In this document: positions 1 to 32,000 of the stretch, piece after piece
Layout: each line of letters begins with the position of its first letter
Position numbering within the stretch: position 1 is the stretch's first letter
Made by a program: the position numbers and the translations under genes
The notes under the pieces: model-generated
What the model saw: only the letters and a program-made list of their open reading frames with translations
Database searches by the model: none
Told to the model about the DNA's origin: nothing
From: Fibrobacter succinogenes subsp. succinogenes S85
Lineage (GTDB): Bacteria; Fibrobacterota; Fibrobacteria; Fibrobacterales; Fibrobacteraceae
Assembly: GCF_000146505.1 (NCBI RefSeq)
Contig: NC_017448.1
Span: 1,470,001 to 1,502,000 of the forward strand
Length of the DNA: 32,000 bases
Direction: 5' to 3'

Positions 1-421
1 CGCACATCAAGGCTCGCCTTGATGCAGGCCGCGCTTTGCTGTACCAGACAGCCAGCTACGTGGACATCTACAAGGGCCTGGAGGACATCGAGCGCACCCG
101 CAAGCTCACCGACGAAGAAAAGGCTGAACTCAAGCTGTATCAGAAGCTCGCCTCTGCATGCACTCCGCTTGCCTGTGAGCCTCAAAGCCCCATGCGTTAA
201 GCTGGGGCGGAGGCGAGAGTGAGGCGCAAGCCGAACGGTCTTATAAGGTCGCCAACTGCGTGATGAGCCAGTTGCTCCTCCGCGATGCCACCAAGTCGCC
301 GGAACTGTTCGACAAGAGCATGAAGGTGTACCTGAACCTCGCCGAAGCCGAAGTCGCGAAGCACTACAACTTCGTGAAGAGCGTGAACGTGGAATCGATG
401 GAGAGTTACAAGCAGGCATAA
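1..421 (+). pseudogene. C-terminal remnant of a long-type acyl-CoA dehydrogenase, apparently disrupted by a frame switch and a missing internal segment
   Basis: Frame 3 reads HIKARLDAGRALLYQTASYVDIYKGLEDIERTRKLTDEEKAELKLYQKLASACTPLA and then hits TAA at 198-200. Frame 2 is open from 179 to the TAA at 419-421 and ends ...VANCVMSQLLLRDATKSPELFDKSMKVYLNLAEAEVAKHYNFVKSVNVESMESYKQA. The first piece resembles the C-terminal alpha-domain helices of ~600-aa ACADs. The >100 aa normally following '..LTP.AK' are absent. Confidence 0.4.
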
Positions 422-476
422 GCCCGCAGGATGTCATCCTGAGCGGAGAGCCGCGGGGCTCGAAGTCGAAGGATCT
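420..476. repeat. GC-rich hairpin-forming intergenic motif that shares short cores with elements at 10757-10990 and 18376-18432
   Basis: The sequence is AAGCCCGCAGGATGTCATCCTGAGCGGAGAGCCGCGGGGCTCGAAGTCGAAGGATC. It contains GGAT-gtc-ATCC and GAGCC-gcgg-GGCTC (448-461) stems. The 10-mer AAGCCCGCAG (420-429) recurs at 10789-10798. Confidence 0.4.
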
Positions 477-487
477 AAAAGAAATTG

Positions 488-520
488 CCCCGGCTCAAAC
501 TGAGTCGGGGTTTCTTGTTT
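488..520. terminator. Rho-independent terminator between convergent genes
   Basis: CCCCGGCTCA-aac-TGAGTCGGGG (488-510) forms a 10-bp stem with one G-U on the plus-strand RNA, followed by TTTCTTGTTT. On the minus strand the same stem has one A/C mismatch and is followed by CAATTTCTTTT. Confidence 0.7.
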
Positions 521-529
521 ATGCAATGT

Positions 530-2281
530 TCACGTCACAAAAATAAAACTCATCAACATTACAGAACATACTGCGAATATTGAAACCGTAATAAATCCCA
601 ATACTTTCCATTTGAGAGAATATTCTTCCTGATACACACCAAGCCCGACATACGGGAGAAAGCTCAACAGGACCGGCAATATATAGCGAAAATCAGCACT
701 ACAGGCGTAGGAATATTTATATCGCAAAAAACCTAAAGCCACAAAGAAAAGAATTCCTTGAATGAATAAAACCCAATGATAAATATTCATTCTGGTTTTC
801 CACCAGCCTCGAATTGCGAAAACAATTAGTCCCAGCAACGACAAACCAATCAACGACGCCAATGTTCGGCCCACAGCCGTATCTACAAGTTTCCATTCGC
901 CAAATAACGAGGATTTAAAAGCGTAATTAAAAAAATATTCTCGTCCTTGTCCATCGACCCATCCATTGGTATAAGGTTCCGTCAAGAACGATTTCATATC
1001 AAAATACAGGAAATTCTTCGCCTCATTTTCAACCTTTAGGCTTGAATGCAAACTATTTATGTTTGCAACCAGTTCACCATTGCTGAAAATCTTAATTACA
1101 ACAAGGCTCACAAAAACAAGAGCCAGTAAAATCCACCCAGCAATTTCTGTTTTGGTCGGCCGATGCAATTGATTTGTTTTTACGAATCCGAAAACAGCAA
1201 ATAGCATTACAAGTCCCAAGGTGACATAGCCCGTAGATTTTGTCCACACCGCAAGAGCCGCACACACAACAGCAGCAACAAGATGCTTTCCGTTTCCGTT
1301 CTTGATATAGTTAAAACCCGCCACCACACATAAAACGTGCAAAGTATAAAAAAGTTGGTCATTTCCGATTCTAGGTGCAACTAAAAGCAACAAGGGCCAT
1401 ACGGTCCACAGAACAGAAGCAATTCCTAAAGGAACACCTGAAACAAATTCCTTCAACAAAAATAGGCCACAGACAAGCAAAATAATTGAAAGAACCAAAC
1501 TGAATGCTTGTGCACCTGAACAAGAATTATAGTCAATCAATCCACTCACCATAAAAGACGGTATTACACTAGCATAATAAACAGGCGGATGGTAACAGCT
1601 CCAGCAATCTTTCGCAGAAGGAATAGAATGATTGTCTATTATATATTGTATATAAGCTAAGTGTCCCTCTACATCCATCGAAAATTGGTTGTAAGGCATC
1701 GCATAGAACATTGCAAAACGCAGGAGAACACCTGCAAGAATACATGCTATCAGAAATGTATTTAGTTTCAGTCGTTTCTCAACCAATATCACGATTATCC
1801 CAACAAGCAGGGCTATCATAAATTTCAGCAGAAACAGCAAAATACTATCGACTTTAGGGAAAACATTTATCCCTGCGATTCCGCCTTTATTCATCAAGAG
1901 AATTTCATAACTGGTTCTATTCCCCACACGATGTGGAGAAGTAACCGAGTCTGGAATCCAAAATCCTTTATTAAAATTACATTTATCCGAATAGCCGCTC
2001 AATGAAAATGCAAAGCCGTTAACCGTCAATGATTCGGCGCAATCATCAGGAATGATGTTTAAATCATAGGGAATATTCAATGGATTAGAAATAGAAAAAC
2101 GAACATTAAACCATTCACCGGCATCCATATTTTGTGAGATGGGTAATGTCGTTTGTTTTTCAGCATTTCCATGCCGCAGAACAACATTTTCCACCCGGAT
2201 TTGACCATAGTGGAGAATGCTGAAGCATATTAAAATGCCAATGGCACAATAGAATTCTATTGACTTAAAAATCTTTTTCAT
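530..2281 (-). CDS. Polytopic membrane protein, GT-C-fold glycosyltransferase-like (PMT_2/ArnT-like), with an extra N-terminal periplasmic beta-rich domain
   Basis: 583 aa. It has an N-terminal anchor, a ~120-aa soluble segment and then ~13 hydrophobic helices. The first large loop carries [13 protein letters not shown] and CYHPPVYY, which resemble the acidic loop motif and hPPL motif of lipid-carrier-dependent GT-C enzymes. The ATG overlaps the upstream stop (ATGA, 2278-2281). Confidence 0.6.
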
Positions 2282-3912
2282 AGTTTTTTACCTTCGTGGT
2301 ATTCCTCTTCGCTGTTCACGCTCCAAAGCGCAGTCTTGTCGCTGCAACCTTCGCGGATGCACTTGACAACTTCCATTGCGGCGAGCATGCTGTGGTCCAT
2401 GTTGTTATACTTGTGCATGCCATTGCGGCCCATTAGGAACAAATTATCAATCGGGTCCACATATTCACGGACTTTGTCGAACTCGCCATAAGTACCGAAG
2501 TAGGCAGGGTAGGCCTTCTTGATGTGGAACACCACGGAATCGCGAACAGACTCGGGCCTTGCCACGTCAATCTTGTCGAGTTCCGCAATCGCGAACTTGA
2601 TGAAGTCCGCATCGGGCATGTTCCACATATCATCGCCTTCGGTGGCAAAGTATTCAAGGCCTATCCACACTTTTTCAGGGTCGGCGACAAGATACGGGCT
2701 CCAGTTGTTGAATATCTGAATACGGCCAAGTTTCACGTCGGATTCCTGCACGTAAATCCAGTTGTCGGCAACGAACTTGAGCTTGCTTTCGGGTGTACCC
2801 GGCTTTGCCGGATTCTTGATTTCAAGTTTGTCCAAAAGGAGGCCCACGGTAATGAAGTCGCGATAGACGAGACCGTCAGAGACGCGGCGCACTTCGGAGG
2901 GCACGGGATTCTTTTCGTTATCCATTGCGGCGACGAGTTCTTTCACCGGCATCGTCGAGAGGAAGTAATCGCACGGGACCGTTTCCGTATAGCGTCCGTA
3001 ATCCACGACGACGCTTTCGACACATTTACCAGTTCCGTCGCGATTCACGCCAACCACGCGGGCGTTCATAACAATCTTGCCGCCCATTTCCTGCACCTTC
3101 TCGGCAACCGTTTCCCAAAGCTGGCCTGGACCGAATTTCGGGTAAAGGAACTGTCCGATAAGGCTAGTTTCCGTGTCCTTCTGGCGGATGTCTGCTCCGT
3201 TGGCGCCGTCAGCAGCACCTTCCGCATTCTTCTTGCCGGCAAAAATCTGCTTGACAGCATGCACCACGGTTTTCGTAATCGAGAGGCCCTTGATGCGCTG
3301 GCCGCCCCAGTCGGGGCTAATCTTGCTGCACGGTACGCCCCACACCTTTTCGGTGTAATCGCGGAAGAACGTGCGGTAGAGTTCCACGCCGAAGCGGTTA
3401 ATCATAAAATCTTCGAGACTATTTTCTTTGCGGGCAGGCATCAACTGCACCTTGATGTAGCTAAGGCCAATTTTCATCATGCGCCAAAGCCCAAGGTTGC
3501 GAATCGTATCGCCGTTCAAGCTGATGGGGTAATTGAACAGCTTGCGCAAAAAGAGAATTCGCGAAAGGCGGCTGCGGCAAAGCATCACGTAGTCCGTCTT
3601 CTCCGGATCAGGACCGCCTTCCGTCAGCGGAACAGTGCGGCCAATCGCGATGTCGTCCTTGCTCGCGACACCCTGGAGCGGTAAAATTCCCTGCCACCAA
3701 TCCATTACCGTATCGCTCTTGCTAAAAAAGCGGTGACCGCCAATATCCATGCGGTTGCCGTTGTAACGCGCCGTACGCGAGATACCGCCAATGACATCTT
3801 CCGCTTCAAAAATCACAGGTTTAACATCTGTTGTACGCAAAAGTTCCAACGCCGCGGTCAAGCCCGCAGGACCAGCACCAGCAATTACAGCAATCTGACT
3901 ATTTTTTTTCAT
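2278..3912 (-). CDS. NAD(P)/FAD-dependent oxidoreductase (amine-oxidase / UDP-galactopyranose-mutase-like fold)
   Basis: 544 aa. The N-terminal dinucleotide fingerprint is [19 protein letters not shown]...[19 protein letters not shown] resembles the GGH.IF motif of UGM-type flavoenzymes. There are ATGA overlaps with both neighbours. Confidence 0.65.
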
Positions 3913-4313
3913 TCATTAAACAAAATCAGCTTGCGAGCGCAAAAATTCCACATCAAAACAACTACAGCAGCTATCATTTTTGAATACAATTCATGCAAAC
4001 TAAAGAAACCAACCATCAACAACATCAAAAGTTCATTAAGTCCCACACCCATTAACCCAACCAAAGCAAACACAGCAAATTCTGCCAATCTGCACTTTTC
4101 TAGTCGACGTTTACTACTACGGAAAACCCAACTTATGCTCAAAGCATAATTCAAGCACAGCCCGGCAACTAGCCCCATAAGATTTGCAAGCAAATATTGC
4201 CATCCAAGACCGTAAAGGCAAAGAGAAAACAAGCCAAAATCAATTACAAAGGCAAATCCGCCCACTAGTATATAACGTGCTAGTTGGGCTAGCACCGTAC
4301 AAAATGCAGACAT
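3909..4313 (-). CDS. GtrA family membrane protein (polyprenyl-phosphate-sugar translocation family)
   Basis: 134 aa with four hydrophobic helices. [18 protein letters not shown]...[24 protein letters not shown] is the typical GtrA-like signature. Confidence 0.75.
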
Positions 4314-4336
4314 TACTCGGAATTTCTGTTAACTAA

Positions 4337-5554
4337 CTACAAAAGCAATGACTCTCTAAACCACTCCCCATAGGGGTTCGCCTTCGGATTAGGGTTGTAG
4401 TTTCCATCTTCACATTTCCAGAATTCGCTTTCATAAGTTTTGTGTGTAACTTGCGGTTCCGTTGACATTATTTCATTTTTGCAATCTTCAATTAGGAAGA
4501 ATACAGAAAAATAATCATCAGTAGAGACACATTCCCCACTAGGCTTCACTTTCGTGAATTCCAGTTCGCCATCGGCAACATGACTCAAAACACTTCCAGT
4601 AAGCAGACCGCCGCCATCCACAAACGTTATAAAGTATTGACAGTTCCCATCTTTTTCTATCAAACGATTTTTCATTATTTTCGCCGTCATCGGGAAACAC
4701 TGCGGTATATCGTTTCCTTCAATTTTAACAAAATGCGATTTTAGCTCCATCGTGTTTACATTCAACGTCAATTCCGTAAAATCTATACAATTCATACTTG
4801 GCAATCCGTTGTATGCAATTACATGTTCGTCAAAAGAAAGCTGTTCAACACTTGAAGCATACTGCAAGACATAATTTTCGAGTGTTTGATCATATTTGAT
4901 TGTTATTGCCGTATCGCTAGGAGATATAGTTGACAAAGGCTCTCGCCCGCCAGCACTAGAAGAGCTTGAACTTTCACCCCCTTTTGACGAAGAAGACGGT
5001 GTTACCCCTCTACCCGTTGAATTTTGGGCATTCCTTGACATTTCAAAACACCGATTTGTAGCGATAGCGCTAAAATAAGTTATCAAGATATTCGCAGAAT
5101 CAGATTCTATTGCCTTTACTCGACAAGCGGCATCAAATGCTCCTTCCTTACAACCTTCACTAAGGCTAAAGAATTCGCTATTAGACTTATTATCGCAATT
5201 AGTCTTGAACTCGGCAAAAGCAGAATCACAGGATTGTTCGAGTCCTTCCGCTTTCAAGGTTGTCACCGCAACAGAACCGGAAATTTGTATGGTCATCGCT
5301 ATGGATGCACTATCCGCGGTACACTCTGCACGAGCGCCCGAACCATCATCCAAAACGGCCAATCTGCCTCCGTCTATTCTGGCATATGCAGCCTCGTTCA
5401 AATCCAAGCCATAATTATACCAATCGTTCACCTGTTTCTCTAAAAGGGCATTCTGGTCTTCGATTGTACCGCCAGATACCTTGTTCGATTCAGAACAAGA
5501 TTCCAGCAGCAAAGTAAGCGAACAAAGCAATAGTAATCCGAAATCAAATTTCAT
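4337..5554 (-). CDS. Cys-rich lipoprotein with a Ser-rich linker
   Basis: The ORF track starts at a TTG (5560). The ATG at 5554 gives MKFDFGLLLLCSLTLLLESC, a signal peptide with a lipobox-like Cys. The central linker is TPSSSSKGGESSSSSSAGG. The N-terminal segment SEGCKEGAFDAACRVKA...NRCFEM loosely matches NEGCGTSLEMSCVAKV...GECETF of the neighbouring lipoprotein. Confidence 0.6.
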   Translation of the reverse strand: MKFDFGLLLLCSLTLLLESCSESNKVSGGTIEDQNALLEKQVNDWYNYGLDLNEAAYARIDGGRLAVLDDGSGARAECTADSASIAMTIQISGSVAVTTLKAEGLEQSCDSAFAEFKTNCDNKSNSEFFSLSEGCKEGAFDAACRVKAIESDSANILITYFSAIATNRCFEMSRNAQNSTGRGVTPSSSSKGGESSSSSSAGGREPLSTISPSDTAITIKYDQTLENYVLQYASSVEQLSFDEHVIAYNGLPSMNCIDFTELTLNVNTMELKSHFVKIEGNDIPQCFPMTAKIMKNRLIEKDGNCQYFITFVDGGGLLTGSVLSHVADGELEFTKVKPSGECVSTDDYFSVFFLIEDCKNEIMSTEPQVTHKTYESEFWKCEDGNYNPNPKANPYGEWFRESLLL

Positions 5555-5566
5555 CGTCAAGAAGCC

Positions 5567-7279
5567 CTAAAAATCATTCCACAAAGTATAACCCAATATC
5601 ACATTGTCAGTTCCAGAATTAGCATAACGGTATATTTCAATTGTCAAATCAGCATTTGAAGTCGTTGTAAAATCTACAACTTCAAACGGATTCTGAGCGC
5701 TAATCGAAGATTCTAGCAACGATCCATTTTGGTAAACTCGCAAATCAATATCCTGCGCTATTGAATTATTCGATATTACATAGTCTCCGCTAGTAAGCCA
5801 AGCTATAGCAATTCGATAATGCGTGTTAGATGCGATGTCATTTTCCGTAAACGTTATTTTATTGTTGTTATCAAAGCAGCAAGAGTTCGATCCACTCCAA
5901 TAACGATACCTATGATTCCACGCTATGCTTGAATATCTAATAATACCCCTTGCCGCTTCTGAATTGTTATCCAAATCATGACTGGAAGCATTTCCTATGG
6001 GTATTTTTTCACTAGACACGATCCAAGCCTTTACAAGTTCGGGATGGCGTTTGAAAAAACCATATTGGCTTAAAAGATCAGCAAAAATGCCCGCTGTGTA
6101 AGGAGTAGACGCACTCGTACCGTTAAAATATCCATTCCACACATCTATATTAATATTTGGGAAATAAAAGTCCGTATAATTTGCCATTTCGGGTTTTTGA
6201 TTACCTATATTCGAATTTTTCCATTTAGAGTAAGAAACATAATTATTGTTAGAAGGATTTACCGCCCCAACAGCAATTGTGTTAAGAGCCAATCCAGGTG
6301 ATCCAACAAAATCCGTAGTATCACTCGATGATATATTTCCCGCAGCATAGAATGAAATCAGTCTATTATTGTAGATATAGTTGTCCACATCTTTATCGTT
6401 TCCCGAATACACACCATTAGACGGAAGATAATGCCAAGAATGCGAACTTATTTCAATAGTCGGATTATGAGCATCCATATTTAGACTACTCAAAAAACCA
6501 GTTCCAAGACCATCATAAGCATATAAAGTCGCCAACGGTGCTGTGGTACTTATGGTTTTCGCAACTGCTGTAGGATGCATTCGAACGCCATTAGAACACG
6601 TATTTAACAGCACATAATACCCTGAATTATAACCTACAGGGTCAGAGCAGCCCTCATCATTGAAGAAGACCCCAATGCCTTGTCCCTTATATCCGTTAGC
6701 ATGAGCATGAGATGTTATCTCAGAATAGCCAAATATTGTGGTATAAAGAGTATAACTGTCAAGAATTGGTTTTCTTACTATATCAATATATACTGGTTCA
6801 GGTCCATTCAACAATGTTTCAATTTCAGATGCCGTGAGAGAAGCTTGATATTGTTGTACCGGGACAAATTTCTCCCGTCTATTTTCAACATTTCTAAAAT
6901 AATCATCTTCAGAAATTCTATTTCCGTCCAACCAATACTTCTTTTCTCCATTTCCATTTACTTCAAACCGACCAGAAATCGGTTGAATCTCTCGGCTCGC
7001 TTGTATTGGAGATATATGTACATCTAAAGTTCTTTGCGGACGCATTATATAATAGGCTTCATTTTGGCCACTATTAGAAGATTTCTTTATTCTACCTAAA
7101 ATATCTCGAGCAGAACTCTTTTTGATTATGGTGTCAGAGACCTGTTTTTGTTCGTTTAAAAAGTCCAAAACATCATTTGACGCTTTACTTTTTAACTCCA
7201 AAGGCGGCAAATATGTCGGTTTTGCAAACAGGGTGGAGGCCAGCAGCAATATTGCAAGAGCAATCGTTTTGGAATTCAT
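5567..7279 (-). CDS. Secreted S8 (subtilisin-like) serine peptidase
   Basis: 570 aa with signal peptide MNSKTIALAILLLASTLFA. All four subtilase motifs are in order: GIGVFFNDEG (Asp), MHPTAVA (His), FYAAGN (oxyanion Asn) and FNGTSASTPYTAG (Ser). An AGGAGG Shine-Dalgarno (SD) sequence lies 7 nt upstream of the ATG. Confidence 0.8.
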   Translation of the reverse strand: MNSKTIALAILLLASTLFAKPTYLPPLELKSKASNDVLDFLNEQKQVSDTIIKKSSARDILGRIKKSSNSGQNEAYYIMRPQRTLDVHISPIQASREIQPISGRFEVNGNGEKKYWLDGNRISEDDYFRNVENRREKFVPVQQYQASLTASEIETLLNGPEPVYIDIVRKPILDSYTLYTTIFGYSEITSHAHANGYKGQGIGVFFNDEGCSDPVGYNSGYYVLLNTCSNGVRMHPTAVAKTISTTAPLATLYAYDGLGTGFLSSLNMDAHNPTIEISSHSWHYLPSNGVYSGNDKDVDNYIYNNRLISFYAAGNISSSDTTDFVGSPGLALNTIAVGAVNPSNNNYVSYSKWKNSNIGNQKPEMANYTDFYFPNINIDVWNGYFNGTSASTPYTAGIFADLLSQYGFFKRHPELVKAWIVSSEKIPIGNASSHDLDNNSEAARGIIRYSSIAWNHRYRYWSGSNSCCFDNNNKITFTENDIASNTHYRIAIAWLTSGDYVISNNSIAQDIDLRVYQNGSLLESSISAQNPFEVVDFTTTSNADLTIEIYRYANSGTDNVILGYTLWNDF

Positions 7280-7291
7280 ATTTCATCCTCC

Positions 7292-8755
7292 TTATTCGTT
7301 CCAAGTTGTATCGCAAGCCATTCCGTTTTCCGTATCGCCTTGGCATTGTACAGTAGGCAGGGGTTCCGCTTCGGGGAGATTCGCAATAAACGTTTCGCAT
7401 TCGCCTTTGAATGTATTGGCGATAGCCCTGAGTTCAGTCTGACTGGAGACCTTGGCTACACAGGACATTTCGAGGCTAGTGCCACAACCTTCATTGTAAA
7501 TCCTATAAACGCCGCCTTTCTCGTTGCATTCGGCAACATAAGCTATGCTGTCGGCCACACAAAGTTCCGTCTTTCCAGCAAAGGTTTTATAGTGCAAATC
7601 CTGTATGTAAAGCGACCCTTCGTTTTCCTTGAGGAGAATGGTTGCGTCATCGTATTGATCAAGAATAGTGCTATAGCCAGAAACCTTTTCCTTTTTAGAC
7701 TTGTAAAAAGATATTCCATCTTCTTGATTGTACAGATTTACCCAACAGCTTCCGTTGGACTTTATCTCGTTGTACACAACTTCTTTTTCGGTCGTAAAAG
7801 TAAACAAGACCGGAGAGAGTGCAAGCGTCGGCTCGTCGGTAGGCACGACCTCATCCAGAATGATATCGTCAGAAACAACAGCCTTACTGCGGCTTCCAAA
7901 GGAATCCAGCATACTGTTCATGAACGCAATGTCAGCATCGGACAAGGTTTTCGCGACATTATTGGCAGAAACATTTTCGTCATTTTTCTGCGTTGTGTCG
8001 CAGACCATTCCATTTTCCGTATCGCCTTGGCAATGCACGGTAGGCAATTCTTCCGCTTCGGGGAGATTCGCAATAAACGTTTCGCATTCGCCTTTGAATG
8101 TATTGGCGATAGCCCTGAGTTCAGTCTGACTGGAGACCTTGGCTACACAGGACATTTCGAGGCTAGTGCCACAACCTTCATTATAAATCCTGTAAATGCC
8201 GCCTTTCTCGCTGCATTCGGCAACATAAGCTATGCTGTCGGATACGCAAAGTTCCGTCTTTCCAGCAAAGGTTTTATAGTGCAAATCCTGCACATAAAGC
8301 GATCCTTCGTTTTCCTTGAGGAGAATGGTCGCATCATCGTATTGATCGAGAATGGTGTTATAGCCAGGAACCTTTTCCTTTTTAGACTTGTAAAAGGAAA
8401 TACCTTTTTCTTCGTCATACAGATTTACCCAACAGCTTCCGTTGGACTTTATCTCGTTGTACACAACTTCTTTTTCGGTCGTAAAAGTAAACAAGACCGG
8501 AGAGAGTGTGAGAGTCGGTTCATCTGTCGGAGTCACATCGTTAGCACCATCAGAAGCGACAGCTTGGCTGTTACTCCCAAAGGAATCCAGCATGCCGTTC
8601 ATGAACGCAATATCCGCATCGGATAAAGACTTTTCTGCAGTAACAGGCGCTTCTGTTGAAGGTTCTGTTCCAACGGTGGATACTGCTCCCTTATCTTCGG
8701 AGCAGGCTGCTAAAGCGATAATAGCAGCAGCGGAAATAATGATTTTTTTATTCAT
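7292..8755 (-). CDS. Lipoprotein built from two near-identical ~229-aa Cys-containing modules
   Basis: The preferred start is ATG 8755 (MNKKIIISAAAIIALAAC, lipobox), with AGGAG 7 nt upstream. The longer ORF-track start (8788) lies inside the upstream gene. The two modules run from LSDADIAFMN... to ...CQGDTENGM.CDTT. Confidence 0.7.
   Translation of the reverse strand: MNKKIIISAAAIIALAACSEDKGAVSTVGTEPSTEAPVTAEKSLSDADIAFMNGMLDSFGSNSQAVASDGANDVTPTDEPTLTLSPVLFTFTTEKEVVYNEIKSNGSCWVNLYDEEKGISFYKSKKEKVPGYNTILDQYDDATILLKENEGSLYVQDLHYKTFAGKTELCVSDSIAYVAECSEKGGIYRIYNEGCGTSLEMSCVAKVSSQTELRAIANTFKGECETFIANLPEAEELPTVHCQGDTENGMVCDTTQKNDENVSANNVAKTLSDADIAFMNSMLDSFGSRSKAVVSDDIILDEVVPTDEPTLALSPVLFTFTTEKEVVYNEIKSNGSCWVNLYNQEDGISFYKSKKEKVSGYSTILDQYDDATILLKENEGSLYIQDLHYKTFAGKTELCVADSIAYVAECNEKGGVYRIYNEGCGTSLEMSCVAKVSSQTELRAIANTFKGECETFIANLPEAEPLPTVQCQGDTENGMACDTTWNE
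7295..8647 (-). repeat. Intragenic tandem direct duplication, unit about 687 bp
   Basis: For example CCATTCCGTTTTCCGTATCGCCTTGGCA at ~7319 and CCATTCCATTTTCCGTATCGCCTTGGCA at ~8006 are offset by 687 bp. The protein units are roughly 90 percent identical by eye. Confidence 0.9.
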
Positions 8756-9608
8756 GGTTATGCTCCTTATTTTTAAATGAGGTTTCATTGTTCTGAATTT
8801 TTTCTGTGAGCGGGAACATCTGCATATTCAATCGGTACACTCGGTTTCCGCCCTTTTTGGCTGTCGCAATGGATATGATTCTTTTACGGCAAGCGTCCAG
8901 TTCCTTCAAAATTTCGGCATAGTCTTCATCGTCTATTCCCATGGTGATGCCGGTAAAATTCCGTTCATCTATGGGGTACTTTTCAACAGCCTCTCTTGCG
9001 AAATCAGCCATTTCCTTATGCATTTCACGAACGAGCACCGGCATGGCGGCAACGGACATCTGGAGAGACCTATCCACTTGCTCGTACACATCATCCGCAG
9101 TCTTCTTCAAGAACTTCGCTCGGGTCAAGAATGCCAACGCATCGCGGACCTCCTCGGCCGAGAAAGCCCCTCCACACGCCTTGGCCACTTTCAGAGGCTT
9201 CGCTCCGGGCATCATGGGAGCAAGTTCGCGCAGCACAGGATATTTCCACGATTCGTAAAAAGAGACTGATTCCCCTTCTAAAACACGGACCTTGTGAGCA
9301 CTGGCAATTTCCTTCATTTCTGTATAGGCAGCCTTCTTGTCTGCATCACTCTTTGCCTGTCCAAATTTCACAAGTTGTCTAAAATATTCTCTTTCAGCAC
9401 CCACAAGATCCATCGCGTCAGCGGCATGTTCAATTCCATTCTTCGACAAGCCGCTCTTGCCTTCACACACAATCTTCATATAATTGGGTGAAGTAAACCC
9501 TCCCTTCTTTGTAAAATCACGCCAGGAGAAAGCGGATGTTCGCTTTTTCCACTGGTAGTAATCGTTCATAAAGGAACGGTAGTCTTCATATTCAATTACG
9601 GATCTCAT
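8748..9608 (-). CDS. TIGR02147 / DUF4423 family protein (putative HTH-type regulator)
   Basis: 286 aa. The N-terminus YEDYRSFMNDYYQWKKRTSAFSWRDFTKKGGFTSPNYMKIVCEGKSGLS...EREYFRQLVKF matches my recollection of the family pattern (Y.DYR.FL.DYY..KK....FS.R.FA...G..S..YLK.VI.GKRNLS...E..YF..LV.F). Its stop overlaps the next gene's start by 8 nt. Confidence 0.7.
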   Translation of the reverse strand: MRSVIEYEDYRSFMNDYYQWKKRTSAFSWRDFTKKGGFTSPNYMKIVCEGKSGLSKNGIEHAADAMDLVGAEREYFRQLVKFGQAKSDADKKAAYTEMKEIASAHKVRVLEGESVSFYESWKYPVLRELAPMMPGAKPLKVAKACGGAFSAEEVRDALAFLTRAKFLKKTADDVYEQVDRSLQMSVAAMPVLVREMHKEMADFAREAVEKYPIDERNFTGITMGIDDEDYAEILKELDACRKRIISIATAKKGGNRVYRLNMQMFPLTEKIQNNETSFKNKEHNHE

Positions 9609-9653
9609 TATACCTTAAATATATTTTCCAATCCGCTTGCCACGATCAGTTTT

Positions 9654-9690
9654 TCTATACAAAATTTGCGAATTTTTATCAATTTGTATA
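9654..9690 (-). promoter_or_regulatory. Candidate sigma-70-type promoter overlapped by an inverted repeat (possible operator) for the 9608-530 operon
   Basis: On the minus strand, TTGATA (9682-9677), a 17-nt spacer and TATAGA (9659-9654). The imperfect inverted repeat TATACAAAATT (9656-9666) / AATTTGTATA (9681-9690) spans the spacer. There are also direct repeats AAAATTTGCG (9661-9670) and TAATTTTGCG (9689-9698). Confidence 0.35.
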
Positions 9691-9774
9691 ATTTTGCGTA
9701 TAATAAAAGAATTTTAAAGTTTTACTATACGGTAAAATGCATATTTTAGCATTTTTAGCAAGCGAAAAATCCCC

Positions 9775-9807
9775 TAAAAAAAGAACCGCAGCTACAACAC
9801 TGCGGTT
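9775..9807 (-). terminator. Rho-independent terminator of the 217-aa gene
   Basis: On the minus strand, AACCGCAG-tgttgtag-CTGCGGTT followed by CTTTTTTTAGGGG. The stem is 8 bp and perfect. Confidence 0.7.
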
Positions 9808-9862
9808 TTCATTGCATAAAACGGAACCGATTCTACAAAATCGGAACAAGTCAGAAAAAACT

Positions 9863-10516
9863 CTACGAATTTTTATACAAGTCGCTCAAATCTAGAGCCA
9901 TAAACGTAGCGCCGTCGTCATATACAGGACGAACATGCCGTTTTATATTCTCAGTTTCAGAAGAGTTCAGTTCAAATTCAGAAAATCCATAATTGTCTTG
10001 ATAGTACTTTACCAACCTTTTATCAATGGCGTGTATAATCAAGTAATTTACAGCCACATATTCGTTTATGGCTTTTACGATATCAAGGATAAAACCATAG
10101 AACATGGCTGCCGTAATTTCTTCCTTGCAATTTGTGCTATTCGAGAAAGCACCATTGCGAGCAAAGTTCACTAGTTCTATAGCCGAATCAGTATATTCTA
10201 CCGAACTTTCGCGATCAGTTTCTTCATCAAATTGAATATCCAAATCGCTTTCTTCTGGAAGTTGCTCGAAACGAGGCAGGATTGCGGTCTTCAGCGTAAA
10301 ATAGCCGCACATTTCATGCAGACGGTCAAAAACTATATAGGTCGTTGACACGTGGTCCCGAGTTTCTATAATTGCATCGCGCGTTAAATACTTTTCTAGA
10401 CCCTTGCCCGCTTCGCATGTAGCCTCAAATGTACTAAGCAAGCGTTTGCACTCCTCCGAGTCACAAACCTTCTCACAGCTAAACGAGCCATCAGGAAGAA
10501 CGTAGGGAAAATTCAT
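9863..10516 (-). CDS. Acidic hypothetical protein with GNAT-toxin-like (TacT/KacT-type) motif order
   Basis: 217 aa. The motifs occur in this order: FSC...LEKYLTRDA...TTYIVFD...CGYFTLKTAIL...LPEE...AIELVNFARN...VAVNYLIIHAIDKRLVKYYQDNYGFSEF...TFMALDL. This parallels F.CG..LD.FL..A...TYV....GYYTLSA.SI...LP...LGRLAVD...V.A.D..A..FY...GF...LFLPM of GNAT toxins. A canonical Q/RxxGxG/A motif is not evident, and an acidic insertion (ESDLDIQFDEETDRESSVEY) is present. Confidence 0.5.
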   Translation of the reverse strand: MNFPYVLPDGSFSCEKVCDSEECKRLLSTFEATCEAGKGLEKYLTRDAIIETRDHVSTTYIVFDRLHEMCGYFTLKTAILPRFEQLPEESDLDIQFDEETDRESSVEYTDSAIELVNFARNGAFSNSTNCKEEITAAMFYGFILDIVKAINEYVAVNYLIIHAIDKRLVKYYQDNYGFSEFELNSSETENIKRHVRPVYDDGATFMALDLSDLYKNS

Positions 10517-10650
10517 TTGGCTTGTGTTGCGTGTTTACGCTTAAAATCAAGATAACGAGCAACATTAACGGGAGCAATTTTTCCCGTCTGTTTTGCGGCA
10601 TGCAACTTTCGCAATGCCATAACAAGCTGCTGCTTTTTTGCGTTCACCAT
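10513..10650 (-). CDS. Small basic protein (45 aa), translationally coupled to the 217-aa gene and absent from the ORF track
   Basis: The product is MVNAKKQQLVMALRKLHAAKQTGKIAPVNVARYLDFKRKHATQAK (8 K, 3 R, 1 D). An AGAGG SD lies 7 nt upstream of the ATG at 10650. The TGA stop overlaps the downstream ATG (ATGA at 10513-10516). A strand-helix-helix (RHH-like) arrangement is possible. Confidence 0.5.
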   Translation of the reverse strand: MVNAKKQQLVMALRKLHAAKQTGKIAPVNVARYLDFKRKHATQAK

Positions 10651-10667
10651 AATAAGCCTCTATAAGT

Positions 10668-10696
10668 AATATAACTAATTATCATCTTCAAGTCAA
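10668..10696 (-). promoter_or_regulatory. Canonical sigma-70-type promoter of the 45-aa/217-aa cassette
   Basis: On the minus strand, TTGACT (10696-10691), exactly 17 nt, then TATATT (10673-10668). The -10 box ends 17 nt upstream of the ATG at 10650. Confidence 0.55.
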
Positions 10697-10756
10697 CAAT
10701 CCAATATGATTTTTCCAGAGGTTTTCCATAACATTTCGCTTTTTCAGACATTTTTG

Positions 10757-10990
10757 CAGTAAGCCAGGCGTTGCGGGCTGGCGTTTGAAGCCCGCAGTGG
10801 GGGTAGCGTAAGACCTGGCCGGGGCGGGCTTTGGTCAGTATTCCCGAAGGGAATGACTATATGGGCGGGGCCGGGGCTGGAGCGAGGGGGATACTTCCCC
10901 CTTCATACTAAGCCTTACACTTGGCGTCTACGACGCCAGTTTGCATCGCCTCGGTCATGCCCAAGCGAACTTGGGCGCGACACTCGGCTC
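10757..10990. other. GC-rich cluster of perfect short hairpins (candidate structured RNA or REP-like element array)
   Basis: Stems: GCGGGCT/AGCCCGC (10774-10796), ATTCCC-gaa-GGGAAT (10841-10855), GGGGGA-tact-TCCCCC (10887-10902), TGGCGTC-tac-GACGCCA (10922-10938) and GCCCAAG-cgaa-CTTGGGC (10959-10976; the loop is UUCG on the minus strand). The plus strand carries many G3-G5 runs. The region lies directly after the carB stop, with no T-tract terminator. Confidence 0.4.
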
Positions 10991-10991
10991 G

Positions 10992-13900
10992 CTACACTTC
11001 TTCAATGCTTGCGTGGTACTCTTGCAGGCTCTTCACGGCACCATGTCCGTTCCTTGCAGCGGCGATTCCCTTCACGGTGTTGTAGGCACCGGCGAGCGTG
11101 GTGATGTAAGGCACCTTGTACTTGATGGCGGCCTTACGGATAGCGCTTTCGTCCTTGATGGCGTCGCGCTTTGCCCACGGCGTGTTGATGATGAGGTTCA
11201 CCTGCTTGTTCAGGATGATATCGAGAACGTTCGGGCGGCCTTCAGCAATCTTGTTCACCACTTCGCACTTGACACCGGCGGCTTCGTAGAACTTGGCGGT
11301 ACCTTCGGTAGCGTAAATCTTGAAGCCGAGCTTCTGGAATTCCTTACCGATTTCAATCGCCTGTTCGGAGAGGTTCACCTTGTCAGAAAGGCTGATGAGC
11401 ACAGCGCCTTCGGACGGGAGGAAGGAACCTGCAGCTTCCTGGCTCTTGTAGTAAGCGAGGGCGTAGTCGTCGGAAAGGCCGAGGACTTCACCAGTGGAGC
11501 GCATTTCGGGGCCGAGAACCGGGTCCACCTTCGGGAACTTGTCGAACGGGAACACAGCTTCCTTGGCACCGTGGTGGTTGAACTTCTTGTCCTTGAGCTT
11601 GAGGTCTTCGAGCTTGGCACCGAGCATCAAGCGGGTCGCGAGGCGAGCCATCTGCGTGTTACAGACCTTGGAGACCAGAGGCACCGTGCGGGAGGCACGC
11701 GGGTTGGCTTCGAGGACGAACACCTTGCCGTCTTCGATGGCGTACTGCATATTCATGAGGCCGCAAACGTGGAGGGCTTCAGCAATCTTCCTCGTGTAAT
11801 CCTTGATGGTTGCCAAGTTTTCCTTGGTGATGGTCACCGGCGGGATGATGCAGGCGGAGTCACCGGAGTGGACACCGGCAAGTTCGACGTGTTCCATCAC
11901 GGACGGGATGTAAACGTGTTCGCCGTCAGAGAGGGCGTCGGCTTCGCATTCGAGAGCGTTGTGGAGGAAGCGGTCGATGAGGAGCGGACGGTCCGGGGTC
12001 ACGCCGACAGCCTTGGCAACGTATTCGCGGAGCATGGCTTCGTCGTAGATGACTTCCATGCCACGGCCACCAAGCACGAAACTCGGGCGGATCATCACCG
12101 GGTAGCCACCGATCTGCTTGACGCAAGCGAGGGCTTCGTCGATGTTCGTAGCCATGCCACTTTCCGGCATCGGGATGCCGAGCTGGTCCATCATCTTGCG
12201 GAACAGGTCGCGGTCTTCGGCAATGTCGATGGAGTCGATGCTCGTACCGAGAATCTTGACACCTTCGTCGCTCAAAGCGCGGGCGATGTTCAGCGGAGTC
12301 TGGCCACCGAACTGCACAATCACGCCAGCCGGCTTTTCCTTGTGGTAAATCTGGAGAACGTCTTCGAGGCTGACCGGTTCGAAGTACAGCTTGTCGGAAG
12401 TATCGTAGTCGGTAGAAACCGTTTCAGGGTTGCAGTTCACCATGATGGTTTCGTAACCCATTTCGCGGAGAGCCATGGCAGCATGGCAGCAGCAGTAGTC
12501 GAATTCGATACCCTGGCCGATTCTGTTCGGGCCACCGCCGAGAATCATGATCTTCTTCGGGTTGTTGGAAGCGGTAGATTCGTCCTTGCAGTTGTAGGTG
12601 CTGTAGTAGTAGTACTGGTCCTTCACGCCGCTCACCGGCACTGCGCACCAGCCTTCGACCACGCCGAGTTCGGTACGCTTCTTGCGCACGTCCTTTTCGC
12701 GGATGCCAAGAATCTTTGCGATGTACTTGTCGCTGAAGCCGTCCTTCTTGGCCTTGATGAGGAGTTCGTCAGCAGGCAGGCGACCCGGAGTCTTGAGCAT
12801 TTCTTCTTCGAGTTCCACGAGTTCGCGCATCTGCTGCACGAAGTAAGCCTTCTCGTAGGTGGCAGCGAAGATTTCTTCGTCGGTAGCGCCCTTACGGATA
12901 GCTTCGTACATCTGGAAGTGACGTTCGGAAGAAGCGGTCTTCATCATTTCGAGGAGCTCTTCCTTGCTCTTCTTGTTGAAGTCCTTCGCAAAGCCGAGGC
13001 CGGAGCGACCGTTTTCGAGGCCGCGGATAGCCTTCTGGAGGGTTTCCTTGTAGGTCTTGCCGATAGCCATGACTTCGCCCACGGCCTTCATCTGGGTGCC
13101 GAGGCAGTCATCGACGCCGCGGAACTTTTCGAATGCCCAGCGTGCGAACTTGAGCACCACGTAGTCACCGCTCGGGGTGTACTTTTCGAGGCTTCCGTCG
13201 CGCCAGTACGGAATCTGGTCGAGGGTGAGGCCTGCGGCGAGCTTTGCTGAAATGAGGGCGATCGGGAAGCCGGTAGCCTTGGAAGCAAGTGCAGAAGAGC
13301 GGCTGGTACGCGGGTTGATTTCGATAATCACCACGCGGCCGGTCTTCGGGTCGTGAGCGAACTGGACGTTGGTACCGCCAATCACACCGATAGATTCCAC
13401 AATCTTGAAGGCCTTTTCCTTCAGTTCTTCTTCGAGCTTCTTGTCGATGGTGAGGAATGGGGCGGCACAGAAGGAGTCGCCGGTATGCACGCCCACCGGG
13501 TCGATGTTTTCGATGAAGCAGATGGCGATCATCTGGTTCTTGGAATCGCGCACGACTTCGACTTCGAGTTCTTCCCAACCGAGAATGGATTCTTCGATGA
13601 GGCACTGGTGCGTCATGGAGAGTTCAAGACCGTTAGAGCAAATGGTGCGGAGTTCTTCCACGTTGTAGCAGAAACCGCCGCCTGCACCGCCCATGGTGTA
13701 TGCCGGGCGAACCACCACCGGGTAGCCGATTTCGGCCACGATCTTTTCGGCTTCTTCCACAGAGTGGCAAATGCCGGAGCGCGGGGTGTCGATGCCGAGC
13801 TTCTGCATGGTTTCCTTGAAGATTTCACGGTCTTCGCCGCGTTCGATAGCGTCGAGGTTCACACCGATGACCTTCACGCCGTACTTGTCCAGCACGCCAG

Positions 13901-14210
13901 CCTTGCTCAAAGCAGAAGCGAGGTTCAAGCCGGTCTGACCGCCCAAGTTCGGGAGGAGAGCCTGCGGGCGTTCCTTTTCGATAATCTGGGTAAGGCGAGC
14001 AACGTTCAGCGGTTCGATGTAGGTGGCATCGGCCATGACCGGGTCGGTCATGATGGTAGCCGGGTTAGAGTTCACGAGCACAATCTTGTAACCCTGTTCG
14101 CGCAGGGCCTTGCAAGCCTGGGTGCCGGAATAGTCGAATTCGCAAGCCTGACCGATCACGATCGGGCCAGAACCGATGATAAGGACTTTGTCGATGCCTT
14201 CAATCTTCAT
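10992..14210 (-). CDS. carB: Carbamoyl-phosphate synthase large subunit
   Basis: 1072 aa. It has duplicated ATP-grasp halves (KVLIIGSGPIVIGQACEFDYSGTQA... and KIMILGGGPNRIGQGIEFDYCCCHA...), an oligomerisation region and an MGS-like C-terminal domain. A GGAGA SD precedes the ATG. No carA is adjacent. Confidence 0.97.
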   Translation of the reverse strand: MKIEGIDKVLIIGSGPIVIGQACEFDYSGTQACKALREQGYKIVLVNSNPATIMTDPVMADATYIEPLNVARLTQIIEKERPQALLPNLGGQTGLNLASALSKAGVLDKYGVKVIGVNLDAIERGEDREIFKETMQKLGIDTPRSGICHSVEEAEKIVAEIGYPVVVRPAYTMGGAGGGFCYNVEELRTICSNGLELSMTHQCLIEESILGWEELEVEVVRDSKNQMIAICFIENIDPVGVHTGDSFCAAPFLTIDKKLEEELKEKAFKIVESIGVIGGTNVQFAHDPKTGRVVIIEINPRTSRSSALASKATGFPIALISAKLAAGLTLDQIPYWRDGSLEKYTPSGDYVVLKFARWAFEKFRGVDDCLGTQMKAVGEVMAIGKTYKETLQKAIRGLENGRSGLGFAKDFNKKSKEELLEMMKTASSERHFQMYEAIRKGATDEEIFAATYEKAYFVQQMRELVELEEEMLKTPGRLPADELLIKAKKDGFSDKYIAKILGIREKDVRKKRTELGVVEGWCAVPVSGVKDQYYYYSTYNCKDESTASNNPKKIMILGGGPNRIGQGIEFDYCCCHAAMALREMGYETIMVNCNPETVSTDYDTSDKLYFEPVSLEDVLQIYHKEKPAGVIVQFGGQTPLNIARALSDEGVKILGTSIDSIDIAEDRDLFRKMMDQLGIPMPESGMATNIDEALACVKQIGGYPVMIRPSFVLGGRGMEVIYDEAMLREYVAKAVGVTPDRPLLIDRFLHNALECEADALSDGEHVYIPSVMEHVELAGVHSGDSACIIPPVTITKENLATIKDYTRKIAEALHVCGLMNMQYAIEDGKVFVLEANPRASRTVPLVSKVCNTQMARLATRLMLGAKLEDLKLKDKKFNHHGAKEAVFPFDKFPKVDPVLGPEMRSTGEVLGLSDDYALAYYKSQEAAGSFLPSEGAVLISLSDKVNLSEQAIEIGKEFQKLGFKIYATEGTAKFYEAAGVKCEVVNKIAEGRPNVLDIILNKQVNLIINTPWAKRDAIKDESAIRKAAIKYKVPYITTLAGAYNTVKGIAAARNGHGAVKSLQEYHASIEEV

Positions 14211-14239
14211 TTTGTTTATCTCCGTTGACTAATTATTTA

Positions 14240-14386
14240 TTAAAACTCGTATTTATTGTTTAAAAAAAGAGCTGAACCAAATGGCTCAGCATCTTTAAAA
14301 ACAACATTGGAAATAGAAATAGTAGCGAACGGCGCGACATGCATAATGTCGCAGTTGCGCTTAGCGTTTTTGAGCATTCCGTTCAT
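14240..14386 (-). CDS. Candidate leader peptide ORF (48 aa) in the carB leader
   Basis: The ATG at 14386 is preceded by AGGAAAgtg. The ORF MNGMLKNAKRNCDIMHVAPFATISISNVVFKDAEPFGSALFLNNKYEF reads through both leader hairpins and the terminator, and stops 27 nt before the carB ATG. There is no family recognition, so this may be non-coding. Confidence 0.25.
   Translation of the reverse strand: MNGMLKNAKRNCDIMHVAPFATISISNVVFKDAEPFGSALFLNNKYEF
14262..14290 (-). terminator. Intrinsic terminator 52 nt upstream of the carB start (attenuator candidate and/or terminator of the upstream lipoprotein gene)
   Basis: On the minus strand, GCTGAGCC-attt-GGTTCAGC followed by TCTTTTTTTAAAC. The stem is 8 bp with one G-U. 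On the plus strand that position is an A/C mismatch, which indicates minus-strand function. Confidence 0.75.
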
Positions 14387-14421
14387 CACTTTCCTATTTC
14401 GCAAAGACTTAAACTTGTGCA

Positions 14422-14450
14422 AATATAGAATAAGTGATAGATCATTTCAA
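14422..14450 (-). promoter_or_regulatory. Sigma-70-type promoter that would start a roughly 205-nt carB leader transcript
   Basis: On the minus strand, TTGAAA (14450-14445), exactly 17 nt, then TATATT (14427-14422). It sits immediately after the stop codon of the 63-aa lipoprotein gene. Confidence 0.5.
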
Positions 14451-14459
14451 TAGCGGGCG

Positions 14460-14651
14460 CTAAAAATCACTATCAATAGGAACGCTTTCAGTCGGTTCTT
14501 CCTGAGCAGGCAACTCCTGACATTCCGGAAGCTGCGGTTCCTTAAAGCACCTTTCACGAAGGCTTTGAGCATCACTATCACTGGGTGCAGCACAACCAAC
14601 AAGACCAAGCACACTAGCGACTAAAAACAAACCCATAAACTTGCGTTTCAT
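14460..14651 (-). CDS. Small acidic lipoprotein (63 aa)
   Basis: The preferred start is ATG 14651, with an AGAGG SD 5 nt upstream. MKRKFMGLFLVASVLGLVGC is a signal peptide plus lipobox. The mature part has a CFKEPQLPEC pair and an acidic tail. Confidence 0.6.
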   Translation of the reverse strand: MKRKFMGLFLVASVLGLVGCAAPSDSDAQSLRERCFKEPQLPECQELPAQEEPTESVPIDSDF

Positions 14652-14714
14652 AAAGACCTCTAAGTTGTTATCCATCAATATAATAAACTTTTCAATCAAC
14701 AAAAAAAATTCAAT

Positions 14715-14742
14715 CAAAAAAGGGCCGCCCTAAAAGCGACCC
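14715..14742 (-). terminator. Rho-independent terminator of the HU gene
   Basis: On the minus strand, GGGTCGC-ttttagg-GCGGCCC followed by TTTTTTGATTG. Confidence 0.7.
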
Positions 14743-14773
14743 ACCTTTGCAAAAAGCAAATCTAGCTCAGAAA

Positions 14774-15076
14774 TTACTTCTTAGCCGGCTTGTTCTTAGC
14801 AGCGGTTTCCTTGAGAGCTGCACCAGCCTTGAAGCCGACAGTCTTGGAAGCCTTGATCTTGATGGTAGCACCAGTCTGCGGATTGCGGCCAGTACGAGCA
14901 GCGCGGGACTTCACAGTGAAAGTACCGAAACCGATGAGCTGGACGTTGCCGTCCTTCTTGATGCCAGCAGCGATACCGTCGAGAACAGCGTCGATTGCGC
15001 GAGCAGCAGCAGCCTTGGATTCAATGCCAGCTTCCTTGTTAGCGAGCACGGCTTCAATGAGATCTTGTTTGTTCAT
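14774..15076 (-). CDS. hup: HU family DNA-binding protein with a short Lys-rich C-terminal tail
   Basis: 100 aa: MNKQDLIEAV...VQLIGFGTFTVKSRAARTGRNPQTGATIKIKASKTVGFKAGAALKE, then TAAKNKPAKK. An AAGGAG SD is present. Confidence 0.95.
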   Translation of the reverse strand: MNKQDLIEAVLANKEAGIESKAAAARAIDAVLDGIAAGIKKDGNVQLIGFGTFTVKSRAARTGRNPQTGATIKIKASKTVGFKAGAALKETAAKNKPAKK

Positions 15077-15117
15077 TTTATAACTCCTTGAGTCAGATTT
15101 GTGAATTGTTTGGTAAT

Positions 15118-15123
15118 ATTATA
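15118..15123 (-). promoter_or_regulatory. Candidate -10 box (TATAAT) for hup
   Basis: A perfect TATAAT lies on the minus strand ~42 nt upstream of the hup ATG. No convincing -35 element was found. Confidence 0.3.
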
Positions 15124-15183
15124 CTTTTTTTTTCTTAGATAAGAATGGTTTTTAATGAAAAAAGTTTTTAAAACCGCATAAAA

Positions 15184-16311
15184 TCAAGCCTTGGGAGCTA
15201 GTCGGCCCGCATCTTCCACGTACTGGTCGGCCTTGTTCCTTAATTTCTCTACATAAACAAGGCAAATGCACGTGAAGGGAATCGCCACCAAAAGGCCCAA
15301 GAATCCAAGCAGCTTGCCCCAAATCGAGAGCGACAGAAGAATCCCCACCGGAGGCAGATTCATGGACTTACCGACAATGTGCGGCACCAAAAAGAAGTCC
15401 TGGATAATCTGCACGACAAGATAAATAGCAAGGATGATAATAGCCACTTCCCAGAACGGCATTCCCTTATCCAAAGCGTAAACCACCGCCAGTAGTAGGG
15501 CCAAAGGAATCGTCGTCAGCTGCATATAAGGGATCATGTTCAATGCGCCCGAGAAAAGTCCAAAAGCAACCCCCATCGGAAGCCCCATGACGCTAAAGCC
15601 AATCGCATAAAGCACGCCCACCGTAAAAGCCACCATTGACTGAGCACGGAAGTACGTACCCATAAATTTATCCGTAGAGCTTGCGAATTCACCCGCTTCA
15701 CGGCGATAGCGACGCGGAATCAAGCGACGAATGCCCTTCCTGATTTTATGCATATCAAGCATAATGAAGACAAGGTACATGAACACGACAGCCGCGCTTG
15801 ACACGCCCATAAAAATCGTAGAGGTCTTTGAAAGAATGTCCCACGCGCCCGGAAGAATGCGGTCGGAAACCGTCTGAACAACACTCCACACATCAAGCGA
15901 TTCCATAGCCTCGGCAATGCTGTTCCAGGAAATCATCGTCTTCACGGAGGCCCACGTATCCGCAGGCAAGAACGTCATGATTCGATCGCTCCAAGTTGAA
16001 TCCGTAAAGATTCTTGAAATAAGCGTTCCCAAATACTGGACTTCATGAACAACTTTCGGGACAAAGAAATACATACAACCGCCAATGATTATAGCAGCAC
16101 CTAAAAGCACCACCACCACGGCAATCACACGATAGCGGAATTTTATTTGCAATCTGCAAACTAGTGGGTCCATGATGTAAGCAATCAAGAATGCCGCAAA
16201 AAACGGAAACAGCACCCCGCTCAAATAATTCAAAACCACAAGAGAAACAGCAACCGCTACAGCAATCAGCACATAGCGCATCACCCTATCAAGCGTCCAA
16301 TTTCTTTGCAT
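15184..16311 (-). CDS. AI-2E family transporter (PerM/UPF0118-type permease)
   Basis: 375 aa with ~8 TM helices and the typical family layout (LFPFFAAFLIAYIMDPLV... and a C-terminal GKLLGFLGLLVAIPF). An AGGAGG SD is present. The start lies 23 nt inside the upstream gene. Confidence 0.8.
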   Translation of the reverse strand: MQRNWTLDRVMRYVLIAVAVAVSLVVLNYLSGVLFPFFAAFLIAYIMDPLVCRLQIKFRYRVIAVVVVLLGAAIIIGGCMYFFVPKVVHEVQYLGTLISRIFTDSTWSDRIMTFLPADTWASVKTMISWNSIAEAMESLDVWSVVQTVSDRILPGAWDILSKTSTIFMGVSSAAVVFMYLVFIMLDMHKIRKGIRRLIPRRYRREAGEFASSTDKFMGTYFRAQSMVAFTVGVLYAIGFSVMGLPMGVAFGLFSGALNMIPYMQLTTIPLALLLAVVYALDKGMPFWEVAIIILAIYLVVQIIQDFFLVPHIVGKSMNLPPVGILLSLSIWGKLLGFLGLLVAIPFTCICLVYVEKLRNKADQYVEDAGRLAPKA

Positions 16312-17074
16312 TTTCCCTCCTGCATGACTTCGCAGAACACACTAAAAATAGAACAAGTGCAAAGAGAATGGCACCGAGTACGATATACATCGTTTTCTTT
16401 TGGCCTTCATTTGCACCCCAGAGTCGCACATAGCGGATTTCCATTTCATCAGGAATCCCGCGAAGCGTAGAACCGCCACTTACAATTTCAAAAAACGAGC
16501 CGCGATTCAGATAGGTCTTGCCGTCATCTTCTTCAAGGCCCTGCTGCGAAAGCCACCATTCCGGCACACGGAATTCACTGAGCGAAATTTTGCTCACCGC
16601 AAAACGGTCCTTCGCACCACCCATCAGCATGTAAGGCGCCGACGGGATTTCCTTTTCCAGAACACGAAGCGTCGCATAATCGCCGCCACGCGTATAGACA
16701 GGGTCATCCGTCAAGATGCGGAGTTTCATGGAATTCATGCGCTTCGATGCGACATGGATTTCCAAGGAATCAAACTTCGTCAGGTCAAAAACGCTACCGG
16801 GGCGTTTATCCTTAGACTTTAGGTTAAAGCCAACACCCGCATAAGTAAAAGCCTTACCCGAATGAATCACGACCGATGAAATCAGGAGCGTATCCGTCAG
16901 CTGGACTTCACTTGTCGAAAATCCACCGACAGCGCTATCGTTTAGCGGGAAAACATCGAACGTCCGCTCAGGGAAAAGCTCCACCGCCACTCCCCCACAG
17001 CGTGAATAGAAAAAGCCCCAAGCAATAAGCAGGACTAGGAAAATCGAGATTCCAATCCACCTACTTTTTTTCAT
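16289..17074 (-). CDS. Bitopic membrane protein with a beta-sandwich (CBM/CIA30-like) periplasmic domain, paralog of the upstream gene
   Basis: 261 aa with N- and C-terminal hydrophobic helices. It shares blocks with the 243-aa neighbour: VFPLNDSAVGG / VFPLGDGAKV, GVGFNL...FDSLEIHV / GLVFDF...VDTLYLDI, and FRVPEWWLSQQGL / LYIPDFWYDNLGV. An AAGGAG SD is present. Confidence 0.6.
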   Translation of the reverse strand: MKKSRWIGISIFLVLLIAWGFFYSRCGGVAVELFPERTFDVFPLNDSAVGGFSTSEVQLTDTLLISSVVIHSGKAFTYAGVGFNLKSKDKRPGSVFDLTKFDSLEIHVASKRMNSMKLRILTDDPVYTRGGDYATLRVLEKEIPSAPYMLMGGAKDRFAVSKISLSEFRVPEWWLSQQGLEEDDGKTYLNRGSFFEIVSGGSTLRGIPDEMEIRYVRLWGANEGQKKTMYIVLGAILFALVLFLVCSAKSCRRENAKKLDA

Positions 17075-17792
17075 CGTACTCCTTCACTGGGTGACTGCGT
17101 CCAATCGCCACGATCATAAGTCCAAGAATAATAAACAGGAATATACCATAAGCCCGATTGCTCGTCCCGCTCACCGTAATTTCACGGACATTGACAACAA
17201 AATTCTTCCCGCGCGGTTGGTTCCAGCCGGCCGAGATTTCTACGCGTGCAACACTTTCGTGATGCGGACGGTTACGGGAACGCTTCACGCCCAAATTGTC
17301 GTACCAGAAATCAGGAATGTAAAGTTGTTCGAACGGGATGGCAATCTGGTTGCGTCCCGATTTAACAGGGACTTCCTTCAAGAGCATTCTGAACGAACTC
17401 GGATTCGACAAATCAGTCACATCCGGGTCATAAGTCCACGTCTTTACGTTGACTTCACTCGTCCCCGCAATATCGATATCCAGATAAAGCGTATCGACAT
17501 TTTTCCAGTTGTGGTACTTCTTTTCGCCATTCGGGTCAAAGTCAAAAACAAGCCCGCACCAGGCCGATTTTTTTTCGTCCATGCCCAACGCGCACTGGAA
17601 CGACGCCAGAGAATCCGAAGATTTAAACTGGACCGCAGACGTTCCCCCGTCTGCATTATCGTCGTAAGCAGATACTTTTGCACCATCCCCTAGTGGAAAC
17701 ACAGTTTCAGCAAATCGCTCTTTCGGAAGCATTACATAGATGGCAACAACAATAATCGCAATGATTGCTAAAATCGTATATGATTTTTTCAT
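17061..17792 (-). CDS. Bitopic membrane protein with a beta-sandwich (CBM/CIA30-like) periplasmic domain
   Basis: 243 aa. The N-terminal helix is ILAIIAIIVVAIYVML and the C-terminal helix is GIFLFIILGLMIVAI. It is a paralog of the downstream gene. Confidence 0.6.
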   Translation of the reverse strand: MKKSYTILAIIAIIVVAIYVMLPKERFAETVFPLGDGAKVSAYDDNADGGTSAVQFKSSDSLASFQCALGMDEKKSAWCGLVFDFDPNGEKKYHNWKNVDTLYLDIDIAGTSEVNVKTWTYDPDVTDLSNPSSFRMLLKEVPVKSGRNQIAIPFEQLYIPDFWYDNLGVKRSRNRPHHESVARVEISAGWNQPRGKNFVVNVREITVSGTSNRAYGIFLFIILGLMIVAIGRSHPVKEYDEKK

Positions 17793-17795
17793 TTA

Positions 17796-18296
17796 CTAAA
17801 AAAATTTCCTTAAAGTTCTATTGTACTGAATGTAGTCCAGCGGATCTTCTTCCACAGGCTTTTCACCAAAAATCTTGTTCACAAGCGAATCAATCCAATG
17901 GATAAAGAAAAAGTGGTGTTTGCCTTCTTTTGCCTGCGGAGCCGCCTTGATATCCAGGGACCACTGCAAAAGCTGTTTCACCGTCGAAGGCATCATATGG
18001 AACGTTTCGCAGCAAGTCGTCACGTAGCCATCGAAACCGTAATGCGGAAGTTTGCCTTTCACAAGCGGTTGACCGTGATCGATGCACACCGGATTTTCGC
18101 AGGGCGGGTCCTGCACGTTTTTCTTGTTCAAGTCATTGAGCCACAATTCACGCGTCTTGTCCGAGAGTCCTCCGTAAAAGGCGAACGTCTGGTTGCACGG
18201 GAAATAAATGGAATAACACTTCGGGCAAATCCTCAGATCAAGATTGACAATTCTGAGGGACTCGACTTCTGAACCGCAAAAAGAACATTTACACAT
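17796..18296 (-). CDS. Cys-rich zinc-ribbon protein
   Basis: 166 aa. It has CSFCGS...ICPKC (a CxxC...CxxC ribbon), then a second degenerate unit CIDHG...TTCCETFH. There is no signal peptide. The gene stops 3 nt before the next gene. Confidence 0.55.
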   Translation of the reverse strand: MCKCSFCGSEVESLRIVNLDLRICPKCYSIYFPCNQTFAFYGGLSDKTRELWLNDLNKKNVQDPPCENPVCIDHGQPLVKGKLPHYGFDGYVTTCCETFHMMPSTVKQLLQWSLDIKAAPQAKEGKHHFFFIHWIDSLVNKIFGEKPVEEDPLDYIQYNRTLRKFF

Positions 18297-18315
18297 GTAG
18301 ATTAATATAGATAAT

Positions 18316-18343
18316 AGACGAAAGACGAAAGACGAAAGACGAG
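18316..18343. repeat. Heptamer tandem repeat (AGACGAA x3 plus AGACGAG)
   Basis: Read directly from the sequence. It lies 20-47 nt upstream of the ATG of the minus-strand zinc-ribbon gene. Confidence 0.85.
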
Positions 18344-18357
18344 AGAAAATAGTGTTT

Positions 18358-18375
18358 AGGGGAAAGCTTTCCCCT
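18358..18375. repeat. Perfect 18-bp palindrome AGGGGAAAGCTTTCCCCT
   Basis: The sequence is self-complementary. It lies in the divergent intergenic region and is followed by a GCGGG-cacat-CCCGC stem (18408-18422) and the CCCGCAACGCC core shared with 10768-10778 in inverted orientation. Confidence 0.9.
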
Positions 18376-18443
18376 GGCTCGCACTTTGTTGCTCACCACC
18401 CCTTCAAGCGGGCACATCCCGCAACGCCCTGTTTTTACATATC

Positions 18444-18478
18444 ACTAGTAACTAGTATCTAGTAACTATTAACTAAAT
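18444..18478. repeat. Degenerate heptamer tandem repeat (ACTAGTA ACTAGTA TCTAGTA ACTATTA ACTAAAT)
   Basis: Read directly from the sequence. It ends 7 nt before the ATG of the thioredoxin-TPR gene. Confidence 0.8.
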
Positions 18479-18485
18479 TTAATGC

Positions 18486-19310
18486 ATGGCTAAAGTAGTT
18501 CAAATTACAGCAGAAAATTTTGAAGAAGAGGTCATCAAGGCCTCTGAAACGCGCGCTGTCGCGATTCTTTTCTCTTCCGCAGAATACCCGGATTGCGCCC
18601 CATACTCCCAGTTGGCAGGCCAGCTTTCCACAAGCATGGACTTTACGCTCGGCGTCGTAAGCTGCGACGACCGCGAAAACATGCGCCTCATCCAGATGTT
18701 CCGCGTGCAGTCCGTCCCCGAAATTCACGTGGTCGATAAAGGCCAGATTGCAGACGTCATCCAAGGCGTGCTCCCCGAAGCCGACCTCAAGAAACGTCTC
18801 GAAAAATTCTACGTCTCCGAAGAAGCCCGTTTCCAGACCGCTCTTGAAGACGCCATTGCGCAAAAGAACTTCGATCAAGCGCTCCCAATGCTCGACGAAG
18901 CTCTCGCCAAGAACCCAAACGACAAGAAGCTCCAGCTCCTGTGGGCAAAGGCAAATCTCGGTCTCGGCGATACCGCAAAGGCAAAAGATATCCTCTCCAA
19001 GTTTGTCGAAAGCGACGACCAGTACCGTGAAGCAAAATCGCTTTTGGAACTCCTCGACTTCCATGCCGAAGTCGCCAAGAAGGACGTTCAAGGCAAAGAG
19101 GCCATCGTCTATCACGAAGCGTGCAAGCTCGCCTGCGAAGAGGATTTCGAAAGCGCACTCCAGGCATTCCTGAACTTGTATGTCGAAGCTCCGGAATGGA
19201 ACGACGGAGCCGCCAAGAAGGCGATGCTCACGCTCTTCGGCGTTCTTGGTCCGAAGCACGAGCTCACTTGGAAGTACCGTGCAAAGCTTAACACGATGAT
19301 GTTCATCTAG
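18486..19310 (+). CDS. Thioredoxin-fold plus TPR protein (YbbN/CnoX-like co-chaperone)
   Basis: 274 aa. The N-terminal Trx-like fold has a degenerate active site (SAEYPDC, single Cys). The C-terminal half consists of TPR-like helices (FDQALPMLDEALAKNPNDKKLQLLWAKANLGLGDTAKAKDIL...). Confidence 0.75.
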   Translation: MAKVVQITAENFEEEVIKASETRAVAILFSSAEYPDCAPYSQLAGQLSTSMDFTLGVVSCDDRENMRLIQMFRVQSVPEIHVVDKGQIADVIQGVLPEADLKKRLEKFYVSEEARFQTALEDAIAQKNFDQALPMLDEALAKNPNDKKLQLLWAKANLGLGDTAKAKDILSKFVESDDQYREAKSLLELLDFHAEVAKKDVQGKEAIVYHEACKLACEEDFESALQAFLNLYVEAPEWNDGAAKKAMLTLFGVLGPKHELTWKYRAKLNTMMFI

Positions 19311-19363
19311 GGATAGACCGGGCTTTCAGCCCTCTTAGAACTTAGTTGGCAGAACTTAGACAA

Positions 19364-19398
19364 GAAGCGCAGCTCAAAGAGCTGCGCTTCTTTGTTTT
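19364..19398. terminator. Strong terminator between convergent genes
   Basis: GAAGCGCAGCTC-aaa-GAGCTGCGCTTC forms a perfect 12-bp stem, followed by TTTGTTTT on the plus strand. Confidence 0.85.
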
Positions 19399-19438
19399 CA
19401 CAATATGTCACCGTCGGGAACCGGCGGAATTCAATACT

Positions 19439-21403
19439 TTATTTGCACTTAGAGTTAGCAAGGTTCAGCAGGTTCTTGTACGCTGCCATGCACCTTCTGT
19501 GATCCTTCGTACCTTCCGTGTAAGAGTAGCATTCGCCAAGCTTGTTATTAGCCATATCACGTTCCTTGCACGGCTTTTTCGGAGCCGGTTCAGCAGCAGA
19601 CTGAGCATTCTTCTGCTGAGGCTTTGCAGCCTGTGCCGGAGCGTCATAGGAATACACAAACACTTCGATGCGGTTATTCTTCATGCGGTTATCCGGAGTC
19701 GTATTCGGAACGAGAGGTTCGTCACCGCCCTTGCCCGTTGCAATGATATCCTGACCAGAAAGGCCTGCCATCACCAAGTAGCTCTTCACTTCTTCAGCGC
19801 GCTTCAAGGCAAGCACACGGCTTCTTTCCGGGCGATCAAGGTTATCCGTATGGGAGACAATCTCAATCGTCTTGCCGTTATAGTTTCTCAAGTGGGCTGC
19901 AAGCCTGTTCAAGCCGTCAGAAGATTCACGCGTAAACTTGGACTGACCAACGCCGAACGTCACGCCCTGCAAAATGAACTTTTCAAGGACAGTCTTGTCT
20001 GCGGCATTCTTAGAGGAATTTCCCTGAGCGGCCGGCTTTCCACCAGCCTGGGACGTCGTCACCTGTGGCTTAGGAGTTCCATAAGACGGCCCATTTTTCA
20101 CACAGCGAAGCTTGTTCGTATAGGCATCACCATGCTTGAAATACGGCGTACCCTTCTCGCGGATGGCATTGTACTTCCAATCCACGTAAGTCACTTCGTT
20201 GCCGTTCTTCGAAGAAGTCCAGTAACCGCGCTTGAAGTCAAAATTCATGCTGCACGGATTCACCTTCGCATCGCGATTGTTCCTCATGCGCTTGTCATTG
20301 GCATGGATTTCAAACTCGGTCGCCTTCGAGAACAGCTGCTCGTATTCATACTGTTCCGGAACATGCCAGCCACGCGGGCAAGCACGATTAAGGTTACGGG
20401 CTTCCATTTCATCCAGACGGTCAAGGATCACATCTTCAGCCATCCAGGTCTGGTCACCAATCTTAAGCGTCCTATACGTCTTTCCGGCATTGTCCATCAC
20501 GCCACCGAGACGTTCCTTGCAAGCCGCTTCCCAGTTCTGAATGCAGCGCACTGAATAGCCATTGGCCTTGCGCCCCTGGAAAGCAAACGTTTCGAGATTC
20601 TGGCCTCTAAAGCTCATGGCATCGGCACGGTCACTGCCCTTTTCATCGCCAAGCCAGAAGAAAGCTCGGCTGCCGAGGTCAATATAGCGTTCGCCATCAA
20701 CATAGTAACCACCGTCAAGCACTCTGAAGCTGTTCAGATTGAAGTCCTGGTAGTTGAGGTCATCACCCATCGGCAAGCTCCAGCCATCCGGGCAAGCCTT
20801 CTTGGCGGCATTCCACGTATAAAGTCTACCGTAGCTTTCGCAATTCTGAGTATTGTTATCGTAGCAGTAGCTTTCCGGCAAACGGAACTTCAAGTTTTCA
20901 GCCATCCAGACTCGGCCACCAATCTTCACCGTCGTATAGCGTTCACCGTCGCGGTTATCAATGAGGAGGTTCTTCGATTCATCATAAGTTGAAGTATTCT
21001 GGTATTTATTTGCAGCATACGGATTCGGCGGAGGCGGCTGGGTCGGGCGCGTAGCCTGGGCAGCACGTTCCTCTTCAGAAATACTGCAGTCATATTCCTG
21101 CGGAAGCTTACCAAAATAGTAGTTGTACTTGTCCGGGGTAATCCAGATTTCACTGCTACCAACCGAGGAACGCATAAAAGAACGCGGATAATTGGCGCAT
21201 CTGAAAAGCACATTGGCGCAACGATCGTCCTTCTTTTCCGTTCTAAACGTATCCTCCATATCCGGGCAGCGCCAGTAGCACGAATTACCGAACATATCGT
21301 CAAAGCCGCAAGCAACCACAGTCTTGTCGCCAGACGGAGCGGCAAAAACCGATTCCGCAGCAAGGAACGTAGTAGCTACAGCAAGAGCGTACTTTTTATT
21401 CAT
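19439..21403 (-). CDS. Secreted protein with two Fibrobacter major paralogous (TIGR02145-like) domains and a C-terminal OmpA_C peptidoglycan-binding domain
   Basis: The preferred start is ATG 21403 (MNKKYALAVATTFLAAESVFA, with GGAG 6 nt upstream). Domain 1 is YTTVKIGGRVWMAENL...YGRLYTWNAAKKACPDGWSLP. Domain 2 is YRTLKIGDQTWMAEDV...ACPRGWHVPE...RGYWTSS. The OmpA_C part is GVTFGVGQSKF...IEIVSHTD...ALKRAEEVKSYL...NRIEV. A Cys-rich tail follows. Confidence 0.8.
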   Translation of the reverse strand: MNKKYALAVATTFLAAESVFAAPSGDKTVVACGFDDMFGNSCYWRCPDMEDTFRTEKKDDRCANVLFRCANYPRSFMRSSVGSSEIWITPDKYNYYFGKLPQEYDCSISEEERAAQATRPTQPPPPNPYAANKYQNTSTYDESKNLLIDNRDGERYTTVKIGGRVWMAENLKFRLPESYCYDNNTQNCESYGRLYTWNAAKKACPDGWSLPMGDDLNYQDFNLNSFRVLDGGYYVDGERYIDLGSRAFFWLGDEKGSDRADAMSFRGQNLETFAFQGRKANGYSVRCIQNWEAACKERLGGVMDNAGKTYRTLKIGDQTWMAEDVILDRLDEMEARNLNRACPRGWHVPEQYEYEQLFSKATEFEIHANDKRMRNNRDAKVNPCSMNFDFKRGYWTSSKNGNEVTYVDWKYNAIREKGTPYFKHGDAYTNKLRCVKNGPSYGTPKPQVTTSQAGGKPAAQGNSSKNAADKTVLEKFILQGVTFGVGQSKFTRESSDGLNRLAAHLRNYNGKTIEIVSHTDNLDRPERSRVLALKRAEEVKSYLVMAGLSGQDIIATGKGGDEPLVPNTTPDNRMKNNRIEVFVYSYDAPAQAAKPQQKNAQSAAEPAPKKPCKERDMANNKLGECYSYTEGTKDHRRCMAAYKNLLNLANSKCK

Positions 21404-21570
21404 AAAGACTCCGTATTCCAACACAATTAAGCGTGTTTGTATTATAAAGATTTGACCAAAAATACATTTTTCACAATCCCTCTTTTTAGATGATACAATT
21501 TGTTTCAATAGTTTCGCATCCACACGAAAATTTTTATTTACATACAATTCAAGCCACCAACCTCCCCCCT

Positions 21571-21672
21571 CTAAATTTTAAGATCTAAACCCTAAGTTCT
21601 AAGATCTAAGCTCTAAGTTCTAAATTACCCCACATTTCTAAGCTCTAAGTTCTAAGTTCTAAGTTCTAATTG
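21571..21672. repeat. Two blocks of CTAAGNT heptamer tandem repeats (8 + 5 units) separated by an 11-nt spacer
   Basis: Block 1 (21571-21626): CTAAATT TTAAGAT CTAAACC CTAAGTT CTAAGAT CTAAGCT CTAAGTT CTAAATT. The spacer is ACCCCACATTT. Block 2 (21638-21672): CTAAGCT CTAAGTT CTAAGTT CTAAGTT CTAATTG. The array lies in a divergent promoter region. Confidence 0.9.
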
Positions 21673-21737
21673 CTATCTTTGTCCCCGTATTTTATTGTAC
21701 AGTAAAAACAAGGGATTAAATCCCACAGGAAAACATT

Positions 21738-23315
21738 ATGAAAAAGATTCTGTTCCAAGACACCTCGTTCCGTGATGGCTTCCAGTCCATCTTCGGCGCT
21801 CGCGTGTTCATGAAGGACTTCATGCCTGCTGTTGAAGCAGCAGTGAAGGCTGGCATCACCCACTTCGAAGCAGGTGGTGGCGCCCGTTTCCAGGCTCTCT
21901 ATCAGAACTGCGGTGAAGACGCATTCGACATGATGGACGAATTCCGTCGCGTTGTCGGTCCGAAGATCCGCCTCCAGACTCTCGCTCGCGGTATCAACGT
22001 GGTCGCTCTCGCTCCGCAGCCGCGCGATATGATCAATCTTCATGCCAAGATGTTCAAGAAGCACGGCATGACCCGTATTCGTAACTTTGACGCTCTCAAC
22101 GACGTCAACAACCTCATTTACTCCGGTAAGTGCATCACGGACGCAGGACTTGAACACGAAGTCGTCGTCACCATGATGGAACTTCCTCCGGGATGCGACC
22201 TCAACGCAGCACACAATCCGGAATTCTACGAACGCATCCTCCGCAACATCTTGGACGCCGGTGTTCCGTTCGCTTCCGTCTGCTTCAAGGACGCTTCCGG
22301 TACGACAAACCCGAACAAGGTCTACGAAACATTCAAGCGCGCTCGTAAGCTCCTCGGTGACAAGGTCGAACTCCGCATCCACAGCCATGACACTTGCGGT
22401 ACTGGTGTGGCTCAGTACAAGGCTGCTATCGAAGGTGGCGCAGATGGCGTTGACCTCGGCCGCAAGCCGCTTTCTGGCGGTACGGCTCAGCCGGACCTCT
22501 TCTCCATGTTCCACGCCCTCAAGGGTACGGAATACAAGCTCGCCCTCGGTGAAGACAGCATCGTCGACGATCACATTCCGGAACTCATGGAAGCCAACAA
22601 CGTTGCAGTAGAATGCCTCAAGGACTACAACTTCCCGCCAGAAGCACGTCAGATCACGACCGACGTTATCTTCAGCCCGATGCCGGGTGGCGCTCTCACA
22701 GCTAACACGCTCATGATGCGCGAAACCAAGACATTCCACCTCTTCCCGAAGGTTATCGAAAACATGAGTGAATGCGTCCGCCGCGGTGGCTTTGCTTCCT
22801 CCGTGACGCCGGTTTCTCAGTTCTACTTCCAGCAGGCTTACATGAACACCTTGAACCAGGCTGCAGGTCGCGGCACGTGGTTCAAGATGACCGAAGGCTA
22901 CGGCAAGATGCTCCTCGGCTACCAGGGTAAGACTCCGTGCGAACCGGATCCGGAACTCGTGAAGATTGCTGCCGATCAGTTCGGCATGAAGCCGTTCAAG
23001 GAAGCCTATCCGGGCGTCCAGTGCGCAGAAGAAATTCTTCCGCCGGGCATCCCTGCTGCAAAGAAGCTCCTCGAAGAAAATGGTCTCCCGGTCAACGACG
23101 AAACCATCTTCATCACGGGCTGCCTCCAGACGAAGGCTGGCAACAAGGGTATCGAATTCCTCAAGGGCAACCGCCACATTGGCGTGCCGAAGAAGGACCC
23201 GAACGCCGCTCCTGCTGTCGACACCAAGAACATGAAGGCCGGTGCAGCAAGCACCTACCGTATTGCCCTCGGCAACCAGAGCTGGGACGTTCAGGTTCAG
23301 ACCCTCAGCAAGTAA
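21738..23315 (+). CDS. Carboxyltransferase subunit (oxaloacetate decarboxylase alpha / transcarboxylase 5S-like) without a biotinyl domain
   Basis: 525 aa. DTSFRDGFQS...ECWGG-like FEAGGGARF...QTLARGINVV...CFKDASG...LRIHSHDTCG match the HMGL-like carboxyltransferase metal-site pattern (D, K, HxH). The C-terminus has no AMKM biotinylation motif. Confidence 0.75.
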   Translation: MKKILFQDTSFRDGFQSIFGARVFMKDFMPAVEAAVKAGITHFEAGGGARFQALYQNCGEDAFDMMDEFRRVVGPKIRLQTLARGINVVALAPQPRDMINLHAKMFKKHGMTRIRNFDALNDVNNLIYSGKCITDAGLEHEVVVTMMELPPGCDLNAAHNPEFYERILRNILDAGVPFASVCFKDASGTTNPNKVYETFKRARKLLGDKVELRIHSHDTCGTGVAQYKAAIEGGADGVDLGRKPLSGGTAQPDLFSMFHALKGTEYKLALGEDSIVDDHIPELMEANNVAVECLKDYNFPPEARQITTDVIFSPMPGGALTANTLMMRETKTFHLFPKVIENMSECVRRGGFASSVTPVSQFYFQQAYMNTLNQAAGRGTWFKMTEGYGKMLLGYQGKTPCEPDPELVKIAADQFGMKPFKEAYPGVQCAEEILPPGIPAAKKLLEENGLPVNDETIFITGCLQTKAGNKGIEFLKGNRHIGVPKKDPNAAPAVDTKNMKAGAASTYRIALGNQSWDVQVQTLSK

Positions 23316-23357
23316 GAGGCTTTCGCGAAAGTCTAAAGACTTCGCTTCAAGCATTGA

Positions 23358-23395
23358 AAAGGACTTCGAGCTTTGCTCGAAGTCCTTTGTTTTAT
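23358..23395. terminator. Strong terminator between convergent genes
   Basis: AAAGGACTTCGAGC-ttt-GCTCGAAGTCCTTT forms a perfect 14-bp stem, followed by GTTTT. Confidence 0.85.
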
Positions 23396-23428
23396 ATGGA
23401 CTGCTAAATGAACTTACACCAGCAACAT

Positions 23429-24193
23429 CTAGAAGCTAAACGTCTTGCCAAAGTTCACGCCGTAGCCAACCTTTTCTGCTGCAAACACGCCGCCATGGAA
23501 TCCAGACGGATGGAAGTAATTGAGCATAAATCCGACATTCAGCGTCTTGAGCCACATGAAGTCAGCATCTAAAGCCAATACGCCATGTTGCCCAAGTCTT
23601 GCGCCAACGCGAGCCGTGGAATAAAGCTTTACGCCATAGCCTTCGTCATCATTTTCAGCAAGGCTCTTTCCGAGATAGTCGCGCATGTCGTCGAAATCGC
23701 CACCGCCTTCAAACAGCTGAATACCAGCCCCTAGACCTAAAATCAGAGGGCCTACGTCAAAGTCAGCGCCAACGGCAATACGTTCTTGCAAGTTCCAAAA
23801 CGAATACTTTTTCTTTCCATCCGGCCCTTCTAGCCATGCATTATAGAAGTCATTGCATTTGCCCACTTCCGAGCAATCAAACGACGCCTTACCGCCCTTG
23901 CCACCAAAGGCCGCCTCAACATACAACGGTGTCATTGTTCCAAGCGGTCTGTAATTCAACGATGCCGTTGCACCTGCAGAAAATCCGTCCTTGACGTTAC
24001 GGCCAGTCATTTTAGCACCGCCAAAAGCATCAACAGACAAATTCATTGCAGAGTTTTCTCCGTTAACAGCAAGTCGCGGCTGATGAGCGACCACCATCGT
24101 AGATGCACCCATTGAACTCAAATGCGGGTTCAAACATCCGCACAACGACATCGCCGCCACAGACAACATACAGAAAAGAATTGACTTCTTCAT
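23429..24193 (-). CDS. Outer-membrane beta-barrel-like (lipo)protein
   Basis: 254 aa. The signal peptide ends in SLCGC (lipobox-like). The sequence has Gly/aromatic alternating beta-strand character and a C-terminal ...GKTFSF ending in Phe. An AGGAG SD is present. Confidence 0.55.
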   Translation of the reverse strand: MKKSILFCMLSVAAMSLCGCLNPHLSSMGASTMVVAHQPRLAVNGENSAMNLSVDAFGGAKMTGRNVKDGFSAGATASLNYRPLGTMTPLYVEAAFGGKGGKASFDCSEVGKCNDFYNAWLEGPDGKKKYSFWNLQERIAVGADFDVGPLILGLGAGIQLFEGGGDFDDMRDYLGKSLAENDDEGYGVKLYSTARVGARLGQHGVLALDADFMWLKTLNVGFMLNYFHPSGFHGGVFAAEKVGYGVNFGKTFSF

Positions 24194-24226
24194 TTTCGTT
24201 CTCCTACTTATTTGTTTTGCTCAAAC

Positions 24227-24255
24227 AATATATCATATTTTGGTAGACGCAACAA
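24227..24255 (-). promoter_or_regulatory. Sigma-70-type promoter for the beta-barrel gene
   Basis: On the minus strand, TTGTTG (24255-24250), exactly 17 nt, then TATATT (24232-24227). Confidence 0.5.
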
Positions 24256-24262
24256 GAGACCG

Positions 24263-26755
24263 CTATTTCAGAGAAATTGATTTTATGACGCAGCGATCGC
24301 TAGCCGAGATAGACTGCAAAACCAGGCGATAAGCGGATTTGGAGCCCTGAGGGGTCACGCTCAAATCCATGATTTCGGGCAATGGTAAAATTTTCCGAAC
24401 AAATCCATTTTGCAAACTACCGTTAGCAAGATTCGCGGTAGTCAACTTTTTGGAGTCAAAAAATACAGCCGTATGCTGGCAAGTTTCCGGCCAATAATCA
24501 ACAACAAGATTCTCGAAATCATCCATTGAAACCATCCTGCCAAACGCAAAATGCATACCGCGTCCAGCCCTATCAAATTTGACTTCAAGCCCTGAGCCCA
24601 AAGCATCATCATAAGGTTCCATCTGCACGTTCGCATCCCATGCGAAATTTTCATACGATCCCGGATAAATATCCGCAGATGCAATCTTTGCCGGAACAGA
24701 GGCTTCGCCATAGGTATTCAGGACAAGATAGGGATCTATCAATATCACATCACCTCCGTCAGAATTGAGCACAAGACGGAACCAGCGCAAACCATCCAAC
24801 GCGCCGTCGTTAGCAGGCATCTGCCAGCGCAACGTATGTATCTTGCCATCTACAGGAACAGAAACTTCATTGAGCTGCAGACTGCCCGAGCAGAATTTTG
24901 TACGGCAAAGGAGGAGTTCAGCTTTCATCCAGTTTCCTTTGGGATTTTCAACCTTGACGTTCACCTCAAAAGATGTATTTGCCCTGATATTTTCACCCGA
25001 ATTCCAAGACGCAACTTTTTTCCAGCCCGCCGGCAACTTGAACTTCACCTCAGAATTCTTTTCTGTTGCAGAAGCGTTGTAATCATAACGGGCATATGCA
25101 AAACGGCCAATTCTAGGGAATCCCGTATTGCGCATGATATCAGGAATCTTGCTTGCATCCAGACACTTCGTATCCGGCGAGAAATACCCAATCAACTTCG
25201 GATTTCTGAACTGCCCCAAGTCACGATCGTAATCATACTTTGCAACTTCACACAGAATTCGCCACATATCGACACGCAAGCCATCATAAACAGGCTGCAT
25301 TGCCTTCGTCTCAAAAGGCAATTCAATATGGCGACCGCTAATCGCCTCACCATAGCGCGGATGCGTCGGATCCACAGCGTAAGCCGCATTCGCTGTACTC
25401 TTCGTCCCCGGATTTTCAAACGGGAAACCGGCTGACGACTGTGTAAAGCCACAATCCGAACGAATCGCCAAATCGCCATTACACTTCATATCCATGGCAC
25501 TGACCGTCGGAATAAACGTGCTGCGGTCTTGAATCAGTTCATCGGCACCCCAAGACGTTCCGATATTAAAGTTCAAAAGCAACACATTCTTACTCATGTC
25601 TTCTGGCATCGCATCTAAAAATCCCTGACGGAGCGAACTGTAGATAGTCTCCGCAAACGGGTATGTTGACCCCTGAATAAAGTCGTACTTTGACGTTCCA
25701 TTGTAATCATTTGATACGGCATCATCCGTCAATTCCTTTTTACGGTTATGGGAGAGCAAACCATTATTATCAGAGTTGTGCAAATGGCTTACCGCAGAAC
25801 CAAGCGTAATCGGCCCCTTGTCAGCATGGCGTTCCAAATGATAATAGTCGTTTTTATGTTCCGGGCTCTTCCCTTTCAACTGTCCCTGAGACACAAGAAC
25901 TGTTGGGAAACCCTTGTATTCGGCCGCATTGCGATAATCTTCAAAAAGGAACCTTCCCTTTGTATTCGCCACAGACGTACAAGTTCCACCATCACACTTG
26001 TTCTCATAAACCAAAAGATCCGCAGCTCCCTTTGATAGCAGAATATCCTTGAACATCAAAGCCGATGCAGAATTTCCCTTATTCCCCCAGAAGGCGACCG
26101 TATTGAAAAGCCCCATCGGCATGACCGCCCCCTGATGCGGGGAATCCAGTGACGAGAACAGACGTATCGGAGCATCAACACTGCTACGATGAGAATCATA
26201 CAGATAAGCACCATAACGCCCAATAACACCGCCCTGACTGATTCCCAAAACAATAAAACCATCTTCTTTCGCTCCCGGGAACGGGATAAGCTTATTGTCA
26301 CTCAAGAAAGAAAACAGCTGGCTTAACACCTTTGAATTTTCCTGAAGCGATGTTCGCACTGTTTCCGTAAACTGCACAAGGATTGGCGTATACCCAAGAT
26401 TCTTGAGCAAGAACGGGATCCAGGCTTGATTCACTTCTCCTTCCAGATCCGTCAACGTTTTCTTCTCGACCGGGTCCAAGTTGATTCCGTCAATAATCAA
26501 AAACGGACGTTCCAAATAAATACCCGTCGGAGATCCCTGATCTTCAGGAGCATTTATAACGCGAATTCGTACGGTTTCCGCCTTACCGCTGCAAGCATTC
26601 CCTGTACGGTCAAAGCCTTCCAAATTCAAAAGCGCCTTGCCATTTTCAACGCATAATTTTTCCTGACCGTCAACAAAGAACGAATAGTCCTTATGAGCGG
26701 CCATCGCATTTACAGCAAAGAAGGCAACAAAAGCAAGCCATATATTACGAATCAT
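24263..26755 (-). CDS. Secreted alpha/beta-hydrolase (lipase/esterase/thioesterase-like) with C-terminal beta-sandwich modules
   Basis: 830 aa with signal peptide MIRNIWLAFVAFFAVNAMA. The nucleophile elbow is FIVLGISQGGVIG (GxSxG, with SQGG as in palmitoyl-thioesterase-type hydrolases), followed by LDSPHQGA. The last ~300 aa look like two CBM-like domains. The start overlaps the upstream stop (TAATG). Confidence 0.6.
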   Translation of the reverse strand: MIRNIWLAFVAFFAVNAMAAHKDYSFFVDGQEKLCVENGKALLNLEGFDRTGNACSGKAETVRIRVINAPEDQGSPTGIYLERPFLIIDGINLDPVEKKTLTDLEGEVNQAWIPFLLKNLGYTPILVQFTETVRTSLQENSKVLSQLFSFLSDNKLIPFPGAKEDGFIVLGISQGGVIGRYGAYLYDSHRSSVDAPIRLFSSLDSPHQGAVMPMGLFNTVAFWGNKGNSASALMFKDILLSKGAADLLVYENKCDGGTCTSVANTKGRFLFEDYRNAAEYKGFPTVLVSQGQLKGKSPEHKNDYYHLERHADKGPITLGSAVSHLHNSDNNGLLSHNRKKELTDDAVSNDYNGTSKYDFIQGSTYPFAETIYSSLRQGFLDAMPEDMSKNVLLLNFNIGTSWGADELIQDRSTFIPTVSAMDMKCNGDLAIRSDCGFTQSSAGFPFENPGTKSTANAAYAVDPTHPRYGEAISGRHIELPFETKAMQPVYDGLRVDMWRILCEVAKYDYDRDLGQFRNPKLIGYFSPDTKCLDASKIPDIMRNTGFPRIGRFAYARYDYNASATEKNSEVKFKLPAGWKKVASWNSGENIRANTSFEVNVKVENPKGNWMKAELLLCRTKFCSGSLQLNEVSVPVDGKIHTLRWQMPANDGALDGLRWFRLVLNSDGGDVILIDPYLVLNTYGEASVPAKIASADIYPGSYENFAWDANVQMEPYDDALGSGLEVKFDRAGRGMHFAFGRMVSMDDFENLVVDYWPETCQHTAVFFDSKKLTTANLANGSLQNGFVRKILPLPEIMDLSVTPQGSKSAYRLVLQSISASDRCVIKSISLK

Positions 26756-28035
26756 TATTTTACCTCCACAAAGAGTTTCTGTTCAACACTTCTTCCGCCG
26801 CTTTTCATCTTGAAAACAATTGTCTGCAATCCCGCTGACGGAAATTCCAGTTCAAGTCTCTCCTTTGGAGAAATCGACTTGCACGTACCAGAAACGCAAA
26901 CAGAAATTGAAGGCAATACCCTTTGTTTCGTGACAACAAAATAGGGGTCTAGCACAAGGCTCACCTTTGACCCGCGCACAAACGATGTCGGTAATCCCGC
27001 CGTAAGCAAATGGGCATTCACATTCCGAGTTGAACCGCAAGCATCATCAGCACAGGCCCTATACACATAATCCAAATCCGCAACAAGCAGAGGAATCACC
27101 GTATAATCCGAATTTGCGGCAACAGCTTCAGCTTCAAAATAAAGCTGTTTCGGATTGGCCACAACATTTTCCCTGAGTCGATTACGGACAATCGTGTACA
27201 AATTATCAAACCATGCCAAACGAGATTTTTTCGCCGTCATTTCCGAAGCCTGGACACTGTTCACAATTTTCGCGTGGTCCAGCATACTGACACAAAAATC
27301 GGCATCCGTCGTTGAGATAAGCGCATTACGTTCTTGCGGAGAATACGCAGCACTAAATTCAGCTTCCTTTGCAGGCAATAAACGCGTTTCACGATTTACT
27401 GACCACGCATCAACATTGGAAAATTCGTATTTCCACGGACTTTCATCAGTGATTTCCATAGCAAACGAAGAAGACGATACACCTCCTGCACCATTTTTCA
27501 CGCAGCTAAATCCAACATCGTCAAAAAACAGCGTTGTGTATTGGTACTGCGGAACCTGGAAAAGCCCCACGCCCACATTCATAACGTCCATCGCGCCTGT
27601 CACGCCAAGCCCAGCAAGCGGAATTTCCAGCGATTGCGTTTTATTCGCCGCCAACTCCACATAATGGATACGACTTTCCGACAAAGACCCTTTCAGCCAA
27701 ATACCAAACCTTGCATTCTGCGTAGCGCGAACCTTCAAGCGGAGCACACCACCCTCAACATGCAACGGAAGCGTCGGGAACGAAAGCAAGCCCTTCCAAT
27801 CGCCTTGCACATTTTTCACGCCAGACAACCGGATATACGGAGCATTCATTCCGTCAAAGTTTCCCCAATTTGCCTTCCATTCCGGAAGCTCCGGGAAAGT
27901 CCTCCCCGATTCAATCATTTGACCATTGTCGCTACCGTCAGAATACAGTGCGACGCCCTTACATTCCTCGGCAAAGCCATTGAGTGCCAACAAGGCTCCC
28001 GCAAAGGCCACGCCCTTAAACATCCTATAGTTCAT
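26755..28035 (-). CDS. Secreted protein of unknown function with an N-terminal CBM-like beta-sandwich
   Basis: 426 aa with signal peptide MNYRMFKGVAFAGALLALNGFA. I recognised no catalytic motif. It is translationally coupled to the 830-aa gene. Confidence 0.55.
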   Translation of the reverse strand: MNYRMFKGVAFAGALLALNGFAEECKGVALYSDGSDNGQMIESGRTFPELPEWKANWGNFDGMNAPYIRLSGVKNVQGDWKGLLSFPTLPLHVEGGVLRLKVRATQNARFGIWLKGSLSESRIHYVELAANKTQSLEIPLAGLGVTGAMDVMNVGVGLFQVPQYQYTTLFFDDVGFSCVKNGAGGVSSSSFAMEITDESPWKYEFSNVDAWSVNRETRLLPAKEAEFSAAYSPQERNALISTTDADFCVSMLDHAKIVNSVQASEMTAKKSRLAWFDNLYTIVRNRLRENVVANPKQLYFEAEAVAANSDYTVIPLLVADLDYVYRACADDACGSTRNVNAHLLTAGLPTSFVRGSKVSLVLDPYFVVTKQRVLPSISVCVSGTCKSISPKERLELEFPSAGLQTIVFKMKSGGRSVEQKLFVEVK

Positions 28036-28083
28036 AGGATTTCCTTTATACAGATTGTTTTTGATAAACAGGCTTATCCAGCC

Positions 28084-28131
28084 GTAAGGATCTAGGTAAG
28101 GATATAAGGAAGAATATAGATAAGAATATAA
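28084..28131. repeat. Four degenerate 12-mer tandem repeats
   Basis: The units are GTAAGGATCTAG GTAAGGATATAA GGAAGAATATAG ATAAGAATATAA. On the minus strand each unit carries a TATAT(T/C)CTT, which is -10-like. The array lies ~50-95 nt upstream of the 426-aa gene start. Confidence 0.7.
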
Positions 28132-28159
28132 TAAAGCGCCCTGATTTCCATCAAGGCGC
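28127..28159 (-). terminator. Probable terminator of the histidine kinase gene
   Basis: On the minus strand, GCGCCTTGAT-ggaa-ATCAGGGCGC forms a 10-bp stem with one mismatch, followed by TTTATTATATTC. Confidence 0.6.
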
Positions 28160-28210
28160 CAATTAAACTACAATATTTTTTTGATTGTGTAAAGGGGTTA
28201 ATTAAAAAAA

Positions 28211-29470
28211 TTATGAATTATCTTTTTTCAAGCGAATAATCAAATCACTTATATAAACACCATCAACTATATTCACGGAATACGTATAAGCATCCGGGTA
28301 AATCAAATCCAGTCGCTTTTCAAATGTAGAAAGTCCAAGCCCGCTTCCCTTGCGGCTAGACTTTCTCGGGAAATTGGAATTTTCCGAATGGAAATGCAGA
28401 TCACCGCTAGCCTGCGTAATAGAGATATGCGCAAAACTCTTGCCGTTTGGATTCACACAATGCTTCATCGCATTTTCCATCAAAGGCATCATCAGCAACG
28501 GCTCTATCATCATGTTCGGATTATCAAGTTTTACATCAAAGACAAAATCAAAACTTTCATCAAGACGGAGCTTTTCCAAATCGGCGTACTTTTGCAAGAT
28601 ATCCACATCTTCTTGCAATGTAATGTACTTGTCCTTGACCTGGTAAAGCATCATTCTCAAAAGTTGAGAAAGTTTGTTCATGGAGCTTTCAGCGCGTTTC
28701 GGATCAATCTGGATTAAAGCAGAAATGTTGTTCAACGTATTAAAGAGAAAATGCGGACTCAACTGATTCTTCAAAAAATCCAGTTCATACTGGAGGCCCA
28801 TGCGTTTTTGCTCACGCAAAATAAAAGCTCGCATAATCTGACGAAGCGTCAGGTGGTAAAAGACGCAAATCAGACAAACTAGGCTCACCAGCATTACAAA
28901 AGTTGCCACAGTACCAAAGCTAAAATGGCCCTTAAGCGAAGAAAAGCAATAAGCATCAAAAAAATAAGAGACGCCATCGTCCGGAGTCCGTTCCATTACA
29001 AACAACATTACTTCACGCAAAAACAGCGTAGCAAACACCAAGACCGAGTTGCTAAGGAAATACAATCCGTAACGTTTTTTAAAGATACAAAGCGGGACCA
29101 AGTACCTCTGGTTCAGCATAAAGATAAGCAATGTACAAAGTAACGGAAAATAGAAGGTAAGGAGACCATTTAAATTGACGCTAGAGGCGTTTGAGGGGTC
29201 CATGATAAACACCAGCGGGAACAGAAGCATAAACAGCCAAATAAGGAGCGCCGGCAAAAAAATGGGAATCGGGAATCGAATAAATTCACGGTCGTCCTCC
29301 AGAATCTTACGAACCTTTTCTTCATTACGTTCAAAGTCCATCTCTTGCAAGACCGAGAGGAAGTTTCGCATTTTCTGGATAAAGCCAGCACTTTTTTCAT
29401 TACAAAATGTAGAGCGATTGTCATTCATAGCAAAAAAATTAGTTAAAAACCAGCCTATTTTGCCCATCAT
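28211..29470 (-). CDS. LytS/YehU-type sensor histidine kinase (His_kinase + HATPase_c) with 4 TM helices
   Basis: 419 aa. The hallmark is LKNQLSPHFLFNTLNNISALI. The ATPase part is MPLMENAMKH...GSGLGLSTFEKRL. No response regulator gene is adjacent. Confidence 0.8.
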   Translation of the reverse strand: MMGKIGWFLTNFFAMNDNRSTFCNEKSAGFIQKMRNFLSVLQEMDFERNEEKVRKILEDDREFIRFPIPIFLPALLIWLFMLLFPLVFIMDPSNASSVNLNGLLTFYFPLLCTLLIFMLNQRYLVPLCIFKKRYGLYFLSNSVLVFATLFLREVMLFVMERTPDDGVSYFFDAYCFSSLKGHFSFGTVATFVMLVSLVCLICVFYHLTLRQIMRAFILREQKRMGLQYELDFLKNQLSPHFLFNTLNNISALIQIDPKRAESSMNKLSQLLRMMLYQVKDKYITLQEDVDILQKYADLEKLRLDESFDFVFDVKLDNPNMMIEPLLMMPLMENAMKHCVNPNGKSFAHISITQASGDLHFHSENSNFPRKSSRKGSGLGLSTFEKRLDLIYPDAYTYSVNIVDGVYISDLIIRLKKDNS

Positions 29471-29476
29471 GACAAT

Positions 29477-29496
29477 TTCGTGACAAAAATCACGAA
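29477..29496. promoter_or_regulatory. Perfect 7-bp inverted repeat directly upstream of the kinase start codon
   Basis: TTCGTGA-caaaaa-TCACGAA followed by CTTTTTT on the plus strand. It lies 7 nt from the kinase ATG, in the divergent region shared with the sigma factor gene. Confidence 0.4.
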
Positions 29497-29604
29497 CTTT
29501 TTTAACAAAAACTCAATTTAACTTTTGCACGCACCATTCTAAGTAATGACACAAGGAATTCAATCTGGAGGTAAATTTGATAATGTAAAAATGAGGAGGT
29601 CACC

Positions 29605-30456
29605 ATGAAAACCCTTAACAATCGTGAACAGAAAGACATTTACATGCAATATCTGAACGACATTTCTCGCTACCCGTTACTCACAAGAGAACAGGAAACG
29701 ATATTGCTCCAGAAGTCCGCAGAAGGCAACAAGGCTGCCTTGGACATGTTAGTCAACTCCAATCTCCGCTTTGTCGTGAACATCGCAAACCTCTACAAGG
29801 GACGTGGCCTCGACATCATGGAACTGATTAACGAAGGGAACATGGGACTCATCGAAGCCGCTCGTCGTTTTGACCGCTCCCTCAAAATCAAGTTTATCAG
29901 CTACGCCGTGTGGTGGATTCGTCAGAACATCACCCGCGCCATTTCTGAAAAAGGCCGCATGATCCGCATCAGCGCCGAAAAGGAACTCATGCTCCGTCGC
30001 TTCAACCGTCACGCCAAGGATGTCCAGCAGGTCATCGGCGGAACGTTCACCATCAATACTCAGTCGCTTGAAGGCCTTTCCAAGTACAAGGCAAGCGAAA
30101 TTGAAAAGATCCTGATGATGGGCAATTCCACCTCCTCGCTCGACGCTCCAGTCAACGAAGATGGCGATGCAACGCTTGGCGATACGATTTCTGATTCCCA
30201 GAGCCGTACCGATGAACTTGCCGACAACAATAACCGTGCAGAAGTTTTTGACAAGGTCTTGGACAAGAATCTCTCCAATCAGGAAAAGGAAATCATCAAG
30301 CTCTATTACGGCTTCAAGATGGATTCCGACCTCAACCTCAAGGAAATCGCCCCGATGGTCGGTCTTTCCAAGGAACGCGTGCGCCAGCTCAAGGAAAACG
30401 CCTTAAACAAGCTCCGCGACGCCGAAGTCGAACGACTCCTCTGCGAAGCTGCATAA
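29605..30456 (+). CDS. Sigma-70 family RNA polymerase sigma factor (compact, regions 2-4, no region 1.1)
   Basis: 283 aa. YLNDISRYPLLTREQE is region 1.2-like, NLRFVVNIANLY...ELINEGNMGLIEAARRFD is region 2, FISYAVWWIRQNITRAI is region 2.4, and LKEIAPMVGLSKERVRQLKENALNKLR is region 4.2. A GAGGAGG SD is present. Confidence 0.85.
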   Translation: MKTLNNREQKDIYMQYLNDISRYPLLTREQETILLQKSAEGNKAALDMLVNSNLRFVVNIANLYKGRGLDIMELINEGNMGLIEAARRFDRSLKIKFISYAVWWIRQNITRAISEKGRMIRISAEKELMLRRFNRHAKDVQQVIGGTFTINTQSLEGLSKYKASEIEKILMMGNSTSSLDAPVNEDGDATLGDTISDSQSRTDELADNNNRAEVFDKVLDKNLSNQEKEIIKLYYGFKMDSDLNLKEIAPMVGLSKERVRQLKENALNKLRDAEVERLLCEAA

Positions 30457-30500
30457 CACCTTTATTGCTCCTAACAAGTTTCATACTCTCTCCTTTCGTA

Positions 30501-30531
30501 AAAAAACCGGCTATTCATAGCCGGTTTTTCC
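30501..30531 (+). terminator. Rho-independent terminator of the sigma factor gene
   Basis: AAAAAACCGGCTA-ttca-TAGCCGGTTTTT. Confidence 0.85.
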
Positions 30532-30574
30532 TTATAAGGTGGTGATTTTTTATAGGAAATTGTATTTTTAGAGC

Positions 30575-32000
30575 ATGATGTTTAAACCTTTTAGTTTCCG
30601 CTCTGTATTTATGGCAACGCTGTCCGCGCTTTGCATCGCGAACGCCGCTACCGACAAGAAAACTCCTCCTGGAGATTTTTACGACGAAGTTTCACGATTG
30701 AACAAGGTGCTTTCCGAAGTCAACCGCAAATACGTTGAAAACGTAAACCCGACTGAACTCACGGACGCAGCCATCAATGGCATCAGAAACATTCTAGACC
30801 CGCACACAACGGTGTTCGCCCCCAAGGACTACGAAAGCCTCCGCGTTTCCATGGAAGGTAAGTTCGGTGGCGTGGGCATTACCATCAGCCTCCGCGACAA
30901 CATCCTCACCGTTATTTCGCCGCTCTCCGGCACGCCGGCATTCAAGCTCGGCATCCGCGCTGGCGACCGCATCCGCAAAATTGACGGCAAAGAAACAAAG
31001 GGCATGTCGCTTGACGATGCCGTTAACAAGCTCCGCGGCAAGATCGGCACGGACGTGACGGTTGCGATTGAACGTGAAGGCGTTCCCGACCTCATGGACT
31101 ACACCATTACCAGAGCAGAAATTATCGTCCACGCCGTTCCGTACTATGGTATGGTCACACCGGACATCGGTTACATCAAGCTTGCCACCTTTAGCGACAA
31201 GACTACAAGCGATGTCGAAAATGCAATCCGTAGCCTCCAGAAGCAGGGCATGAAGAAGCTCATCCTCGACATGCGCTACAATCCGGGTGGACTTTTGAAC
31301 CAGGCTATTGAAATCAGTGAACTTTTCCTCAAGCCGGGTAACGTCATTGTCAGCACCCGCGGCCGCACCCAGAAGACTGAAAGTGCCGCCCGCAGAACTC
31401 CGCTTGTCAAGCCCGAAGTTCCGATGGTCGTTCTCGTAAACCAGGGTTCCGCCAGTGCAGCAGAAATTGTCTCTGGCGCACTACAAGACTGGGACCGCGC
31501 CTTGATCGTCGGTAAGACCTCGTTCGGTAAGGGTTCCGTGCAGACAATCTTCCCGCTCGACAACCAGGGCAACGCCCTCAAGCTCACAACCGCTTTCTAC
31601 TACCTCCCCTTCGGTCGTTGCATCAACAAGCCTGAAAACGGCATCAAGGGACTCACCCTGCAAGACGAAGAATACGAAGATGAAGAAAAAGATGTCGCCA
31701 AGACCGACTCCGTGAAGGCAGACACAGCCAAGCGCGACACGTTCTACACGAACAACGGCCGTATGATGTTTGGCGGTGGTGGCATTAAGCCGGACGTCGA
31801 CGTGGAACTTGACCCGATGCCTTGGGTTGTCCAGGTGCAGGAACGCATGGCCATGTACTTCAAGTTCGCAGTCAAGATTCGCCCGAGCCTTGAAAAGGCT
31901 CAAGTCAAGGTGAACTCCGAATGGGTCGTTCCGGATTCCCTCTTTACACAGTTCAAGGCCTTCTGCAAGAAGGACTCGAACTTCATGAAGGTCAAGAGCA
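30575..32000 (+). CDS. S41 family C-terminal processing peptidase (Ctp/Prc-like), 3' end outside the window
   Basis: It is absent from the ORF track because there is no stop inside the window. The signal peptide is MMFKPFSFRSVFMATLSALCIANA. The PDZ domain is GGVGITISLRDNILTVISPLSGTPAFKLGIRAGDRIRKIDGKE. The catalytic core is LILDMRYNPGGLL...VVLVNQGSASAAEIVSGAL...IVGKTSFGKGSVQ. Confidence 0.9.
   Translation, partial: MMFKPFSFRSVFMATLSALCIANAATDKKTPPGDFYDEVSRLNKVLSEVNRKYVENVNPTELTDAAINGIRNILDPHTTVFAPKDYESLRVSMEGKFGGVGITISLRDNILTVISPLSGTPAFKLGIRAGDRIRKIDGKETKGMSLDDAVNKLRGKIGTDVTVAIEREGVPDLMDYTITRAEIIVHAVPYYGMVTPDIGYIKLATFSDKTTSDVENAIRSLQKQGMKKLILDMRYNPGGLLNQAIEISELFLKPGNVIVSTRGRTQKTESAARRTPLVKPEVPMVVLVNQGSASAAEIVSGALQDWDRALIVGKTSFGKGSVQTIFPLDNQGNALKLTTAFYYLPFGRCINKPENGIKGLTLQDEEYEDEEKDVAKTDSVKADTAKRDTFYTNNGRMMFGGGGIKPDVDVELDPMPWVVQVQERMAMYFKFAVKIRPSLEKAQVKVNSEWVVPDSLFTQFKAFCKKDSNFMKVKS

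Follow-up and report, generated by a model that had tools for sequence, protein, structure and literature searches.

Seven tightly packed open reading frames (Fisuc_0826-0832) were confirmed at positions 530-9608, on the minus strand, of the window, by which we mean the whole 32-kb stretch of the Fibrobacter succinogenes S85 genome analyzed here. In their order of transcription, they encode a TIGR02147/DUF4423 protein (FSU_1276, Fisuc_0832; 8748-9608, 286 aa), the lipoprotein lipoA (Fisuc_0831; 7292-8755, 487 aa, counted from the ATG preceded by AAGGAG), an S8 subtilase (Fisuc_0830; 5567-7279, 570 aa), a second lipoprotein, lipoB (Fisuc_0829; 4337-5554, 405 aa), a GtrA-family membrane protein (3909-4313, 134 aa), an NF005546 flavoenzyme (2278-3912, 544 aa) and a predicted GT-C glycosyltransferase (Fisuc_0826; 530-2281, 583 aa). 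The junctions reported in a first-pass annotation, namely an 8-nt overlap, gaps of 12, 12 and 23 nt, and two ATGA overlaps, were all recovered, and the terminator it had placed downstream corresponds to a hairpin at 487-511 that was found by terminator scan and is common to the 3' end of the operon and a convergent remnant ORF. The minus-strand RNA of this hairpin folds at -16.1 kcal/mol (z -2.4), its stem is followed by the T-rich tail AAUUUCUUUUAG, and it is likely to be an intrinsic terminator. On the other side, the preceding gene Fisuc_0833 (9863-10516) is ended by a second hairpin with a T-run (9784-9807, minus strand; nine pairs, tail CTTTTTTTAG; terminator scan and fold), which shields the operon from read-through. 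Terminator-like matches numbered 16 in total against a shuffled expectation of 10.1 ± 3.4, which is not a clear excess, and those internal to the cluster are weak stems of 5-9 pairs within coding sequence, in keeping with the earlier claim that no internal terminator is present.

The promoter-like region previously marked at 9654-9690 falls within a conserved promoter/operator block (9651-9703, minus strand), which emerged from an alignment of nine upstream regions in which the block is kept and the flanks diverge. The block carries a tandem TTATAC-N6-TTATACA (9685-9703) and a TTGATA-17-TATAGA arrangement (9654-9682) whose -10-like hexamer overlaps an inverted GTATA. The window has a single copy of the core of this block, TTATACNNNANATTATACA, where zero are expected, and each of 30 related loci likewise has exactly one, always 5' of the operon's first gene. 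As judged from sequence, the seven genes constitute one operon, a single transcription unit behind one conserved upstream control region. We found no literature on the operon, its genes or their combination, and a search of S85 envelope proteome supplements did not turn up the products of the seven genes.

The domain assignment proposed for the first gene was upheld (TIGR02147, 292.7 bits; DUF4423, 99.7 bits). No HTH model and no PDB relative matched Fisuc_0832, which we regard as a putative cytoplasmic transcription regulator and putative autoregulator. The regulator and the two-domain lipoB are a near-universal pair: a TIGR02147 gene is found 5' of lipoB in 36 of 43 loci with a two-domain lipoB, directly 5' of it in most. 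Of the remaining seven, some are on contigs that stop at lipoB, and in three the ORF picker missed the TIGR02147 gene.

The two lipoproteins share a Cys-rich module. In lipoA, a signal peptide and a canonical lipobox (ALAAC) are followed by two tandem famA modules with eight conserved Cys each (unit 1, 7946-8632; unit 2, 7295-7945; both minus strand), visible in the DNA as a direct repeat with 687-nt spacing and 94% identity over the reported 300 nt; most lipoA relatives have a single unit and measure 250-265 aa. No Pfam family matches lipoA, and its AF2 model has a pLDDT of 35. The lipobox of lipoB (LLESC) is less canonical, and the protein comprises, all on the minus strand, an N-domain with a divergent famA-type module (4985-5494), a Ser-rich linker (SSSSKGGESSSSSSAGG; 4946-4996, residues 187-203) and a C-domain defined by the famB profile (4340-4948). 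The first-pass count of three module copies stands, the third being the lipoB N-domain, which hhalign joins to famA with a probability of 95.2% (E 2.7e-8, 122 columns, five Cys aligned); BLASTP did not detect the shared module (E 4.5). The lipoB family is small, with 50 representatives among 1.8 billion proteins. The famB profile also picks up small lipoproteins directly 3' of S8 genes, and three further proteins (P0334, P0363 and P0382) join famA and famB in other orders. As for the poly-Ser linker, earlier described as the kind of tract that a GT39-like enzyme would glycosylate, it is indeed present in lipoB, but the linkers of lipoB relatives are equally Ser-rich whether or not a GT-C gene adjoins. 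The presence of this linker in relatives without a neighboring GT-C was counted against it as the acceptor.

Fisuc_0830 is a subtilase, as originally called (Peptidase_S8, 56.4 bits; PDB subtilisins matched, down to E 5e-7), and it is secreted by way of a type I signal peptide. Its catalytic residues are D208 (Glu in most relatives), H235 and S389, with N315 at the oxyanion position; among 29 relatives, H235, N315 and S389 are invariant and the acid position is D or E. Its conserved N- and C-terminal regions have no Pfam match. With the famA profile, the module was detected beside S8 genes in 13 loci. In 21 loci, or roughly half of those that carry S8 in Fibrobacterota, no more than 16 nt separate the S8 gene from a small Cys-containing lipoprotein gene of famA or famB type on the same strand. 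Similarly, in three Thiovulum loci an S8 relative is followed by an unclassified small Cys-rich lipoprotein. One could hence view the subtilase and its small neighbor as a protease paired with a cognate outer-membrane lipoprotein inhibitor (or anchor), the glycosylation genes being unrelated passengers. The potempins of Tannerella forsythia, another bacterium of the FCB group, offer a parallel, in that these small outer-membrane lipoproteins are encoded beside their target secreted KLIKK peptidases, one of which is a subtilase, and PotC inhibits a subtilase (PMC9890683). We nevertheless consider this reading improbable here. Lipoproteins of the famA, famB and lipoB types are common without S8 (about 40 loci), which is unexpected if they are dedicated inhibitors; their disulfide-rich modules of 175-200 aa are larger than the potempin beta-barrels of 98-132 aa and non-homologous to them, with no sequence similarity; and the linkage of the GT-C gene described below is left unexplained.

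The subtilase is, moreover, a dispensable accessory that is gained and lost among strains. It is absent from an operon with a 99% identical GT-C (L080), deleted in L075-L077 and reduced to its last 34 codons in L078, L079 and L081. The first-pass proposal that it is a required maturation component did not survive this comparison, and obligatory proteolytic maturation of the lipoproteins is contradicted by the absence or decay of S8 in near-identical operons.

The remaining three genes were correctly recognized as a GtrA, flavoenzyme and GT-C trio. The GtrA protein (PF04138, 83.3 bits) is a putative flippase for a polyprenyl-phosphate-linked sugar, and in trio cassettes its gene is always 5' of the flavoenzyme gene. 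The flavoenzyme (NF005546, PRK07208; 880.5 bits) finds its best PDB match in the UDP-galactopyranose mutase (UGM) of T. cruzi (4dsg, E 4.7e-16, motifs aligned), and it keeps the UGM motifs GxGxxG, DIGGH, FFR.YTEKVW, GRIQ.F..WSP, AYP.Y and GRNG.H.YNN.DH, which are invariant across Fibrobacter, cyanobacterial and proteobacterial homologues. When it is aligned with eukaryotic-type UGM/Glf enzymes (PDB 4dsg, 3uka), the FAD fold, the GGH histidine loop, the two Arg positions that bind phosphate and the C-terminal motif GR.G..Y..N.DH all correspond, and these features are invariant in the flavoenzyme family; in contrast to UGM, one Arg is Lys in distant homologues, extra inserts occur at about residues 75-110 and 225-245, and the gene stands with those for a flippase and a GT-C, not with those for cytoplasmic galactofuranosyltransferases. 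It is a distant relative of UGM, one that falls below the curated UGM thresholds (29.6 bits with TIGR00031, whose cut-off is 303.75) and has no Pfam GLF match, so that its substrate is a guess.

The 583-aa protein, named GT39 by NCBI, has no Pfam match, PMT and PMT_2 included, and a sequence search of the PDB returned no match. We assign it to the GT-C-fold membrane glycosyltransferases because its AF2 model (pLDDT 86.6, pTM 0.84) is matched by Foldseek to EmbB, STT3/AglB/PglB, ArnT and Pmt4 with probability 1.0 (TM about 0.4), and because PMT_2 matches occur in 27 of its 35 homologues. The model predicts an N-terminal TM helix and then a periplasmic beta-sandwich (residues 27-144) with an invariant PDDC; invariant columns of the TM core are D203/H207 (DVEGH), CWSC at 226-229, and R304/N307/D308. 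The protein resembles PMT (GT39) and ArnT (GT83) in having an acidic residue where the first outer loop begins, and none of its structural matches is more compact than that to ArnT (TM 0.41/0.44, rmsd 6.8). Unlike these enzymes, the Fibrobacter protein lacks MIR domains and possesses the unique N-terminal beta-sandwich and the CWSC motif.

Among trio cassettes, the flavoenzymes are 61-91% identical while the GT-Cs are only 34-72% identical (34-47% for the other GT-C paralogues). This is the pattern of GtrABC systems, known from phage-derived O-antigen glucosylation and the Gram-positive CsbB/GtcA/YfhO, in which gtrA and gtrB are conserved, the GT-C is variable, and a small flippase is encoded together with a polytopic GT-C (PMC11194591); as there, several cassettes are found among related genomes. 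It differs in that a UGM-like flavoenzyme takes the place of the GtrB-like GT2, a polyprenyl-phosphate sugar synthase found neither in the operon nor in the window, which leaves the encoded donor pathway incomplete, and in that one clade of GT-Cs goes with a regulator-lipoprotein pair and not with O-antigen genes. The resemblance to O-antigen-modifying clusters suggests that the cassette may instead decorate an envelope glycan (LPS, capsule or glycolipid), with the lipoproteins as co-regulated surface proteins or periplasmic partners of the GT-C. Trio cassettes do stand alone among housekeeping genes (L064, L068, L070 and L133, the last with a GT-C of the S85 clade at 64% identity and no regulator-lipoB); homologous flavoenzymes of other phyla are located in polysaccharide-type glycosyltransferase clusters; and the beta-sandwich has carbohydrate-binding-module-like structural neighbors by Foldseek, which would suit a glycan acceptor. 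We regard decoration of a glycan as possible, if on the unlikely side, for it does not account for the company that the GT-C keeps.

Comparison of about 130 related loci places one clade of GT-C orthologues, at 67-72% identity, directly 3' of lipoB in at least 11 of them. GtrA and the flavoenzyme accompany it in L066, L080, L088, L089, L091 and L132, both are missing from L078, L079, L082 and L135, and L134 retains lipoB, a GtrA remnant and a GT-C of this clade; in L083 and L092 the sequence breaks off after GtrA, partway through the flavoenzyme gene. The chromosomal neighborhoods of these loci differ, and one GT-C clade has stayed directly 3' of lipoB despite relocation and the loss of GtrA, flavoenzyme or S8. 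Other GT-C paralogues are found beside famA (regulator-famA-GT-C, L013) and beside S8 (S8-GT-C, L008). The link between GT-C and the Cys-rich lipoproteins is a real and recurrent genetic association.

The same survey bears on the original proposal of a self-contained syntenic system, in which the trio glycosylates both lipoproteins and the subtilase is required for their maturation, all under TIGR02147 control. Tight packing, a single control region, an S8 gene flanked by two module-sharing lipoproteins and often adjoining famA/famB types elsewhere, and the lipoB-GT-C link all speak for it. However, the complete set was found in S85-like strains only, the trio stands alone elsewhere, about 70% of regulator-lipoB loci continue into unrelated genes, and most regulator-lipoB pairs have no GT-C, and hence synteny of the full set fails. 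Most S8-lipoprotein loci lack a GT-C, most lipoB loci lack S8, and individual loci lack lipoB (L007) or S8 (L066, L132, besides the deletions noted above). Such an indivisible system is weakened by these presence/absence data, and we now judge it quite improbable.

Conversely, shuffling this extensive could mean that a variable island of low GC has collected surface genes by recombination, with no functional connection among them and packing reflecting insertion history only. GC content is 38-42% across most of the cluster (about 50% in the flavoenzyme gene) against 55-58% in the flanking carB, and IS3 transposases lie downstream in variants of the operon. We find this highly improbable, given that the same partners have come together in five or more architectures, at unrelated places in the chromosome, with a single conserved control element ahead of each version.

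We favor, at roughly even confidence, one operon assembled from three modules with separate evolutionary distributions. The first would be the regulator and lipoB, expressed from the TTATAC-repeat promoter/operator; the second, a gtr-like periplasmic glycosylation cassette in which GtrA and the flavoenzyme are conserved, interchangeable donor-supply genes and the GT-C is the variable, acceptor-specific one, its S85 clade being dedicated to the regulator-lipoB unit; and the third, an accessory pair of secreted subtilase and famA lipoprotein lipoA, gained and lost between strains. The flavoenzyme would produce the furanose form of a sugar donor, a polyprenyl-phosphate sugar synthase from another part of the genome would place the sugar on a lipid carrier, GtrA would flip it over the membrane, and the GT-C would move it onto an acceptor outside the cytoplasm, for which the best candidate is the Ser-rich linker of the lipoprotein(s) encoded alongside. 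In operons that have it, the subtilase may act on, or be held by, famA/famB-type lipoproteins, and the rest would work without it.

For such a dedicated GT-C there is a precedent in TfpW, whose gene adjoins a pilin gene: the group IV pilin arabinosylation of P. aeruginosa (PilA-TfpW) sets a dedicated GT-C gene beside its presumed protein substrate. The mycobacterial Rv3789-DprE1-DprE2-AftA genes share the order GtrA-like flippase, flavoenzyme, GT-C and deliver a lipid-linked furanose (in part, PMC11194591). The Fibrobacter operon differs in having no PRPP-dependent synthase, in a flavoenzyme of UGM/amine-oxidase rather than VAO (DprE1) fold, and in having a Cys-rich lipoprotein as the candidate acceptor where the other systems modify a pilin or arabinogalactan. 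Glycosylation of a lipoprotein by the GT-C is plausible, and the operon, as far as its sequence and that of its relatives can tell, shows itself to be a mosaic, in which a regulator, a Cys-rich lipoprotein and a membrane sugar-transfer cassette form the conserved core and the protease is optional.

The seven minus-strand genes at 530-9608 (a TIGR02147 regulator, the lipoprotein gene lipoA, an S8 subtilase, a second lipoprotein gene, lipoB, and a trio of GtrA, an NF005546 flavoenzyme and a GT-C transferase) form an operon of mosaic make-up in which three couplings are conserved: that of the regulator with lipoB, that of lipoB with one GT-C clade, and that of the subtilase with the Cys-rich lipoprotein modules we call famA and famB. 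In CP001792.1, also from S85, the window lies at about 1.02-1.04 Mb; the operon spans Fisuc_0826 to Fisuc_0832, and its leading gene is FSU_1276. ORF calling returned all seven frames with the tight junctions described in the first-pass annotation, and AAGGAG-type ribosome-binding sites on the minus strand precede the starts of lipoA (8755) and of the subtilase gene (7279). A hairpin of -16.1 kcal/mol at 487-511 stands directly 3' of the last gene, and a hairpin with a T-run at 9784-9807 terminates the gene upstream of the operon. Terminator-like matches inside the cluster are weak, lie within coding sequence and do not clearly exceed expectation. Rfam detected no known RNA or riboswitch in window 1-11000.

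Alignment of the upstream regions of regulator genes of 72-96% identity revealed a common block with TTATAC-N6-TTATACA; 3' of this come -35- and -10-like hexamers, the latter overlapping an inverted GTATA. A 19-nt pattern at 9685-9703 occurs once in the window against an expectation of 0, and in 30 loci it is found exactly once per locus, on the coding strand and always ahead of the first operon gene; where famA leads the operon, it sits ahead of famA. A single element heading each of 30 loci supports one promoter/operator per operon, and as a sequence feature it would fit autoregulation by the TIGR02147 protein. That protein matches TIGR02147 (the Fsuc_second paralogous family) over its full length (292.7 bits against a cut-off of 50, positions 1-271 of 272) and also carries DUF4423. 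It is a putative regulator: it matched no HTH model and no PDB relative, and its N-terminus, used as a separate Pfam query, matched nothing. Our literature searches on TIGR02147, the operon locus tags and the combination of GtrA, mutase and GT-C found nothing relevant, and DUF4423 came up in a single paper, an unrelated study of the Bdellovibrio proteome. Distant TIGR02147 paralogues (loci L012, L017, L022, L024 and L107) have different upstream elements that are nonetheless also palindromic and AT-rich, among them GATAACAAATGTTATC, TATAATACACATTGTATTATA and GATACGCGCCGTATC, and each paralogue may recognise a distinct ATAC/GTAT-type operator.

On the plus strand at window 1-421, convergent with the operon, we note a remnant ORF in which the last ~75 codons are intact, ending in …SYKVANCVMSQLLLRDATKSPELFDKSMKVYLNLAEAEVAKHYNFVKSVNVESMESYKQA before the stop, and the upstream frame is broken by stops; the public annotation calls no gene there. 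Beyond the window on this side lies a gene for a 3318-aa Tc-toxin-like protein (VRP1/TcA_TcB_BD), and metagenomic variants carry IS3 transposases on the same side. Elsewhere in the window, and separate from the operon, are genes for a histidine kinase (28211-29470), a sigma-70 family factor (29605-30456) and a Fib_succ_major-domain protein of the OmpA family (19439-21547). The last is probably FSU_1288, which PMC6851124 lists as 3.8-fold less abundant on cellulose.

The product of lipoA (7292-8755) is the result of a recent 687-nt tandem duplication of a famA unit (~175 aa, eight of its Cys conserved); TRF missed the duplication because the period exceeds 500. Most lipoA relatives have a single famA unit, and metagenomic variants of the S85 locus encode lipoA products of 258, 378 or 487 aa. 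The copy number differs among near-identical strains (L002-L006 and L075-L081), and lipoA therefore appears to grow and shrink by unequal recombination. LipoB consists of an N-domain, a Ser-rich linker (residues 187-203) and a C-terminal famB domain. Direct BLASTP of lipoA against lipoB found no similarity, and the shared module is visible to profile methods only: the famA profile lines up with the lipoB N-domain, every Cys matching, and profile-profile comparison gave a probability of 95.2% (E 2.7e-8). The earlier count of three Cys-module copies is thus correct, and three other proteins (P0334, P0363, P0382) fuse famA and famB in different orders. The poly-Ser linker was also considered as a marker of lipoproteins linked to a GT-C; this was rejected, the linker being general to the lipoB family. 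None of the operon proteins is listed in the S85 envelope proteome supplements.

The subtilase is a secreted protein that matches PF00082 (56.4 bits; cut-off 21.8), as do 29 of 29 relatives, and PDB subtilisins down to E 5e-7. Across 29 sequences H235, the oxyanion residue N315 and S389 never vary, and the Asp-His-Ser order is kept; the triad acid, D208 in the window protein, is Glu in most relatives, an unusual but conservative change. The N- and C-terminal regions matched nothing as Pfam sub-queries, and an I9-like propeptide at the end of the N-region was likewise not supported by Pfam search. This gene is a presence/absence polymorphism and is dispensable to the operon. Locus L080 has the order regulator-lipoA-lipoB-trio with no subtilase, and its GT-C, GtrA and flavoenzyme are 99%, 99% and 95% identical to those of S85; the gene is also absent from L075 to L077, and in L078, L079 and L081 all that is left of it is the final 34 codons, 100% identical. 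A protein identical to that of S85 is nevertheless common in metagenomes.

A search of GTDB species genomes, based on the S8 alignment, gave 57 loci, in which ORFs were called and searched with the seven products and iterated profiles. The subtilase gene abuts (<=16 nt) a small famA- or famB-type lipoprotein gene in 21 of these, about half of the Fibrobacterota ones, with the adjacency extending to termite-gut lineages; about ten loci have a TIGR02147 gene beside the pair. In Candidatus Thiovulum (Campylobacterota; L048, L049, L052) a distant S8 relative is directly followed by an unclassified small Cys-rich lipoprotein (cluster c8). Four Fibrobacter loci (L016, L018, L033, L039) carry tandem arrays of 2-4 paralogues of the S8 subfamily with no famA or famB neighbours. 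The pairs can be compared with the potempins, lipoprotein peptidase inhibitors (PMC9890683): here too a small lipoprotein gene adjoins a peptidase gene, but the Fibrobacter modules are 175-200 aa long and the potempin beta-barrels 98-132 aa. The AF2 model of famA is unusable, with pLDDT 35 (alignment A3, 14 sequences of 58-97% identity), so that its fold cannot be set against those of potempins and other inhibitors. The association is asymmetric, in that the subtilase usually has a famA/famB neighbour and these lipoproteins mostly occur with no subtilase. This favours a protease that acts on, or docks to, famA/famB lipoproteins over lipoproteins that serve as dedicated inhibitors of the potempin kind.

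The trio lies near the subtilase in only four architectures of the 57-locus survey: that of S85, famA-S8-trio with no lipoB (L007), regulator-famA-GT-C plus a trio divergent from the subtilase (L013), and S8-GT-C (L008). The co-occurrence of protease, lipoproteins and trio envisaged in the first-pass annotation is borne out as recurrent pairwise couplings and not as a fixed set, the subtilase being missing or decayed in close relatives. The GT-C family itself is spread Fibrobacter-wide. Cassettes whose GT-Cs are 37-47% identical lie by themselves in housekeeping surroundings (L064, L068, L070), and where the GT-C is 63-72% identical to that of the window, regulator-lipoB lies immediately upstream in four of five loci looked up (L066, L132, L134, L135; L133 is the exception). 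Two proteins, a secreted one of ~570 aa that matches nothing in Pfam and a beta-barrel-like one of 186 aa, are encoded upstream of GtrA in L070/L071 (5249-6961), where they abut it, and in L068/L069 (3682-5388), where a divergent cellulase gene intervenes; they may serve a different GT-C paralogue as a further set of partners.

The lipoB family is small, with 50 representatives among 1.8 billion proteins, and a metagenome scan with the lipoB alignment gave 57 rumen loci. A TIGR02147 gene was detected ahead of two-domain lipoB in 36 of 43 loci, and several of the others end at lipoB. The GT-C clade of the window comes directly after lipoB, accompanied by GtrA and flavoenzyme in L080, L088, L089 and L091 and with neither in L078, L079 and L082. 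Two loci (L083, L092) take in GtrA but stop within the flavoenzyme gene, leaving the GT-C position out of view; L085 has a different GT-C paralogue after lipoB, and the remaining regulator-lipoB pairs have unrelated genes downstream. The order in L088-L091 and L132 is famA-regulator-lipoB-trio.

The first-pass annotation had called the transferase a GT-C enzyme and had pointed to the O-glycosylation of poly-Ser tracts by PMT/GT39-like GT-Cs; NCBI names the protein GT39. The GT-C fold stands: the model is confident (pLDDT 86.6) and Foldseek returned only GT-C enzymes (EmbB, STT3, AglB, PglB, ArnT, Pmt4, AftA, AftB, AftD, ALG12) at probability 1.0, all at TM about 0.4, with Pmt4 one of many equally distant matches. 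The PMT affiliation is not supported: unlike the GT39 protein O-mannosyltransferases, the window GT-C has no PMT domain match and no luminal MIR domains. It has no Pfam match at all, nor has its beta-sandwich as a sub-query, and sequence and profile searches of the PDB found no match; 27 of 35 homologues match PMT_2 weakly (best 2e-7), with no MIR. The model predicts an extra N-terminal periplasmic beta-sandwich and would place D203 at the start of a helix following a TM helix. Invariant residues are PDDC, D203/H207, CWSC and R304/N307/D308. CWSCYHPP (residues 226-233, window about 1583-1606), invariant in 35/35 homologues, is placed in a periplasmic loop beside the putative catalytic loop, and its CxxC could be a disulfide or metal site; we know of no such motif in characterised GT-C families.

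GtrA, of a family of small proteins with 3-4 TM helices, matches PF04138 at residues 13-132 (83.3 bits; cut-off 26.1). The flavoenzyme belongs to NF005546/PRK07208 (880 bits against 418), a family that NCBI names 'hypothetical'. It falls below the curated threshold for UDP-galactopyranose mutase (UGM; TIGR00031, 29.6 bits against 303.75) and has no PF03275 match, and its nearest solved relatives are eukaryotic-type UGMs (4dsg, E 4.7e-16), with which the GGH loop, both phosphate-binding Arg positions, Tyr residues and the C-terminal GR.G..Y..N.DH align. These motifs are invariant in nine homologues from three phyla (Fibrobacter, Gloeothece, Methylomagnum, Novosphingobium) bar R184, which is Lys in three plasmid homologues. 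PADLOC defence models gave a weak flavin-domain match (PDLC01086, E 1e-5) and none to other operon products. On these motifs we infer that the flavoenzyme may be a pyranose/furanose mutase.

Identity matrices place the flavoenzymes of different cassettes at 61-91% and their GT-Cs at 34-72%, and the window's flavoenzyme reaches 89-91% identity with its counterparts in other cassettes, even though the GT-Cs of these share just 36-47%. The GC content is also mosaic (window 1000-10000 versus 11000-14000), at 38-42% for GT-C, GtrA, lipoB and subtilase, ~50% for the flavoenzyme gene and 56-58% for neighbouring carB. High identity beside divergent GT-Cs, together with this GC mosaic, suggests that the donor gene has undergone gene conversion or been exchanged recently. 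Conservation of the donor genes, with specificity set by the GT-C, is the pattern of gtr clusters (PMC11194591). The Fibrobacter cassettes resemble GtrABC in their conserved donor genes and variable GT-C, but differ in having a UGM-like flavoenzyme in the place of GtrB and in being coupled to a lineage-specific regulator-lipoprotein unit. A Novosphingobium plasmid has the arrangement FAD-GtrA-large membrane protein, which suggests that the flavoenzyme-GtrA partnership reaches beyond Fibrobacter. The 605-aa membrane protein of that plasmid and the Methylomagnum GT39 gave no significant profile match to the Fibrobacter GT-C and are at most putative homologues of it.

If the flavoenzyme is a mutase, its product would be loaded onto a polyprenyl-phosphate carrier by a synthase encoded elsewhere, GtrA would flip the lipid-linked sugar, and the GT-C would transfer it to the co-encoded lipoproteins. 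No GT2 (GtrB-like polyprenyl-phosphate sugar synthase) turned up in scans of the seven products and of other ORFs in the window, or next to the trio in L064-L071 and L132-L135. The case for the lipoproteins as acceptors rests best on the fact that the GT-C clade stays directly after lipoB despite losing its own GtrA and flavoenzyme, losing the subtilase, and relocating, and other GT-C paralogues adjoin famA and the subtilase. Pulling the other way, all of the lipoB family has the Ser-rich linker and most regulator-lipoB pairs have no GT-C, while the resemblance of the GT-C beta-sandwich to a carbohydrate-binding module and the presence of related flavoenzymes in polysaccharide clusters elsewhere weigh on the same side. 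A possible, if doubtful, joint reading is a new type of Fibrobacter lipoprotein O-glycosylation, in which a furanose made by the UGM-like flavoenzyme would pass to a lipid carrier, be flipped by GtrA and be transferred by a specialised GT-C clade to the Ser-rich linker of co-encoded Cys-rich lipoproteins, with the TIGR02147 protein as autoregulator; more broadly, GtrA, NF005546 and a polytopic transferase would constitute an uncharacterised cross-phylum periplasmic furanosylation system with no GtrB in the cassette.

F. succinogenes is a principal rumen cellulose degrader and its cell surface is central to its working, and to our knowledge its largest paralogous families, TIGR02147 and many lipoproteins among them, have no assigned function. 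The operon offers testable units: a regulator-lipoprotein pair with its cis-element, a GT-C clade with its candidate acceptor, and NF005546 flavoenzymes that keep UGM active-site motifs and travel with GtrA in several phyla. The natural variants with and without the subtilase are ready-made controls for the role of the protease. Should the flavoenzyme indeed feed a lipid-linked furanose pathway, it would represent a new donor-supply branch of three-component glycosylation.

Follow-up and report, generated by a model that had tools for sequence, protein, structure and literature searches.

A GtrA, UGM-like flavoenzyme and GT-C gene trio of Fibrobacter succinogenes: a candidate cassette for extracytoplasmic furanose addition

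Three-component periplasmic glycosylation is known from the GtrA/GtrB/Gtr(type) systems of Shigella and Salmonella phages, from CsbB/GtcA/YfhO, and from PgfS/PgfM of S. mutans. Mammals lack furanose sugars; those made by bacteria, fungi and parasites act as antigens and are often essential. To our knowledge, the known routes of extracytoplasmic furanose addition start from PRPP and yield a pentofuranose product. The pentofuranose three-component systems and the mycobacterial DPA route comprise a PRPP-dependent UbiA-type transferase, a phosphatase, DprE1/E2 and a GT-C enzyme, with Rv3789 as the GtrA protein (PMC11127046).

Herein, we analysed three adjacent genes (the trio) in a window of 32,000 nucleotides of the F. 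succinogenes subsp. succinogenes S85 genome. The trio looks like an undescribed kit for adding furanose to the cell surface. Our searches of the literature on PRK07208, on GtrA together with an FAD oxidoreductase or a protoporphyrinogen oxidase (PPO), on lipid-linked galactofuranose, and on Fibrobacter galactofuranose found no paper describing the PRK07208 family or the trio module.

Gene layout of the trio and its flanks

The features of the locus are listed below, with the basis of each call in brackets.

3909-4313, minus strand: gtrA, 134 aa (PF04138 match, 2e-23, 83 bits)
2278-3912, minus strand: 544-aa FAD flavoprotein of the PRK07208 family, a UGM relative (NF005546 match, 880 bits)
530-2281, minus strand: 583-aa polytopic GT-C protein (ORF and predicted fold)
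533..1771, minus strand: core of the GT-C protein, residues 171-583, with the motif D203-x-D/E205-G-H207 (VIA fold comparison)
1772..2281, minus strand: N-terminal add-on of the GT-C protein, residues 1-170 (AF2 model)
487..511, minus strand: terminator-like hairpin, 11 pairs, 7 of them G-C (consensus scan only)
4337..9608, minus strand: four upstream genes in the same direction (packing; family matches)

The sequence-only reading of this DNA had described three ORFs joined by 4-nt ATGA overlaps in an operon devoid of a GT2 gene. Direct reading recovered this layout, on the minus strand, and the overlap at both trio junctions, and no GT2 family match was obtained for the seven closely spaced minus-strand genes (530-9608). 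Chance ORFs are excluded by the length of the frames, the strong family matches and the hundreds of homologues. Stoichiometric co-expression of the trio, also proposed earlier, is at most a prediction from the ATGA overlaps. The terminator-like hairpin lies 19 nt past the GT-C stop codon, and a T-rich tail comes after it on the minus strand.

Of the four upstream genes, one encodes a DUF4423/TIGR02147 protein and another an S8 subtilase; the other two encode lipoproteins, one of 498 aa containing a tandem repeat and one of 407 aa containing a Ser-rich linker. With gaps of 6-23 nt or overlaps between them, they are probably co-transcribed. They are not in the conserved module: the closest island copy (L095) is the sole one that has them beside the trio, and even this copy lacks the S8 gene.

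Relation of the flavoenzyme to UDP-galactopyranose mutase

The middle protein is a member of PRK07208, an unnamed NCBIfam family whose model NF005546 is labelled "hypothetical protein" by NCBI. The family is large, with 1179 clusters (50% identity) at E 1e-30 or better. The FAD/NAD(P) fingerprint reported earlier is present, with GAGPAG at residues 12-17 and a second stretch at residues 56-65. The Pfam matches were Amino_oxidase (5e-15) and NAD_binding_8, and source databases annotate homologues as protoporphyrinogen oxidase.

The proposed likeness to UDP-galactopyranose mutase (UGM) was borne out by both sequence and fold searches. The top PDB sequence match of the single protein was T. cruzi UGM (5e-16). 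Searching with the family profile gave 2e-38 for T. cruzi and A. fumigatus UGM and roughly 1e-16 to 4e-16 for bacterial UGMs. With the AF2 model (pLDDT 89.8), the top Foldseek match was 4dsh (E 1e-28, TM 0.79), and 4dsg and A. fumigatus UGM also ranked before PPOX. PPO and phytoene desaturase came clearly behind UGM in this search (E 1e-22 to 1e-19), and the PPO, CrtI and HpnE models covered only residues ~6-76, the N-terminal dinucleotide-binding stretch. The protein scored 29.6 bits against TIGR00031, whose cut-off is 303.75, and did not match Pfam GLF (PF03275). By sequence and predicted fold, the flavoprotein is thus nearest to eukaryote-type UGM.

Functional residues of UGM have been listed (PMC3624792, Table 3; PMC4192007). 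We placed them on the flavoprotein through PDB and family-profile alignments and scored their conservation over 38 family sequences. A. fumigatus His63 corresponds to H60, which is present in 38/38 sequences. The diphosphate ligands R182, Y317, R327, Y419 and Y453 correspond to R206, Y387, R397, Y468 and Y502, and the FAD/sugar contacts R447 and N457 to R496 and N504 (36-38/38 for both sets). The uracil-stacking residues, namely Y104 and F158 together with D. radiodurans F176, Y179, T180 and W184, correspond to Y128, F182, F183, Y186, T187 and W191 (33-37/38). Two positions behaved differently. No conserved Asn was found at residues 250-254, which align with the sugar-contacting Asn207 of the 200s flap; the alignment of this mobile loop is uncertain, and the model has a longer, low-confidence loop in the flap region instead. 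The fungal uracil-binding Gln107 is not conserved in the family either, and it is absent from bacterial UGMs too. Because Asn207 and Gln107 are not conserved, the substrate need not be UDP-Gal.

Given that the histidine loop, the five diphosphate ligands and the uracil-stacking residues are kept, a non-redox, ring-contracting role appears more likely than oxidation, and the protein is a probable nucleotide-sugar pyranose/furanose mutase. The sequence-only reading had offered a DprE-type oxidation/epimerisation route as an alternative to ring contraction. This proposal was not upheld, since the non-redox catalytic set of UGM is kept and the protein does not match any DprE1-type family. Likewise, neither the trio nor the operon contained a family match to an FAD_binding_4/ALO-type oxidase or an SDR reductase.

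Membrane partners and their variation

The gtrA product is a putative polyprenyl-phosphate-sugar flippase or membrane anchor. In other lineages, GtrA is fused to the flavoenzyme C-terminus (P0244), and two loci (L093 and L094) carry a GtrA-flavoenzyme pair without an adjacent GT-C gene.

The earlier assignment of the 583-aa protein to the GT-C fold agrees with its AlphaFold model (mean pLDDT 83.8), which matched known GT-C enzymes with VIA Z scores up to about 22. The best matches were ALG12 (Z 21.9, rmsd 4.9 A, 329 aligned) and Pmt4 (Z 21.7, rmsd 4.2 A, 351 aligned), followed by STT3 (Z ~20) and ArnT (Z 18.5), and the matches span residues ~170-583. At the sequence level, the protein scored 20.3 bits against PMT_2 (gathering score 26.1) and had no Pfam match at the default setting; many homologues with 35-47% identity carry PF13231, and homologues are named GT39. 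Among 26 GT-C sequences, D203, H207, R304, D308, K348, E462, R520, D530 and R532 were invariant, and residue 205 was D or E in 23. The resulting D-x-D/E-G-H motif lies in the first outer loop, nine residues beyond core TM1 (175-194), and by analogy we infer that D203 and its motif are catalytic.

The ~120-aa beta-rich domain that had been noted between the first two TM helices is also seen in the model, with a helix at 8-26, an all-beta region at 28-146 and a helix at 147-170 before the helical core. Within this beta-sandwich, a PDDC motif and one further Cys are invariant. Its sole structural match was the beta domain of a beta-galactosidase (VIA Z 11.1, rmsd 2.8 A over 112 residues), and the ESM Atlas gave weak leads to galactose-binding-like domains (scores <=0.86). 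A resemblance to galactose-binding domains is therefore a weak lead, drawn from one VIA row and weak Atlas scores. The TM/beta-sandwich/TM module was found in 34/34 Fibrobacteraceae copies. It is absent from Firmicutes relatives, whose alignment starts at HMM position ~155, and was found only in Fibrobacterales.

The trio sits on a strain-variable island and is absent from 13 of the 46 genomes sampled. This genome and its nearest island-free relatives make up natural near-isogenic pairs. The dispersed repeats on either side of the island are unrelated to each other. Although the flanking genes differ, the order gtrA-flavoenzyme-GT-C was held in 31/33 Fibrobacteraceae loci from five genera; gtrA lay upstream of the flavoenzyme in 31/33 loci, and GT-C directly 3' of it in 32/33 genomes. 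The two larger proteins differ in conservation, with pairwise identities of 68-98% (median 77%) for the flavoenzyme and 31-99% (median 39%) for GT-C. In 65 of the 93 pairs with flavoenzyme identity of at least 85%, GT-C identity was below 50%. The two trees were incongruent, as each dataset rejected the grouping of the other (AU p 5e-6 and 3e-50; the clades were chosen after viewing the trees, so these values are optimistic). By analogy, a conserved flavoenzyme with a hypervariable GT-C suggests the pattern seen in serotype-converting gtr operons.

We also examined related loci from other phyla, with our own ORF calling and crude hydropathy counts of TM helices. A protein with at least seven TM helices was found within two genes of the flavoenzyme in 38/76 loci and adjacent to it in 30/76, across many phyla. 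Scanning of 48 such proteins gave 15 PMT_2, 5 PMT, 2 GT87 and 1 GtrII. The commonest soluble or bitopic neighbour family was GT2, and those tested were PgfS/ArnC/AglJ-like; a PgfS/ArnC-like GT2 lay within the cluster in about 20/76 loci. Further fusion partners of the flavoenzyme were a Leloir-type GT4 (P0254) and an NDP-sugar epimerase (L055), and these fusions suggest a nucleotide-sugar substrate. Sugar-nucleotide genes (ugd, uxs, epimerases) showed no enrichment: by frequency, none ranked in the top 25 families of the 146 neighbours. In other lineages the flavoenzyme is fused to polytopic membrane domains as well. Three of these (P0246, P0258 and P0350) were considered as homologues of the Fibrobacter GT-C, and hhalign with the GT-C profile indicated no homology; these fused domains belong to other families.

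A GtrB-type GT2 had been described as missing. This holds for the operon but not for the genome, in which a search found three ArnC/PgfS-like GT2 enzymes, each with two C-terminal TM helices, at the following genome positions.

911024-911935: candidate GT2, ArnC/PgfS-like
2989104-2990024: candidate GT2, ArnC/PgfS-like
3829059-3829997: candidate GT2, ArnC/PgfS-like

Two of the three are core genes (46/46 genomes). The third occurs in 21/33 genomes with the trio and 11/13 without it; thus none of the three co-varies with the trio, and no dedicated furanose-loading GT2 can be pinpointed. The GtrB role is probably supplied in trans. Since three GT2 enzymes are present in the genome and GT2 genes lie beside the same flavoenzyme in Firmicutes and Bacteroidales, the system looks like a four-part pathway with an unlinked GT2 in Fibrobacter. 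The lack of GT2 co-variation also fits a flavoenzyme that acts on a lipid-linked sugar.

Proposed pathway and comparison with known systems

The reading we prefer, to which we give about half of our confidence, is that the trio forms an accessory cassette, subject to recombination, for extracytoplasmic glycosylation with a ring-contracted (furanose) sugar. Judging from its conserved residues and fold, the reduced-FAD flavoenzyme would convert a UDP-pyranose to a UDP-furanose, as UGM does. A polyprenyl-phosphate glycosyltransferase encoded elsewhere, for which the three ArnC/PgfS-like GT2 enzymes are candidates, would then load the sugar on undecaprenyl phosphate. As expected from its family, GtrA would move the lipid-linked sugar across so that it faces the periplasm, or else tether the flavoenzyme to the membrane machinery. 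Finally, the GT-C protein, with its fold taken from the model, would move the sugar to a surface acceptor, either a glycan or a protein. Its beta-sandwich and hypervariable sequence probably determine acceptor choice, like the type-specific GT-C enzymes of serotype-converting gtr operons. No lipid-linked hexofuranose donor was found in the literature searched.

A different substrate for the flavoenzyme deserves tentative consideration, although we regard it as doubtful: the enzyme may be a mutase on a lipid-linked sugar, so that undecaprenyl-phosphate-hexopyranose made by a housekeeping GT2 would be contracted to the furanose at the membrane and passed to GtrA. Such a cassette would need no GT2 of its own, and indeed a GT2 is never found in the Fibrobacter cassette, and the GtrB-like GT2 enzymes of the genome are core genes whose presence does not follow that of the trio. 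The translational coupling of the flavoenzyme to GtrA, and its fusions with GtrA or polytopic domains elsewhere, point to a membrane location; the pairs in L093 and L094 make GtrA and the flavoenzyme look like the core unit, and the phosphate-binding Arg and Tyr needed for such chemistry are all retained. However, each of the uracil-stacking residues known from the two UGM classes is kept by 87-97% of the family, and a lipid substrate would not need them. The fusions to a Leloir GT4 and an NDP-sugar epimerase indicate soluble nucleotide sugars, and the clustering of a PgfS/ArnC-like GT2 in other phyla also argues against the proposal. We know of no enzyme with mutase activity on a polyprenyl-phosphate-linked sugar.

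It is less probable still that the flavoenzyme is an oxidoreductase of the amine-oxidase/PPO/phytoene-desaturase type, which would oxidise a sugar (via a keto intermediate, with epimerisation) or modify the polyprenol carrier. The Amino_oxidase placement in Pfam, the PPOs and phytoene desaturase next after UGM in the fold search, and the annotations of homologues would fit such an enzyme, as would the Xanthomonas LPS loci, where GtrA and DprE-like genes have a shorter PPO-like gene as their neighbour (PMC2238763). UGM is nevertheless clearly the top match by sequence and fold, the oxidoreductase matches are confined to the N-terminal stretch, and the protein keeps the UGM constellation of histidine loop, flap Arg, diphosphate Tyr/Arg and GR-G-x-x-Y-N-N-x-DHS tail. 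That the three genes are neighbours without a common pathway is hardly credible, given the gene order maintained in five genera despite differing flanks, the flavoenzymes beside GT-C and GtrA in many phyla, and the fusions.

A broader proposal, which we put forward as speculative and rather unlikely, is that PRK07208 flavoenzymes in general are membrane-recruited, ring-contracting mutases, acting on a polyprenyl-phosphate-linked sugar or on a UDP-sugar channelled straight to the lipid carrier. The family would then represent a widespread and undescribed extracytoplasmic hexofuranose route with a mutase at the operon position of GtrB, and GT-C swapping in Fibrobacter would give rise to surface-glycan types. 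If lipid-linked GT-C pathways do receive hexofuranose, or some other furanose, from this family, a new general branch of envelope glycobiology would be added, and the flavoenzyme would be one without an assigned function in any curated library. Fibrobacter is a main rumen fibre degrader. The strain-variable cassette and its hypervariable transferase suggest surface-glycan types in this organism, which could affect phage sensitivity, cellulose adhesion and strain competition.

Among the known systems, the eukaryote-type UGMs (T. cruzi 4DSG/4DSH and A. fumigatus 3UKA/3UTE) have their three-domain fold in common with the flavoprotein (TM 0.72-0.79). GxGxxG, the Gly-Gly-His loop, the flap Arg, the diphosphate Tyr/Arg and the C-terminal GR..Y..N.DHS are also common to both, as is a size of ~500 aa or more. 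In contrast, the flavoprotein has ~20% identity to them, falls far under the curated UGM cut-offs, lacks Asn207 and Gln107, has insertions at ~76-108 and a disordered stretch at 229-250, is bacterial, and has GtrA and GT-C genes as partners instead of cytosolic/Golgi Galf transferases. The genome also encodes a separate canonical Glf of the E. coli 1I8T type (C1:1672529-1673653, 374 aa, 1I8T match 3e-160). Both proteins have the FAD fold, the FFxxYTxKxWG uridine-binding motif (YTEKxWG in each) and the GR.G.YKY..M.H tail, whereas the flavoprotein is 170 aa longer. The two are distant paralogues and therefore probably serve different sugars or roles. As for the GT-C protein, it has in common with GT39/GT83 (PMT, ArnT; PMT_2) the TM-core fold (Z 18-22), conserved basic residues and a first outer loop with an acidic motif. 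It differs from them in falling under the PMT_2 cut-off, in lacking MIR or C-terminal soluble domains, and in its unique N-terminal module.

At the level of the whole system, the trio resembles the three-component systems in its GtrA-family protein and GT-C, in having two conserved first genes and a highly variable, probably acceptor-specific GT-C gene, and in being an accessory, recombining locus. It differs from them by a UGM-like flavoenzyme at the GtrB position, by a GT2 that is unlinked in Fibrobacter but linked in some Firmicutes, and by a predicted furanose donor. With the DPA route and the pentofuranose systems, the trio as proposed would have in common the extracytoplasmic addition of a furanose from a polyprenyl-phosphate donor by a GT-C enzyme, and it combines a GtrA-family protein and a flavoenzyme in one locus. 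However, homologues of the UbiA-type phosphoribosyltransferase, the phosphatase and DprE1/DprE2 are absent in or beside the trio. Its flavoenzyme is of the mutase type and not DprE1 (FAD_binding_4), and the furanose would come by ring contraction and not from PRPP.

Operon layout and the flavoenzyme

The trio and the hairpin behind it have the following coordinates, the hairpin coming from a consensus scan of the sequence.

3909-4313, minus strand: ORF for a GtrA-family protein of 134 aa (PF04138 match, 2e-23)
2278-3912, minus strand: ORF for a flavoenzyme of 544 aa (Amino_oxidase and NAD_binding_8 matches)
530-2281, minus strand: ORF for a GT-C protein of 583 aa
511-487, minus strand: terminator-like hairpin after the last gene (GT-C)

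Both trio junctions were read directly from the sequence as ATGA, a 4-nt stop/start overlap, as the sequence-only reading had stated for the three ORFs. A Pfam family search found no GT2 among the seven tightly packed genes of 530-9608 (0/7), in agreement with the earlier description of an operon without GT2. The source chromosome is complete (3.84 Mb), and an NCBIfam search showed that the genome has a TIGR02147 paralogue family.

The flavoenzyme matched NCBIfam NF005546 (PRK07208.1-2) with 880 bits, a model whose sole label is "hypothetical protein". It falls far short of the UDP-galactopyranose mutase (UGM), PPO, CrtI and HpnE models, aligning with them over little beyond the dinucleotide-binding N-terminus. 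Its best PDB sequence relatives are eukaryote-type UGMs (4dsg, 5e-16 with the single sequence); a 38-member family profile reached 2e-38 for this type and about 4e-16 for bacterial UGMs. The AlphaFold model (pLDDT 89.8) best matched the T. cruzi and A. fumigatus UGMs (E 1e-28, TM 0.72-0.79), with protoporphyrinogen oxidases second (1e-22). The proposal of a UGM-like enzyme in the middle position is therefore borne out, UGM being both the best PDB sequence match and the best fold match.

Published UGM ligand contacts (Table 3 of PMC3624792; PMC4192007) were transferred to the flavoenzyme via HMMER alignments. Of the 38 family members, 33-38 retain each of the following: the uracil-stacking residues of either UGM class, the His loop, the full set of five diphosphate ligands and, in UGM numbering, Arg447, which contacts FAD, and Asn457, which contacts Galp. 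Neither Asn207, which contacts galactose in UGM, nor Gln107, which contacts uracil, is conserved among the 38 aligned members. The source genome has a separate canonical Glf (3e-160 to E. coli 1I8T), which shares a YTEKxWG motif with the trio flavoenzyme. Judged from residues and predicted fold, the most likely activity of the flavoenzyme is redox-neutral ring chemistry of the UGM type with a nucleotide sugar as substrate, and the sugar may be one other than galactose.

The GT-C protein and the GT2 enzymes of the genome

At its default threshold, Pfam returned nothing for the 583-aa protein; the protein's homologues bear PF13231 and are named GT39. In its AlphaFold model (pLDDT 83.8; Foldseek probability 1.0), residues 170-583 align structurally with ALG12 (Z 21.9), Pmt4 (21.7), STT3 (about 20) and ArnT (18.5), and also with AftD, EmbB and PglB structures. 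The GT-C fold suggested from the sequence was thus recovered. An invariant D203-x-D/E-G-H207 motif directly follows core TM1, and R304, D308, K348, E462, R520, D530 and R532 are further invariant charged residues.

N-terminal to the core, the model has an extra module comprising a TM helix (8-26), a beta-sandwich (28-146) and a second TM helix (147-170), consistent with the beta-rich domain that had been placed between the first two TMs. This predicted topology would make the sandwich periplasmic. A PDDC motif and one further Cys in the sandwich are invariant. In structure the sandwich is similar to a beta domain of a beta-galactosidase (Z 11.1), and Atlas offers weak leads to galactose-binding-like domains. 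All 34 Fibrobacteraceae GT-C copies have the module; related Firmicutes proteins lack it, their alignment starting only at HMM position about 155.

GtrB is missing from the operon, as the sequence-only reading had it, but not from the genome. Among 27 GT2 matches, three are built like GtrB/ArnC, with two C-terminal TM helices behind the GT2 domain, and match PgfS and ArnC models. Two of them lie at these loci of the source chromosome (G000:C1; extracted loci in brackets).

G000:C1:908316-911935 (L085:4316-7936): PgfS/ArnC-like GT2 and its neighbour
G000:C1:3825966-3829997 (L087:966-4998): TMEM260-like GT-C and ArnC/AglJ-like GT2

Beside the first GT2 is an 860-aa protein that matches PMT_2 weakly and has an NPCBM sugar-binding domain at its C-terminus; together they probably form a second periplasmic glycosylation pair with a housekeeping role. 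At the other locus, a 1025-aa TMEM260-like, protein O-mannosyltransferase-type GT-C is directly upstream of the GT2. Each of these GT2s is core (46/46 Fibrobacteraceae genomes). The remaining one sits in a polysaccharide cluster and is non-core (21/33 trio-bearing and 11/13 trio-less genomes). Since three such enzymes are present and none tracks the trio, a lipid-loading enzyme appears to be available in trans, with none dedicated to the trio. The genome has a single further GtrA-domain protein (332 aa, G000:C1:2393488-2394486, L003:1492-2490), with the GtrA domain at residues 200-330 and no Pfam or NCBIfam match for its N-terminal 200 residues.

Distribution and mobility of the trio

Of the 46 Fibrobacteraceae genomes sampled, 33 carry the flavoenzyme gene (19/30 of the genus), with the GT-C gene directly downstream in 32 of the 33. 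The order gtrA-flavoenzyme-GT-C occurs at 31/33 loci with varying flanking genes; loci L093 and L094 have a GtrA-flavoenzyme pair and no adjacent GT-C. In one genome (G088, L091:5913-10904), two tandem GT-C paralogues come after the flavoenzyme, sharing 31% and 28% identity with the GT-C of the window, and no GtrA was detected upstream of the flavoenzyme. In one Fibrobacter genome (L124, G074:C77:2564-4082), the flavoenzyme gene is divided between two overlapping frames beside an intact GT-C gene, which makes it a pseudogene unless the split is a sequencing error.

Pairwise identity within the family was 68-98% for the flavoenzyme (median 77), 41-99% for GtrA (median 53) and 31-99% for GT-C (median 39). 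GT-C identity was below 50% in 65 of the 93 pairs with flavoenzyme identity of at least 85%. The window groups with the same loci in the GtrA and GT-C trees (support 0.94 and 1.0) and with a different set in the flavoenzyme tree (0.86). In AU tests, each protein's data rejected the grouping seen with the other (p 5e-6 and 3e-50), the groups having been chosen post hoc from the trees.

Window 10,990-16,000 is 90-93% identical in the five closest genomes, which have nothing syntenic to window 480-10,990. The latter stretch contains the trio, two lipoprotein genes, an S8 subtilase gene, a DUF4423 gene and a GNAT two-gene cassette. A near-identical island occurs in a more distant genome (L095; GT-C 98%, 407-aa protein 96%, DUF4423 98%), whose core GT2 genes are merely 87-91% identical to those of the source. 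These results indicate that the trio is on a strain-variable segment moved between lineages. Dispersed short repeats at both edges (432-487, 10760-10815 and 10946-10990), unrelated to one another, match dozens of sites in related genomes at 84-97% identity and could be recombination sites.

The S8 gene (5567-7279) is missing from L095, where the 407-aa lipoprotein gene directly follows the repeat-lipoprotein gene, indicating recent insertion or deletion of the subtilase gene. The 498-aa lipoprotein gene (7305-8626; lipobox …AALAAC) has an internal 687-bp tandem duplication with copies 94% identical. Its L095 counterpart (269 aa) has one unit instead of two, so repeat copy number is strain-variable. 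The 407-aa protein (4337-5560), encoded immediately ahead of gtrA, combines a lipoprotein-type signal (…LLLESC) with a Ser-rich linker. It is conceivable that both lipoproteins are protein acceptors for the PMT-like GT-C; apart from the closest island copy, their genes do not occur alongside the trio.

The family in other phyla and the proposed pathway

Searches returned 8151 representative flavoenzyme clusters at E <=1e-3 and 1179 at <=1e-30, with loci from Acidobacteriota, Bacteroidota, Firmicutes, Actinomycetota, Planctomycetota, Cyanobacteria, Verrucomicrobiota and other phyla. A protein of at least 7 TM helices, counted by a simple hydropathy rule, lies within two genes of the flavoenzyme at 38/76 loci and is adjacent at 30/76. 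Among 48 of these neighbours that were scanned, 15 match PMT_2, 5 PMT, 2 GT87 and 1 GtrII. An iterated HMM found GtrA at 11/80 loci, mostly directly upstream of the flavoenzyme. GT2 is the commonest adjoining family (19/146 neighbours); seven were tested, giving four PgfS/ArnC-like enzymes, an AglJ-like one and two that fit other GT2 models. Relatives of the Fibrobacter GT-C adjoin the flavoenzyme in Lachnospiraceae, Ruminococcus, Oscillospiraceae, Erysipelotrichia, Butyrivibrio and Puia. Fusion partners of the flavoenzyme are GtrA, GT4, methyltransferase, polytopic membrane domains and NDP-sugar epimerase.

The best-supported model for the function of the trio is a four-step furanose pathway. 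The flavoenzyme would convert a UDP-pyranose to a UDP-furanose, an unlinked GT2 would load the sugar on undecaprenyl phosphate, GtrA would flip the lipid-linked sugar or scaffold the machinery, and the variable GT-C would transfer the sugar. The main rival is a mutase working on the lipid-linked sugar, which would account for a cassette without GT2 and for the flavoenzyme-GtrA fusions; the conserved uridine pocket and the fusions to GT4 and epimerase argue against it. A redox role for the flavoenzyme is unlikely because the non-redox UGM residue set is conserved.

In serotype-converting gtr operons, the early genes are conserved and the GT-C is variable and exchangeable, a pattern that the trio shows as well. 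The literature searched gave no description of the PRK07208 flavoenzyme family or of the trio module; among published concepts, the PRPP-based pentofuranose three-component system (PMC11127046) comes closest.

Follow-up and report, generated by a model that had tools for sequence, protein, structure and literature searches.

A GNAT-fold protein and a 45-residue basic partner form a candidate non-canonical toxin-antitoxin-like operon in Fibrobacter succinogenes

Two overlapping genes of Fibrobacter succinogenes S85, both deposited as encoding hypothetical proteins, form a compact cassette within the 32,000-nucleotide stretch of DNA analysed here (the window, whose numbering is used throughout). 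The larger gene (Fisuc_0833, ACX74442.1; 9863..10516, minus strand) encodes a 217-residue acidic protein with a GNAT fold, a putative acetyltransferase toxin that is related most closely, among known proteins, to the aminoacyl-tRNA-acetylating toxins AtaT, TacT, KacT and GmvT. The smaller, upstream gene (ACX74443.1 / WP_014545588.1; 10513..10650, minus strand) encodes a 45-residue basic protein, its putative antitoxin-like partner. On balance, we lean towards reading the pair as a mobile, self-contained, toxin-antitoxin (TA)-like operon of a non-canonical GNAT type, with a target that is possibly not tRNA. The cassette belongs to an unnamed family of which a few hundred members have been detected, chiefly in bacteria of the gut and rumen.

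Organisation and distribution of the cassette

Read along the minus strand, the cassette comprises a promoter-like site, a Shine-Dalgarno sequence, the 45-residue open reading frame (ORF), an ATGA overlap, the 217-residue ORF and terminator-like hairpins, all of which the initial annotation had picked out. The promoter-like site (10668..10696), found by a consensus scan, consists of TTGACT (10696-10691) and TATATT (10673-10668) separated by 17 nt. Such a match is, taken alone, within chance expectation, with five found against 2.8 ± 1.8 in shuffled sequences. In contrast to the spacer and the upstream DNA, which vary, both hexamers are conserved in loci L001-L004, and the −35 box is the exact point where cassette homology starts. 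The Shine-Dalgarno sequence AGAGG (10657..10661), read directly from the minus strand 6 nt 5′ of the ATG of the small ORF, is kept as GAGG or GAGA in homologous cassettes. A hairpin scan placed two terminator-like hairpins after the stop codon of the larger gene (9784..9844, minus strand), one at 9844..9827 and a second at 9807..9784 whose 9-bp stem leads into a T-run. These hairpins are not conserved when the cassette lies at another genomic site; homology there stops at the stop codon. The two genes are translationally coupled and driven from a single predicted promoter. A repeat search found no inverted-repeat operator in this promoter, and Rfam and tRNA scans over the whole window gave no match.

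The cassette is flanked, as previously noted, by carB (10992..14210) and by a TIGR02147/DUF4423 gene (8748..9608). Its GC content is 32-45%, against 53-61% for carB. DNA homology between the cassettes of the window clade begins at the −35 box and ends with the stop codon, and these cassettes sit in at least four different genomic contexts, bearing out the proposal of an autonomous two-gene unit. The only candidate for flanking repeats marking an insertion was a weak, imperfect inverted pair of 14 nt (9798-9811 / 10786-10799), which is likely due to chance.

At 50% identity the wider family resolves into at least 140 representative clusters, and it has 161 matches among bacterial genomes sampled at one per species. 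It occurs widely, in rumen and gut Firmicutes, Treponema, Planctomycetes, Chloroflexi, Victivallales and Fibrobacter; one main-family pair is WP_090819608.1 with WP_031551127.1, from Oribacterium. For the wider locus search we used a 12-sequence subset of a 78-sequence alignment of distant homologues. In nearly all of about 90 loci, drawn from many phyla, a short ORF of 45-70 residues abuts or overlaps the start of the GNAT gene from upstream. There is no conserved third gene, and no flanking gene is common to more than six of these loci. Some genomes carry multiple copies, two loci hold tandem pairs, and four family loci were found on IMG/VR viral contigs; tblastn searches of phage and plasmid collections returned no match. 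An autonomous two-gene operon with a coupled small upstream gene, a variable context and mobility is the generic layout of a type II TA system.

The 217-residue protein is related to tRNA-acetylating toxins

The 217-residue protein matches no Pfam, NCBIfam or PADLOC model, and its sole direct family match is PHROG 1758, annotated "acetyltransferase" (E = 2.4e-16). A profile built from the 78 distant homologues was more informative when searched against the PDB, detecting AtaT2 (1.6e-14), TacT (about 2e-13), GmvT (4e-12), AtaT (about 1e-7) and KacT (2e-5). The list at E ≤ 10 held 17 PDB sequences, 15 of them GNAT TA toxins, as were all 14 at E < 0.001. AlphaFold2 modelling from only six close homologues reached a pLDDT of 36, too low for use; modelling from the 78 sequences gave a pLDDT of 85.1 and a pTM of 0.82. 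This latter model has a GNAT fold. In a Foldseek search its top 37 PDB matches were all GNAT toxins, with TM-scores of 0.62-0.80 normalised by target, and among the matches listed of the 109 at E ≤ 1e-3, all are GNAT-fold acetyltransferases. The resemblance to GNAT toxins that had been proposed from motif order is therefore upheld by profile and structure alike, since the nearest relatives in both are tRNA-acetylating type II TA toxins.

Catalytic, cofactor and tRNA-binding residues

Alignment places Tyr172 (codon at 10001..10003, minus strand) at the position of the catalytic tyrosine of the toxins, Y144 in AtaT and Y140 in TacT; a catalytic role has been described for AtaT Y144 (PMC7595197). 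We computed column composition over the 72 homologues outside the window clade, and 71 of them have tyrosine at this position. Further residues in common with the toxins are A119, the β4 alanine, and L40, Y43 and I164 of the hydrophobic pocket. Within β4, a glutamate at the position of E114 (68 of 72) and an asparagine at that of N121 (70 of 72) are family-conserved, and E114, A119 and N121 are all retained in the window clade.

The motif-A region (residues 112-140; 10097..10183, minus strand) combines β4, with the sequence AIELVNFARN, and a lengthened, degenerate acetyl-CoA loop, S125...E133-I-T135. When aligned to AtaT and TacT with hmmalign, the loop is five residues longer, and S125, E133 and T135 occupy the three positions of the acetyl-CoA motif Q/RxxGxG/A, the absence of which had been remarked on from the sequence. 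The wider family retains only the last glycine of the motif, at the position of T135 (69 of 72). In the window clade this position is threonine, or alanine in one homologue, and alanine is permitted by the canonical motif. In AtaT, the residue in this register is G108, and the G108D substitution abolishes toxicity (PMC7595197). The window clade has lost residues conserved at more than 90% in the family (G to T135 and C to A203), together with K45 and R58, both replaced by threonine; because K45, R58 and C203 are family-conserved, activity may be reduced or altered.

Mutant data for AtaT implicate H34/R37/R40, K77-K82, Y85 and R95 in tRNA binding and toxicity (PMC7595197). At the corresponding positions the 217-residue protein has D47 (for H34), I50 (R37), R53 (R40), E107 (Y85) and N117 (R95), with E99, D101 and E103 in place of K77, K79 and K81. 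By model and residue mapping, an acidic β3-β4 hairpin tip (residues 82-108; 10193..10273, minus strand) stands where AtaT has its basic tRNA-binding loop (S76-K82 and Y85). The initial annotation had described an acidic insertion here; the long acidic stretch, at about residues 82-108, is real, and is better described as the tip of this hairpin, whose length varies across the family. In the model, the loop is of low confidence and lies between strands 69-83 and 106-120. Overall the protein has a pI of 4.5 and a net charge of −19, compared with 9.5 and about +5 for TacT.

E114 lies five residues before the β4 alanine, a register that we take to be that of the general base of Gcn5, the glutamate that deprotonates lysine. 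A yeast Gcn5 fragment, an approximate query, scored 1.7 bits against the family HMM, and because this alignment is not significant the correspondence is one that we infer.

The small upstream gene

The 45-residue protein has a pI of 11.3 and a net charge of +10. Its ORF had been described as unlisted, but is present in public records under the accessions given above, as a hypothetical protein. It is a true gene. The small ORF and its 4-nt overlap are conserved in all window-clade loci, it is neither absent nor interrupted in homologous cassettes, and its dN/dS of 0.009-0.13 at dS 0.6-1.4 reflects strong purifying selection. The codon changes that separate the window from L004, for example, number 17 synonymous and two non-synonymous. 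The 217-residue gene, with a dN/dS of 0.03-0.05, is likewise under purifying selection.

No match to the 45-residue protein was found in Pfam, NCBIfam, PADLOC or the PDB, and searches of Pfam and the PDB with either the single sequence or a profile gave no ribbon-helix-helix (RHH) signature at E ≤ 10. Comparison with the main partner family, of about 60 residues, gave an HMM E-value of about 0.4 in a five-sequence database and an hhalign probability of 0.2%, and BLASTP against the equally placed 45-residue partner of the nearest outgroup locus, L093, gave an E-value of 16. As HMM, hhalign and BLASTP detected no similarity, homology among the partners could not be shown. The alignment of the main-family partners likewise has no DUF1778 or RHH match. 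The L093 partner has a charged N-terminal segment which looks, by eye, helical and not strand-like. We considered whether enzyme and partner are complementary in charge across the family, and rejected this, as their charges are not anticorrelated across 89 loci (rho 0.12, p 0.27).

The two genes decay unequally. Four independent lesions (K38*, R82*, Q85* and a replaced 3′ end) disrupt the GNAT gene beside an intact small ORF, and one small-ORF homologue, 77% identical, has no adjoining GNAT gene and an omega of about 0.1-0.17. Four GNAT lesions and one deletion, against no damage to the small ORF, do not settle the matter statistically, because the target sizes differ 4.7:1.

Proposed mechanism and alternatives

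In the TA-like reading that we narrowly prefer, the GNAT enzyme would use acetyl-CoA to acetylate an amino group on some target that the cell cannot do without, and would be harmful when unopposed. The basic 45-residue protein, probably of two helices, would bind and block the enzyme, acting as an antitoxin without a recognisable DNA-binding domain. As the basic residues of AtaT are acidic or neutral here, the net charge is −19 and E114 is conserved, the target may not be aminoacyl-tRNA, or the tRNA may be held differently. A cationic substrate, for example a protein lysine, is plausible. Counting against the TA-like reading are the deviating acetyl-CoA motif, a partner unlike any known antitoxin, the absence of an operator-like repeat and the lack of anticorrelated charges. 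Only tentatively do we suggest something more specific: that a TacT/AtaT-derived GNAT has switched to a cationic, probably protein-lysine, target by way of a Gcn5-like Glu/Tyr pair, and that its helical partner of 45-70 residues, lacking a DNA-binding domain, is freely exchanged between lineages, which together would make a new TA family.

The enzyme could instead be a benign acetyltransferase and its small partner a substrate, specificity factor or regulator. It might acetylate the lysines of the 45-residue protein itself, or some other cationic molecule, for instance a polyamine, an aminoglycoside or a basic protein of phage or host. An acidic enzyme alongside a strongly basic partner points to a cationic ligand, E114 would lie in the register of the lysine-deprotonating glutamate of Gcn5-type enzymes, and a dispensable accessory gene would also show frequent knock-outs in the wild. 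Bikmetov et al. (2022, NAR 50:5807; PMC9177977) explicitly leave "different physiological functions" possible for GNATs outside the DUF1778 "true TA clade". Yet purifying selection still acts on the small ORF in loci with a dead or missing enzyme, and a mere substrate or adaptor would there have lost its purpose. The partners also turn over fast, with only position and size kept, which is typical of antitoxins and not of conserved substrates, and addiction or defence modules typically show the kind of multi-copy, patchy and mobile distribution seen here. We consider a harmless role rather unlikely.

The canonical mechanism in miniature is less probable still. Here the 45-residue protein would be a minimal RHH antitoxin, as the initial annotation had ventured, repressing the promoter as well as neutralising the toxin. 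An RHH protein the size of CopG does fit within 45 residues, the nearest sequence and structural relatives of the enzyme are all aminoacyl-tRNA-acetylating toxins, the catalytic tyrosine and hydrophobic aminoacyl-pocket residues are retained, and an overlapping, antitoxin-first gene order is typical of such systems. However, AtaT residues for tRNA binding and toxicity (H34, R37, K77-K82, Y85 and R95) map to non-basic ones, and the net charge differs from that of TacT as given above. The small protein has no RHH or DUF1778 signal in Pfam, NCBIfam or the PDB and no detectable similarity to other partners, the promoter has no inverted repeat, the N-terminus of the L093 partner does not look strand-like, and 45 residues are too few for a separate toxin-binding tail. 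The minimal-RHH proposal accordingly finds no support, and the simple view of a minimised TacT/AtaT pair is weakened because the tRNA-holding residues of AtaT are acidic or neutral here; of the two options originally offered, a different two-component system built on the GNAT fold fits better.

We think it very unlikely that the GNAT of this clade is catalytically dead or in decay, a pseudo-enzyme or remnant that persists only for binding or is heading for loss. All three acetyl-CoA motif positions deviate, the clade has undergone the four replacements at positions 45, 58, 135 and 203, and several wild alleles are knocked out. Against this, intact alleles of the 217-residue gene show a dN/dS of 0.03-0.05 across saturated dS, Y172, E114, N121 and A119 are retained, and the residue at position 135 is small in either form, with alanine fitting the canonical motif. 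Finally, roles could be reversed in the manner of type VII systems, in which enzyme antitoxins modify their toxins, and small, highly basic proteins can be toxic and the charge pair suits enzyme-substrate docking, but an intact, selected small ORF beside a dead or absent GNAT should be counter-selected and the upstream position is the usual one for an antitoxin, making this highly improbable.

Two features currently define the GNAT toxins, namely a DUF1778 (or DUF4065) antitoxin and the acetylation of aminoacyl-tRNA. The present family goes undetected by Pfam, NCBIfam and PADLOC. Should its members prove toxic, the GNAT toxin class would gain a new type of partner and possibly a new target; if not, they represent a pair of enzyme and micro-protein that is common in gut microbiomes.

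Comparison with known systems

The closest well-defined systems are the GNAT/DUF1778 type II TA pairs (AtaT-AtaR, AtaT2-AtaR2, TacT-TacA, KacT-KacA, ItaT and GmvT-GmvA). Like them, the cassette has a small upstream gene overlapping a GNAT gene and a mobile, multi-copy distribution. The enzymes are alike in their fold, giving the best profile and structure matches, in an N-terminal "F..(x)..L..YL...A" helix region, and in the catalytic tyrosine, β4 alanine and hydrophobic pocket residues. They differ in that the enzyme described here is undetected by Pfam GNAT models, is 30-50 residues longer owing to three insertions (the β3-β4 tip, the acetyl-CoA loop and a β6-β7 segment), has a family-conserved β4 glutamate, and is acidic, with the basic tRNA-binding residues replaced, whereas GNAT toxins are basic. 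The partner has 45 residues (about 60 in the main family) instead of the roughly 90 of an RHH/DUF1778 antitoxin, and no cognate DUF1778/RHH or DUF4065 antitoxin, as found in the TacT, AtaT, KacT and ItaT systems, lies beside the 217-residue gene.

In clade C of Bikmetov et al. (PMC9177977), GNATs are paired with DUF4065 proteins, a precedent for a GNAT toxin that has replaced its DUF1778 antitoxin with one of unrelated type. The DUF4065 (Panacea-type) domain is much larger than the partner here, and Pfam searches of the 45-residue protein and of the main-family partners gave no DUF4065 match. The same study describes GNATs outside the true TA clade which share ancestry with GNAT toxins and occupy TA-like bicistronic loci, with upstream ORFs that are short, divergent and without predictable DNA-binding domains (PMC9177977). 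The family reported here matches these by description; for them, the earlier work offers no definition of a family, no analysis of conserved residues, no partner family and no evidence on toxicity. A literature search on the locus tags and on non-canonical GNAT antitoxins found nothing beyond this study. If toxic, Fisuc_0833 of F. succinogenes S85 would offer a cultivable test case for the question these GNATs raise.

Gcn5-type protein lysine acetyltransferases share the GNAT fold and are the next-best structural matches (Foldseek ranks 38-48), but have no significant sequence relation to the 217-residue protein, differ in size and in the N-terminal region, and lack an operon partner. Among TA systems, PacTA of Pseudomonas aeruginosa is presented as a type II GNAT pair whose toxin is reported also to act on the protein Fur (PMC9561280), and to that extent it exemplifies a GNAT TA toxin with protein partners or targets beyond tRNA.

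Organisation of the cassette

The cassette lies on the minus strand, with two coupled genes behind a single promoter. A sigma70-like site (TTGACT-N17-TATATT, 10696..10668) was located by sequence scan, which returned 5 promoter-like matches against 2.8 ± 1.8 in shuffled sequences, so hits of this kind are not unusual for such AT-rich sequence. The 45-aa ORF (10650..10513; ACX74443.1/WP_014545588.1) follows, with a Shine-Dalgarno AGAGG read from the sequence 6 nt 5′ of its ATG, and an ATGA overlap joins it to the 217-aa ORF (10516..9863; Fisuc_0833, ACX74442.1). Both products are deposited as "hypothetical protein". Two terminator-like hairpins close the unit, the second (9807..9784) having a 9-bp stem and a T-run. 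Every element of the autonomous two-gene unit described in the initial annotation is present. The small protein has a pI of 11.3 and a net charge of +10, the large one a pI of 4.5 and a net charge of −19.

The cassette is flanked by carB (10992..14210) and a TIGR02147/DUF4423 gene belonging to a Fibrobacter paralogous family; its GC content is 32–45%, versus 53–61% for carB. The intergenic segment 10740-10995, which separates the cassette from the carB stop, is GC-rich (~60%) and strongly structured (minus-strand RNA fold −104.5 kcal/mol, z = −4.3). Rfam returned no family at the gathering threshold for this region, which could be a carB terminator, REP-like hairpins or an unknown RNA. A 14-nt inverted pair (9798-9811/10786-10799; 86% complementary, 974 nt apart) brackets the cassette, probably by chance, since one arm belongs to the terminator stem. 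Within the GNAT gene, an antisense, perfect 12/12 sigma70 consensus (TTGACA-16-TATAAT, 10345-10372, plus strand) is directed at the small ORF. It overlaps conserved codons (AIIETRDHVSTT), is partly retained in the homologous locus L001 (TTGATA...GATAAT), and could arise from the coding sequence or act as an antisense promoter. Further along, a 498-aa lipoprotein-like ORF (7292-8788, minus strand) without a Pfam match carries an internal duplication of 300-nt copies (7305-7604 and 7992-8291; 94% identical, 687 nt apart).

The 217-aa protein has a GNAT fold of toxin ancestry

Pfam, NCBIfam and PADLOC searches gave no match to the 217-aa protein, which matched PHROGs family 1758 "acetyltransferase" (2.4e-16). 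An exhaustive profile search yielded 140 cluster representatives at E<1e-3. We aligned 78 full-length homologues and used this alignment for a profile search of the PDB and for AlphaFold modelling. [quoted passage not shown] The model (pLDDT 85.1, pTM 0.82) gave the same picture in Foldseek, where GNAT toxins filled ranks 1–37 of the PDB matches (E 5e-9 to 2e-6, TM 0.62–0.80 by target) and Gcn5 and other GNATs ranked lower. Both approaches put GNAT toxins first, bearing out the original toxin-like call. The protein, of toxin ancestry, is an enzyme with a GNAT fold and an intact catalytic tyrosine. None of the 78 homologues matched Pfam GNAT models at E≤0.01, and none of 12 tested matched NCBIfam or PADLOC models.

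Partner ORFs and distribution of the family

Four distant homologues from the protein collection all have a 50–65-aa ORF directly upstream, and the nearest outgroup (P0007, 37% identity) is preceded by an ORF that is likewise 45 aa long and overlaps by 4 nt. Scanning one genome per species revealed 161 relatives of the GNAT protein, of which we fetched 80 as loci. These come mostly from rumen or gut MAGs, with hosts including Lachnospiraceae, Oscillospiraceae, Erysipelotrichaceae, Treponema, Planctomycetaceae, Anaerolineaceae, Victivallales and Synergistaceae; four further loci lie on IMG/VR viral contigs. In nearly all fetched loci a 57–69-aa ORF overlaps the GNAT start or ends within a few bases of it. 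Several genomes hold 2–3 copies, and two loci contain tandem duplicated pairs: L039 (Victivallales MAG, 1187-3063) and L087 (Treponema MAG, 688-2542) each carry two complete partner–GNAT pairs within ~1.1 kb. No flanking gene was common to more than 6 of ~90 loci. Mobile- or defence-type genes (PemK toxin, P22 antirepressor-like domains, XRE-type HTH regulators) occur near the main-family loci L008 (1933-2397, 4102-4863) and L005 (1444-1812, 4711-5064).

The main-family partners share the pattern YGKPxMTNLPxELGxxIFxxILNTPxPDxxKLxxEA..LE and have no Pfam, PHROG or PDB relative. The window's 45-aa protein showed no detectable similarity to this group (HMM E ~0.4 in a 5-sequence database; hhalign probability 0.2%), to the outgroup partner at locus L093 or to the PDB, which leaves the earlier suggestion of a minimal ribbon-helix-helix protein without support. 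Conservation extends only to position, size and coupling. By eye, from hydrophobic spacing, both the 45-aa protein (A4-Q21, P27-K39) and the L093 partner resemble a hairpin of two helices.

The cassette is mobile and both genes are under selection

Comparison between loci gives strong evidence that the unit is no chance arrangement. Close homologues (82–96% protein identity) occupy other genomic places; in L001 and L002 the cassette adjoins an EcoRI-type methylase and a GmrSD/HNH gene. In DNA alignments, similarity begins at the −35 box and ends at the large gene's stop codon, making the promoter and two genes the mobile unit. Both promoter hexamers and the Shine-Dalgarno are retained. The 45-aa ORF, with the identical 4-nt overlap, is intact in every locus of the window clade, where interrupted or missing copies had been sought; compared with L004 it differs by 17 synonymous and 2 non-synonymous codons. 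Its dN/dS is 0.009–0.13, and that of the 217-aa gene 0.03–0.05. The conserved overlap, synonymous bias and low dN/dS establish both ORFs as real, selected genes.

Natural lesions fall in the GNAT gene

Fibrobacter variants carry four independent GNAT lesions, each with an intact 45-aa ORF: K38→stop (L101-L104, on 10 contigs, in yet another genomic context), R82→stop (L094, in the window's carB/DUF4423 context), Q85→stop (L107, L108) and replacement of the last ~27 codons (L105, L106). The database protein P0003 shows the L094 in-frame TGA (630-632) as W82; the source's gene caller apparently translated the stop as Trp, masking the nonsense allele. GNAT ORFs are also split in L044 and L050 of the main family. 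A costly enzyme and a harmless or protective small protein would produce this pattern, which hints at such roles. It speaks against the reverse assignment, in which the small protein is harmful, but the asymmetry is not statistically decisive, since mutations have a 4.7-fold larger target in the GNAT gene.

L099 (3001-3580) and L100 carry a small-ORF copy with 77% identity but no GNAT gene; homology is confined to the ORF itself, whose dN/dS is still ~0.1–0.17. A PDDEXK_2 transposase gene lies upstream and unrelated 52- and 80-aa ORFs, lacking Pfam matches, lie downstream. The copy may be an orphan antitoxin or reflect partner exchange.

Proposed mechanism and comparison with known GNAT toxins

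We propose that the GNAT enzyme acetylates an essential target and that the small basic protein would neutralise it by direct binding. The target may be aminoacyl-tRNA, as ancestry suggests, or a cationic substrate such as protein lysine. Because its host can be cultivated, the cassette is open to direct testing.

The family HMM was used to align AtaT and TacT, in sequences whose residue numbers agree with PMC7595197; family counts refer to the 72 homologues outside the window clade. The catalytic tyrosine (Y144 in AtaT, Y140 in TacT) corresponds to Y172 (Y in 71/72) and the beta4 alanine (A97/A93) to A119. AtaT pocket residues L27, F30 and L136 become L40, Y43 and I164. In contrast, the AtaT acetyl-CoA motif Q103, G106 and G108 maps to S125, E133 and T135, and the loop that holds them has 5 more residues. 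The final motif position is G in 69/72 homologues and T or A within the clade; in AtaT, G108D abolishes toxicity (PMC7595197). This degenerate loop leaves room for reduced activity or another acyl donor. Mutation of AtaT H34, R37, K77-K82, Y85 or R95 weakens toxicity (PMC7595197), whereas the 217-aa protein has D47, I50, E99/D101/E103, E107 and N117 there.

Within the family motif IELxNFAxN, E114 (68/72) and N121 (70/72) are near-invariant. E114 lies five residues N-terminal of the beta4 alanine, which in motif A is the register of the Gcn5 general-base Glu; an alignment of Gcn5 to the family HMM did not confirm this, so the correspondence is tentative. Three features point to a cationic substrate such as protein lysine: the basic residues for tRNA binding are lost, the protein is strongly negative, and the beta4 Glu is invariant.

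As a whole the family is close to neutral or acidic, with a median pI of 6.3 in the 78-homologue alignment and a median net charge of −6 in fetched loci, and the window clade is its acidic extreme, whereas TacT has a pI of 9.5. Known GNAT toxins also lack the family's C-terminal P.YD..C.FMY segment. On this sequence-based residue mapping, a plain reading as a miniature TacT or AtaT conflicts with the evidence. The arrangement is one that Bikmetov et al. 2022 (PMC9177977) describe in a single paragraph: GNATs that fall outside the DUF1778 "true TA clade" and lie in bicistronic, TA-like loci of unknown function, with upstream ORFs that are short, divergent and, in that account, without DNA-binding domains. 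The cassette belongs to a sister family of the GNAT toxins that is sizeable, unnamed and missed by Pfam, and that has partner families of its own.
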